Source of the DNA: Zancudomyces culisetae HAW-14-8
Taxonomy: Eukaryota > Fungi > Kickxellomycota
Direction of reading: 5' to 3'
Length of the DNA: 64,000 nucleotides
Assembly (NCBI GenBank): GCA_052426225.1
Contig: JBNJNM010000011.1
Location: forward strand, 2,356,001-2,420,000
Part shown: piece by piece, positions 1 through 64,000 of the stretch
How positions within the stretch are numbered: the first letter of the stretch is position 1
Layout: every line of letters begins with the position of its first letter
The notes under the pieces: model-generated
What the model saw: the letters and a program-made list of their open reading frames with translations, nothing else
Database searches by the model: none
Told to the model about the DNA's origin: nothing
Translations under genes and position numbers: made by a program

Positions 1-1556
1 CTGAAATGTATTGTCAGCAATTAGGAAATCCCCCAACCAGGCTACCCTTCCACGACTTGCCGTCATCCTAAACAATACCTCTATCTTCTTGCAAACATTT
101 TTGGGTACTCTTTGTCCTTTGCTATACTCTTGTCACAGCATTTTTACCCCAAACCAGTCGTGCTCTTCATCTGAACGTGTTTTGAATCAGAGCCTCGAAA
201 TAACGATAAAACAGAAAAAAAACTTCATGTGTATATCTCGTAGTACTGAAACTCAAGGTGTTTTCTCTCGTAATGGTACACACCCACCTTACGCAAGCAC
301 ATCACAACCTTGCTCATAGAATTATGTGTTTCAACCATTAAACCATTAAACCATTGTGCTTTATCTGCTTTCTTTTTTTTTATCTTGATGCACTGGTTGA
401 AAAATGTGTAAAACTCTATATTTACATTCACATGCGCTGCTTCGTAAATCTATCTGAATCAAACTTGAAAATTTCACTTCAAGATACGTAATAGTTACAA
501 AATAAAACAAAATCAAACGAATAACTATAGGAATGCAGCACAAACCAGCACAAATTGCTACCAAAAATAGTTTGGAATAACTTTTTCACATGTAAGATGT
601 TTTGAATGATAAGAAATTTCATCAAGCTTATCCTTTTAATTTCATTCAAAAATTCACAATCAAACTTTAGGTTAGAAGTAGTCTGTACATAGGCTGGTAC
701 TGCACATCAATATGATTATCTCTGTTTTTGGGGTTTTAAGGAACCACCTCTATGTTATTTGTAAGTTGTTACTAATTGCAGGGTAGCCATGGACAGGTGT
801 TGTGACTAACTGGCAAACACTAATGCAAAAAAAAAGAGCAAAGTATTTCTTATTTCGTATCCTGTCATCATCCGCATGTATTTTAGTAGCGCAACATCAT
901 TTAACAACTATGTACTCGTAATTTAGTACCAGGAGAAGCACTTTAGTACCGCTATTATTTTCATGACTATAGCTCTGCCATGGATAAGAGCCAAGCTACA
1001 GCTACATATCTATGCTCGTACCAACTTCAGGGATGTCGATAGAGCACAGGATACTTTAGAACAACAACTTTTCCAAAAGTAGAAAGGCACATCGTCACTA
1101 TTATCATTTCGACGAATCCACCTCAGATGCCAGTCATATAACGATGAAAAACTAAACTAATTATTTTGTACGAATATTTAGCCAAGACACTATCGTTCAT
1201 CGCGTAACGAACTAGAGACCGCTCAAGCTTTAGGAAACATTTTTCAATGCAAGCTGCTTTAAAACCCTAGCCTTTGTACCCCACTCCCTCACAGACACTG
1301 CTTGAAGTTTTACGCACGGCATTAATTCAACTTCTTTAACAGATCTCCGTTTTAATATAACTTAATATACTCTGCAAAAAACATGTAAATAAGGTTTATT
1401 GGCATACTTTACTAAATATGAAGTAACTCTAGGTATTTTGGTGATTATAAAGGGAATATCCGGGTGCAAAGATTAAAAAAAATGCCGGTAGCGGGAATCA
1501 GCGCGTGTATAATTTCTTTCCTTGCTCTTATAAAGAAAACAGGCACGATTGTATAA

Positions 1557-2348
1557 TTAAAAGTTTACAGAGAACGAGTTATTTGAGCCTAAAGGTGCTA
1601 TGTTGCCATTATCACCTCGTTTTGCAACAACCACAGGTACTTCATCTACACCAGTGTTCTCCGGGTTTATAATATTTAGCGTGCCGAAATCAGTGGTAGT
1701 TGGTGGTAATGTCGACACAAATGATTCAGCTGGAAGAGGGGTTGATCCCGAAGTGTTATCTGTCTCTAGAGGTATTGACGTAACTATGTCCCCTTGGGTT
1801 TCTTCAGAGGCAAGCAGGACGGTATCTGCAAGTGTAGAAATCACGCTAAAACTAAAGACTGGTGATGTAGTTAAAAACACAGTATTACGTTCTGTTAACA
1901 CCCCACTAGATATTGTCTGAGTAACGAGGACAAAATTTGGTCGTCGAATTGGTACTCTTATGGTTGAAACAGTAGGAAAAGTAGTCACAGTTACTTCTTG
2001 TGATGGGGTTGGTGCTGCTATGATTGCGGCGCTGTTAGTGGTGGTCACAGTTACGGTTTGTGGTTGAGCTGGTGTTGGTGCTGTTATGGTTGCGGCGCTA
2101 TTGGTGGTGGTCACAGTTACGGTTTGTGGTTGAGCTGGGGTTGGTGCAGTTATGGTTGCGATACTGATGATGGTGGTCACAGTCACTTGTTGTGGTGGAG
2201 GACCTGGTGCAGTTATGGTTGAAATGCTGGTGATAGTAGTCACAGTTAATCCTTGTGGTTGGGCTGGTACTGCTGGTATAATTGCTGCAGTATTAGTAGT
2301 AGTCACTGTCACTGTTTGTGGTTGGACTGGTGCTGCTGCTGGAACTGG

Positions 2349-2386
<38 letters not shown>

Positions 2387-3431
2387 GTATAATTGCGGCA
2401 CTATTAGTAGTAGTCACTGTTTGTGGTTGGACTGGTGCTGTTGCTGGAACTGGTGCTGCTGCTGCTGGTGGTGGTATAATTGCGGCACTATTAGTAGTAG
2501 TCACTGTCACTGTTTGTGGTTGGACTGGTGCTGGTGGTGCTGGTGGTGCTGGTGGTGCTGGTGGTGCTGGTGGTGCTGGTGGTGCTGGTGGTATGGTTGT
2601 GATGCCGGGGGTGGTAGTCACAGTTACGGTTTGTGGTCGACTTGGTGCTGGTGGTGCTGGTGGTGCTGATGGTGCTGATGTTGCTGGTATGGTTGTGATG
2701 CCGGGGGTGGTAGTCATAGTTACCGTTTTCAAGGTGTATACGGATGAGATATTAACCAAGGGAATGCAAACAGCATTGTTGCTTGTAGGGAATGCATTGA
2801 GATTATCGACATTGGTTAACATAAAAACAGGGCTAGAAGACATCTGTACAATTTGTGATGCTGGCGCGGGAGCGTTTATTGGCACAGCTTGAACTACCGC
2901 TTGTGGGAGTACAGCAGTGACCGTTAAAGTGTTAATAACTGGTGTAATGCCTTGTAGTTGAACTTGTGGTTGAACTTGTATTTGAGCTTGTGGTTGAGGT
3001 TGTGTGACAATGGAAACGACTGTACTTATAACTGGTGGTATACTTTGTGTTATAGTCTCTGTAACAGTTGGTGGGGATGCAGGGTTTTGGTCAGGAGCAG
3101 TCCCTACAGGCACTTCGTTACCTAGAATCATGCTATTAGTTTCAGCCACTGGTGGAACAGGTGCGGGTGCAGGAGTTACTGTTTCGGTGGCTACCTGCCC
3201 AGCAGTAAACTCTGTGCCTCCGAATAAACTAAAAATATTCTGCTTTGTGACAACAATTGTTGTAATCTGCGTCTGCGTAGTTGAAACTGATGGTCTTATT
3301 GGGGAAGATATTGTGGTTGACTTTGTTGTGCTGACTGTCACTACTACGGTTACAGCAGCTGCTCTGAATGCAGCCAAGATGATCAGAAAGGCTATACATA
3401 TGCATTTAATCATCTTTATGTTTGCTTGCAA
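1557..3431 (-). CDS. Secreted Thr/Pro/Ala/Val-rich tandem-repeat protein (mucin/adhesin-like cell-surface protein), 624 aa
   Basis: Single ORF with signal-peptide-like N-terminus (MIKCICIAFLIILAAFRAAA), about 8-10 repeats of (P)QPQTVTVTTT(N/P)SAAII, and (PPA)n and poly-A tracts. No recognisable catalytic domain. Confidence 0.8.
2349..2381. repeat. (TGC)11 microsatellite encoding poly-Ala in the mucin-like gene
   Basis: Read directly; matches PPAAAAAAAAAAAP in the minus-strand protein. Confidence 0.9.
2526..2592. repeat. 9-bp tandem repeat (TGGTGCTGG) x~7 encoding (PPA)n
   Basis: Read directly. Confidence 0.9.
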
Positions 3432-4850
3432 TTAATTTCTTCTAGTTGGGTTTTATGGTAATTTCTTATATTTATCCGTATTCATGTATTTGTTCTCGGT
3501 TTTTGAGATTTTTATATTTTGGGTTGTTTTTTATGGTTATATTGCTTATGTTTGTATAAATAATGATCTAACTATGCGCGAATATTGCATATTAATTTTA
3601 AAGAGAAATATTCTGATATCGGACGGTGGTAAAGGACTGCAAATAAATAACATTTGACATTAAACGCAAAGTTATGCACCCATACATTATTTAGTTGTTA
3701 GCATTATAAAGACATGCACCTTTGTGGATTTACAATAATTAAGAGCTTAATACTTCATTAGGTAAACCAACTTTTAGTTTTTCTGGGGGAGGTCTTGCTG
3801 ATTGTACACTTGATGAAAGAAAAAGTATTAAACTAAATTTATGTTTCACTAGCAGCTGTCTACAACCAATATATGGAGTGGTTTGTTTTTACTACTCTAC
3901 CATCATTTTTAAAGCCAGAAACATAATTTTTTATTGGATTTGCCTGAAATAACAATCCGAAACACCAATTTTGAATGTCTCGGTGAAATTGAGATTTAAT
4001 ATCACTTATTTTATTAAAGATGGCACACATGCTTTTGAAGCAAATGAGCGGTGGTGCCCTGCTAAGCCCTATAATTTATTGTTACTCTTATTGGCATTGG
4101 CTTGAGAAACTACAACTATAAATCTAAGTTTAGAAAGGTGTGTATAATACGATTTCTTTAGGCACAAAGTTGTGTTGAAAAGTTCAAGAATTCTCTGCAT
4201 GCTACATACCGTATACTGGCCCATTATACTTTATATTCATTGGTACAAGTGTACTGTAAAACTCGGCTGTGTATTCACAATAATACGCACATAGGTATAT
4301 TTTTTAATCTTTTTGAAACACACTGTTGAGTCTAAAAGAACCTTATACATCCAGATGTATAATCATAGCTGGTCTAGCTAGGGGGGAGGGAGCGTCGGGA
4401 TTCCGTTCGAGTTCATACAGCTAGGTACAAGCGGCAGAATCACAAATAGATGTACAATTTAGCTAGCAATCGACAATATAGAAAGCTGGTGCAATATAGA
4501 TCGCCAGTAGTAACATTACTACTTGGTACCTGTATACTAACTTTTAGCTTGTTGAATCCTACATTGCTCTTTTTTCTCTGCAACTTTAGCTCGTTTTACC
4601 ACATATTCCGTTTATTTTTGGCCCAAATAAAATCAGAGTTTTTATTTTTTGAAAAATTCTATGACGAATATAATTGGGCGTGTAGATAAAAGAAACTAGC
4701 ATTTTGTGCTCTATGAACAGATGAAAAAAAAATAATAAACAAAAAAAATATCAAAAGGGGGGATAATATTGAAGATAATACTTTTTTGAAATAAAACTAG
4801 AATTTAGCTTCGAATTTTTCGTTAAAAATCTTCAACTTATTTTAGAAAAC

Positions 4851-5849
4851 ATGTATATCGCGAAGAGATTGACAGCCATAAGAAATAGCGCCCTGCTGGT
4901 TTCTAGATTCTCCACAACCAAATTAAGATCAAGTGATCATGTTTTTGTGGTAAGTAATTCTTGGTCGTAATTGTGAAGTAAAAGTAATTAAAATGTCAGT
5001 TACACGACTACTTATAAATAAATATATTACTAGCATCGTGACACACCAATCAATAACGAAAATGTAAAATTCGAGTTCGATAAAAAGAACCTTCCAGAGG
5101 TTCAAAAGATTCTAGCCAAATACCCAGAAAATTATAAAAAGGGTGCAATAATTCCGTTGCTCCATTTGGCACAAAAGCAACACGGCTGGACCTCTCTAGG
5201 TGTTATGAATCATGTTGCAGGAATCGTTGATGTCCCACCTATGCGGGTATATGAAGTTGCGACATTCTACACTATGTTTAATAGGTTTGTCTTTTTCTTC
5301 AAATCTCACCTTTTCTGTCTCTGGCGCATTTTTGAAGATGAATGTTATAATTTTTTGTTTTTATGAAATAGAGAGCCAGTAGGAAAATATTTTTTGCAGG
5401 TATGTGGAACAACACCATGCCAATTGTGCGGTTCAGACAACATCTTTAAGACGGTTGAAAAACATCTCGGTATAAAGAAAGGCGAAACTACAAAAGACAA
5501 GCTATTCACTTTGGTGGAGGTGGAATGTGCTGGTGCATGTGTAAATGCACCTGTAATGGCTATCAACGACGATTACTATGTAATGCTCCACTCAAATTCA
5601 AATGATTTTATAAAGGTTTTTGTTTTTTTATTTTCTTGCACCCATAGTTATTACAACTACATAATTTTATAACATTAGGAGGATTTGACACCAGAACTTA
5701 CTGTAAAGGTTTTGGATTCATTCAAGTCAGGAAAACCACTCCCACCAGGTCCCCAGGGTACTAGAAGAACATGCGAGCCAGCAGGAGGCCTAACAACATT
5801 GAAATCGGAACCTCCTGGTCCAGGATTCATGGTTAGAAGTGACCTATAA
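4851..5849 (+). CDS. NDUFV2: NADH:ubiquinone oxidoreductase 24-kDa (2Fe-2S) subunit, mitochondrial; exons 4851-4949, 5034-5284, 5372-5579, 5679-5849
   Basis: Spliced by hand via GT-AG introns: Arg/Ser-rich presequence, then VFV|[56 protein letters not shown] and [11 protein letters not shown] (2Fe-2S ligands), ending [10 protein letters not shown]. Confidence 0.96.
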
Positions 5850-6299
5850 TGCATACATTACCTGTAGCATTTACTCCCTAAAACAATCTTTTTTTAATCA
5901 TTTTCTTGACCATTTAGCCGATATATATTGTGCTTCCATGTTTAGGTTTATGTTTTTTTAAACAAATACGCGGCCTAGTATTCAAATAAAGAACATTATA
6001 AGTGCATAATAGGGAATATTTCTTAAACTTCAATTACCAACGATGCGATTCCCCGGTCGAAAACATATATTCGCAGAATTTGTATATGCTGTTACTAAAT
6101 ACAATATACATGCTGTTGTATCCCACTTTGGTGTATGTTGTGAGAATAAATTGGTTCGCTTCTTTGAAACTAATAAAGGGCTGTTATTAGATAATAATTG
6201 CGCATGGCGTACAAAAATTAAAACTACTGTGAGTATGACTATCCTTTCAAAAGTTCACAATGAATATAGTGAATTTTTTGGAACGAATGATGGCCCCTA

Positions 6300-6720
6300 G
6301 GTTTAAGTCTTATCAAATAGAGAGGACATTTAGTAGTGCAAGGCACCTAAACTTTTATAAAAATATTGGCCATGTGATGTGTGCCATGTGTGGTTACCTG
6401 TATTGCTATTCTCAAAAGTATCACCTCTATGGCCGTTGTTCCTGTTCCACAGACTATATAGTTTACCAGTAAGTATATCCAAAGCTATAAAAAAGAGGCT
6501 ATTTTTGTAGCTGGCCACTTTCTGAACTTAAAAAACTAGACATCTGTAAACCCAATCGCAAATTCCTTTTAATGAAAATATGAGGCTTATAGCTATCTGG
6601 TACGATTTGTTTAGATACTTCACAACCATAATGAGCATCTCTTTGGTTGTTAATGGAGTGTATATACCCATACCATCTGCGGTCCAAGCATACAAATATG
6701 AGGTTTTTTACATAAGCCCT
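6300..6720 (+). pseudogene. Decayed fragment resembling the C-terminal part of an anoctamin/TMEM16 (Ist2-like) membrane protein
   Basis: GY + 2-nt shift + VLLFSKVSPLWPLFLF (6392-6447) has the spacing of the anoctamin motif FGYVxLFxxxxPLAPLF. IAIWYDLF (6589-6612) resembles the IGxW motif. A GTAAGT donor at 6469 and in-frame stops lie between. Confidence 0.4.
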
Positions 6721-7311
6721 AAACAGAAACAGAAACTAAAACAAAAACAAAAACAAAAGTGGACTTCAATCCAATATGCACCTTCAGATCATGGTATGCT
6801 TTGCATCCATTTATTAATTTATGATAATATTCCAACTAACCACAGCCTTTTGTATTGTTGTGAGAAAAATAGTAGCAAAAAAATTATCAATGGCTCTCAT
6901 CAGGAAAAGCGCACAGCTAAACGTCGCTGCATCTAGAAAGTATGGGTCAGAATCGAGTGAGAATAGATCATACAACGCACGCCGACTCCAACAGAATACA
7001 GCATTCAGTTTTGGTTCTGGAAAGCGTACCAGATCCTTGGATTATGGAATTTGCAAAAACAAGGTTTTGCTTTATGCACAGAAACATGTCGATAAAGTCA
7101 CGGAGTCTATACTACAGGCTGTAGTGTTTAATACCCAAGGCCACCTTAGCGCAACAATTGTCGAAAATAACCCAAAGCTATTGATAAAACTTATTTATGA
7201 CGCGGTTAAAGATGTATTTATTTCTTCAACTTGTCTTCATGGTAAGGCTGGTCTCTTTTTAAAAAATAAAAACAAAAAAGTTCGGATTTAGAGCATAGCC
7301 ATAAAACCCAA

Positions 7312-7327
7312 CCCCCCCCCCCCCCCC
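7312..7327. repeat. C16 homopolymer run
   Basis: Read directly; stands out in an AT-rich background. Confidence 0.9.
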
Positions 7328-8160
7328 ACACAAGTCATGTTGTTCTTCTGAACTGGGCTAGCGCTGGTGGAATAAAATGTTATTTCGGAAAAGCATCTGC
7401 GAACTCTGACCTCCATTTCTTATGTCACTTATTTCTGGCCTGTGTGAACGATACTATTGCAAGTAGCTAACAAAATGTATCACCACACACCTGACACTAT
7501 CTGATTTACATTCACCAGAAATAAAATAGGCGAATACCTAATATCTTGTGTACTGAAAAGGTTTGTTTGTGCTTTCAAGCAATGTGGGAATTTTCGAACA
7601 TAACCAATGTTTTAGCTTACTAATCAGCAAATGCTAAGCATGAACCATAAAATCAGTTAGCGGCTATTTTTTAATCCCCTCAAAAGTTGGTCAATAAAAC
7701 AATGGCATGTTCAAAAATAAATGAGATAAAAAACGAAAATAATACGAATTTTCAGTTAGCCTGTAATGCTATTGGGCGGTTTCTGGAAAGGGATAAACAT
7801 GATGGCGTTTCATTGCTTCTTCAGCCCTTTTGTTAAATTGTTTTTAGAACATTTCTTTTTCCGTGATTTTTTGTTAATTTTGCCAATTTAAGACGAATAG
7901 GTGTAATGGAAATGATTATTAATTGACGGAGTTATGGAGAACCGAAACAAAAGCAAATTGAAAAAAAAAGAATGCAAAAGAAAATGCAAAGAGGGTAGAT
8001 AATGACAACAAAAAGAACAACAACAATAATGAAAAAAAGCATATATAGCTCCCTTTGGACTGTATCGTATCAGAATTTATCTCCAGTAGTAACATCAAAC
8101 TCGATTGCAAGAAAAAAAAACAAAAAAAGAAGCCAAAGCAGAATCCTATTATTGTAAACC

Positions 8161-9339
8161 ATGGAAAGTGTAAATAGAAATTTTTCGCCCGAGAAACAGG
8201 GACTCTCGACTGTAGCTGTCCACGTCGGATCAGAACCAGATCCCAGCACTGGGGCTGTTATTCCAGCTCTTTCTCTATCCACCACATACAAGCAAAAGGA
8301 GCTTGGTGTGTTCAAGTACGAGTACTCTCGGAGTAACAATCCTAACCGGGAAAACTTCGAAAAATGTATTGCAGCAATGGAGAGAGGAAAACATGGGTTT
8401 GCTTATGCCTCAGGATCTGCTGCTACTGCAAACATCATAGCTTCTCTGGAAAAAGGTTCACACGTGATTAGTATAAATGATGTTTATGGAGGAACGTATA
8501 GATACTTTACAAAGATATGCCCACAGTTTGACATTGACTCTGAATTTATTGAGCTGGTTGATCCAGAGGCATTGAAGGCAAAGCTTAGAAAAAATACAAA
8601 ACTTGTGTGGATTGAATCGCCGACAAATCCAACACTAAGGGTGACAGATATCAAGCGTATTTCAGAAATTGCACACGAGTATGGTGTAAAAGTGGTTGTG
8701 GACAACACTTTTATGTCTCCTGCCTTTCAAACACCATTGGAACTAGGTGCTGATATTGTAGTACACTCGGTCACGAAATACATCAACGGACACTCTGATG
8801 TAGTGATGGGCGTTGCTGTAACAAGTTGTGATATTATTGCTGAAAAGCTTAGGTTTTTGCAAAACTCTATAGGTGCAGTCCCAAGTCCGTTCGACTGTTA
8901 TCAAGCTCATCGTGGTCTCAAAACCCTGGTTTTACGGATGAAACAACACGAAAAGAACGCACTCGCTATTGCCAATGTACTTGCGAAATCTCCTTATGTT
9001 GAGTCTGTCAATTATCCTGGACTACCATCACATCCACAGCACGAACTTTCTAAACGTCAGATGCGTGGATTCGGTGGTATGCTCTCCTTTTATATTAAGG
9101 GTGATGTAAACACCTCAAAAAAGTTTTTGCATAGTACTAAATACTTTGCCCTTGCTGAGAGTCTTGGTGGAGTGGAGAGTTTGGCAGAGCTACCAAGTCT
9201 GATGACACATGGATCGGTCAGTGCTGAGGATCGCCAAAAACTTGGGATAACAGACACACTCATTCGCATGTCTTGTGGAATTGAGGATACCGAGGATCTT
9301 ATTGAGGATGTACTACAAGCTCTTGAAAATTCTCAATAA
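8161..9339 (+). CDS. CYS3: Cystathionine gamma-lyase (Cys/Met metabolism PLP-dependent enzyme), 392 aa
   Basis: YEYSRSNNPNR, DVYGGT, WIESPTNP, VDNTF, HSVTKYINGHSDV (PLP lysine), AESLGGVESL, MTH motifs. Confidence 0.96.
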   Translation: MESVNRNFSPEKQGLSTVAVHVGSEPDPSTGAVIPALSLSTTYKQKELGVFKYEYSRSNNPNRENFEKCIAAMERGKHGFAYASGSAATANIIASLEKGSHVISINDVYGGTYRYFTKICPQFDIDSEFIELVDPEALKAKLRKNTKLVWIESPTNPTLRVTDIKRISEIAHEYGVKVVVDNTFMSPAFQTPLELGADIVVHSVTKYINGHSDVVMGVAVTSCDIIAEKLRFLQNSIGAVPSPFDCYQAHRGLKTLVLRMKQHEKNALAIANVLAKSPYVESVNYPGLPSHPQHELSKRQMRGFGGMLSFYIKGDVNTSKKFLHSTKYFALAESLGGVESLAELPSLMTHGSVSAEDRQKLGITDTLIRMSCGIEDTEDLIEDVLQALENSQ

Positions 9340-12300
9340 TTGGTTAGCAAATTTAAATTATTTATCTTTTCCTTATTTTATGTGATATTAGCTGTAATAA
9401 ACCATGCTGACTTTATGAACTGACTTTTTGCAACTAGCGTATATATGAAATGCACACGCCCCAAGTATCTCGGTTCGACCACTACTCTACTCTCTCTGGT
9501 GGCAATATCCTGCTAAAAACGACAAATGCGTTTGTGGTTGGTTGTTGTTTTTTGTCACTCCCTTGGACCAGACCTGGGAGCTGGTCATACTGAAATAAAT
9601 TATGAGTTGTACCCATTATCTGTAAATGAAAAAAAGTATCTATATACATTTATTAGAAACTACTTGTCTACTAGGGGCTACGAAACGCCGTCTGTTATTT
9701 TGTCGATATTACTTAAAATTTACACTAAAAACGAATAAACAGGTTTTGTGCCTCTAAGTTCATTTTTTAAAAAAAAGAGATTAACTGTTTGCCCTCTCTC
9801 TCCCCCTACCCTACATGTATTTGCAATTGTACAATGATTGATCCTCCTCCTTTTCTCCGTCAAAGACAATGTATGGGTAGTCTCGTTCTCTAGAGTTTTT
9901 ATAGTATAAATGTACAACGCTTCCAACAGCTGAAATATCTAACTCTGGTTTTGGTTTGATCATAGCAAAAAAAAGAAACACAACATAGCATATACTATAT
10001 TTTAGCCTTTGTATCGCTGAGAGATAGCTACAAGATGATGATCGTGCTTTCTAAGTTTGACTTCTCTTATTTGTAGAAAAGAACTCGATTCTAACTGTCA
10101 ACTCTTATGCAAGAGCAGTGGATTACTAAAATAAAAAGCTTTGTAAGTGTAAAATTCCAGCTAGTTCCTTTTGTATTAAAAATTGTATCGATAAATATTA
10201 TGTGTGCAGCTCCTTAACTGTTAATCGTGTTTAGCACTTGTTCGCATCGCTTTGATTGCGAATAACTTGAATGTTTTTACTTTCTTTTTGGCACTATATG
10301 AAAAAACAGGTATACTATATTAGCATAATTAGCTCATCAACAAAATATCAAATTAAATTAGCTCAAATGACTCTTGTATACTAAGAGACACCATACACTT
10401 GCTTGAAGGCAAAATAATTCATTGTGACGTCGGTCTTGTTCTACGCAAGTTACAGAACACGCTGCTCCTAGTAATATCTGAATATTCTGGTGCTTACCTT
10501 TTTATTTTATTTCGATGCAGTGAATCGAATGGTATACTAATGCTAATAAATATGCTATTTTCAAACAAATGCACTAAATGACTCAAATAAACTCTACAGT
10601 AATCGTGATTAAAAAAATTAAGGTGACAAATGTCAGGTACATAAATAAACTCTCCGCTTCGCTCTTACGAATTCTAGGCTGGAATCTGACGCAATGATTA
10701 AGTACGAATATAGTAATGTCCGTTTATGCATAATGTCACCAATTAATAGTAATAGCGAGACAAGGTATTAGCTTGAATATTGGATATGTTATTATTTGGT
10801 GCACTCAACACCACATTTATTCCGCAGGCATTTTATTTTCTTTGAAGATAACAAGGGTAGCCAGAAATTGTGATTAATGACATACATGCAAAAATCGCAT
10901 TGGCTACCTTTAGAAAAGCTGATATCTACTGTCAATCCGTAAATGCGGGGCATCTTACATGAGCTGTTCAGTTTCTCTTTTTTTTTTGGTTCAACATGCG
11001 TGAGTTGGTTTGTGTTTTTCAATTTTAGGTTTTTCGAGTTACACTGGATGTATTCAGGTAACTAAGCAAAAAAAGAGGATGTATTTACCAAATGACCGCA
11101 TCTACTGATTAAATTACGCAACTGAAACGCGATTTGCCGGTCGAATAACAAAGTTTTTTTTCGATTTACAAACGAAACATTGGAAGTGTTTGAAAGGGAT
11201 TCAACTCTAGCTACTATTTTCCGCTTTGAAAAGTCAGGATATATTAACACCTAGCCAGTTAAGAGCGGTCTCACTAGAAACAGCTAAGGGTAAGGTGTGA
11301 ATAATATATTTATACTTTTAACCATCTCACTATCACTATCACTCCCCCCTTTCTTTTCACCAGAGAAGTCTTGCACTGTATTTCGAAGCTTGTAGTATGA
11401 TGGAATAGCAAATGGATAGAGAGCACGAGACAAAATGGCAAATTTTTTATGTACTAGAATTATATCACTTTGCCATTACTCTAGCCCTCTGGCCTGTGTT
11501 TTTCTTGAATATTACGCTTTGGATATTCAAATTACAAAGTCAGAGCAATGCATTACGTTAGTGCAGCTAGTTTGCTTGACATAAAAGATACTTGGAGTAT
11601 TTGTGATATGCTGCAAAAGTCCTTTACAAAAAAAATTTCCCGTCATTAAATGTGTTGCAGTGTAATGAATAATCAGTTGACCCTCCAGGTCGTAGCGAAC
11701 AATGACCACATTACATCTTTTATTTGCATGAGGTGCTAGAATGGGAAATCACGAAATTTATGACATTATCTTGTAAGTAGTGAGGATGACAAATACATGT
11801 TCCAGAAGTCAGGATTGGCTATGCATATAGAACATGCGATAAGAAAAGTTTTTTCTACCAACGGATCACTTTTATCATTGGCTCTTCTGATGTCCGTGTA
11901 TTGGGTACATATGGATTAAAATGATATATTATCTGGGCTTTTGTAATTAATACAAACATTTAATCTCAGTACTAAATCTATTCTGAAAAATTAGTGGTAA
12001 ACATTTTTTTGTTACCTTATTACAGACGATCCTAATGGCTTTCCTGGAAAAACTCTGTTTTCACATATCCGAAACATACGTTTAACTAACGAAATAAGTA
12101 TACCTTAGTGCAACATGGGATGAAATCCAGATAGTAACAGTATAGCTGTGTTTTATATTGCTATTTTTATTTTGAACTGGTAGGTTTGAAGTTCAAATCG
12201 AGGTCTAAAACCCCAGTTCATTTTTTGATTAATTTTTGGTGCATGTGTCAACACAGTTTGTGATATTTTATTCATATTTTTGGGACAAAAACGTCCCGGT

Positions 12301-13544
12301 AATAATGAAAAAAAGCTTCTTTGATAAAAATCCTCAGCAGGACCTGTTTATGTATGACACCATCACCCAGTTGAAATAGTTCCAGAAAATATACTCAGGA
12401 TTAGATAATGATTATAATCGTTACAAATAAGAAACAGTCCCAGAACAGATGCTCCTTGCAAGATGCATCAAAAAAAAATTTCCTGTGTAATATATGCTTG
12501 AATCGAAGATGCGCCACGTCATATATAAAAAACTCGCCTCATTTATGATACATTAAAAATAATAGGGCCGATACACCCTATTGTACTTTATTATACGGTC
12601 ATAACTTGTAACATATCATCACAGATGGTGGCTGCTTAGTCATTTTGATATGGTAGATCCACCTTTACATGCTAAAAATCAAAGCAAGTAAGGTAGGAGT
12701 GAAAACGTGCAAGCGTTTAATTGCTTTTATAAAAATTGTGTGTATCCTGAAATAATTTACAAAAAAACGCTCCTTGAAAGGTAGTAGAGATTAGCATTCT
12801 TTAAAATAAAAAGATCCAATGGGTGGGGCAGGGTGCGGAAAGCACCTACAGGCTTTCATCCAAAATCAAATAAAGAATATGGGTATATCCAGTTATTACA
12901 GCATAAAGGTGTGACATTTTTCTAAACTTTAAGTGCTTGAAATTTCCTTTTTTGAAACGAGAGGATGATGTTCCAATATTTGGGCATTTCTTGGAAAACT
13001 AGGCTAAATATGTATATCCAACAAACTTACAAAAAGATAAAAAACCAAGATTAGCTTGTTGCTACATTAATCACAGAAAGGCTCGAATTAGGAAAAAAAA
13101 AGTATGTTTTTTGACTCACCACTGATAAAACTTTCTGGTATAAATGGCTTTTTAAACATAAATCACCAGCTATAGTGGGAGTTGGTGTATGTGGTCTTAA
13201 CACTGCACTTTGTATCTTATTAAATACACACTCACGCCTTCTCTTTTTGGCGTTTGCAAAATATGTTTGTAATTGGTTGAAAAATAATATGGTTAGTTTA
13301 TTGGCTAAATCAATTTAGACTAAGGTTTGAACTAGCACGCAAAAAAAAAAAAATCGCGAAATCTGGGCTTCAAAGAAAAACAAAAACAAAAACAAAAAAC
13401 ATTAAACTAAATGGTTCATTAAATGGACAATTGCGTTTCAAAAGTATCTACAAGTATAATATTACCACCTACTTGAATTTCCTGAAATTAGCACAACTTT
13501 GAACTATTAGAATTTATTGAGTATATTTGCATATTTATTCGAAA

Positions 13545-15627
13545 ATGGAGGCAGAATTGGAAAATGGCTTAGATCCAAGAGAACTGCTGCTATTTTACAA
13601 GAGGCAACAAGGTGAGGAATTCAGTCAATTTAGTATGAGATTTTCTGAACTATCAGGATTGACACTATCTAAATGCATATAGAGAAGAGCGAGGAGGAGA
13701 TCGAAAGAATAATGACACACGTGAGAAATATTGAAGGATTCCACAATGAAATTAAGCAAATGCTTTGGAAGCTAGACGAGAAAGACGAGGAAATCGAAAG
13801 GCTCAAATCTGTCCTACAAGAACATACCCAGGCATTGGTTGAGGAGCGTCAAAATAATTTTAAAGCACTTGAGGCTGTTGATAGACTTAAAGGTAAGATT
13901 ATGCATATAATTTTGATATGATTTATTTACTATCAGTATTTTATTATTCTGTGTATTGCAGTGTTACGGGTTAAAAATACATGAAAGCTGTATCATGTTA
14001 TGTGATGTAGTAAAGGTCCAGAGGAAGAGTAGGCAAGTCAAGTATTTAGTTGCAGTAAATAAAGAGTTGCAGAGAAACTTTGGAGATCAAGCTCTAGATC
14101 TTGGTCAAATATTTACTTACAAAACTAAGGTAATTCTCATTACAAAAACAGTAAAATTTGAATATTATTCATACCAAAATACAACATATTCTAAGCCTTT
14201 AAAAGACATACCCAATCAATCCGTGTTTAGAACGAAGATGATGGCTTAGCAAAAGGCAGGCTAGAGGATCCAAAAACCCAGGATTTGTTAATTGAAAACG
14301 AAACGTTAGTGTTATCAGCAGAAACACTAAAGATACAACTGGATGAACAGGTTGGTACATTATTCTTATTCATACTCTACCCAATCTTTTTTTCCCGCCT
14401 AAATGTGGTTGCTTCCATATGACTATATTAACGCCTCAATTAAATCTAGAAACGAGGATACGAGGAAATAGTAAATGGACTGAAAGACAAGATTAAGTCC
14501 ATGAGAAGTGATGAAAAATCAAAGACTCTGGCTTTAAAACAAGAGCTGGAGGAGATGACTCTAAAATATTACAACATCCAGGCCATGTATAGGGAAAATA
14601 TACGCGAAACGCTTTTGGCGAAGAAGGAATCAAGCTTGAACAGAGTCTCACTCGACGAAAATCAAACAATAATGAAATGGAAAGTACTCGAGCTGAGATC
14701 TCAGATCGATGACAAGAACCAAAAGATAAACGAATTGGAGCAGGTACTCATAAATTTATTTAATAAAAACTATATTTTACGGATGGGGGAGGTATATTCA
14801 AAGTTTAACTATCGATTTTCATGTTTGTACTAACTACCTTGTTGAACATATACTAATCAAAAAAAAAAATACTTAGGAAAAGACTACATTGATCAGCAGT
14901 AGAAATTCATCTGAAGTCAAAGACCTCGAAAAGCGTTTGCGAGATGCACGTGAAGAAATTTTTGTGTACAAGGTGAGTGAAAAGTTGTGTGTTCTGGTCA
15001 AATAACCAGCCAACAATAAGGCGAGAGGGAATATGGCAGAGTTATGGAGATATTTACACCATGTTTTTATCAGCAAGATATTAATAATTACTTGAAATTA
15101 GAACGATGCCCTAGTTAAAGAGACAAAGCTCAAACAGGCTATTTCAAGGTCAGAAGTAAAAGTTGAAAGATTAAAAAAAGAGTAAGAATACCGTCATTTA
15201 ACGAGCACATGCTTAACGATATATAAAGGGTTATATTCGCAGAGCCAGGACAGAAGTATAACTATTCATTATATATTTTATAGAGCAGAGGAACTCCGGG
15301 GAAGAGCAGAGTTTGATTTAAATAGCATCTTTGCGGAGCTCGTCGAGATCAAAAGGCTAATTTTTTCAGCATTCCAGATCCTTGGACTTTTGAGAACAGG
15401 GGATCATGAGTACACCGAAACCGAAATCCTTGGTGATTCTTTAGAGCTGAGTAAGTCCTCTTTTTTTTAAGATTGTCTTTTTATCAGGTTCAAATGATTA
15501 AAATGCTTCTAGACATTGACATCGACTATATTTGCCGCAACATCAAATAGTACAATCAACGGACCTTAGAATTGACGATCTGATGGTGTTCCTGCAAAGG
15601 GTTAAGAAGAATTATTCATCCGAATAG
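13545..15627 (+). CDS. Coiled-coil protein, CCDC77-like; predicted exons 13545-13611, 13683-13892, 14011-14129, 14231-14350, 14450-14743, 14877-14972, 15102-15181, 15284-15450, 15551-15627
   Basis: Eight GT-AG introns give one open frame: MEAELENGLDPRELLLFYKRQQEKSEEEI...DEKDEEIERLKSVLQEHTQALVEERQNNFKALEAVDRLKVKVQRKSRQVKYLVA...ENETLVLSAETLKIQLDEQKRGYEEIVNGL... These blocks are colinear with recalled CCDC77 motifs. The last exon choice is least certain. Confidence 0.75.
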
Positions 15628-15717
15628 CTTGCAGCATATTCATATTTTACAAAAGAAAAAAGCAAATCGGGGTGGAAAAGAAAATGAAAGGAAAAATGAG
15701 TGCAGTTCACAATGTTG

Positions 15718-17136
15718 TTATTGGGAAAGCATCAACAGGGTGTCATTGTCAGGAACAACCTTACTTTCCAACAAAAGCTTAACAATGTTATATTGTTTAT
15801 TTAAACACGCAATTCGTAGTATTCTGCTGTCGAGTTTTGCTCCGTGGTTGATCAGCAACGTCATTATCTTGTAATGTCCATTCTTCGCGGCTAACAAGCT
15901 TGGTAGACAGTCATTCACGTTTACATCTGCATTGTAGTAGAGTAAGAGCAAAGTTGATACGTAATCCCCATTCATTACCGACTTGATCAGCGGAAGCCCC
16001 TTATGACTATTAGGGTTAAATCCGAGCTGGAGCAGCTTGGCCAAAAGAAGGTGTCTTTTCACGACCTGATAGCTTTTTTGTTCCGGCGAGATTGTATTAG
16101 AACATGCCTGTGCGTGTTTATAGCATACATCGCAATTATAGATATTCAAATTATCCCTTTTCGCTACGCTGTGGTTTTCTTGAACATCTCCCCCAAAATA
16201 ATGAATATATCCTTCATTTCCCTCTATAACCAAAAATAAGTTACTGTCTTTGTCGGGTATTGATATTTTGCTGCTCACGTTCGTGCTGCCTCTAAGTTGA
16301 GACCGAAACAAGTCATCTCTACTATCTAATTTTGCTTCACCAGCCCTTCCCCTTTTTTGGCTTTTCGATTTTATTGTTTTATCAGTTTTTGAAAACAAAA
16401 TGGCTTCATCTAGCTCAGAACTGCCTTTTCCATTTGTAACCTCTGAAAAGTTTTGTTCAACGTAGCCCTTCCTTTTGTGCCCAAAACGTACCACTGTTTC
16501 TTTTCTCACAAGCAGGGGGTCAACTTGACCGTAGTATAAAGCTTCACTGCTTTTATGCTCGCTTTTCTGGGCTGTTCTATTGAGTTTTCTAGATTCGTTG
16601 TGTATGCCATTTGTGTCAACAATGGTACCGTTTAGGAGGGAGTAGTAAACCTCTGCCTGCCATTTCTTTCTATGTAGTGCCGTATACTTGGTTTTTTCCA
16701 GATATTCAGTTATTGGCTCAAACAACCACAATGGTAGCTTAAGCTTTGGATAAGCCTTTCTTGCACCATTACATCCTATCCCCTTAAGTAGATCATTAGC
16801 TTCCAATTCGCATCCCTCCTCTGTGATCTTGGATATTGTTTTGTCTAAAAACTCCCGTCTGTTGTGACTAGCTATAGCACTGTTCTTCCAATTCAATCCC
16901 TCCTCTAAAAAATATTCTATGAATTCTGCAGTCGCATTTCTGTTCAAGACCATTTTTTTTAATCCTTCTTTTCTGTTTCCCTTGTACTTGTGTACAATAT
17001 ACCATTTCTTTGTAAATTTTGAGGGTAAGCTGAAATATAGATAGTATCTCTTGCTAAGAACAGCTAATTCTGGATTTTCTGCCAAGACGAATATCCGTTC
17101 CACTATTGAAAACGGCAATGAAAGTAAATCTATCAT
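15718..17136 (-). CDS. Protein with N-terminal F-box-like motif and C-terminal ankyrin repeats, 472 aa
   Basis: N-term LLSLPFSIVERIFVLAENPELAVLSKRYY; C-term ankyrin repeats (LLLYYNADVN, LLAAKNGHYKIMTLLINHGA, IACLNKQYNIVKLLLE). Confidence 0.85.
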   Translation of the reverse strand: MIDLLSLPFSIVERIFVLAENPELAVLSKRYYLYFSLPSKFTKKWYIVHKYKGNRKEGLKKMVLNRNATAEFIEYFLEEGLNWKNSAIASHNRREFLDKTISKITEEGCELEANDLLKGIGCNGARKAYPKLKLPLWLFEPITEYLEKTKYTALHRKKWQAEVYYSLLNGTIVDTNGIHNESRKLNRTAQKSEHKSSEALYYGQVDPLLVRKETVVRFGHKRKGYVEQNFSEVTNGKGSSELDEAILFSKTDKTIKSKSQKRGRAGEAKLDSRDDLFRSQLRGSTNVSSKISIPDKDSNLFLVIEGNEGYIHYFGGDVQENHSVAKRDNLNIYNCDVCYKHAQACSNTISPEQKSYQVVKRHLLLAKLLQLGFNPNSHKGLPLIKSVMNGDYVSTLLLLYYNADVNVNDCLPSLLAAKNGHYKIMTLLINHGAKLDSRILRIACLNKQYNIVKLLLESKVVPDNDTLLMLSQ

Positions 17137-17748
17137 TTTGGAGCTCTCGCTAAATAAATAATTCTTGTTGAGAATTCGCAGACTAATATCTTTTTCCTTC
17201 CCGGCCCTTTTCTATCTTAATTCGCACTGCTCGTTCAGGAAAGTCGGAATCTATAACAAATAAATCATATGTTAAGAAAACCAACATTCCTAGAAAGCTA
17301 GCTCCTCTTTTTTAACTTCTATTTCTGTCATCTGGTCGTGAAGCCATTGTCCATCCTTGCCAAATTTTACATAAATGCGATTTCAGGATCCAGGACTAGT
17401 GTAAAAAAAATTTTCCGGGTAAATTATGACCAGGAAACGTGGAACTCTCAAGCCCCGTGATTTAAATGTCCACAAGTTCTCTTCAAAGATTTCAAACATC
17501 TTTAACCAATCTAACACATGTCTCGATTATAGGCAAACAGATAGTCTTTTCTTCACCAAAGCACAAGTCTTTTACAGCTTAAAACTAAAAAATTAATTTA
17601 CACTGACATTGTTGATACAGAGAGGCATAGTTTTTACAGTGGGTGTAGCACAATTTATTTAACATTGAAAGGTAGTAAAATACTAGTCAATAGTACTAAA
17701 CTTCGTAATAAAAAATGCTAAAGATTTATTGAATAGTCCTTTAGGTGC

Positions 17749-18156
17749 TTAGAGACATCCATATCTGGAGTACCAGTTGCGTCTGAAACCGATATCGCGG
17801 TTCCATCTTCTGCGGAATACAATATCAGCGTTCCATCTTGTTCTGAATGTTGGCAAAGTGGTGTAAAGGAATTCAAATCTTTGTCCATCATATACAGCTG
17901 GCTTGAAGACCAAAACTTTGGTAAAGGAAACAGCTGGGGTGGTGTTCCATGCCCAGTATCTTCCACCAATGAATACAGCTCCTGGAGAGTATGGGAAGTC
18001 GTAGTATCCTGGGTAGAATCCTCGACCGTATCTTCCGTGATGTCTGTGATGTCTGTGATGTCTGTGATGTCCGTGATGTCCATGTCCATGTCCATGTCCA
18101 CCGGCGCTGACCAATTGAGTTGCGGCCAAAAGTGCTGATACTACCAAGAGACGCAT
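17749..18156 (-). CDS. Small secreted His/Gly/Arg-rich protein with C-terminal FRxRWNxDI repeats (paralog A), 135 aa
   Basis: Signal peptide MRLLVVSALLAATQLVSA; (GH)n/(HHR)n tract; core conserved with the paralog at 19910-20362 and showing synonymous differences; TATATAAA about 120 nt upstream. Confidence 0.9.
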   Translation of the reverse strand: MRLLVVSALLAATQLVSAGGHGHGHGHHGHHRHHRHHRHHGRYGRGFYPGYYDFPYSPGAVFIGGRYWAWNTTPAVSFTKVLVFKPAVYDGQRFEFLYTTLPTFRTRWNADIVFRRRWNRDIGFRRNWYSRYGCL

Positions 18157-18515
18157 GTTTAAAATATGGTTTGTTTTCGTTGCTTGTTACCTGTTTAAAG
18201 GGTGGTTTTTTATTTACTAGAAAGACTAGGGATGTTGTTGTGATAATTTATTTTACTGAAGATAGCATTGGGTTTATATATGTTTTGCATTGTCAATTTT
18301 TTAGATATATCAATATATTAGTTAAACATATACAATAGGAGGATGTGGTTATATGTCTTGTAGAATAAGCAAAATAATAAATGAATGGTACTCGAGACAA
18401 TCACATTTGTCAAAATAATAGTTTAAAACGTTTGAATGGATGATATATGACGCTAGAGGTAGAAAAATGCAAGTAAAGTACACATAAAGCTATTGTGATG
18501 ATGCATCTGTAATTC
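18102..18515. repeat. Direct repeat copy 1 (signal-peptide coding region plus ~360 bp upstream), near-identical to 20308-20722
   Basis: By-eye alignment at offset ~2206; only about 4 differences seen (3 substitutions, 1 homopolymer indel). Confidence 0.95.
18273..18280 (-). promoter_or_regulatory. Putative TATA box (TATATAAA) of paralog A; same element at ~20479-20486 for paralog B
   Basis: Reverse complement of TTTATATA, ~120 nt upstream of the ATG, retained in both copies. Confidence 0.5.
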
Positions 18516-19909
18516 AGATTGTAAATAATTAGTTGTGTAAATGCATTTATTACTTATTTCGCCTCTTTAATATCTAAATTTAATAATAGTAGCATTTTTT
18601 TTGATAAAACTATACATTGTGTCGTGATTGTTAACTTGCTTTCATAATGATAGTATAGTGTAGAGCATTGATTGTTTACCTTCTAATTTGTTATCTTATT
18701 GTTAATGCAAATTCAGCATTTCAATTTTCAATTTGATGCTTATAAAAGTGTTTAACTGAAAATAATTGAGCACTGTGTCTGCGCCTTTTTTTTTGTTGCA
18801 TTCATTAAGCTACTTCTACGGTTTTGCGCTTAAAATTAGATTTTTTGAATCTGGTTCTTGTGTATAAGGCGGTCCTGGACCTGTCAAAGATAGCGCTGAA
18901 TCCTAATAAACGTCAGACTTTGGCTCTTTTACCAATAATAAACATTTTTTACTTACAATCCATTCAAATAAAACAAAATAAAAAATAGCACAATTAGTTA
19001 GTATCATACGAGTGAAGTCAGCTCGTATGACACCAAGACGGTCCTCAAAAACGGTTTTTACCCCTCGTTTCTTTTTTATTTAAAGCAGTGGTTTAAATGG
19101 CATTCACTTTTTGTTTTTCCAACAAACCGAGATGTATTTGGAAGGGTTCTATAAAACGTAGTACAAGACAATGAAAAATACTATGTAGTAAATGCTGACA
19201 AGGTTTTTTTATTATCTTAGCATTCTAAATGGCTATGACATTTCATTGTCTCCACACACATTATTTTGGTAAAGTATTCTAGTAAAATACTGGCCAATTT
19301 ATATGTAGACAATCATGTATATATTTTTAAATTGATAACTGTCGATTTCAGTATTATTCAAACAAAACCTAGAAAAGCCTAAGATAGGAAACAATGAGGA
19401 AGGTGTGTTTTGTGGATGTTGCAATAAAATCAAAGGAACGGTTGTGTTAAAATTAAAGAAAATTTTCCTTGTATTTAGAATGGTGACATGGAGTTATATC
19501 GCATGATAGTATGTAGAACATGTATATAGCAGAAGAGAGAGAGAGGTATAGAAACATCTCAACTGATTTAACTCAGAAGCTTTAGACTTCAGCTGAAACG
19601 TTTTCAAGCAGCCTTCCAGAATGTTTACATGTTCAACCCCAGTACAATAAGATGTAGTGGCGGTAGTACAGTGTTGAGCAACTATCATTTTTAGAAAAGG
19701 ATAAACAGATGAAGCGCAAGGCATATTGTATCGCGCGATAAAAGTTTGCTAGTGTAATAACATACATACAATATTAGCGCTTGAATGTTAATGTGCAGCT
19801 TTTAGGTGGACAATTACTTTGTTTATTATATATTTTTTAAAAAAAGCGTCAAGGTAAATGCGTAAATAAATTTATAGAACACGGAACTAGTTGGTTGGTT
19901 CTAGTGCAT

Positions 19910-20362
19910 TTAGTAAATTTTGTAGTTTCTATACCATGAGCGTCTAAAGCTGATATCGCGGTTCCATCTTCTGCGGAATACGATGTCACCGTTCCATCTT
20001 GTTCTGAATGTTGGCAGAGTGGTGTAAAGGAATTCAAATCTTTGTCCATCATATACAGATGGTCTAAAGCTCAATGTGTTTATAAAAGCAACTGGTGGGG
20101 TGGCGTTCCATGACCAGTATCTTCCACCAATGAATACAGCTCCTGGAGAGTATGGGAAGTCGTAGTATCCTGGGTAGAATCCTCGACCGTGACCTCCACG
20201 ACCTCGGTGGCCTCCATGACGTCCGTTGTGGTTTCCGTTGTTGCTTCCATGACGTCCATGGTTTCCATTGTTGCTTCCATTGCTGTTTCCATTGCTTCCA
20301 TGTCTATCGGCGCTGACCAATTGAGTTGCGGCCAAAAGTGCTGATACTACCAAGAGACGCAT
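19910..20362 (-). CDS. Small secreted Gly/Asn/His/Arg-rich protein with FRxRWNxDI repeats (paralog B), 150 aa
   Basis: Same signal peptide and core (GRGFYPGYYDFPYSPGAVFIGGRYW...RFEFLYTTLPTFRTRWN) as paralog A; different low-complexity N-terminal tract (GSNNGNH repeats). Confidence 0.9.
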   Translation of the reverse strand: MRLLVVSALLAATQLVSADRHGSNGNSNGSNNGNHGRHGSNNGNHNGRHGGHRGRGGHGRGFYPGYYDFPYSPGAVFIGGRYWSWNATPPVAFINTLSFRPSVYDGQRFEFLYTTLPTFRTRWNGDIVFRRRWNRDISFRRSWYRNYKIY

Positions 20363-20722
20363 GTTTAAAATATGGTTTGTTTTCGTTGCTTGTTACCTGT
20401 TTAAAGAGTGGTTTGTTATTTACTAGAAAGACTAGGGATGTTGTTGTGATAATTTATTTTACTGAAGATAGCATTGGGTTTATATATGTTTTGCATTGTA
20501 AATTTTTTTAGATATATCAATATATTAGTTAAACATATACAATAGGAGGATGTGGTTATATGTCTTGTAGAATAAGCAAAATAATAAATGAATGGTACTC
20601 GAGACAATCACATTTGTCAAAATAATAGTTTAAAACGTTTGAATGGATGATATATGACGCTAGAGGTAGAAAAATGCAAGTAAAGTACACATAAAGCTAT
20701 TGTGATGATGCATCTGTAATTC
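20308..20722. repeat. Direct repeat copy 2, near-identical to 18102-18515
   Basis: By-eye alignment. Confidence 0.95.
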
Positions 20723-22722
20723 GGATTCTAAATAATTACTTGACGCACACTTGCATATCTTTTTCTCCGCCACCTTATTTGGTTAATAACTAAATATATT
20801 ATTAACACCGCCAGTGTAGCTATTATAGATTCTTCTCGCTACAGTAATTGGGGTATGTGCCTATCCATTAGTAATCTCGTAGAAATCTCATTAGCAGCAT
20901 CACTGGCAGCTTATTGTTAATGTCTAATCTTACAGTTGAGAATATACGTTGCTAACCTGGTCTTTAAACCTAGTATAAATTAGTCTAGACCCCACCATTC
21001 CGAATTTCAGGCTTAGTATTTTTTTAATTGATCAGCTATCTCACTTTTTTTTCTGAAACAGACAATTGAGTTACACCTTACAGATGTACATGGGAAAGTA
21101 ACGAGTGGAGTTGAATTTATTGTTGAGTGTTATCAAAAAAAAAAAACAAGAGACGCAGGGTGGATACATTGTTTGTCATAGGTATTGAAATAAGGCAATC
21201 TTGGAATTCCAAAAAAAATTTTGTTGGGTGTATTGTTGTGCACATTGTTCGTTTAGCTATGGGAAAAATAGTAAAATGTGACATATCGTGTCAAGGATAA
21301 TGGTTGCCTGAAAGGTTGGCGGGGGGCTTTTACAGAAGAAGGGGTATACACCACATCTACAATCATCTCTAACTATTGTGTAACTGTACACAGCACTGAT
21401 AGTATTATTCTTTAAAACCTGGGGTTAGAAAACGCCGACTCTAAAAAGTGCAGCATTCCGCTTAGGATGCAATACAAGTTGAATGCCCAAATGTATTTTC
21501 GGAACAGTAATATGTTTTACCAAATACTCTATTTGCCATTGCTACTGTGGTATAATGCTTATTACGCTTTTGCTCATAACCTCGATTTTTTATAACAAAC
21601 CCAAAGTAAAAAACAGATGTAAATTATATTTACATGGATGTATAGCTACCAAATATAAAAAAAGGGATCTGGAGTTTTTTGTAGAGAACCGAAAAGTAGT
21701 ACTTTCCTGGAAACTAGATAGCTTACAGGTTTGTTCCTGAGCTCAAACGAGTGGAGTGTAAAGTCATTTCCTTTATTGGTGCTTTGGAGAGGTAGACCCT
21801 CAATGCGCCTAGCCAACCTAACGCACCTAGATCTAGTTATTTGTACTTCATCATATTGCGACGTACTATACTGGTCGTCTATGACACGGTATAATTGCAA
21901 CCCTTCACTTTTTTTTTGCATGCATGCATATGGTTTTTCTGACTTTCTATATTCGTAACTTGGCTACAGTCATGTACGTGTATTAGTGGCTACCAACAAT
22001 TTATAACAGTTTGGTGCTTATTTTAGATTAGTAATCTGTGTGCCAGAATTGGGGGGAGGAGGCTCCAGATCTTGAACAAAATACATTACGTTTTCCTATT
22101 ATGCTGGGAAAACTCTCTTATGATTACTTTTAGTTTGGCTTGCCCACTTGCCGATTCTGGGGGAAGGTTACCAGCCTAGAGTTCCGTGAAGTTCCATTGA
22201 ATTCTTCTGTTTTTTAATTGGAAAACATTTTCTGTAGTTATTATTGGTCAATGTATTGGATTATTATTGGCTAGCTTTAACTCAGCTTTTCTGCCGCACT
22301 GCGCCATTGCCAAGCGAAAAATCGCACAAAAGGCTGGTAGAACATTTCTATTTTTTGGTTTGGAAAACTCCAGCAATTTCTAGAACCGAATGGATAATTT
22401 GTTCATTACTAATTGCGAAAACCAATGGTTTTAAAGATGATAAAAAATTAAATCAACTTCTCAGTGGCAAAAAGCAAGGACCGTAATGACAAGATATACC
22501 ATCCCAGAGTGTTACATAAGCAGCCTGAAAAGGTATTTAAGCGTCAGGAAATTCAGAAAAAGGGTCAAGTCAAAAAAATAAAAATATATCGTCAAGAAAC
22601 AAGTCAAGAGTATATAGCTAACAGCTTTTGTATCTATTGCCTGAAAACTTAAAATATTTATCAAGTCAAACGACAATCATATATTATTTTTGAAAAAACA
22701 GAAACACAAGATAAATTAAACT

Positions 22723-24747
22723 ATGGAATACTACTTGGATGGTAGCGCTGTGCCGTTGGTGTTTGTTAGAGGAAATACAGGAGAATATTATCCTTTTACT
22801 CAAGCTTCGGAGGCAAATCGAGGAGGTAGAGGAGGTTGTGTGAGCGGGGGACGGATATTTTCTCCACACGCCATTTCTAGACCAGAGATGATGGATTTTA
22901 AGCGGGAAAAACCAACAGGATATTCTGTACAATGCCCAAGAAACATTTATGAACTATGTCAAATACCAGAGCTGAAGGTACTACAGAAATCGTATTCAGA
23001 AATGGAAATCAAAAAATACAACGAGTTTTTATTTGAACTGGAAAAAAAATTGGAACTATCAAAGGTCAAGCAAGAGTTTCATCAAACCCAATTATACAAT
23101 GAACAGCAGGTTGAGCAGAGTTTAAGAAGAAAGTACAATGAAGTTGAAAAAAAGAAAAGGGAACTGATTGAGAAAATAGCACTGAATGCCAAGAGAGAGC
23201 GTATGCTGGAGAGAACCAGGAGCAGCCAGAACGACTTGAGGCCTGTAGGTCACGAAAAAATGGAAAGACCCACGGAAGAAAAAAAAATGGAGAAAGTTTG
23301 TGCTGGGGCAAAGCAATCCCCACAACGAGGGGATAACTCTCCACGTGTGGTGCAGGAGTTTGAGGGTCGCCAGAAGCGTCTGAGCGATGATGAAGAAGAC
23401 AGTGAAGATGAAGGAGATAGTGGTTATGACACACCACTAGGGAGACTACTCAATAGGCTAATGTGGCAGCATGAGCAAAGACAAAAACTTGAGAGAAGGG
23501 ATGAAGTCAAGCAAAAAGCGCTGGATGCTTTCCTGAAATCTTTTCTGGGCCAAGAGCTTCTTCCGAAGGCCAAAGATGATATGGACAAGATGATTACTGA
23601 AGAGTCAGGTAAAAAGAAAGAACATGTAGAGAACAGTCAGGGTAACCCTAAGAATGAGTCCACAAATAAAGTTGAAGAGGAGGCTATTGAACCTTCTAGC
23701 ACAGCACAATCACAGATGGATGTGGATGTAAATGTAGACGAGAAAAAACCAGAGGAAACCATCAGTAGTGGAGATGCGCACAGTCTTCAAGATTCGGCAC
23801 AGACACAAACGTATTATGTGACACCAGACTACTATAACAATGTCATGAAGGTGGTTGCAGATAGGCTGAAGCAGATGGATGAGGAAAAGAAGCCTGTCGA
23901 CTCTATACCCACATCGGAGAATGTCGCAGATACAAACAAGCGCGAAGAATCAAAGACCATTGTGGAGAATATGGTGGTAGAACCAAGCGAAGAGGTAGCA
24001 GATACCAAGGTATTTGAAAGTAGTCCAAACGAAAAGGGCTCTAGTGCCCGCTACTCTCAAGACTTTGGTACAGTGGCTGATATACTCTCAGCAAAAGAGC
24101 GCGCGCAGAGACAGGTTCATGAATTCGAAAAAATTAAGCACAAATCTCGCAGAAGACACAAAAAAAGGGGGAAGGGTGTTCACGAAGATGGTGTTCGTAC
24201 AGACTCAGCAGATATAGGTGGAAAAGGAACTACTAAAAACGATTCTACGGCGGAGACCGAAAAAAACGAGAAATTGCACCCATTGGAAAGCGAGCCAAGC
24301 AGAAGTGAACCCAATGAACAACAAAAAAACGATTCTTTAGATATGGGCGATATAGAGGTACAGCAAGCCGATGAAGTCAGCAAATCAATCTCAGCGTCGC
24401 TGGAAAAAATCGAAAACGTTTCCAAAAAGGTCAACCTTCTGCGCAGAAATTATGAACAGTCGGCATTTTCGAACCCACTCGAATTTTCAATGAATCCACA
24501 AGGTGAAGTGGTGATTTCGTTTAGTAAAAACACGAAATCTTTTAAATATTACTCCGAAGCACTGCTCAGACATCTAGAGGAGCTGGATAGCATCAGAAGC
24601 TATGGAAATGAAACCGTCAGGTTGAACAGGAAACGAGTAGTTAGTGAGATCAATAGGCTGTTGGATGGTCTAGATTCATATCTCGAATCACAGCGTGCCG
24701 ACTACTTGGCAGATACCTCTAGTGTATCATCAGCTCTGTCTGACTAG
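22723..24747 (+). CDS. BAG-domain protein (Hsp70 co-chaperone) with long charged/disordered N-terminal region, 674 aa
   Basis: C-terminal YSEALLRHLEELDSIRSYGNETVRLNRKRVVSEINRLLDGLD matches the BAG consensus (E-L-x-x-x-L-x-x-LD-x-I...R-x-x-RK-x-x-V). Confidence 0.85.
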   Translation: MEYYLDGSAVPLVFVRGNTGEYYPFTQASEANRGGRGGCVSGGRIFSPHAISRPEMMDFKREKPTGYSVQCPRNIYELCQIPELKVLQKSYSEMEIKKYNEFLFELEKKLELSKVKQEFHQTQLYNEQQVEQSLRRKYNEVEKKKRELIEKIALNAKRERMLERTRSSQNDLRPVGHEKMERPTEEKKMEKVCAGAKQSPQRGDNSPRVVQEFEGRQKRLSDDEEDSEDEGDSGYDTPLGRLLNRLMWQHEQRQKLERRDEVKQKALDAFLKSFLGQELLPKAKDDMDKMITEESGKKKEHVENSQGNPKNESTNKVEEEAIEPSSTAQSQMDVDVNVDEKKPEETISSGDAHSLQDSAQTQTYYVTPDYYNNVMKVVADRLKQMDEEKKPVDSIPTSENVADTNKREESKTIVENMVVEPSEEVADTKVFESSPNEKGSSARYSQDFGTVADILSAKERAQRQVHEFEKIKHKSRRRHKKRGKGVHEDGVRTDSADIGGKGTTKNDSTAETEKNEKLHPLESEPSRSEPNEQQKNDSLDMGDIEVQQADEVSKSISASLEKIENVSKKVNLLRRNYEQSAFSNPLEFSMNPQGEVVISFSKNTKSFKYYSEALLRHLEELDSIRSYGNETVRLNRKRVVSEINRLLDGLDSYLESQRADYLADTSSVSSALSD

Positions 24748-24973
24748 TTGTTCTCACCTTCTATATTCCACTTTCACGCATTTATTTTTGTTATTTACGT
24801 ATTTATGTTTATTAGAATCGATTTTAATTAAACAAATGAAAAGGAATAAATATTATTAACCCATAAGGAATTAAATGTAGGACAGTGTGAGTCCCATACA
24901 GTGAAATATATCAGCTTAAATTTTACAAAAACTACAAAAAAAAGGATAAATCTAAAAAAGTAGGTTGGTTGTG

Positions 24974-27118
24974 TTAAATGTATCTCCTTCTTTTTCCCTG
25001 TCGTGTGATTGCAAGTCCTGATGGAAGACCTTTACGCTGCTCTATCCACAGCTCTTTGGCAAGTTGACTAGTTATTCGCAACACACGCATATATTCCTCA
25101 TGGAGACCCGACATATCCTTTTCCAACTCCTGAATAGTTTTGCTATAATCTTCCCCTACAAAAATACAAAAGATACCATGGTTGTTAAGTGAACTACTTT
25201 GCTTATATACCCATATATTGGCATTTATGTGCATAAACTTTCTATGTTGGTACTCACATCCAAGCATTTGCTCGTATATATTATCCGGTTTTGGCGACGG
25301 TTTATAGTTAACTATACTATTTCCACCGCCTTTGGCGTTCTTCGCACCTCTACCTTTGCCGTTTCTTCCTTGTACACGTTTCTCGCCGCCCCTGCTCTTA
25401 ATGGCCGGGGGAGTGCTTTGGTTGCTATGAGTCTCCAGTTCATCCTCAGACCCTATTTACCATCATATAATTTTTTCAATTGTCAATTACCCATTATCAA
25501 CTACACTCTACTGCAAACTTTTAAATAAATACACTGAAAAGGCCACCAAGTTCTGGGGGTTGAAGGCTATTTTATCCCTTTTTGTAAAGTGCATACTATA
25601 ATCCAAAGTCACATACCTCGTTTTTTAGCCTTATCAACCTTCTCTTTTTTAGCCCACTCACTCCACATAAAGTTTTGCGGTAGTGTGTCAGTGTTAATAT
25701 AGTTTAGTGCGCTTTGGATTCCAGCATCATTGAGAAACTCTTGTCCATATTTGTTTTCAAACGTGATGAATGGTTCGTTCTTGGGGTTAAACACTTTTAA
25801 TTCCGAGTACGAAACAGCTGAGCTATGTTAATTTTGAAAAACCAAAATTCAAAGGGAATGAACATATGTGTATCAGATTACAAAATTATTAATTAAACGG
25901 CTTTTGATACTAAAACTTATGAGTGTCTGATCAAGCTGTTTATACTGGTGCTTTTACCACCAGCTTCTCAATAAAACAAAATGTAGTTTTTTTTAACTTA
26001 CAATTTATTATCTTCGAAATATCTTACAACACACTCGCCTTCGCCAACGTCACCGCAGTTCATGCTACTGTCGATTTCGTTCTTTGGTACTATCTATATG
26101 TTTCAAGTACAACACAAATTGAGCACTTTGTGGATATGATGCATAGACGATTTTTTATATTCTAGCGAATATATGTGCATATATATATATACATGTATTT
26201 ATACATTATAAAAGGTGCAGTGATAGATAAATCAAACTTCCAACCTTGGTATCCAATGGTCACACCGACATTCCCAATAAAAAGAATACCAAAAATATGG
26301 GTGAGGGGACGGTTTTTCTAGAAATTTTCTACACTTACCATTGCTGCCCACCAGTATTTTGCTTCCTTATCCAGGGGATCGACAAATACCGCTCTTCTCA
26401 CGTCCCAAAACGAATTATTGACCTTTTTGCTGTTTTTTTGCTTGTCGACCCCCTTAGTACTATGTGTATCATCTTTACTCTCAGGAGAGCTGGCAGATTC
26501 CAGCACCTGCATGATTAAATTCTCACTATTTTCACTATTAATCGCACTGTTTACGGCGGTATCTGCTAAATGTTTCTCAAAAGGCAGGGGTTCCTCAATG
26601 TTGGACTCACCCACCTTTTCGACACCCTTATCCTCTATATGCTTTTTTTTGGTTTCCATGACTTTCTTAGTATGGTTTAGCTGAGTATCCAGAATCTCTG
26701 CGTCTTTATTCAATTCTTCTTTATTATCACTCGCAGGTATTGTTTCAGTGTAAGGATTTTCTCCTTCTTTTCCTGAGAAAGAGCCCTTCTCTTCTGCTTG
26801 TATAGATGCTACTGAACCCGAATTTTGCTCAACAACGCATTCTTCGTTTTGTTTGCCATTTTTTGTTTCAGCAACAGCAGTGTTTTTTTCGTTTGATGTT
26901 TCAAACTGCTTATCAGCCTCAAGTATATGTTCGTGCTTTAGTGGCTCGGGTTCTTCACGTGGTTTATAAGTTTCCTTGTTGCCGTTCTCTAAAGGTAATT
27001 TATGTAGGCTATCTGAGCCATATTGTTCAGGGTTGGGCTTCTTTTCTTGTACACTGTTTTTCTCGTTATTTGAGAGTGATACTTCAGTTTTCTCAACACT
27101 CTTGGTTTCCTTCTCCAT
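24974..27118 (-). CDS. PWWP/Tudor-like domain chromatin protein; predicted exons 27118-26339, 26093-26002, 25822-25617, 25452-25258, 25155-24974
   Basis: Spliced frame: acidic N-terminus, AVFVDPLDKEAKYWWAAM|IVPKNEID...CVVRYFEDNKF|SAVSYSELKVF..., C-terminal coiled coil and basic RQGKRRR. Canonical GTAAGT/GTATGT/GTGAGT donors and TAG acceptors. Confidence 0.8.
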
Positions 27119-28540
27119 ATTTGTCTATTTCTTGTGTAATATTATGAAACGCTTCAGCTTGACAAAGATCGTCCTTTGAGATAGCGGTAATACTTATTTT
27201 TTATTCTCTATTATTATTTTCCATTTAGACAATTAATAAAGGTTAATAATAAAAATATAGAACTCTTGATGTCTTGCATCCTATTTTTTTGAACACAAAT
27301 TTCCTTGATGTGTTTTAAACCTAATTTTATCCCTTCCATTTAGCTAACATAAATCGAAGCTATTAGCTTTAGAGTTCAGGGTTCGCCAATTTGCGCAAAA
27401 AATAAAAGCGTAAAAAACAGTAGATGGGGGCAAAATACAAAAAAAAAAGTAATTCTTTTATGGGATTTATCTATCCAATCAGAGTTGAGTAATTACACCA
27501 CCAATCATCAGTTGATTGTTTTTGTTTTTCTGTTCACATATTTTTTTTTTTACAACTATAACGCAGTACGAGTTGGATTTTTGTCTTTCCCACCACTCGA
27601 TTGAGAAAATGAACACAATTCAACAATCTCATAAAATAATGGTAAAAGCTGATGCAATAATGTATGATGGAACATTTTAGCGCAAAAAGACAAGAATAAC
27701 CTGCTAAATAAAAGCACTGTTGCACCCATGCACCGCCTTGAGAAGAGTTAGTAAGAAAGGAGAAAAGAAAAAAAAGAAAGGGAACTGGAAAGAAAAGCAG
27801 CAGGGGTTGAGCAGTATTGCTGTCCTATCAGTCGCTTCACCGCTCCTGAATAAAATATATCATCTCTCCTTATATGCTTTCTGTGATTTCACTCATTTTG
27901 GTTTTGTAAGCTTTTACCCTGATAATTTTAGAAGCTATAAGGGTAAATCATACAGGATTTCCAAAGATCCAGGAACATATGTATAGTAGCACACAACTTC
28001 TAGTGCTTTTGATGCCTCCGGCTAAATGCGAGCAAATACAAGAGAGCTTTTTTATTTATTTGGAGATAGCCACTTTCTAATCTGGAGGAATTCTACGCAG
28101 CGATCGCCTACACCAATTTGTGACTTGCTCAATATGGCTTAGCCAATGGCAATGCGGATTGAGTTTAGTTTCATCTCATTTTATCTCGTTTTTATAGATA
28201 GAAAAGCAGGAATTACCAAAAAGAGGAATGGCACTATTTTTGAGGTAGTGCGCAAATGAAAAAGCAGGATAATTAGCTGGAATTCTTAGTATCAATTCTA
28301 TTGACTATGAGTTATGTACTGGGGATGTGTTGATTCACATTCTGAATTGTCAAATTAAGCTAAATTTTCAATACTGCATGTTTTACCTCCAGAAAAATAA
28401 AGGATACTGAAACAAAGGGAATACGATTTGCAATAGCCAAAAAAACAGACAATTATTTGGCTATAGAAAACGTCGCGTCGCTGACAAATAAACTTCATAC
28501 AAAGAGTACAAGGGATATATAATTCCGAAGGGCGATAAAA

Positions 28541-30112
28541 ATGGCACGGGATACCGACACGGAGGCAAGACAGCTCCATGAAGATAACGTATACCTGAAC
28601 AGAAGAATTACTGATCAAAATGAAAGAGACGGCTCCTCGGATTTTGGACAGGGCGAGCAATTGGGGGTGGTACATATGAACAGCAGAATCACTTCTTATT
28701 GTTTAATGTGTGGAATCTTTGTATCATTGGCAGCTTTTCAAACCGGATATAAAATCGCAGAGCTAAATAACCCAAAAGAAAGCATAATAAACTGTGAAGA
28801 AAAGAATCCTGGGCGATTACCTTTATGTCTACCAATGACCGAAAATTATTTTGCCTTTGCGACTTCTATATTTGCTATAGGCGCGTTAGTGGGCTCGTTT
28901 GTCGCGGGACACCTTGCCAACTCATATGGTAGAAAAAAGAGCATATTATATAACAATGTAATATATTTTATTGGCTCAGGCCTTGAGGCCTTTGCGGTGA
29001 GCCCTTTGATGCTGGTATATGGACGGTTTATCTGTGGGGTTGCTAGTGGAATTGCAGTTGTGGTTACCCCGATGTATCTAACCGAGATAGCGCCTATTCA
29101 CTCTAGGGGTTCGTTGAACATGCTAAATCAAATTAATATTGTTGTTGGAATACTGGTGTCGCAGCTGATGGGATATTTCTTTGGCAATGGATCACAATGG
29201 AGGATTATTCTTGGCCTTGGAATGGGTATCAGCGCGTTACAAGTGATTTTGCTTCAAAATGTTGTTGAAAGCCCAAGGTTCTATTTTATTCACAACAGGA
29301 ATAAAGAAGCCGAGGACGCGCTCAAAAGACTACGCCGCATCAACAATGTTACTCAAGAGCTAAATAGTTGGGTAGAAAGCACAAGTAGAGAGTCAGAAGA
29401 GTTACTTGAACACCAGGGTGATGGTGGACATGTGTCTGGAGTAGTTTTTAATGTAAACGCCAGCTATGCAGAAACCAAACATTATTCTATTTTCTCAATC
29501 CTAAAAGAGAGAAAATACCGTTGTCCACTAACTCTTGCGGTTATTTTACAGCTTGGCCAGCAGTTTTCCGGTATAAATACAGTATTTTTTTACTCGACGA
29601 GTATATTTTCGTCAGTGTTCTCACCGGAATTGAGTGTAATACTCACACTATTGGTTGGGTTTGTAAATGTATTGTGTACGTTTGTCGCAGCCCTAGTTGT
29701 TGACAAAACGGACCGCAAATTTTTGTTATTCGCATCAATGGGATCCATGTTCCTGAGTTTGGGGTTGCTTACACTGGCAACTGTTTACAATATTGGGTAT
29801 ATGATGGTATTTTCAATATTTCTGGTTGTCGCATCATTTGCTCTGGGATTTGGACCCCTACCATTTTTGATAGTAACCGAAATTTTCGATTCAAAGGCGA
29901 TAGCTGCTGGGAGCTCATGGTCAATTGCAACCAACTACCTGGGCACATTTCTGGTGGGGTCTACGTTTTTCTACATACAATCGCTTTTTGGAAAGTATGC
30001 ATTCGTTCCGTTTATGGCGTTTCTTGTATTTTTTGGAGTTTTGTACCATGTTCTTTTACCAGAAACCAAAGGAAGATCCGTTGAGCAGATTTCAAGGTCA
30101 TTTAGGTTTTAA
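28541..30112 (+). CDS. MFS sugar porter (GLUT/SLC2A-like hexose transporter), 523 aa
   Basis: YGRK, GRFICG, PMYLTEIAP..RG, VESPRF, QQFSGIN.VFFYS, GFGPLPFLIVTEIF, LPETKGR motifs; about 12 hydrophobic segments. Confidence 0.95.
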   Translation: MARDTDTEARQLHEDNVYLNRRITDQNERDGSSDFGQGEQLGVVHMNSRITSYCLMCGIFVSLAAFQTGYKIAELNNPKESIINCEEKNPGRLPLCLPMTENYFAFATSIFAIGALVGSFVAGHLANSYGRKKSILYNNVIYFIGSGLEAFAVSPLMLVYGRFICGVASGIAVVVTPMYLTEIAPIHSRGSLNMLNQINIVVGILVSQLMGYFFGNGSQWRIILGLGMGISALQVILLQNVVESPRFYFIHNRNKEAEDALKRLRRINNVTQELNSWVESTSRESEELLEHQGDGGHVSGVVFNVNASYAETKHYSIFSILKERKYRCPLTLAVILQLGQQFSGINTVFFYSTSIFSSVFSPELSVILTLLVGFVNVLCTFVAALVVDKTDRKFLLFASMGSMFLSLGLLTLATVYNIGYMMVFSIFLVVASFALGFGPLPFLIVTEIFDSKAIAAGSSWSIATNYLGTFLVGSTFFYIQSLFGKYAFVPFMAFLVFFGVLYHVLLPETKGRSVEQISRSFRF

Positions 30113-31009
30113 TACTTGTTTACATTTTATTGAATGTTTTTTTCTTCCCTAGATATTTATCGTAATGTTGAAATCAGTATATTCGGACATTTGTGTCTGT
30201 TGGTTTTGTTTTTTAATGTGAAACGAAAGATAGACAGTATCCAGGTTTTGTGCTAAGCCAAATATGTATGAACTTTCCACTTGCTGAAATTTCCGCATAC
30301 TTTCAAAAAAAGTTCAAGTGGTGATACTTTATCCTACTGGAAGGAATCAGTTCGGATACAAGCGTATACAAATACCAGCCCCAACTGTCGATACTGGGCA
30401 GCAAAGAGTAGGCTATTGGGACATAATAGATCTAAATATTTCATAAATCCGCACAGAACTAGGATGGTTCAATTTATTTAGGCAAAAAATAAATAATAGG
30501 TGAAATCAATATCCACCTTGAGACGAAAACCAAACGAGTTTTGCAACTGGCTGGATCAACAGGCAATATCCAACTTTTTTAGGAACCATATACGTGAGTT
30601 TTGCTTTGTTAATTTTTGTTTGCAATTAAGAATAGTTGATTCAAGGGCAAATAAAAGGAAGGCGTAAGAAACATGAACCGCCGAGCGGTTTTGCTGGTAA
30701 ATCGATACAATGGATTGTTTGTCCTACCAAATACCAGAGATACAGAAGACCCAAATTTCGAGAAAAAAATGTTGTAGCACTTGGTCAAGAGTTATTTGGT
30801 TTAAGCGAATAGATCTGGCCGTGATATGCACAGACACCTATTTGGCAATGTGTAAATACAAAAAATAGAGCTTCTATACATAATAGTAATATTCTTACTA
30901 TTAATACTAAAATTATTAATAGAAAAAGAGGATACTGGTTGTTGCAAGCCGGTAAATAATCTTACCACCTACTTCAAGACCACAGTTGGTATTTATGTAC
31001 CGCCGAGAT

Positions 31010-32145
31010 GTTTTTTGTTGGGGCTGCGCTCGAGGCATTCTTAGTAGCTCCAGCAATGCTTATATCTGGAAGGTTTGTTAGCTGATTGGGTAGTGGGGTT
31101 GCAATTGTTGTTTCGCCAATGTATTTGACAGAGATAGCTCCTGTAAAGTCTAGAGACTCACTAAACTTACTGAGTCAGCTTGCTATTGTGCTAGGTATAA
31201 TGGTTTCTGAGCTCATGGAATATTTCTTCAAGTCAGGTTCGTTGTGGCGAAATGTTTTTAGGTTTGGAATGGTTGTGGGTATTTTACAAGCTGTTTTGCT
31301 TCACTTTGCTGTTGAAAGTCCCAACTTCTATTTCATCAGTAACAAACAGGACGAAGCTGAAAATGCGCTAAGAAAATTACGTGGATGTCACAATGTAAAC
31401 GCCGAGTTAAATAGCTGGACTGCAAAGCTTGCGATTGGATCTGCATATTTACCATCAGATAAAGAATTAAATGGTTCAAATGGTGCCAAAAAGACCAGAG
31501 GTGGTGCTAACCACTATTCAATCTTGACAATATTTACAAAAAGTAAATACTAATATCCACTCATCCTTGCGATTCTCTTGCAGCTTGGTCAGCAACTCTC
31601 GGGAATAAATACAGCCTTTTTTTTACTTGACAAGCATATTCTCATCTGTGTCCTCTCCTGAAATGAGCACAATTTTCATGCTTATAGTAGGAGCTGTAAA
31701 CATTTTGTTTGCTATTATTTCTGTCTTTATTGTCGATAGAATGCAACGTAGAACACTACTTTTTGCCTCTATGGGTGCTATGTTTGTGAGTCTGGGCCTA
31801 CTTACAATAGCAATTGTCCTTAATATAGGGCAAATGATGGTAGTATCAATATTCTTGATAGTTGCGTCCTTTGCGCCAGGATTTGGCCCCTTGCCATTTT
31901 TGATAGTAACCGGAATTTTTGATTCAAGGGCAATAGCTGCTGGGGGATCCATAGCTACATTTGTGAATTATCTAGGGATGTTTTTGGTAGGGTCTACCTT
32001 TTTTCAGTTACAATCGGTATTTGGTGATTATGTACTTGTGGTTTTTATGGCGTGTATTCTGATACTGGCAGTGCTTTACTGGTTTCTGCTACCTGAAACA
32101 AAAGGAACGGCAATTGAGGGTATTTCAAATTTGTTTTTGTTTTAA
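31010..32145 (+). pseudogene. Truncated, disrupted tandem paralog of the MFS sugar porter
   Basis: Colinear with the intact gene from about TM3/4 onward. In-frame TGA at 31083 (Gly codon in paralog), TAA at 31551, and +1 T frameshift in the T-run at 31617-31624. N-terminal helices not found. Confidence 0.85.
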
Positions 32146-32915
32146 AAAAACGGGAGTGAGGGTTAAAGTGTTTTTATTTTATTCATACTTGGTATTTTTT
32201 AGGTAAGTTGATTGCTATAAAGAGTTTAAAATACATATCTTTCTGAGGAAAAAAGAAAGTAAAAGTATATCTGGTGTACTAATGTGTACAGTGCTACTTC
32301 TCGAATATGGTAAAAGCCGAGTTATGATGCCAGACCTGTACTAAATTAAACAAAAGGGGAATAATTAAAAGAAAAAAAAACGACAATTCTGACGAAAAAT
32401 ATGCTTGAAGAAGGGGAGGAGTGTTAAAAAAAAGTATTCCTGCCGCCTACTTTAAGATTATTTCCTACATGAGCACAGATAGATGAAGAATTATTCCGTT
32501 CGGTATGGTTTGTTGGGCAAATAGGAATGTATATATTAGAGTAATAATACATTTTAATATAGACACTTTTTGTCCAAGAAAAACTAGAGAAATTAAAGTA
32601 AATAAAGAATGTATTTATATACGAATTCTGGCAAATAGGTGATATGCGTTTCTTTTTAGTCTTTATTTATTTATTTTTAGGCAGAGCATGAATAATTGAT
32701 TATTCCATCGCTTTTTTTTCTTTTACCAAAAAGTTACACTAAAAAATAAAACCAAATAAAAAAGGATATAATATCAAGAGTTTTAATATTTTGTTTTGTT
32801 TTGTTTTGTTTTATTCTATTTTATCGAGCATATCCCCATTGTACTAAAATCTTACTTACGTAGCAGAAAACGACGGACTAGCGACAAAGCAAACGAGAAA
32901 AAACAAAAAAGCAAA

Positions 32916-34664
32916 ATGGTTGATAGATGCAAAACGAAAAGTGCAATAGTGGCAATAGGACTCATCAAGTTGGTGCTGATGGTTTTGTTCGAAGATTTTA
33001 TAAATGAGAAAATCGCGACCTTGCCTGAGCTCAGCACTCCGGCCAATTCCTTTAAAAGATGTAAACCACAATATTTAATATATTTTAAAAAAGGGTGGGG
33101 GATACTTTTCTAGATATTGTTATGGGATATTTAAAGCAAAAAGGATAAATACTGATAAAATAGTAAAAGAAGGGATATTTTTGACCAGATTGGGAATCTC
33201 TCCGTATGAAGGAAGCGCCTGCCATCATGTAATTTTTGATATATCTATGTGATTGTGTATTCTCTAGAGGTGTGCTTAGAAATTATCGATTTTAAACTAA
33301 CATTTCGACATTATTTTTCTCTCGAAAAACAAACAACCAATAGTCGCCGCTGTTGCTGATGCTATTCAGCATATTTGAAAAGTACGGTAAAATACTGGTG
33401 AATTTCGTTTTTGTAGCAGCAGAGATGCTGACAGCGTATGGACTGAGTCAAATAAACCACCTAAAAAAAGAACGCACGAAGGCGGTGACTGTAACACAGA
33501 CAGATACTGATAAATCAATTGGGATGAAAAGCCAGAATGGGATCTCGGATACTGCAATCGCAATATTGTAAGAAAGATAGTGTGTTTAATATTTGGGTGT
33601 TTAATATTTGGGTGTTTAATATTTGGGTGTTTAATATTTAATAACGTTTACAATTCTTACCAATATTTGTAAAAGTGCTAAATAACGGTATTAATTATTC
33701 AAAAAAAAACGATATGAATATAAAAAATGTATAGTTACATGTGTAATCCGTATATGGTGGGTGTAGCAATAGCCAAGTCATCAAATGTATTTGAGTATAT
33801 GGGAATAGTTTTAGCTATATATAGCGCCATGAGAGGTAATTAAAATATTACATTATAAATGATATACCAGCAGGGTAAATTAGTAGGAGGAATAAGCTAA
33901 AATAAAAAAGTGCGATTGGGGCAATTATTATAGGAAAAACGGTACAAGCTGGGATTTGGATATCGATTGCGACATTTGTGTCAGTATACCCGGTGTTGTT
34001 GGTATACCCAATAATGTTAATAATCGCAAAGGAGTTTAGACCTAACAAGTATATGGTAAAGGGGCTTTTGACGGTAGTGGGATGTGTAGGGGTATTTCAT
34101 ATCCTGAGTACGATGGTATACGGAAAGGAATACTTGGATGCAACGGTGGGATTTGTACTTGGTGTAGAAGATCTACAACCAACAGTGGGACTGTACTGGT
34201 ACTTTTTTATAGAGATGTTTACAGAGTTTGAGAAATTCTACAAGGGAGTATTTCATATGAATGTAGTGGTATTTGTGATTCCTACTATATACAAATTCCG
34301 CAAGGATGCGGTGTTTGCAAGCATGGGACTAGTGGGGATAATAGGATTGCTGCGTGCGTATCCAACGCTTGGAGAGATGGGGTTGCTTTTGACGATTGCG
34401 TTGATATACGAAGAGTTGTTGAAATATCTGAGCTATGCTATACTGGGCGCAGGGTTGGTTGTTTCGGGGACAGTTTTGGCGCCGTCGTTCTGGTCGTTGT
34501 GGATTTATAAGGGAACAGGAAATGCGAATTTTTACTTTGCGGCATCACTGGTGTATTCTATAGGGTATTTGTTTTTGTTGATAGATTTCTTGACGGCAAA
34601 GGTTAGAAAGGATATTGATGATGAAAGACCTGATTTGAGAGAGAAAAAGATATCTCAAAGATGA
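32916..34664 (+). CDS. GAB1: GPI transamidase subunit PIG-U/Gab1; exons 32916-33060, 33164-33228, 33344-33567, 33735-33835, 33934-34664
   Basis: Spliced frame gives ELSTPANSFKR|LKEGIFL..GISPYEG..CHH|SPLLL, YMCNPY...AKS, DLQPTVGLYWYFFIEMF and LWIYKGTGNANFYFA, all PIG-U signature segments. Confidence 0.93.
33582..33639. repeat. 15-bp minisatellite (GTGTTTAATATTTGG) x~3.9 in PIG-U intron 3
   Basis: Read directly. Confidence 0.95.
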
Positions 34665-34693
34665 ATAAATGTGATTGTAACAAGATGAGAAAT

Positions 34694-34723
34694 GGAACAG
34701 AACGGAACAGAACGGAACAGAAC
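34694..34723. repeat. 10-bp tandem repeat (GGAACAGAAC) x3 between the convergent PIG-U and COG7 ends
   Basis: Read directly. Confidence 0.9.
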
Positions 34724-34942
34724 GAAAGTTTGAGAAAGAAAAACTCACCAAATGAATTTGGTTGTAGCTATCTTTGTTGTCTTTTTTTTTTTCAAGATTG
34801 GTTGGATGGTTGTTTATAGGTATTATTATTTTGCTATTATTATTGTTATTGTTATTATTAGAAGAGGAATAAAAGAAAAGTGAGATAAAATTATAAGTAT
34901 ATAGCAAGAATGGATTTATATGAGTAAAAAAAAATGAAATGT

Positions 34943-37900
34943 TTAACTAAAAGAGGAGATGACAGACTGGAAATCGTCGGAAAGCAAGATATTCATGGTT
35001 GCAAATATAGAGTTTAGATAAAGTATGTCGGTATGGAATTGTTTGTCAGTAGATAGGGAAGATCTAAATTTGAAAAAGTGGGAGGTTATGGTATTCATGA
35101 TTACCAGAGCAATAAAGTCTAAATATTTCTTGGAACTGTAGGAATGTGAGAAATCCAAGAGATTCAAGTCGATAAAGCCCACATGGTCAGATTCGGGATA
35201 TGTATGAAGAGTATGAATGATGGGGAAAGCCAACATATGTTTTGCAAGAATTTCCGAAGTATAGTAGTAATGGTAATTCCCATCATTATCGTTTCTGCTG
35301 TAATAGGTGTTGTTGTCAAGCTCTGATTTTTCAGAACTGTTCTTCGTTACAGAAACGAAAAAATCGGAAAAGAAGGGAAACGATTTAGTTTGGAAATTAT
35401 AAAGCTCGGAGGAGCGAACAGCACCACCACCACAAACCTTGGTGGATTCAAGATGCTCAAGAGTCTGGGGAAGAGTCAGTAAATGCTCGCCAATACCGCG
35501 AACGGCAGCTGAAGGTGACAGACTGAACTGGCTAACAACATTTGAAATATTGACAATTGAAGTCATTCGACCATTGTTGTTTTGGTTTGTACTTTTGTTC
35601 TTATCATCAGTATTATAAGACGAAAACATCAGAGCCAAACTATCATTGATCTGCGAGGAAAATAACAAACTTGTCAATAACTCTTGACATGTAGACATCG
35701 TAGATAAATTCAAGCCTGAAGTTGAATCTGGTTTGGATGTTGAGCCATTCCTAATAGATAACAGCGAAAACAAATAAGAGGATGAAGACGTGTGGTCAAG
35801 CGTGTTGCTTGACTCCACAAGTAGAGATAATATCGTGCCAACAACAAGCGCCGCAAGCTCGATATCACTACCACTGTTTTTGTTTCCAACCAGTTTTTCG
35901 AGACTAAACTGGTCAATTCTAATGTTATTAATCAAGTAGTCCAAATCAAATCCCAACCCCAAATCCAAATCGGTCCCTATATTCAAGTTTGCACTTGCTT
36001 CGCCATTACTGCTGTCATTGGCTGGAGCTAATAAAAGCTTGTTTAAAAGTTTGAGTTGCATTTCGTACAAAAACCTGTTGTCAATGTTATTCGAACCAAA
36101 GATATTTGACTTGTAATACAGAGTATGGTATTTCACGTCCATTTCTCTAAACAGCTTTGGTTCCAATAATACTCTTCGCATTCCATTTTCAGTATTATCG
36201 TTTGCACCACTTTCTTGTTCAATTTTAATTTCGTACACATGTTGTATATTGATAACTAGTGTATTTATCAACGCTTGGATATAGGTTTCAACGCTGTGCT
36301 GGAACAGTTTGATCTGAATATGCATCAAAGTTAAAACGATATCCATCAACACCCACCAATATTCAGATTCAAAAAGCACCGCAAGCTTAGGCGACTCGCC
36401 ATAGACATGGCTATGATCTGAATTCGAGATTATCTGCTCCGTAATATCACCGCCATTGTTAACCATGGTGCTCTTAAGTAACTGTGGGATTTTGGTTCTC
36501 TCAGCAACTTCATTCACATATATCTTCAGCTCCTCTTGAATAAATGACTCAATGCTGTGCGATATCCGACTGACAAATCCAATTTCATTCATTCCCAAAC
36601 TCATCCTTTTTATACGAGCTTTTGACTCTTCCACCTTTGACAGTATTCCTGCAATCGCTTCGTGTTCCAGTACACTTGTCACTTGCTGAAATGTTTTCTT
36701 ACTCTCTAAGAGCATAGTTGCCTCTTGGATTTGACCTTCATGTGTACCCTTGCTCCTTTTACCAAATTGTCCAGTACTGTCGCTGCCCTTTTCGTTCTTA
36801 TGACCACCATTAGATCCTACTGCTGAGATTTGTTGTCTGGCTTTGCGAATACTCTCTCTAAACTTGTTCTTCTCTGCAATTAATATTCGCTCCTCATAAT
36901 ATATATGTTTATTTTGAATAGGCAAAAACACCCCAAGAATGTTCTCGCAGACACTCTTTGCCAGCTTCGCATCGTATGGTAGCTGCATCCCATTCTTATT
37001 CCTAGAACTTCCTGTGTTCATGTTGGCAAGTATATCCATTCTTTCGCTCATCTTGTCGCTAAACTGTACACATCCTTCGTAAAATTTAATAACTGCTCCA
37101 ATGTATTCTAATAAACTCATGTCGCTTTCAACAGTTTGTAATTCCTCTGTTTCTTCTATATCCCTTTTTATATCTTCTCCAACCCTCTTTGTTACCTTGT
37201 CAAAAATCTCTCCCACTACATTTAGCTCGTGCTCCATCTGAAATCTTAGCATTCCACAGCTTTCCACTTCCTCTTCTATAATTCGAGCCAAATACTCAAG
37301 ATATTCTACGGTAGCTACTCTATTTCTATCTACTTTTTGTGCTGCTCCTTCGAATCTATTTTCCCCACTACCACTTGCACCACTGTATGCAGTTTCCCAT
37401 TTTTTAATCAACTCCTCATATTTGATATGAATATATTGAGTCTTTGCCTTTCCTGGTTCATCTGATCGTTCCAAAATCCTTATCCATCTCCTTCCCTCTG
37501 TATAATCCTTGGCAGTAATCGCTACCCTTAATCGCACCATACTTTCCTTCATCATTTCCTCTTTGAGTTCTTCAAGTTTCTCCAGCTGTCCATACCATAT
37601 ATCTACCTGCTTTCCCCTTACACTATCAACTTTCCCTGTTGTTTCTGACATATTCTCAGTAAATCTGGGAACCAATTCCTCCGAACGGTTTCTAGTGTTC
37701 CCAACCTCACTCGTTTTGTCATATTTTTCAGATTGGACATCCGCTGCCACCAGTTGTCTAAACATTTTGGCAGTTGAAAATAGCTTCTCCAGTGCCTCGT
37801 CAACCTTTCCTTCATCTTTTAGCTTTTCTATTACTATAGGCGTTTTCAAAAGCTCCATACTCGTCTTTATTGTCCGCACACTCTCTTTAACTCGTCTATG

Positions 37901-38419
37901 CACTAACTGAATCTTTCCCAATTCGAAAATAACATTGTTTGTTGTGTCATTTTTACTTTTTTCTACCACCTCTCTCGTATTTTCTCTCTCATTCCCACTA
38001 GATATACTAGTACCCATCCCCTCGCCTTTCATCTGTTCAGTATCTCCATCCACAACTCCTGCTTTAACCAATGCAGGTTCTAGCCCAAGCAGAGAAAGTT
38101 GTGTTTCTCCCACTTTATCCTTAATTTCTTCAACATCTTTGCTCAACATTGCCATAGTTCGTTCCAATCTGAACCTAAATCTATCCGTGTTGCTCTGTGC
38201 CTCCGTATTTAAAAAATTGATTTTGCTCAACAGCCGCTCTAATTCTTCGTTCACAAGGACTTCTTGATTTCTGTTGCTGGTTCCATCTTTTACCCCTTTA
38301 TTCACCGACGCTTGCACTTTAGTTTGTTGTTCATTGTTTATGTATGTTTGCAAAACATTGTTCAACCAGGCCTTTTCGTCAAAGGTCTCGCTGTCAAAGT
38401 TGTCGATTTCTATCTCCAT
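34943..38419 (-). CDS. COG7: Conserved oligomeric Golgi complex subunit 7 (COG7)-like, 1158 aa
   Basis: N-term FDSETFDEKAWLNNVL (COG7 F..DDFD.K.WIN); C-term FSLSPSAAVRGIGEHLLTLPQTLE and QFHTDILYLNSIF match recalled COG7 motifs; many low-complexity insertions. Confidence 0.75.
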   Translation of the reverse strand: MEIEIDNFDSETFDEKAWLNNVLQTYINNEQQTKVQASVNKGVKDGTSNRNQEVLVNEELERLLSKINFLNTEAQSNTDRFRFRLERTMAMLSKDVEEIKDKVGETQLSLLGLEPALVKAGVVDGDTEQMKGEGMGTSISSGNERENTREVVEKSKNDTTNNVIFELGKIQLVHRRVKESVRTIKTSMELLKTPIVIEKLKDEGKVDEALEKLFSTAKMFRQLVAADVQSEKYDKTSEVGNTRNRSEELVPRFTENMSETTGKVDSVRGKQVDIWYGQLEKLEELKEEMMKESMVRLRVAITAKDYTEGRRWIRILERSDEPGKAKTQYIHIKYEELIKKWETAYSGASGSGENRFEGAAQKVDRNRVATVEYLEYLARIIEEEVESCGMLRFQMEHELNVVGEIFDKVTKRVGEDIKRDIEETEELQTVESDMSLLEYIGAVIKFYEGCVQFSDKMSERMDILANMNTGSSRNKNGMQLPYDAKLAKSVCENILGVFLPIQNKHIYYEERILIAEKNKFRESIRKARQQISAVGSNGGHKNEKGSDSTGQFGKRSKGTHEGQIQEATMLLESKKTFQQVTSVLEHEAIAGILSKVEESKARIKRMSLGMNEIGFVSRISHSIESFIQEELKIYVNEVAERTKIPQLLKSTMVNNGGDITEQIISNSDHSHVYGESPKLAVLFESEYWWVLMDIVLTLMHIQIKLFQHSVETYIQALINTLVINIQHVYEIKIEQESGANDNTENGMRRVLLEPKLFREMDVKYHTLYYKSNIFGSNNIDNRFLYEMQLKLLNKLLLAPANDSSNGEASANLNIGTDLDLGLGFDLDYLINNIRIDQFSLEKLVGNKNSGSDIELAALVVGTILSLLVESSNTLDHTSSSSYLFSLLSIRNGSTSKPDSTSGLNLSTMSTCQELLTSLLFSSQINDSLALMFSSYNTDDKNKSTNQNNNGRMTSIVNISNVVSQFSLSPSAAVRGIGEHLLTLPQTLEHLESTKVCGGGAVRSSELYNFQTKSFPFFSDFFVSVTKNSSEKSELDNNTYYSRNDNDGNYHYYYTSEILAKHMLAFPIIHTLHTYPESDHVGFIDLNLLDFSHSYSSKKYLDFIALVIMNTITSHFFKFRSSLSTDKQFHTDILYLNSIFATMNILLSDDFQSVISSFS

Positions 38420-39058
38420 TCTCCAAACTTTCTAAAAAAAAAATAAACTAAAAAAATAAAACAAGAACAGAAACACAAATGTACAATTAAGACTGGATGG
38501 AGCAAATATAGTTTCAATTGAACTACAAAAAAAATAAACACTGATTCAAGGAACTGTTATAGAAAATTAACAAAATAAATATAACGTGGGCTTTAGTAGT
38601 AATAATCAAGTAATTAACAACGATATTTTGTGGCTTCGCTTATTGGATAGGATACTTATTTGGCTTTTGAAGGAATATATCGGCATTTAAATTATTCTTC
38701 AACCATCCAAGTTCTTACCTGCAAACAGAGTAAATAACAAGCAAATATACCTTTTTTATTTTTATTTTTATTTTTTGGTTTTATGAAATGATTATCTTAC
38801 AAGACAGCCTCAGTGTTGAAATCCACGGGGTGAATAATTTATATAGATAGTTCTTACTAATTGTGATAATTTCGGCCCAACACATGCTGTAGTTACTTTC
38901 AAAGACATGATATAAGATTTATTAGAAAATAATATGTAACATTCGATGCTAAAAAATAAAAAAACAGAACAGACTTTGCTACTATATACAACTTACCAAG
39001 TGTACCACAAAAGTAAAATTTTGTTTAAATAATCCATATACCCTGGTTCGTTAAACGG

Positions 39059-42000
39059 TTAATCTCTACTACTCAAACTTTGACAAAAATCGACCAAATC
39101 GCGATCATTCATCTTGTTAGCAACACTCGTTATTGATTGAATATGCTCACTTGTATCAGCACCATTCTTTACCAACAGTTTGATTATCTCCAAATTTTTA
39201 TGTTCGATTGCCTCCTTCAATCCATAATTCTGGTTTAGTACCAAACTAGGGTCTTTTTCAAATAAAAGTTTCAACATTTCCATATTCTTATTCTCGCAAG
39301 CCTGTATCACTCCACTTTCGCTTCCTTCCCTTATTTTTGCTCCCTTTTCAAATAATAGTTTTACCATTTCTATATTGTTACACTTGTATGCTTGGAGAAT
39401 ATAATTATATTTGCTATCCTTCAAAGAGAAAGTGTCTTTTAAAAGCAATTTAGCTGCGTCTATCTTGTTTTTTTCAACAGAAGCTTGGAGTAAGTATGAA
39501 TCACTACCAATCTCAGGACAACAAGTCAACATCAACTGCAAGGTTTTGTTGTCATCTAGATTAACATCCATTAAATAGTCTGAATTCCGGTGTATTTTTG
39601 CACCATGTCGAAGTAATAACCCAATAATCTCAACATTTTTTGCTTCAAGTGCTACACCTACAATATCCGAGTTGTCCTTAACACTTAGCCCATTTTCCAA
39701 AAGCAACTCCACCATCTCAGTGTTTCCAAATTTTACTGCAAAGTTGATCAACTTAAAACAATTATCAAGATCGATCTTATACTTTAGTAGCAACCTCAAG
39801 ATTTCAATATTGATTACTGCAACTGCCGCTTTTATTCCATTCAATAAATCGATATTCTGAATATGCTCACCATATCCAAGTAAAGTTTTAGTAATACTGT
39901 ACTCTTTGAAACGATCAGTGTTTTCATTATCAAAATGAGAAAAGTCTAGTGATTCTCCTTCATTTGTGTCTGTTTTGTCTTTTTTCTCTAACACTCCCAA
40001 ACTATCATAATACTCAAGAATCGTCTTTACTAATCCAATATTTTCAGTCATGCATGCATGTTCTAATTGATGATGGCGAACACCATCTATCACAGCATTA
40101 TTATCCAAGAGATATTTTAATGTCCTCTTGAGACCTAGTCTACATGCAATCCTAACTCCATTCCGAGTTGGGTCACTTAAATCAACTCCATTTTCTACCA
40201 AAAGTTTAACCATATCAAAGTTGCCCAGTAAACATGCCATATTGATACACTCATATTCTGGATCTTTGGGCACCACACCTCCATTCTTTATCCAGTATTT
40301 CAATACATCAACCTTATCTGATTTACAAGCCTCTTCAAACCCATCTGATCTTTCTTTTAGCTTTGCACCTTTACTGATAAAGTAATCTATCCAGTCAATA
40401 TCACCTGCTTTGTATGCTGTTTTCAAAATTAGACTGTCATGCGAATTAACATCCAGTCCATATTCTATCAATAATTTCAACATTCCAAAGTTTCGATTCA
40501 CCAGTTCTAATTTTGCTAGCTCGTAATGTCTATCATTCAAAATTTCTATATTGTTTTCGTTTCTCAACCCGTTAGTTTCGTCATTTTCAGTACCATCAAA
40601 TGTACTTTGTAATCTATTTTCAATGACATATCCAATAATTTCAACTAGCTTATCATATAAAATTCTATCAATTTCGTTGGATTCATAAGATCTTGGAAGA
40701 TCATCAAAGTATAACTCGAGTGCGTTGGCTATGTCTTTTTTTTTTGAGCTCATAAATACCATTACTCCCTCGTATAAATACAGGTTTTCACAAAACTCAT
40801 CAAAATCAAGAATATAATCGTTTTCTTCATATTCAAAATCTTCATAATCGCCATAATAATAATAATAATCATATCCATAAGAATCATATGATTGACACGC
40901 ATCATAAAACCGTAGAACTTCGATAAGACACAGCATAATTTTGTTAAATTCCAGTCTCGTTTCAACCTTAGCCTGGCTTTCTGGAATTTTGGATTTGACT
41001 TTATCTTTATCAGAAAATTCTAATAGTCGTTTTGCTATTTTACAATTTTTGATACTACACAACCCTTTAGTATCATTTTCATCTACTAGTTCAACCGGAG
41101 TACCGTTTTCCAACAATAACTGTAACATATTTATATCTTTAATATTGATCGCTATTTTTATTCCCTCAAATTCATTTGATTTTAAATCTATCCCAGATTC
41201 TATAAGTTGTTTGATAATTCTCACATGACCATTGATCATTGCTTCCTCTAAACAAGAAATACTCGCAGCATTAGGATATTTAGTGATAATATCTTTTACT
41301 AGCTCGTAGTCTTTCTTTTTTATAGCTGTTTTCAACGCATTTTCATCTAAATCTCCCTTCAGTTTATCACTATTGTTCAGAAGGGATCTAATGATATCGA
41401 GATTATCATATAAACACGCTATTGATGTCACCTTTCCAATATTTTCTGAGTTTGATTCCACTTTGAAAAAATACTCCTTCACCAAGCTCTCGTTTCTATT
41501 GTATATAGCTGCATCAAACAATATTTGTTGGTATTTGGTATCAGGGTAGTTATCCTCAAGGTATTTTATCAATTCCTTCTTATTCTGATCAATTGAATGG
41601 TATGAGCATGTAATATAAGTCAACAGCTCCATTTTGGTTTTGTATCCATATTTCTTAATAAAATAAGTTGGTATGATTGATTCCAAAATATCACTACAAC
41701 TGATATATGATTTCAATTCCTGAAATGAAAAGTTTATGTTGATATTTAAATCTAAAATACGTTTCATCGATTCAAGACTGTTCAAGTTACAGCATCTCTT
41801 CACAATACTGAGCATATAACATCTAATAGCCTTACTATCAATAAACTTAACATCAGTTACAACGGATCCTGTAAATTCTGTAGGAATCTCAATTTTACTA
41901 TCCCAACTATCTATTAACGCTTCAACATCTTCTTTCTCAAATTCTCTATTTATTTTGATTAATAATTTTTGCAGACTCGAGTGTGTAGTTATTACTGGTC

Positions 42001-42520
42001 TGGCATAAAGATTCTCAGATATGTTGATGTTAGTAAAATCTCTTTGAAATTCGTTCTCTTCTGAAAACATGTTTCCAATATCAATATCTAGATACTCACC
42101 CTCATTCATAAATAAAATATCCTTATATACAACAGTTGAAGTATTCCTATCAATGGCTACATACATTCTGAGTAATTTATTTAGCACATTCTTCCACTTG
42201 TACTTGATTGCCATCTCTAGAGCGATTTCATAGTCTATTTTTTTGATTTTTCTAAATACCAGTATTCCAATGGTTTCATTCATATTAATTCTGGTATAAT
42301 TCTCGAGTACTGTACTTATATTATACTCCAGACTAGTTTCCGTGTTAGATAAAGTGTATTTAACAATGTACTTGCTAATGGTGTCAACCTGTTGTGAGGC
42401 GTAATGCATATTTTTGTTCAAAAGTGATAGTTGAGGATTCTGAGCAAGTACAAATGCTTTTGACAGGATACTAACCGGAAGTTTGTTGAAAAGGCTGTTA
42501 CTGTTGTTTTCGGAGTTCAT
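39059..42520 (-). CDS. Large multi-ankyrin-repeat protein with N-terminal F-box-like motif, 1153 aa
   Basis: N-term LFNKLPVSILSKAFVLAQNPQLSLLNKNMHY; many ankyrin-type repeats (ACLLGNFDMVKLLVENGVDL, AVKFGNTEMVELLLENG, AIEHKNLEIIKLLVKNGAD); intronless. Confidence 0.92.
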   Translation of the reverse strand: MNSENNSNSLFNKLPVSILSKAFVLAQNPQLSLLNKNMHYASQQVDTISKYIVKYTLSNTETSLEYNISTVLENYTRINMNETIGILVFRKIKKIDYEIALEMAIKYKWKNVLNKLLRMYVAIDRNTSTVVYKDILFMNEGEYLDIDIGNMFSEENEFQRDFTNINISENLYARPVITTHSSLQKLLIKINREFEKEDVEALIDSWDSKIEIPTEFTGSVVTDVKFIDSKAIRCYMLSIVKRCCNLNSLESMKRILDLNININFSFQELKSYISCSDILESIIPTYFIKKYGYKTKMELLTYITCSYHSIDQNKKELIKYLEDNYPDTKYQQILFDAAIYNRNESLVKEYFFKVESNSENIGKVTSIACLYDNLDIIRSLLNNSDKLKGDLDENALKTAIKKKDYELVKDIITKYPNAASISCLEEAMINGHVRIIKQLIESGIDLKSNEFEGIKIAINIKDINMLQLLLENGTPVELVDENDTKGLCSIKNCKIAKRLLEFSDKDKVKSKIPESQAKVETRLEFNKIMLCLIEVLRFYDACQSYDSYGYDYYYYYGDYEDFEYEENDYILDFDEFCENLYLYEGVMVFMSSKKKDIANALELYFDDLPRSYESNEIDRILYDKLVEIIGYVIENRLQSTFDGTENDETNGLRNENNIEILNDRHYELAKLELVNRNFGMLKLLIEYGLDVNSHDSLILKTAYKAGDIDWIDYFISKGAKLKERSDGFEEACKSDKVDVLKYWIKNGGVVPKDPEYECINMACLLGNFDMVKLLVENGVDLSDPTRNGVRIACRLGLKRTLKYLLDNNAVIDGVRHHQLEHACMTENIGLVKTILEYYDSLGVLEKKDKTDTNEGESLDFSHFDNENTDRFKEYSITKTLLGYGEHIQNIDLLNGIKAAVAVINIEILRLLLKYKIDLDNCFKLINFAVKFGNTEMVELLLENGLSVKDNSDIVGVALEAKNVEIIGLLLRHGAKIHRNSDYLMDVNLDDNKTLQLMLTCCPEIGSDSYLLQASVEKNKIDAAKLLLKDTFSLKDSKYNYILQAYKCNNIEMVKLLFEKGAKIREGSESGVIQACENKNMEMLKLLFEKDPSLVLNQNYGLKEAIEHKNLEIIKLLVKNGADTSEHIQSITSVANKMNDRDLVDFCQSLSSRD

Positions 42521-44280
42521 TGTGCCTTAAGTTGAATTATTCTTATTCCTTTCCTTGAAGCTTAATTAGTTTTCTAGTAGATTCAAATACGTGTTAAAGG
42601 TGAATTTTCCCGATTAACTGAAATAGTGTTGCTTTTATACTATTTTTTCACATTAGACACATTGGTTTAAATGGTTGTTTGCTGCGTAATTTAATAAAAT
42701 CAACAAAAGATGTCTAATTATTGGATATCGTTCACGGCTAATACATCAAGCCAGAAAGCTGGATTAATTTCAGTCCAGTAATTTATGCTTTTTTGTGGAT
42801 TTCAAGATGGATTTTTAATGGATCAAAAACCACATTAAATGGGCAAAAAGTTGTTCCAGTCCATCATCTTTCACCAAGCACAAATAGGTTATTTCGTCTC
42901 TGTCGTTTTTGTTGAGTTGTTTATTGAATGGTTCAGGTTAGAGTTATATGTCTGGGTTGGAAAAATACATAAAATTTGAGCTTAGGTATGTATAGTAAAT
43001 TCGTGGTTTGAATGTGTTTGGCTGTGGTGCTATATTTCAAGTGATCAACAATCATTCAATCAGTTTAAAGAAATTATCAAAGTAACCAAATAAATTGCAG
43101 TTTTACTTCCTAATGATATTCCTACAGAATACATAAACTTTGAGTTATAAAGTTTATTAGCTTAATGAATACAACCCAGATTAAAAAGACACTAAAAAAA
43201 TGTTAAATAGTTAATAAACAATAATCCTGCCAATGTGTTGACTGAAATTTTTATAATTAACTCAGCCTCAGAGTCCCTTCAGTTGAAAGGGATATTAATA
43301 CACCTAGGACCAACAAATCACTATCTATTTTCTTATCTAGAGATATTCTAGAATAAAGAGACAACCTTACTTTTCCTCTATATGTGTATTCTTTTATTAA
43401 AGAATACCTATTTTTAGGAAAGAGAGAACGAGCCAGAATGTCTCGTACTGGAAAAATATATATGAAATAATCTTACAAAATATCTGGTGTAAGCTCTAGA
43501 GACTGTGGTTGTTTATGAATCACCAAACATATTATAGTGGAGTCCGATAAGTTGAAATTGCTAAAATTTTTGATCGAATCGGCACAGAATTGAAAAAAAA
43601 AGCTAGCTGAACCCATTAATCTAGCATAAGGGTAGGGTGAACATAGATTTGTACAGCTACTGATGAGAGTCACTATGCTTGCAAACCTCTCCTCCAACAT
43701 AGAGTAACCAAGACAGTCTAGATTGTACCCAAATATTTATACAGCTGTTATTTGTTAATTATATTTATAGTCCAAAATTATTATAATTTACTAAAAACGC
43801 TCTTGGTGATGTTGTTTGTAAAACCAGGTTTGAGTGAGAGATATACAAATCTAGAGATTAAATGACAATATATTATCCAACGCGAGTTTATCGATTTTAG
43901 TATTTTTCGTTATTATCATTTGACAGACTATTGTTGAGATCTTTTATTCTTAATGAATCAAAATCGTCACAATTTAACACTAACATATTTCAAAACATAT
44001 TAGTTATAGTACTTATTTATTTATTTCTGGAGAATAGAATAACCCTAAAACTATAATACTACACAGGTTATGGTAAAATGCAAGAGTATGCTAATAAATA
44101 ATAAACAAAAAAACATCAAGATCTCAGAGTAAAATGGTCTTGGTTTTATTACTAACTGTCTGTTCTTCTCACCAGTTACAAAAAAGTATGAGTCTGTTAA
44201 TGATATCAAATTAAAAGTAGTGATTATCCCAACTACAAATATGTACTGTGGGACATACAGTACGACTACTCCACTACTTC

Positions 44281-44676
44281 TTAACATTTACATCCAGATT
44301 CACAGTGGCATTGTTCGCCTTTATCCCCCTTGCATTCACAAGTTGCTTGTTCACATTTACATGGTCCTCCACATGTACAACCTTTACCATCTCTGCACTG
44401 GCATATACTTTTTCCTTCGCACTTGCACTCATTCTCCCTGCAGATACACTTTTTACCTACTGAACACCTACAACAGGTACTGGCTTTCTTATTTTCAGCA
44501 CAGTTGCACTTTTCAGATTCACAACAGCATTTTCCTTCAGAGGTGGCTGAACAACCTTGTCCCTTCTTGCAGCAGCATTCACAATTTCCAGCCTCGCATG
44601 AACACCGATCTCCGGGCGTATCTCTGCACTCTCCAATATCTTTGTTGTAGCAGGCCTTCTTGTCGCATGAACTCAT
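44281..44676 (-). CDS. Long metallothionein-like Cys-rich protein, 131 aa (34 Cys)
   Basis: From ATG at 44676 (MSSCDKKAC...): CxC, CC and CCC motifs throughout, only one aromatic residue, Lys/Glu/Gly-rich, no signal peptide. Confidence 0.85.
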   Translation of the reverse strand: MSSCDKKACYNKDIGECRDTPGDRCSCEAGNCECCCKKGQGCSATSEGKCCCESEKCNCAENKKASTCCRCSVGKKCICRENECKCEGKSICQCRDGKGCTCGGPCKCEQATCECKGDKGEQCHCESGCKC

Positions 44677-44816
44677 CTTTGATTTATTTATTTTGGCTTG
44701 TATTGGTTTATCAGTCAACCTTATTGGTATTATTGCTTTCGTTTTGTATTTAGTATGGAATACTAGGTGGTTTTATGATTGATATTTTCTTGTCTTTTTT
44801 GAGAAAAGTCGTGGAC

Positions 44817-44824
44817 TATTTATA
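44817..44824 (-). promoter_or_regulatory. Putative TATA box (TATAAATA) of the metallothionein gene
   Basis: Reverse complement of TATTTATA, ~140 nt upstream of the ATG. Confidence 0.45.
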
Positions 44825-45303
44825 CTTTTTTCTTGAGTTCTGGTTTTCTTTGTACATACTCAAGGCTTGGATTGTATTTTTATAAAAACAGGAACTTATA
44901 CACTTGAAAATTGCATTACACATCCGAGTTATTTTTGCCTATACTCAAGAATATATGATTTTAAATCATTTAGATACACTTCTCTTTTTTTGTTATATTC
45001 GTTAAAATTGCATTTACAAAACCCATCCTGCTGCCCAATAGCAAAAATGGATCTCTAATAATTTAATTGATTTTTTTCTAGCTTCTTTGTGATTCTGTCA
45101 CAAGGTTTACCACTGCCATTTCTCCTCTCTCTATCTCTTATTTTCTAGTTGCGCTGATTCTGCTATTCGCTGCTTTTTAGAAAACATCACCAGCTTTTTG
45201 ACCAAAACATTTTTATGTCATTCGAAGTTTTATAAAATAACTCTGCTTTTTTCCACATATACAACCACACTAAATCTAGGCATTAATATCTCATTCAACT
45301 ATC

Positions 45304-46130
45304 TTTTTTTTTTTGATAAATCAGCCTATTAAATAAATATCTACCTAACCAATTCACATTCGTCCCTCTAGGGACTTCATACTCACCAGGCGTTAGTTCA
45401 AGTAGGTTGTTTCTATTTTGAGTCGGTCTAAGATTTGCATCCTCGTTCGACATATTCCGTCCAAAAATTGTGCCGTTACCAGCTCAACCAAAGATGGTGC
45501 TTCGGTTTCTCTCTTCTTAACGGAGAGAGTAACCATTCTTTTTGACTCCCCTCCAAGGAGTCGCCCTAAAAAAAAAAATCTCGCCATCCTTCACTACTAC
45601 CTCTCTCCTCACTTCCTATAATTGTCATATCTGGGATACGTTCCAGAGTTTTATACCTAACTCCAGCCCAGTATTTACAGTCCAGTAACATGTGTTCAAT
45701 GGTTTCTGCACTGTTTTTTTTTACAAAATGGGCACCTATTGTTGAACTTTTCATCTACTGTCCCCAACTTTGCCAGCCTTTCTGCTGTTCAGAACCTACC
45801 TGTTCTTATTGTCCCTATCGCCATAAGCCCTTTCTTATGCTCAGGGTATATAAGCTGTAGGCAAATCCAATTACTCATTTCCTCGAGATTCCTGTCTAAC
45901 AACCATCTCGAGATCTTGTATTCGTCATTTAGAGTGTATCGTTCTAGTACTACGCTCCTTGTCATTTTATTCTCGTCAGATTCAACAGATCTCTTCATCT
46001 GCCTTTATGTTCTCGTAACCCAGGTGTTGGGTCTGCCCGACTTCCGTGGTACGAAGGATATAGCTATTCGTATATCCAAAATTACTAGAGAATTGTTTAC
46101 CACGTGACATCGGTATTGCTTCTGTTTGGC
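45304..46130 (-). mobile_element. 5'-truncated, decayed non-LTR retrotransposon (LINE, L1-like) 3' end
   Basis: Interrupted frame ...RPNTWVTRT*RQMKR...LMAIGTIRTGRF*TAERLAK...RCPFCK-(fs)-ETIEHMLLDCKYW...VR is the C-terminal CCHC zinc knuckle of LINE ORF2. Short 3' UTR and A11 tract (45304-45314). Confidence 0.8.
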
Positions 46131-46616
46131 ATCCTATAACGCTTTAGTTTCAGTTTTAGTTATTTCAATAATCCGTTGATTATAACTCTTTTAAAAGCTA
46201 AAACGACGAAAACGACCATTATGCATATATATCATATATTGTTTTTGATTGTTTAAAGTGCACTTGGTCTATGTGCTTTGACCACCAATTCAACTTAAAA
46301 GCTCATTAGTCATGTATCTAAACTAGTTGGATGCACCAGCTGAAAAGATAGAAATACAACCTTTGGTTAAACACACCTTGTTGTTAGAGTTGAATTTATT
46401 GCTGCTTTTACTTGCCATTTGACATTAAAATATTATTGAATCAAACTAGCTGTACCTATAATGTGAAAGGAGTTTATAGCTATGCTAGCTAAATCCTGAA
46501 AAAAAATTATAATAATAAGTGTTGATACTTTGTTGTATCATTAATGAGACATGACATTGTACATATTACAATAGTGCCCCTAGCGTACCTTTTGAAACAT
46601 GATACAAAAGATTCAA

Positions 46617-46883
46617 TCATCCTCTTTTGGTCATCAAACGTCCGTCGTCATCCTCATAAACATCATCCTCGTAAACATTGCCACTATTGCTCGCATGTGC
46701 GTCGTCATATCCATAAGGAGCGTAGCCTTTCCCACCTTTATATACCCCTCCATACCCACCAACGGCGGTTCTATCACGATAGTTTCCTGGATATGCCTTT
46801 ACTAATGCTGAAAATATAACCACAGCAAATGGCACCATAAGTACTGCGCTCGTGTTGAATACGTTTCTGATAGCTGTAAACAT
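46617..46883 (-). CDS. Small putatively secreted Gly/Tyr-rich, Asp-rich protein, 88 aa
   Basis: ATG in AAAA context; hydrophobic stretch ending VKA-YP (signal-cleavage-like); GGYGGVYKGGKGYAPYGY and YEDDVYEDDD. Confidence 0.55.
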   Translation of the reverse strand: MFTAIRNVFNTSAVLMVPFAVVIFSALVKAYPGNYRDRTAVGGYGGVYKGGKGYAPYGYDDAHASNSGNVYEDDVYEDDDGRLMTKRG

Positions 46884-47489
46884 TTTTGTTCAGATTTGCT
46901 TTATTTTTTTCAGTTTAGGCTTTCATTTGGTTTATAGCTTGAACTCTTGATATAGATACGTTATTTGGTACAAAACCCTAGAATGAGATTTTTTTTAAGA
47001 TATTGCAGCACAGTGTGTATTACAACTAAAAAAATATTAATTTTTACAAAAATCCGAAATATTAAATGAGTGTTGTAGCAATGTATACTCTTTGCTAAAG
47101 AGTATTGACCCAAAAACCTCGGAAATTAATATTAAAAGTGCTGGTAAGATTTACTAATAAAATTTATGTATGCCTAACATTTTTAGCAGATTTAGCCAAA
47201 AGTATTACACTTTTTTTGGGTATACTTTTATTTCACCACCCCCAACTATTCGGAAATTTTGGTATTAATTGAAATTATCCACAACCAGCTCAACAACCCT
47301 CCACCCCAATAATAAATTTGATTTTCTGTGAGTGTGAGGTTGGGGACGGCTACATTATCCCAGAATATAAATACATGTATCGCTTCATATCGCATTGCCA
47401 TGTTGGTGTTCATTCTATTACTATTTTAAAAAAAGATCCGTTGTACGATTCTTTAATGCTTAGATAAATTTATTAAATAAATATCACAC

Positions 47490-47900
47490 AAAACTATAAA
47501 AAAATAATAGTTCATAACACCTACCTAACCAACTCCTCTCCGCCCCTCTAAAAATTCCTTATTCTCTTGGAGTTGATTCAAGATATTTACCCTGCCTTAG
47601 TATTATTTTCAAAAAGTTCGCTGTGTTCAGCGCAACTAAGGATAGTACTTTTGCTTCTTACTTCTTATCCTTCTGGGTTTAGTACATCTGGAATTTTTTG
47701 TTTCAGTAACTATACCCAAGCAGCTACCCAATATTTGCATTTCAGAAAAATATGTTCACCCACCCCTTGACCTTAAAAACCACTAGTTATTGGTTGCAAG
47801 TATAACTTGCCTTACTTCACTTTACACCGCTACTTTAGTATCGCAACTGTATTTTTACATACAACTCGTATACTCCAACTTTTTAAATTCTTAATTTTTG
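47490..47900 (-). mobile_element. Second, more decayed LINE 3' remnant related to the 45.3-46.1 kb element
   Basis: EHIFLKCKYW (47728-47757) vs EHMLLDCKYW; SLVALNTANFL vs SLVELVTAQFL; shared 30-nt 3' motif (+ strand CTACCTAACCAA...CCCTCTA at 47521-47550 and 45341-45370). Confidence 0.7.
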
Positions 47901-49892
47901 CTGCCCATACTTTGACAAATATTTATCAACTCGTTATCATCCAGGTTGTTCGTGTCATATAGTGGATAATTTTAATGTTTATCTAGAATTCTAGTTATAA
48001 TTCCAATTATTAAAGCTCACCTCGAATATTCAAATATCCCGAACGTATTAAACTTAATTAGTTCTAGGTTTATTTATATTAATTAGTATTTATTTAGTGT
48101 TTAGTATAGTTAGTTATTATATACATAAAGCTCAAATTTTTTAGTGAGAGTTTTTCTTAACACTTTATTCAGAATATAGATTTTTCTAAAAGTCCTTTAT
48201 CATGTGTTAACCTACAATTTAAAAAGCATAATATACTGCTTTTAAGTAAATTAACATTTGGCATAAAAAAAAAGATATTAGAGCCACATACGTAATAATT
48301 AATAAACTTTTGGTGAAAGTGGTATATTATTATTAAAAAACTAAACAAGACATTTTCTTTTTATATGACAGTACTCATTGCAGGTTAAATCACAAGTGGT
48401 ATATTTTGAATATTATTACTCTTTGTTATAAAATTTGACTAACCACTCACTCATCTTTTCCCCGTTCATTATCTTGATTATTTATATTGCTATACGCCTC
48501 GTCCATATTCATGGTATAAACTTTATTATAAATACGCATTAGTAATTGTTCGACCACTCGAACAAAACATACTTAATGGCCAGAATAAACGGATGGTGGA
48601 TTATCTGTGATGATCAAGCTAGAGACTGACTGTCGTATCTTTATAAATGCTAACAATAGTTTTAAAAATACGTTCCGCAACTAGGACAAAGATAATTAAC
48701 TTTGTCAGCTGAGTGGAAGTTTGAAGAATGACAAATTCAATAGTTTGATGTAACACAGCTAGATAACCCAATATCAAGATACTAGACAGTGTTTAACGAT
48801 AAAATTTATATTTTACTAAGATAATGATTAGTACATGAGGAAACTAGAAAGCACTTTAGGTTACAGGATTAGCTGGAGGAAATAGATTAGTTATGAGGGC
48901 AGTCCAATGAGTTTCTTCGCGTAGAAAAAAAATCTCATAGAATCTCGTCTCGTTTCATCTTTCCTACATTTATATCCTATTTTGAAACAACAAAACAACA
49001 AAATAAACCAGTTAGTATACTAAATAGTTAGAAAGGAGGACAAAGACCTGAATTTACTATTATTTTAGGCGAGGCTACGTTTCTGCAAAAATATGTACTC
49101 TCTTTATTTGTTGTAGCGTTTGCGGTTTCTTTTCTGAGAACTACGGGCTACTCGATCATAAACAAGCAGCCGCATTTTAATTTTTCGTACCTAAAGTCAA
49201 CTATAGTATTAATAAATAAGTTTACTTATCCACGCAATATTAGCAATTGTAACAAACTCGTCACTATTTGATTGCAACAAAAAAAGTATGGCTTTCAATT
49301 TGATGCTCTATGGTGAGATTGGGACTATAACCATTAAAAGTAGAGCCTGTAAGTTTCTGAGCAAATAGCATTGCTAACATTTTCAAACTGTGGGGAATGC
49401 GGTTTAACTTGAAAACTGTCGTTTATTTAGCATTGATGATATGATTCGTACATACTTCGGAATAGCGAACATTCAATGAAATTGTCTAAAAGTAAAACAA
49501 TTACAAAGATTTACTCAACACATCTTACAACATTTTGGAATATGTAATTTAAATACACAGTAAAAACAATTTCTACACTAACTTTGAATACAACTAGTTG
49601 TATATAGATGAATACCATCCTATTTCAAAAATTTGCTAGTTGGAGATATAATTCTACCGTTTCATTTCTAAAAGATATAAACAAACTAACTGACGAGATA
49701 ATATTTAAAACTAACATTAGAGAGTTTAAACCAGTCAGTCAATTAAAAGTGCAATGAATGGATAGAAATCAACAATACACAAGCCATAAACCTAATGAAA
49801 ACATAGATCGAGAGGACTACGGTATCAAATACTTAACTTTTCGAAAATTCGGATATATTTGCCACAATAATGAATAAAAAGAAAACACAAGT

Positions 49893-51017
49893 ATGGCGAA
49901 GATTAATAGATACCTTACAATGAAAACAGTTGAAACAGTCGTTGTCTCAATTGTTATAGCGATAGGTTTATTCACTGTTTTTTGGTATTTCTTTCTTCTG
50001 CTAGTCGACAGAAAAGCAGTCAACAGAGTTATTATTAGGCAAATAGTAATAATACAAGCTTCTGGTGTTATTTGGCTTACTGCACGTCTTTTGCTCTTGA
50101 TTGAAACCGGGTATTCAGATTTCTGCAGATCCATAACCTTAGTTTTTCAGTATTTTGCCATGTTTCAAATAGCTGTAGGGATAGGGCTTATATTTCACTT
50201 GGTTCTTATATTCAGGTATCATAGAAAAAATATTGAGCGGTACGAGATATGGTACTATGTTATTGCAGCCGTGGTATCCGTGTTATCACTCATACAGTTT
50301 TTTTTAGCGGATGAAGAAGGTCAAATCGAATTAAAAAGATGTGGATATTTGTTTTTAGGCGATACGCAATTTCAAAAGGTTATAATAGCATTTTACGCGG
50401 TATGTGGTATAGGAGTTATCATACAAATAATCCTTTTGGTAATGCTTTTTCGTGGGATAGCAGAAACTCGCGAACGATTTCATGAAGAATCTGATGATCA
50501 TATTAACTTTCGCAAACGGATTGAATCTATAAACAAAAAATACAACAATACTCTACTACGACGAACATTCATGAGACTATTGTGGTTTCCAATCATTCCG
50601 ATATTTATTATAGTTTCTGTACTGTGCAATATAATAATTGATGCGAGTGCTTATTCAGTCCCATTTATAGTTTACAGAATTCAGGGAGCTATGGCATCTT
50701 TAGGGGAGTTGGGCATTACTTATATGTTTTTTGGTGATCCGATTATCAAAAGAACTTTACAGGATGATAGAGAACTTCATAATCTAAAAATGCTTATATT
50801 GAGGGTAATAGGCAAACACAAAGAACTAGAAAACGATAGTGAATTAGGAAATCATACAAGCAGAGATGAAAGTGGTAGCCAGTTAGGAAGTAGCGTAGAT
50901 GATGAAGGTGTTAGTGAATTAATAAGTAACGCAAGCAATGAAAGAAACAACGGTAGCGAAAATGAAGCAAGTAGGAACAAAAGCAATGATGTGTTAGCAA
51001 GTAACACAAATGAATAA
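49893..51017 (+). CDS. 7-TM GPCR-like protein (Git3/Gpr1/cAMP-receptor-like architecture), 374 aa
   Basis: Seven hydrophobic segments; VNRVIIRQI after TM1, FC at the TM3 start, CGY in the second extracellular loop, RLLWFPIIP in TM6, acidic/Ser-rich tail. Confidence 0.75.
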   Translation: MAKINRYLTMKTVETVVVSIVIAIGLFTVFWYFFLLLVDRKAVNRVIIRQIVIIQASGVIWLTARLLLLIETGYSDFCRSITLVFQYFAMFQIAVGIGLIFHLVLIFRYHRKNIERYEIWYYVIAAVVSVLSLIQFFLADEEGQIELKRCGYLFLGDTQFQKVIIAFYAVCGIGVIIQIILLVMLFRGIAETRERFHEESDDHINFRKRIESINKKYNNTLLRRTFMRLLWFPIIPIFIIVSVLCNIIIDASAYSVPFIVYRIQGAMASLGELGITYMFFGDPIIKRTLQDDRELHNLKMLILRVIGKHKELENDSELGNHTSRDESGSQLGSSVDDEGVSELISNASNERNNGSENEASRNKSNDVLASNTNE

Positions 51018-52101
51018 TAAAAGCTATGACAAGCTTGAAGACAGTACAAAAATGACTAAAAGTAAACAAAAAGAAGATTTATAGGGGTTCAGTAGATGTG
51101 TATAGATATTTATTAGTTTTTTTTATGCACTTGTTCTAATTCGTTTGACTCGGGTTAGATTGTATTTTTAGATGAACAAAAATATAAGTAGAATAAAATA
51201 AAAAATTCAATTACGGGTTAATGAATAACATGGTCCTGGTATTAATAATACAAAGGTGGAAATATCAATCTCAGATTGTGTAAGATTAAAATACGATACG
51301 TGTGAAAAAATTAAAAATAAGAGGTAGATAGATGATAAAGCAATATAATAACACTGAGTGAAGAAAAAGTCAAATTAACCCCATTAAATATTCAAAACAC
51401 AACCTCAAGAGTTTCTATTACAGTTGAGTAGAACTAATAGAATTTGGAAAATACCATTTCATTGGTTTTGTCCTTACGTGCCAGTGATATGGTGTTTTTT
51501 ACAGTTTGACTATCCGTATACACACAAGTTGGAGCAAGGTACGTATGTAGTTTAAAATGGTTAATATAAATCTTCAGTCAACCAGTAGTTTTCGCAATAG
51601 TAAGTGCGGGGTATTGCAATTTATGTTAATATTAAAAATGCCGACAAAGATGAGTGGGGGTTTTACTTAATCAGTGGATAAGATGGGCAAATAGAGCAAT
51701 TCAAAGGTAATTAATCAACCAGTCATGCAGTGTCTGATAGGAGTGAGATATGCTTATAAATAAGGTATTGTGGTATTATAGCATTCAGAGATTTAGTAGT
51801 ATGTCGTATTTATTATTTACTGTTATATACTTTTAGTAGTTAAATAATCAATTCTAGCCTTCCGGATCAAATATCCAAGCATATTTGCTTAATCTCAATC
51901 ACAAACCATAAGATGGTTAAAGCGGCTTAACAACTACTATAAAATCGGATATTGAATGTATATTCAAAGGTACAAGTCTCGAAGAATTACAAGAATACAC
52001 CTTAATACACGACTAAAGGTGAATGACAAAAAAAGGAAAAATGTTGAATAGTACCACTTAATGAAGAGTCAAACATATAAAAACGAGCAAAAAACTAACT
52101 A

Positions 52102-53073
52102 ATGGAAGGTCCGAGTACATGGCTACAAATAACTACCACTGTTCTTACTTCGATGGTTATAGTTTTATCCTCATTTACAATAATATGGTACTTGCTATTG
52201 CTTTTAGTCGATCGAAAATTAGTCAACAGGATAATAATTAGGCAGATAGTAATCGTACAAACCAGCACTATATTCAGGAACATTACATTTCTAGTGATCT
52301 CGAATACTTCGGGATTTTCAAAATTTTGTCAAGACCTAAAAATAATATTCGGGTTTACAGTGATAGCTCAGTTGTATGTGGGATTGTCAATTCTGTTTCA
52401 CCTGCTACTAATTTTCAAGTATCACCGAAAAAATGTAGAGAGATATGAAAAATGGTACTATGTTTTTGCTGTCGTGATAGCCGGATTGTCGATCATACAA
52501 TTCTCAGTGACTGGGGGCAGTGGAGAAAGAATATTAGATCAGTGTGGTTATCTATTTGTGTCTAGTATCGGATTTCAACCTATCATAATATCATACTACT
52601 TATTGTTATTGATAGGTGCATTATCTGCAATTATATCCTTGACGTTGCTATTTCAAACAATTTCAAAATGCCACGGCACAGTCCCAGAAGGGGCTGAGGA
52701 TGATACAAACATTCTAAATCGAATGTCTGCGTTAAATTACAGGTTCAACAACACTGTAGTGAGAAGGTTGCTTAAGAGGTTGTTATGGTTTCCAATATTC
52801 CCTGTGGTTATTCTATTGCTTGTCACCATCACTATTATCATTGAGGCTCTAGGTCGCAGTATACCAAATATTGTATATAGAACTCAGATGTTGCTTGTTC
52901 TTTTTAGCGATTTGGGAGTTACAAATCTGTTTATTAAGGATCCTATAATTTGGAGAACGTTACAAGACGATAGAGAAATTCACAAATTGAAGGTACTACT
53001 GGCCAAGTTAGTAAGAAAATCAGATACCAATGTAGAAGAACCTATAACAGAGGAAAATATTGACTCGGAATAG
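52102..53073 (+). CDS. 7-TM GPCR-like protein, tandem paralog of 49893-51017, 323 aa
   Basis: Shared blocks WY.LLLLVDRK.VNR.IIRQIVI.Q, FHL.LIF.YHRKN.ERYE.WYY, RLLWFPI.P, DPII.RTLQDDRE.H.LK. Confidence 0.78.
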   Translation: MEGPSTWLQITTTVLTSMVIVLSSFTIIWYLLLLLVDRKLVNRIIIRQIVIVQTSTIFRNITFLVISNTSGFSKFCQDLKIIFGFTVIAQLYVGLSILFHLLLIFKYHRKNVERYEKWYYVFAVVIAGLSIIQFSVTGGSGERILDQCGYLFVSSIGFQPIIISYYLLLLIGALSAIISLTLLFQTISKCHGTVPEGAEDDTNILNRMSALNYRFNNTVVRRLLKRLLWFPIFPVVILLLVTITIIIEALGRSIPNIVYRTQMLLVLFSDLGVTNLFIKDPIIWRTLQDDREIHKLKVLLAKLVRKSDTNVEEPITEENIDSE

Positions 53074-54350
53074 ATTTTATTACTATAGAATTAGTTTTAT
53101 TCAGTTATTTTATATCTTAGATTATAATTGCAATAGACAAGATGAATTGTATTAATATATAGGGTGTATAAATGGTGTGTAATATTTAACAGGGATGAAT
53201 TGAGTAAAAATGCTAAAATCTCGAATGGACTGGTGATATCTTTTGTTTTGGGTGTCTATAAAACCTATTCCCCCTCCCCCTATTAATCTGTAGAAACATT
53301 GTACTACTTGTTTTAATGATTCTAAAAGCTTGATATATTAATTGGTTACTAGAAGCTTGAACCACTGCAAAATATTTAAAGATGAGAGGTATTGGAATGT
53401 GCGGTTATACAAAAGTGTTATGTAAAGTATCAGATGTTTACTACTATCAGTTTGGGAAAAAATATTTTACACTGGTTTAAAAAAGCTAGAATTGTTTGTA
53501 GAAGATCAACTCTATCAATTAACTTGAGATTTCTACGTTTTTAATTGATGTAACTTTAGAATTGAGGCATTTGGTATGGTCAACATTAATAAACATAATA
53601 AATAGTAATGACTATTTATATAGATCTTGATTATAATTTGTATTGGGTTTGATTTCTAGTTTATTTTATAAGAGCTTTAGTGATTTTATTCTTTTGGACA
53701 CTGTTAAAACGACGTGATAGATTTAGTATACGCTTTCTAATAACCATGATAGCTCGAATTGATCGTTTTCTAAACACATCCACAAGTTCATTCGGTGATT
53801 CTTTATTATTCGAGGTTGTTTTAATAAAGAATTATATCGTTTTATAATATCAAGATATCGAATGAAACCAGAAACTAACATCATTAAATGTTGGTGTATT
53901 TCCCTTTAGTTCCTTTATCTAGAGATATTGTTCCAATACTTTTTGATGATCTCAATTGAATTATTTACAGCTACTCATTTTAATTTTATACTACTGTGTA
54001 GTATATTCCTTAAGGTATCTTTATACTCTTGAATTTTGAATTAATCCGATATATAATAGACTTTTATGAGAGCTAGTAATCTGTTTTATTAATTTCAAGC
54101 AATGAAAATAGGTTTAAACGACAAGATACTCAAACTGCTAGTAAGCTAGGAGTGCAAAAATTGATGGTGAGAAACAACGAAGGCTGTTTACTACTATATC
54201 AGCCATGTAATAGCAAATGATAAGGGGAAGGGAGAGTGATCAAAGACAATAGAGAAAGCAGGATAAAGAATGGGGAGTTGAAAGCACATCTCACTAATTC
54301 ATATTCGATTAGCAAAAATATTTTAATCCCAATTAACGATGCTTACACCA

Positions 54351-57300
54351 TTATCTCTGTTTTGCTCTTTTTAACTCTTCCATCTTCAACCCTACAGTAA
54401 GCAATCAAACTGTCATAATTTAGATCAGTTGCAATCTTAATTATTCATTCGATATGCTTACTTGTATCAGCATCATACTTTATCAAAAAAACAATCATTT
54501 TTATGTTTTTATGATTACATCATCCTTCAACCCATACTTACATTTTAGCACCAAATTTGAATCTTTTTCCAACAAAAGTTTCAACAATATCAAGTTATTA
54601 TCTCTGCATGTTTGAGTTTCCCCACTAAAATATTTTTTTTCTATTTTTGCTCCCTTTGCAAACAGTATTTTCAAAATCTCCAGGTTATTAATTTTACATG
54701 CCTGGAAGACAAAATCAAATTCACTATCCTCAAGTGTGGCTGTATCTTTCAAAAGTAGTTTAACCGCCTCTAGATTGTCTTTTTCAATGGCGATGTAAAG
54801 TAAGATTGGAGCACCACCGATCTCAGGACAACTATTCAGTATTAATTTTAATGTCTCGATATCTTCTAGATTAATACTCCTTAAAAAGCTTGAGTTGCTT
54901 TTTATTTTTGCACCACATTTCAATAACAGTTCTATCATCTCAACATTATTTGCTTCGAGTGCCACATCTAGAGCGTTAATTTCGTCATTAACATTCCATC
55001 CATTTTCGAAAAGTAATTTTATCACCTCAGTGTTTCCAGCTTGTACAGCGATTTTCAGTATTTTAGAACTATCACTGAGATTGAACTTGTAAGTTAGCAG
55101 TAACCGCAATATCTCAATATTGGCTATTGCAACTGCTGCCTTTATCCCATCTATCAAATCGCTATTTTGGATGGGTTCACTCCTTTCAAGCAAGGCTTTA
55201 GTAATCTTGTATTCTTCAAAACCATCAGCTTTTTTATTATCAAAACAGGAGTCATTTTGCGATTCAGTTTTTCTCGTTTTCGTATTTGTACAGTCTCTTT
55301 TTTTCAACACTCCCAGATCATCATAATAGTCAAGAATTATTTTTATCAACTTAACATCTTCAATTATACATGCATGTTCTAACTGATAATGAGGGACACC
55401 ATCTACCACAGCATTATTATCCAAGAGATATTTTAATGTCCTCTTGAGACCTAGTCTACATGCAATCCTAACTCCATTCCGAGTTGGGTCACTTAAATCA
55501 ACTCCATTTTCTACCAAAAGTTTAACCATATCAAAGTTGCCCAGTAAACATGCCATATTGATACACTCATATTCTGGATCTTTGGGCACCACACCTCCAT
55601 TCTTTATCCAGTATTTCAATACATCAACCTTATCTGATTTACAAGCCTCTTCAAACCCATCTGATATTCCTTTTAGCTTTGCATCTTTACTGATAAAGTA
55701 ATCTATCCAGTCAATATCACCTGCTTTGTATGCTGTTTTCAAAATTAGACTGTCATGCGAATTAACATCCAGTCCATATTCTATCAATAATTTCAGCATT
55801 TCAAAGTTTCGATTCACCAGTTCTAATTTTGCTAGCTCGTAATGTCTATCATTCAAAATTTCTATATTGTTTTCGTTTCTCAACCCGTTAGTTTCGTCTT
55901 TTTCAGTGTCGTCGGATGTTCTTTGCAAATTCTTTTTAGAAATATAATTTATAAGTTCGAGTAATTTATCATAACAATCTCGTTGGATAGCATCACATTC
56001 GAAAGTATCATTGGGGTTTCAAAAATATAATGCTCAAGTATTGGTGATATCTTTTTTTTTTGAACTCATAGTTGAAACTACCCTCTCGTACAAATCCATA
56101 TGCATAAGAAAATCGTCAAAGTCAACATGACAATCAAAATAAAAATAATTACCACCACCACCATTATCATCAACACTATCAACATAATCAACATCATCAA
56201 CATTTTCATAATTGTCATAGTCGTGATGGTCGTTTTCCAAGGAATTAATCAATTCATTTTGATAAAAACACAGGATTACTTCAATAAGACACAGCATTGT
56301 TTTACTAAATTTCAACTTCTTTTCACCCTTGACCTCTGTTTTTGAAGTTTCCGATTTAACCTTAGCCTTACCTTTTTCTATTTCAAAGAATTCTAATAAT
56401 CGCTTTGCTATTTTGTGATTTTTGATACTACACAGCTTTACTATAACATTTTTACTTACTGATCCAACTGAAACATCATTTTCCAATAACAATTGTAGCA
56501 TATCCATATCTCTATTTTCGCTTGCAATCCTTATTCCGTTAAACTCTGGTGCTTTCAAGTTCACTCCTGTTTCGATAACCAATTTGGTAGTTCTAATATC
56601 TCCAGTGCTCACCGCCTCCTCCAGGCAGGAGATACTTATTGCGTTTGGATATTTGCTGATAATATCTTGTGCCAATTCATACTCTTTCTCTTTTATAGCC
56701 GTTTTCAATGCATTTTCATCCAACTCTCCTTTCAGTTTATCACTGTTGTTTAAAATAAATCTTATGAGATCGACACTACCACTTTTGTACGCCATTTCTG
56801 TTATTTTTCTAATGTTTTCCGAGTTTAACTCAACTTTGAAAAAATATTTTTTCACCAAAATTTCATGTTCATTATAGATCGCCGAATCGAATAGTATCTG
56901 TACGTGTTTACCTTTAGAGTAATTAATTTCGAGATATGAAATAAAGCTTTCTATATCCCACTTGATTGAAAGATAGGCCAATAGTATGTAAACCAACAAC
57001 TCTTTCTTTTCTGTTTCTTCATATTCACTAATAAAAGAATGAAATCCATCACCAACTGGGTCCATCTCTTCTAATATAATCCAACATAGTGTGTCAGAAG
57101 GATCATTGAAGCTTATTTTCAGATCCAAAATTCTTTTTAGCCATTCAAGGTCTCCCAATCTACAGATTTCACATGCAGCCTCCAATATACAATATAACAA
57201 AAATTTCTCATCAACGCATGTGATATCTCTTCCAGTAGAGCTACATATATCTGGTGGAAATTCAAACCTAGTGTTGCAGATATCTATTAGAATTTCTATG

Positions 57301-57898
57301 CCACTTTTCCAAGTTAAACCAGAGTTGTCTCTAATTGAATTGGCTAATACATCACCAATCCTGAATAAAGGCCTGATATAAAGAGAATCATAAACTTCGA
57401 TTTCCGTAACTTCTCTTTGTGATTCGTTCTCCTCAGAAAACAATTTTTCAATATCAATATCTAGGTATTCACCCTCGTTTATAAATAAAGTTCCTTTGTG
57501 CATAACCGTTGGATTATTTATATCAATCACAACATACATCTTGAGTAATTTATTTATTATGTTTCTCCACTTGTACTTGATAGCAATCTCTAGAGCGATT
57601 TCGTAGTCTAGGTTTTTGATTTTTCTCAAAACTAATCCCCCAACTTTTTCATTCATGTTTATTCTTGTGTAATTCTCAAATATTGCTTTTAAATTTGACT
57701 CGGGATCATCCTCTGTGTTAGATAGAGCATATCTAATTATGTACTTGCTAATGGTGTCTACCTGTTGTGAGACATAGTGCATGTTTTTGTTTAGGAGTGA
57801 TAGTTGAAGGTTTTGGGCAAGTGCGAATATAGTCGACAGGATACTTGCCGGAAGTTTGTTGAATACATCGTCGTTATTGTCGTTACTAATTCTGTCAT
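54351..57898 (-). pseudogene. Disrupted paralog of the 1153-aa F-box-like/ankyrin gene
   Basis: Colinear with 39059-42520. ATG at 57898 is out of frame with the F-box-like motif (VFNKLPASILSTIFALAQNLQLSLLNK). Two in-frame TGA at 56034 and 56019. Frameshift near 54515 and a further stop before the homologous end at 54351. Confidence 0.85.
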
Positions 57899-59490
57899 AA
57901 TTCGAGTTGTTCTTATGTTCTTTCCTTGGGGTTAAATAAGTTTGTAAGTCTTTAAGGTAAAGAAGAAAGATGAATAAACTCTAAAAGGTGGAATCGTGTT
58001 GTTTTTATACCATCAACCAGAGTTTTTTTGATCTATTACCTAATTATTGAGCATTGCTCAAGTTTTCATTCGCTTCCATCTAAAAAAATCAACAAAATCA
58101 TTTGTTTTATTTTTTTGCACATCAACATATCAAATAAATACAACATAAAACCATTGATAATTTAGATCATTGGGTACTGTTCGAGATTTACAGCAAACCA
58201 GAATGCTGGACTATTTTCAGTCCAATAATTTATTCACCTTTGTAGGTTTCAAGATGAATTTGCTAAATGAATCTAAAAAACATCAAATTGACAACTCAAA
58301 CTCGTTCCAGTTACTCTATCTTTCACCAAGACAAACAACCATTCCATCACTGTCATTTTCGTAGAGTTGTTCATTGAATGATTTATAGTAGAGTTGTATG
58401 TGTGTGTGTGTGTTGGAAAAACGGTTTATACTTTGACTTGAATGTAACTAATACGTTCACGATTTGAGTTAATCTTGTTGTGGTATTTTATTTCAAATAA
58501 CTAATATCATTTGAAAAGTAATTAAAAGTATATAAAGAGAATTCAAATACATTTCAATTGAACTACCAAGAAATACTCCAGTTGAGTACATATTTTAAAG
58601 TTATGTGTATTTTTTATCACCGCCTAACTGAATACAAATCTAACTAAAAGATTACCAAAAAAAAAAGTGACACATTAGAGAATAAGCAATCTGCCTGTCA
58701 ATTTAATATCCGAAATATTTATATTCTTTACAAATCTCACGGAATAATTCGATAGTGTCGGACGCGATCGAGAGATCACGCTCGTTGGTTGGGTTTCTTA
58801 CTGAAAGAAACTCCTAACTAATAACTTCTTCTAGACAATGAAATGGATCATCTGGTGATGTTAGTTTTATTTCCATAGAAGAGACACCTGAACAATCATT
58901 GTCAGAATACTAACGCTCATCCTCTTTGAACTGCTGGATGATGGCAGAGCGGAGCTGCTTCATAAGACCTGATATGAAATTTTAATAATTTCAAACGTTT
59001 ATAGCCTAAATACTTATAATACTAGCCGAAGCACGAGTATTATTAACTTATGTTTTAACTAAATAAACTTAATTCAACAAATTCTTTTTGTTCAATTGTC
59101 TTTATTTGCATGTTACTGTATATTCCAAAACTACTAAAAGAGCAAAAGATACTCCTAATGAGTTGTCTTTTGCTTTTAAATACTTCAATTGCTACTGTTA
59201 AAATTACTATAAACTTATCCTATTAATTCTTATTATATCCTTTATTGGTTCATACTCTGCCTTGTCGTCATCCTCGTGGTCTGCCACATTTTCCACAGTC
59301 GATTAAATACTTTTTAAATTAATTAAATACACTAATACTAATAAACTCTGTTTTTGTTATTCCTTTTTGTAATTTTTTTGGTTTTTTTATCTGAATTTTT
59401 CTTCGTTTTGTGATCAGAAATTTAATTCATATTTTTTTGTTTGTTAATAAATAAAATAAATTTGAATGGATTCTCAAGTGTTGTGATTAT

Positions 59491-60000
59491 TTAAATCTGA
59501 GAACTCGAAACACTGGAACTAGCATTGGTATGAGGGCCAGGGCAGACAATAAAATGTGTATAAATTTTTGCCCAATCAATTTTATCATTCTTGTCATACT
59601 TAAGCTGAAGTTCTAGAAGTCTCAATTTGGTTTCGTTATTCTGTTGCAGAGTAATTTGGTGTTTTTCTAGCTCAAATTTTGCCTTTTCTAGCTCTAGCTT
59701 TTCCTTTTCTAGTCCTAGCTTTTTCTTTTCTAGTCCTAGCCTTGCCTTTTCTTGATGTATTTCAAAATGTAATATTGAATATCCAAATATAATTTCCCTA
59801 ATCAGCCAAATGGGAATTAATATCAACGAAGCAACCTCTACCCTGTCAATGTGTTTAAAAATAAGAGTTTCCATAATAAAACCTAGTAAAAGACCAGCTA
59901 CAATAATTGACTCCGACTTTAAGAATATTATTAAAGTAGTCTTTGCTAACCTCCTTATCGTAGTTGACGATGATGTTTTTATACTTGAAGTGGTTGCCAT
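59491..60000 (-). CDS. Orphan protein with two hydrophobic segments and a heptad-repeat coiled coil, 169 aa
   Basis: ATG at 60000; hydrophobic IIVAGLLLGFIMETLIF and VASLILIPIWLI; 21-bp repeats encoding LGLEKKK-LGLEKEK-LELEKAK-FELEKHQ. Confidence 0.5.
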   Translation of the reverse strand: MATTSSIKTSSSTTIRRLAKTTLIIFLKSESIIVAGLLLGFIMETLIFKHIDRVEVASLILIPIWLIREIIFGYSILHFEIHQEKARLGLEKKKLGLEKEKLELEKAKFELEKHQITLQQNNETKLRLLELQLKYDKNDKIDWAKIYTHFIVCPGPHTNASSSVSSSQI

Positions 60001-60979
60001 ATTCAATACCAAAGATGTTTTATTTCAGTTCTAAATATACTCTATATTGTTTCTTTTAAGTATTATAAACAAATTCGAAAGGTATTTGTCCAATATGATG
60101 GACTTTATTGTTTATATTAAACTTCAATTATTTTAAAATAGAAAAAGCATAAACTCAATATCAATATATATTTCAACGAGCTCTATTTTTTTGAATAAGA
60201 AATATACTCTATTGAAAAAAGTATAACGTATATATATTTTTGAGATTATGTTACAAAGGCAGTATAGTTGTTTAGATTATTTTTATTGTGGCGTGAATAC
60301 GGAGAAAGTTAAATATTAGTAAATTATTATTCATTCTGTTTCTATTTTGCTAGTTTTAATTGAAGGAATTGAAAGTAATAATACTTGCTTTCAGACTTTT
60401 TTTTATTCAATAGCTCTATATCTGATAAACCAATATATAGTTTGATCTAATTTAGTGCTGAATGTGAAGAATCACTGTTTATTTTTATTCTTTGTTGACA
60501 GGTAAATAATAAAAGTCATTGAGTATAGTTTTAAATTAGTATTATGCCTTGGACTTGTTCTCTCAAATATAAACATTTAAGCAGTAAAAATCAAAGTGAT
60601 TATGGGTGTTGAACTAAATAACGAATACACCAAATAATGCTATGAGTTGAATTTCATTATAACTAAAGACCTAGAGCTGACTCCATGGATATAACGGATG
60701 AATGTAGCTATCACTACTATGCATCCCGTTTGTTGTTCGCATTCTTGAACCATTTTTTTAGTTCAATGCAAAAGCTCCGAAACTCCTAATAGTTCATATT
60801 CAACCTTCTGATTATTTCCTAATCAAATGCAAATATTTCATCACCACTAGATATATAATAGTTTGTTACACATACATTAAATAATACTCCATTAAACGCA
60901 AATCCAAAAAAAAACAATGTAGAAACAAAAAAAAAGGCAGTGTACAAAATAGAACCAACTAAATTCTAAACAGAAAGGT

Positions 60980-63650
60980 TGGAATTAAAAAAAAGCAATC
61001 TAATAATTGCATCACTTCTACAATATACTTACGAAAGCGATCAATGAGGTTATACAGATATCAACTTGATGGTATTCCCAGAAGCCACAGCTAAAACAGT
61101 TTACGAAAAGGAATGTGTAAGACTAACACTCTTTGATGGTATCAATGGGATTCTTGGGTCCATGAGTGGTGAATTTCTGACTGGCATCGCTATTATATTC
61201 ACAATATAAATTGGAAGTGAGGTTTCTACCATTGATACCACTGACATTTTTAGAATATCTGTATTTACAAGGTTGCTGTTATTTACACTAGTGCTGGTAT
61301 TTAGAGGTGTGTTTGCAGTTGCATTCACACTTGTATTCACAATGTTGTTAAAGTTGGAAATAGAATCGAGATACCGAGAGTAGTTACGAGGGGTTCCACT
61401 TTGAACAGGCTTGATTGGCTTGATAATAATAAACCCAATGTTGGTATCAAAATGAAATCTATTAAATGGACCATCACGCAAAGAAGCATCCAAATTATTC
61501 GAGGCGGCAGGATTCATATTAGCAGCCATAGAATTGACGGACGGATGATCGGAAAGTGGATCAAAGGAAGAATGAGAAGATGCATCGTCAGCATATGTTG
61601 TAGGTTCAACAAGGGGTGAAGAAGCGCTGTGGTGTTGAAATTAGAGAGGAAGCAAGTCGAATAAGGGTGCAGGGTTAAAGTCTATACAGATATCAGAGAC
61701 GGAATAAACGACAGTATTTGGAGGAGAATATTGAATCAAAAAGTCGGTTTTGAATTGGTATTTGTAGTATGATGGTAGCTCAATTGAAAGGTTTAATGGT
61801 AAGTTCATTGATAAAATGTTGATTTTTTGAAGGTAGCTGGGGGTAAATAAAGAAAAGTATGAAGAGTTTAAGAGGTAGAAAGTCGGGAGTAACAAAGCGC
61901 TACCATCATTATTATTGCCAATATTCTTACTACTATTTTTATCGCTACAGCCGCTAATGGTGTCAATACCAACACTACCAACATTATTGGTATTGAGATT
62001 AGTATTACTTATTTATCACTAGTCAAAGCCAGTGAATGTTTGTTTACAGAAGAATCAATGTTCTGATATTCAGGCTTTGTATACAACGTGTTACCAAACA
62101 AAACAAACAAATCAAATGTCCAAAACTCCCAAGAAAATTGAAAAGTAGAACGGTAGCCAACCGCATTGTTACCACCTAAACTGCCATTTTGAGCGCCACC
62201 AGCCTTAGAATTTTTGCTCCTAGATGAGTAACCTCCTTTGCTACTAGACAGTTCAAAGTCATTTGGAAGTCCAAGATGGCCTAGTTCACCAAAAGTATTG
62301 CTGTTGTTGGTCGCTTGAAAATAAATATCAGTATCGCTACAACCCAAGAAACCCCATCCCCTGATAATGTTGTAAATGACTTGGATGAACTTAAACTTGG
62401 GCTGTTTTTTATGTTACGATTCGATTTTTTGGTAGAGAATGAGTGACTTGATGATATTGAAAATGGTGCGGTATATCAACTTAGATAACGCACAAAACCA
62501 GTACCACGCATCAGAGACAGGTTGCCCTAGCAGTGAAGCATTTTTCTTGATGAAGAATCAATGGTACTCTCATATGGTGAAATTTCATAATCCTCTACTG
62601 TAGTATTTGAGTTCAATTTGAGTTTATTACTTTTGTGATTGTGTTCATGTTTGTGTTTAATTTTTGGATCGTGATAAATCGGGACGAATTAAATCCACAC
62701 TATCTTTGGTATCGACTTTTCTTATTATTGCAAGTGTGGAATGTCGTCATTTCATCAGATGTCAACCCCAAGTACTCAAAACACGGGGCTTTTGCTTTTT
62801 TGTTCAGGATTTTGTAGCTAGGAACCAATCCTTTACGAAACAAACTCCCATGGTCTCTTTGAAAATCTACAGCAAATTTTCGGAACTTTGGATAGTTTGG
62901 CGTATCTACCATATCAATCAGATATACAAAATTACTGGAATTGACTTTGCTGCTATCACTGGTGTTGTATATCCCTATCTTTTGCGACTGTGATATGTCT
63001 GCCACGAATTCCGAATAGTCACTAAGAACACATGCTTCAACTACCACTTCCTGAAATCGTTGTGGATCAACATACTTGACAGGAACACCAGACCTACTAA
63101 TTTGGCTAAACACTGCCTCACTCATTTCTGTTCTGAAGGATTCTATAATACTTTGAACCAAACTCACACTTGAAAACCGTAATTCATCGAATCCACACAA
63201 ATTGGGTCTCAATACACCTACACATACACTCGAGATTGAACACAAATACCTTGCTGTTTTTTTCTGTGTCACTACCCTCTGGTATCCCATCTTTTTTCTA
63301 TTCTTGGCCAAACCATTTTTTAACTGTATACTTGAAACATTCTCTTCCGCACTTTCCCATTCCTAGTCTTTCTACTTCCCTTTACTACCGCCACTAACTG
63401 TCTCTTGCTTCTTCTGTACAATCGATTCAACACCTAGGCTCCTAAAATTCTTCATAGTTATTCTATAAACTCCAAGATCTCATCAAAATATCGACCCATT
63501 TTCACTTACCACCACTATGTTTTTGTCACATCCACCGTCTCTACCAACAGCTACACCTATTATATCCATTGTTAGCTCCTCGGCATTTAGACAGATTTCA
63601 AACTCTATTTTTTTTACTTATTCTGCCATATTCAATTGCACTAGGTTGTT
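60980..63650 (-). pseudogene. Long disrupted ORF of unidentified family (about 900 codons)
   Basis: ORFs 62700-63311, 61641-61895 and 61101-61529 share one frame. The last two are separated by a single stop. 62009-62347 joins via a frameshift near 62012. Asn/Ser-rich linkers resemble those of real genes in this window. Confidence 0.5.
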
Positions 63651-64000
63651 TCTTTTCTCTTAACTAAAAAAACCCTCAAGCCCCCTTCTTTAAATTGGAA
63701 GACTTTCATTCATCCCGAGCGCCTTGTTTTTCAAAATATTCTGGATCGTGCTAAATCTCACTTGTTGCGCTCCCACTGCAGTATTACCCTTAGCTTCCTA
63801 TTCTTCGATTGACTTTAAATTGGTGTTGGACTGTGCATCTTCTCTGTGGTCGCCGTGAAATTTGCTTCCTCCACCGTATTTACCAAATTATTTTTTGAAC
63901 TGATTCCCAACTTTACGAAATTTCAAATATTTCCCTGTGCTTACTTGCTCCAAGCAAACTTGAGTATCTCTCAAATAACCACTCAATCAGATTTAGGCCT

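Follow-up and report, generated by a model that had tools for sequence, protein, structure and literature searches.

Can a fungus without a flagellum keep a protein of the centriole wall, and what would that protein do there? The question is raised by a coiled-coil gene of Zancudomyces culisetae HAW-14-8, a member of the Harpellales (Kickxellomycotina, Zoopagomycota) that lives in the gut of aquatic insect larvae and for which a HiFi genome assembly has been published (PMC12611240). The gene lies in a stretch of 64,000 nucleotides from contig JBNJNM010000011.1 (positions 2,356,001 to 2,420,000), referred to here as the window, and an earlier note had proposed it as a homolog of CCDC77.

In human cells the A-C linker is made up of CCDC77, WDR67 and MIIP; it joins neighbouring triplets and anchors the CEP63 torus for duplication (PMC12290023 and its preprint), and CCDC77 is also found at satellites and distal appendages (preprint of PMC12290023). 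According to Galindo et al. 2021 (PMC8371127), the flagellum was lost once at the base of Zoopagomycota, Mucoromycota and Dikarya, and Ito et al. 2019 state that no centriole biogenesis proteins were identified in fungal genomes except those of chytrids (PMC6559791). The earlier note mentioned a ninefold ring in the spindle pole body of Coemansia, and a nine-microtubule cylinder, 68-71 nm high and 80-100 nm wide, is indeed reported for Coemansia reversa (McLaughlin et al. 2015, as cited in PMC6070874), a member of the Kickxellales and not of the Harpellales. The same review describes the molecular composition of this cylinder as unknown and the cylinder itself as possibly a degenerate centriole (PMC6070874).

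Gene structure and orthologs in the Harpellales

The candidate gene occupies positions 13545-15627 of the window on the + strand, and its nine exons encode an open reading frame of 409 residues plus a stop, with no internal stop. All eight predicted introns are GT-AG introns of 71-133 nt, in phases 1, 1, 0, 0, 0, 0, 2 and 1, and their G+C content (0.25-0.35) lies below that of the exons (0.34-0.44). A broad sequence search with exon 2 recovered OMH79979.1 from Z. culisetae (97%), PVU88947.1 from Furculomyces boomerangus and PVV04619.1 from Smittium megazygosporum, and a later search added a Smittium culicis protein as a fourth relative. The GenBank models of F. boomerangus and S. megazygosporum also have nine exons, with intron phases identical to those of the window gene. 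Six of the eight introns fall in the same alignment column as in both orthologs; the other two lie in gappy stretches, 1-12 columns apart. The nine exons, eight canonical introns and single intact reading frame read by the earlier note are confirmed in the sequence and have counterparts in two orthologs. The exons are as follows.

13545..13611, + strand: exon 1, residues 1-22; start codon and ELLxFY (equivalent of ELLxYYR in CCDC77), start of helix 1
13683..13892, + strand: exon 2, residues 23-92; central part of helix 1, carrying the conserved W, EE(I/L)xxL, LxEER and DRLK
14011..14129, + strand: exon 3, residues 93-132; helix 1 ends and the disordered linker begins here; acceptor 14010 backed by the orthologs
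14231..14350, + strand: exon 4, residues 133-172; linker and the ENETLxL...QLxEQ block that opens helix 2
14450..14743, + strand: exon 5, residues 173-270; helix 2, family motifs LLEDRR and TKDYL eroded
14877..14972, + strand: exon 6, residues 271-302; helix 2; found in both orthologs but not in the older GenBank model
15102..15181, + strand: exon 7, residues 303-329; helix 2
15284..15450, + strand: exon 8, residues 329-385; last part of helix 2, diverged but in register with the RR-x-EGF block of the family
15551..15627, + strand: exon 9, residues 385-409 and stop; short last helix; found in both orthologs but not in the older GenBank model

The GenBank entry OMH79979.1 (365 residues), annotated as hypothetical, was judged incomplete: its intron 1 donor lies later and it lacks exons 6 and 9. 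Because these two exons have counterparts in both orthologs, the nine-exon model was preferred. An alternative intron 2 acceptor at 13961 was rejected, as it runs into a stop and the orthologs favour 14010.

The gene is single-copy, with one matching locus in the Z. culisetae genome, and its downstream neighbour is syntenic in Furculomyces and Smittium:

15718..17136, - strand: ankyrin-repeat gene, convergent with the CCDC77 gene

As this neighbour is shared across three genera, it serves as a marker of orthology; it implies no functional link. Compared with the coding sequence from the 2016 assembly, the window gene carries 13 synonymous and 6 non-synonymous changes (pN/pS 0.12, p = 8e-6), and between genera dS is saturated while dN is 0.4-0.65. 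The gene is almost certainly a single, vertically inherited CCDC77 ortholog of the Harpellales, and it is kept under purifying selection. The set of readings in which it was acquired from the insect host, is a decaying relic, or serves a hidden flagellated stage is the least probable that we weighed. A host-derived ubiquitin gene is reported for Z. culisetae (PMC5026252), which gives host origin a precedent. Introns and synteny common to three genera with saturated dS argue against both transfer and relic, the low pN/pS speaks against decay, and the ciliary gene content described below speaks against a hidden flagellum.

Several observations concern the assemblies and the rest of the window. 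Between positions 13545 and 15627, the 2016 assembly (GCA_001969505.1) and the HiFi assembly differ at 47 positions in 2.1 kb; this difference of about 2% suggests separate strains or haplotypes. Two small secreted-looking proteins with the same signal peptide are encoded on the - strand at 17749-18156 and at about 19913-20392; one has a His-rich tract and the other an Asn/Gly-rich tract, and the protein at 17749-18156 has no Pfam match. Similar short N-terminal motifs mark three ankyrin-like genes on the - strand, at 15718-17136, 39062-42526 and 54504-57980, the repeats being confirmed in the first two. At 1560-3431, also on the - strand, a 624-residue secreted-looking repeat protein rich in Thr, Val and Pro has no Pfam match.

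Relationship to the CCDC77 family

We assembled a family set by scanning metagenomes with a short degenerate probe, based on a CCDC77 motif in its non-human form. All 66 loci found (66/66) encode one family and, judged by eye, come from green algae, ciliates, stramenopile-like protists and invertebrates, none being taken for human. Members of six of the nine clusters, among them a Micromonas pusilla protein, carry the JGI/IMG label "coiled-coil domain-containing protein 77", an automatic annotation. An HMM was built from 23 natural members, with the Harpellales excluded.

This profile gave the window model 44.7 bits; the three proteins from Furculomyces, S. megazygosporum and S. culicis reached 50-55.3 bits. 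The match of the window model consists of two gapless blocks of 83 and 209 columns in order, profile columns 30-112 against residues 12-94 and columns 206-414 against residues 154-362; the CCDC77-like peptide blocks that had been quoted in the earlier note are present and also in order. Exon 2 is the best single exon (17.5-20 bits), at the top of 3128 local ORFs. Heptad-position, 7-residue block and local shuffles of the window model (n=500 each) stayed at or below 3.9 bits; shuffling in 28-residue blocks, by which real pieces survive, gave up to 24 bits, and the reversed protein scored -10.8 bits. In a profile-to-profile comparison, hhalign aligned the CCDC77 and Harpellales profiles over 349 columns with a probability of 99.0% (E 4.4e-18); reversed profiles and the CEP135-like coiled coil described below gave 1-4%, and the window model alone 95.8%. 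In the reciprocal direction, a Harpellales HMM ranked CCDC77 ORFs first among 4644 ORFs, and the next-best matches were further exons of CCDC77 genes that the probe had not selected. In an Atlas feature search with the Furculomyces protein, a chordate CCDC77 cluster came third (0.95, 162/256 features), which we treat as a lead only.

Other searches were less specific. Pfam, queried with single exons and with full-length orthologs, gave only sub-threshold coiled-coil families; PDB sequence searches returned no CCDC77 chain; the Atlas search with exon 2 alone was unspecific, and fold searches with the coiled-coil model were uninformative. Word searches and the broad sequence search found Harpellales proteins only, with no bridge even to known CCDC77 and no Coemansia ortholog, and a metagenome scan with Harpellales patterns gave no match. 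A genome-wide search of Z. culisetae with the CCDC77 profile yielded no candidate and missed the window gene itself. Introns shared with distant CCDC77 genes were set aside as a line of evidence, a single green-alga-like locus with an intron at the intron-4 position being too few to count.

The unspecific Pfam, PDB, word and fold searches, together with an identity of about 19-21%, are what a Harpellales-specific coiled coil resembling CCDC77 through composition and heptad pattern would give. The failure of the heptad-preserving shuffles, the reversed profiles and the CEP135-like coiled coil, along with the recovery of CCDC77 exons outside the probe's selection and the gapless, ordered blocks, makes this explanation highly improbable. 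We therefore regard the homology of the Harpellales family to CCDC77, as proposed in the earlier note, as established.

Divergence and predicted structure

The Harpellales protein shares about 20% identity with the CCDC77 family and keeps 22 of the 68 family-conserved columns. Helix 1 retains Y, W, E, L, ER and DxLK, and helix 2 its opening LxL...QLxEQ block, whereas little remains of ALSD, LLEDRR, TKDYL and RR-x-EGF. Where the family has the acidic ELEDR stretch, the Harpellales sequence is basic; the constancy of ELEDR in the family set was forced by the metagenome probe, as was the conservation of END-x-LK..E.EDR as a whole.

In an AlphaFold2 model of the Furculomyces ortholog, a helix (residues 10-114) is followed by a low-confidence or disordered segment (114-150), a second helix (152-374) and a short last helix. 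The order of helix 1, disordered linker and helix 2 is that of the CCDC77 family, the helices being predicted and the collinearity demonstrated by alignment. Human CCDC77, the A-C linker protein (PMC12290023, PMC12704290), and the Harpellales protein thus have in common a collinear reciprocal profile match, a two-helix layout and a single gene copy. They differ in the low identity, in the erosion of ALSD, ELEDR, LLEDRR, TKDYL and RR-x-EGF, in a host without a flagellum and in a setting where WDR67, MIIP and delta/epsilon tubulin were not found by genome search.

Centriole and cilium genes in the genome

We searched the Z. culisetae genome for further genes of centrioles and cilia. A dynein heavy chain profile found one AAA_6 locus, and a search for IFT57 gave only sub-threshold coiled-coil matches. 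The single dynein heavy chain and the lack of IFT57 above cut-off indicate that there is no motile cilium, in line with the probably non-flagellated fungus of the earlier note. Neither of the outcomes that it had named beforehand as refuting, generic coiled-coil matches only or a flagellated host, occurred. The tubulin profile recovered alpha, two beta and an intron-split gamma tubulin, with no match to delta or epsilon tubulin; given this, Z. culisetae probably lacks triplet microtubules. As these proteins are highly conserved, the dynein and tubulin counts are firmer than the other genome counts. The second beta-tubulin (contig C8, 1181609-1182067, - strand) is diverged and has a long acidic tail.

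Three centriole-related genes and one further candidate were located.

C6, 2164448-2164840, - strand, and C12, 687615-688007, + strand: PLK4, equal scores at both
C8, about 1634045-1634468, - strand: SAS-4/CPAP TCP domain, two exons
C11, 1879984-1880498, - strand: stand-alone CFAP20/BUG22; its domain passes the Pfam cut-off, and the genome lacks axonemal dyneins
C11, about 1707227-1709797 (locus extract 3227-5797), - strand: CEP135-like coiled-coil ORF, 856 residues, intronless

PLK4 is present as one ORF of 712 residues with a kinase domain, a Plk4_PB2 domain over cut-off and a weak C-terminal polo box. Another near-identical pair of matches lies at C6:2072050 and C12:787171, and the two contigs may share a duplicated segment or represent a haplotig. 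The two neighbouring TCP exons match CPAP/Sas-4 chains with E values of 1e-5 and 4e-6; for the upstream exon, beta-propeller matches inflated by repeats outrank CPAP/Sas-4. The upstream part of this SAS-4-like gene looks short, with no obvious long N-terminal coiled-coil exon. Upstream of this gene, an open frame of more than 1000 residues with Tyr/Pro/Thr-rich tandem repeats occupies C8 about 1637000-1640000 on the - strand (locus extract 6990-9998). CFAP20 is an inner-junction protein. The 856-residue ORF, whose N-terminus we take to resemble CEP135, had no match in Pfam or the PDB.

SAS-6, STIL, CEP44, CEP120 and rotatin were not found in the genome search; SAS-6 and STIL were sought by Pfam or motif pattern, and these are weak negatives. 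The SAS-6 pattern gave 33 matches, equal to the control count, and none of the 32 that were read was SAS-6-like. MIIP gave no match. For WDR67/TBC1D31 the inspection covered three weak TBC loci, next to which the genome has seven strong ones, and showed no WD40-TBC gene. These three loci were rejected as WDR67, as by eye they resemble Bub2, TBC1D20 and TBC1D13. The genome negatives are weak, since the same search missed the CCDC77 gene of the window and PACT.

That failure on two expected positives leaves room for a small, nearly canonical centriole that has a true A-C linker, its missing genes having been overlooked by an insensitive search, and CFAP20 hints at more than singlets. We consider such a centriole quite improbable: the tubulin profile that found alpha, both beta and gamma tubulin found no delta or epsilon form, the inspected TBC loci have no WD40 part, and the Coemansia ring is only about 70 nm high and 80-100 nm wide.

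Possible role at the spindle pole

We propose, with a probability of roughly 0.6, that CCDC77 is a strut in a reduced ring, derived from the centriole, at the Z. culisetae spindle pole, and not a canonical A-C linker. The canonical role is unlikely as neither delta/epsilon tubulin nor WDR67 or MIIP was found. CCDC77, PLK4, the SAS-4/CPAP TCP protein, CFAP20 and the CEP135-like protein would together build a short ring of nine microtubules, probably with no C-tubule given the missing delta and epsilon tubulin. There CCDC77 might brace neighbouring singlet or doublet microtubules as a coiled-coil strut that runs along or between them, might help place the PLK4 duplication site in the manner of the human A-C linker that anchors the CEP63 torus, or might do both. 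That some two thirds of the family-conserved residues are gone would then be explained by the loss of contacts to WDR67, MIIP and the C-tubule. We infer the ring in the Harpellales, as well as the location, partners and role of CCDC77, from these data. The earlier note had spoken of a reduced, vestigial centriole module; PLK4, the SAS-4 TCP domain and CFAP20 agree with a reduced module, while "vestigial" overstates the decay because the CCDC77 gene is under purifying selection.

Known systems offer partial parallels. The proposed ring would resemble that of Coemansia and would have derived from a centriole. Coemansia reversa shares with Z. culisetae the subphylum Kickxellomycotina and the lack of a flagellum; it belongs to a different order, and no Coemansia CCDC77 was recovered in our searches. 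A literature search found no spindle-pole ultrastructure or ring on record for the Harpellales, and, over a range mostly outside subscription journals, no paper tying CCDC77 or other centriole genes to this order. Sanchytrids have reduced kinetosomes of nine singlets or doublets and have lost delta/epsilon tubulin and axonemal dyneins, but keep a pseudocilium, unlike the non-flagellated Z. culisetae (PMC8371127). The centrioles of C. elegans and Drosophila lack an A-C linker and have nine singlets or doublets; C. elegans is reported to lack CCDC77 and WDR67 (PMC12290023), whereas Z. culisetae retains CCDC77. A centriole remnant at the spindle pole of the Harpellales is plausible.

Retention of CCDC77 need not mean a role in the wall, as the human protein also resides at satellites and distal appendages. 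In the main rival reading, a true CCDC77 ortholog could have been re-used as a scaffold of the spindle-pole matrix or of a cytoplasmic granule, with no microtubule ring in the Harpellales. The strong erosion of the family motifs, the failure to find WDR67, MIIP and SAS-6 in the genome search and the additional sites of human CCDC77 all fit such re-use. It must at the same time account for the joint retention of PLK4, the SAS-4 TCP domain and CFAP20, for which one surviving structure is simpler than several separate re-uses, and we hold it to be unlikely, though worth serious consideration. Returning to the strut reading, a broader claim can be made only tentatively, and we would not bet on it at even odds: the Harpellales, long placed with the fungi that lack centrioles, may build a minimal spindle-pole centriole from PLK4, SAS-4, CEP135, CFAP20 and a re-purposed CCDC77 that links singlets in the absence of WDR67, MIIP, delta/epsilon tubulin and perhaps SAS-6; such a centriole would be a living intermediate between centrosome and spindle pole body.

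The Harpellales gene is a new, diverged member of the known CCDC77 family. A CCDC77 under selection, together with PLK4, SAS-4 and CFAP20, provides named markers to stain in a culturable, non-flagellated fungus and makes it possible to test directly how the spindle pole body replaced the centriole. The same Z. culisetae genes are candidate parts for the unexplained nine-microtubule ring of the related Coemansia. Finally, the family offers a natural reduction experiment on CCDC77, displaying the residues that survive once triplets and partners are gone.
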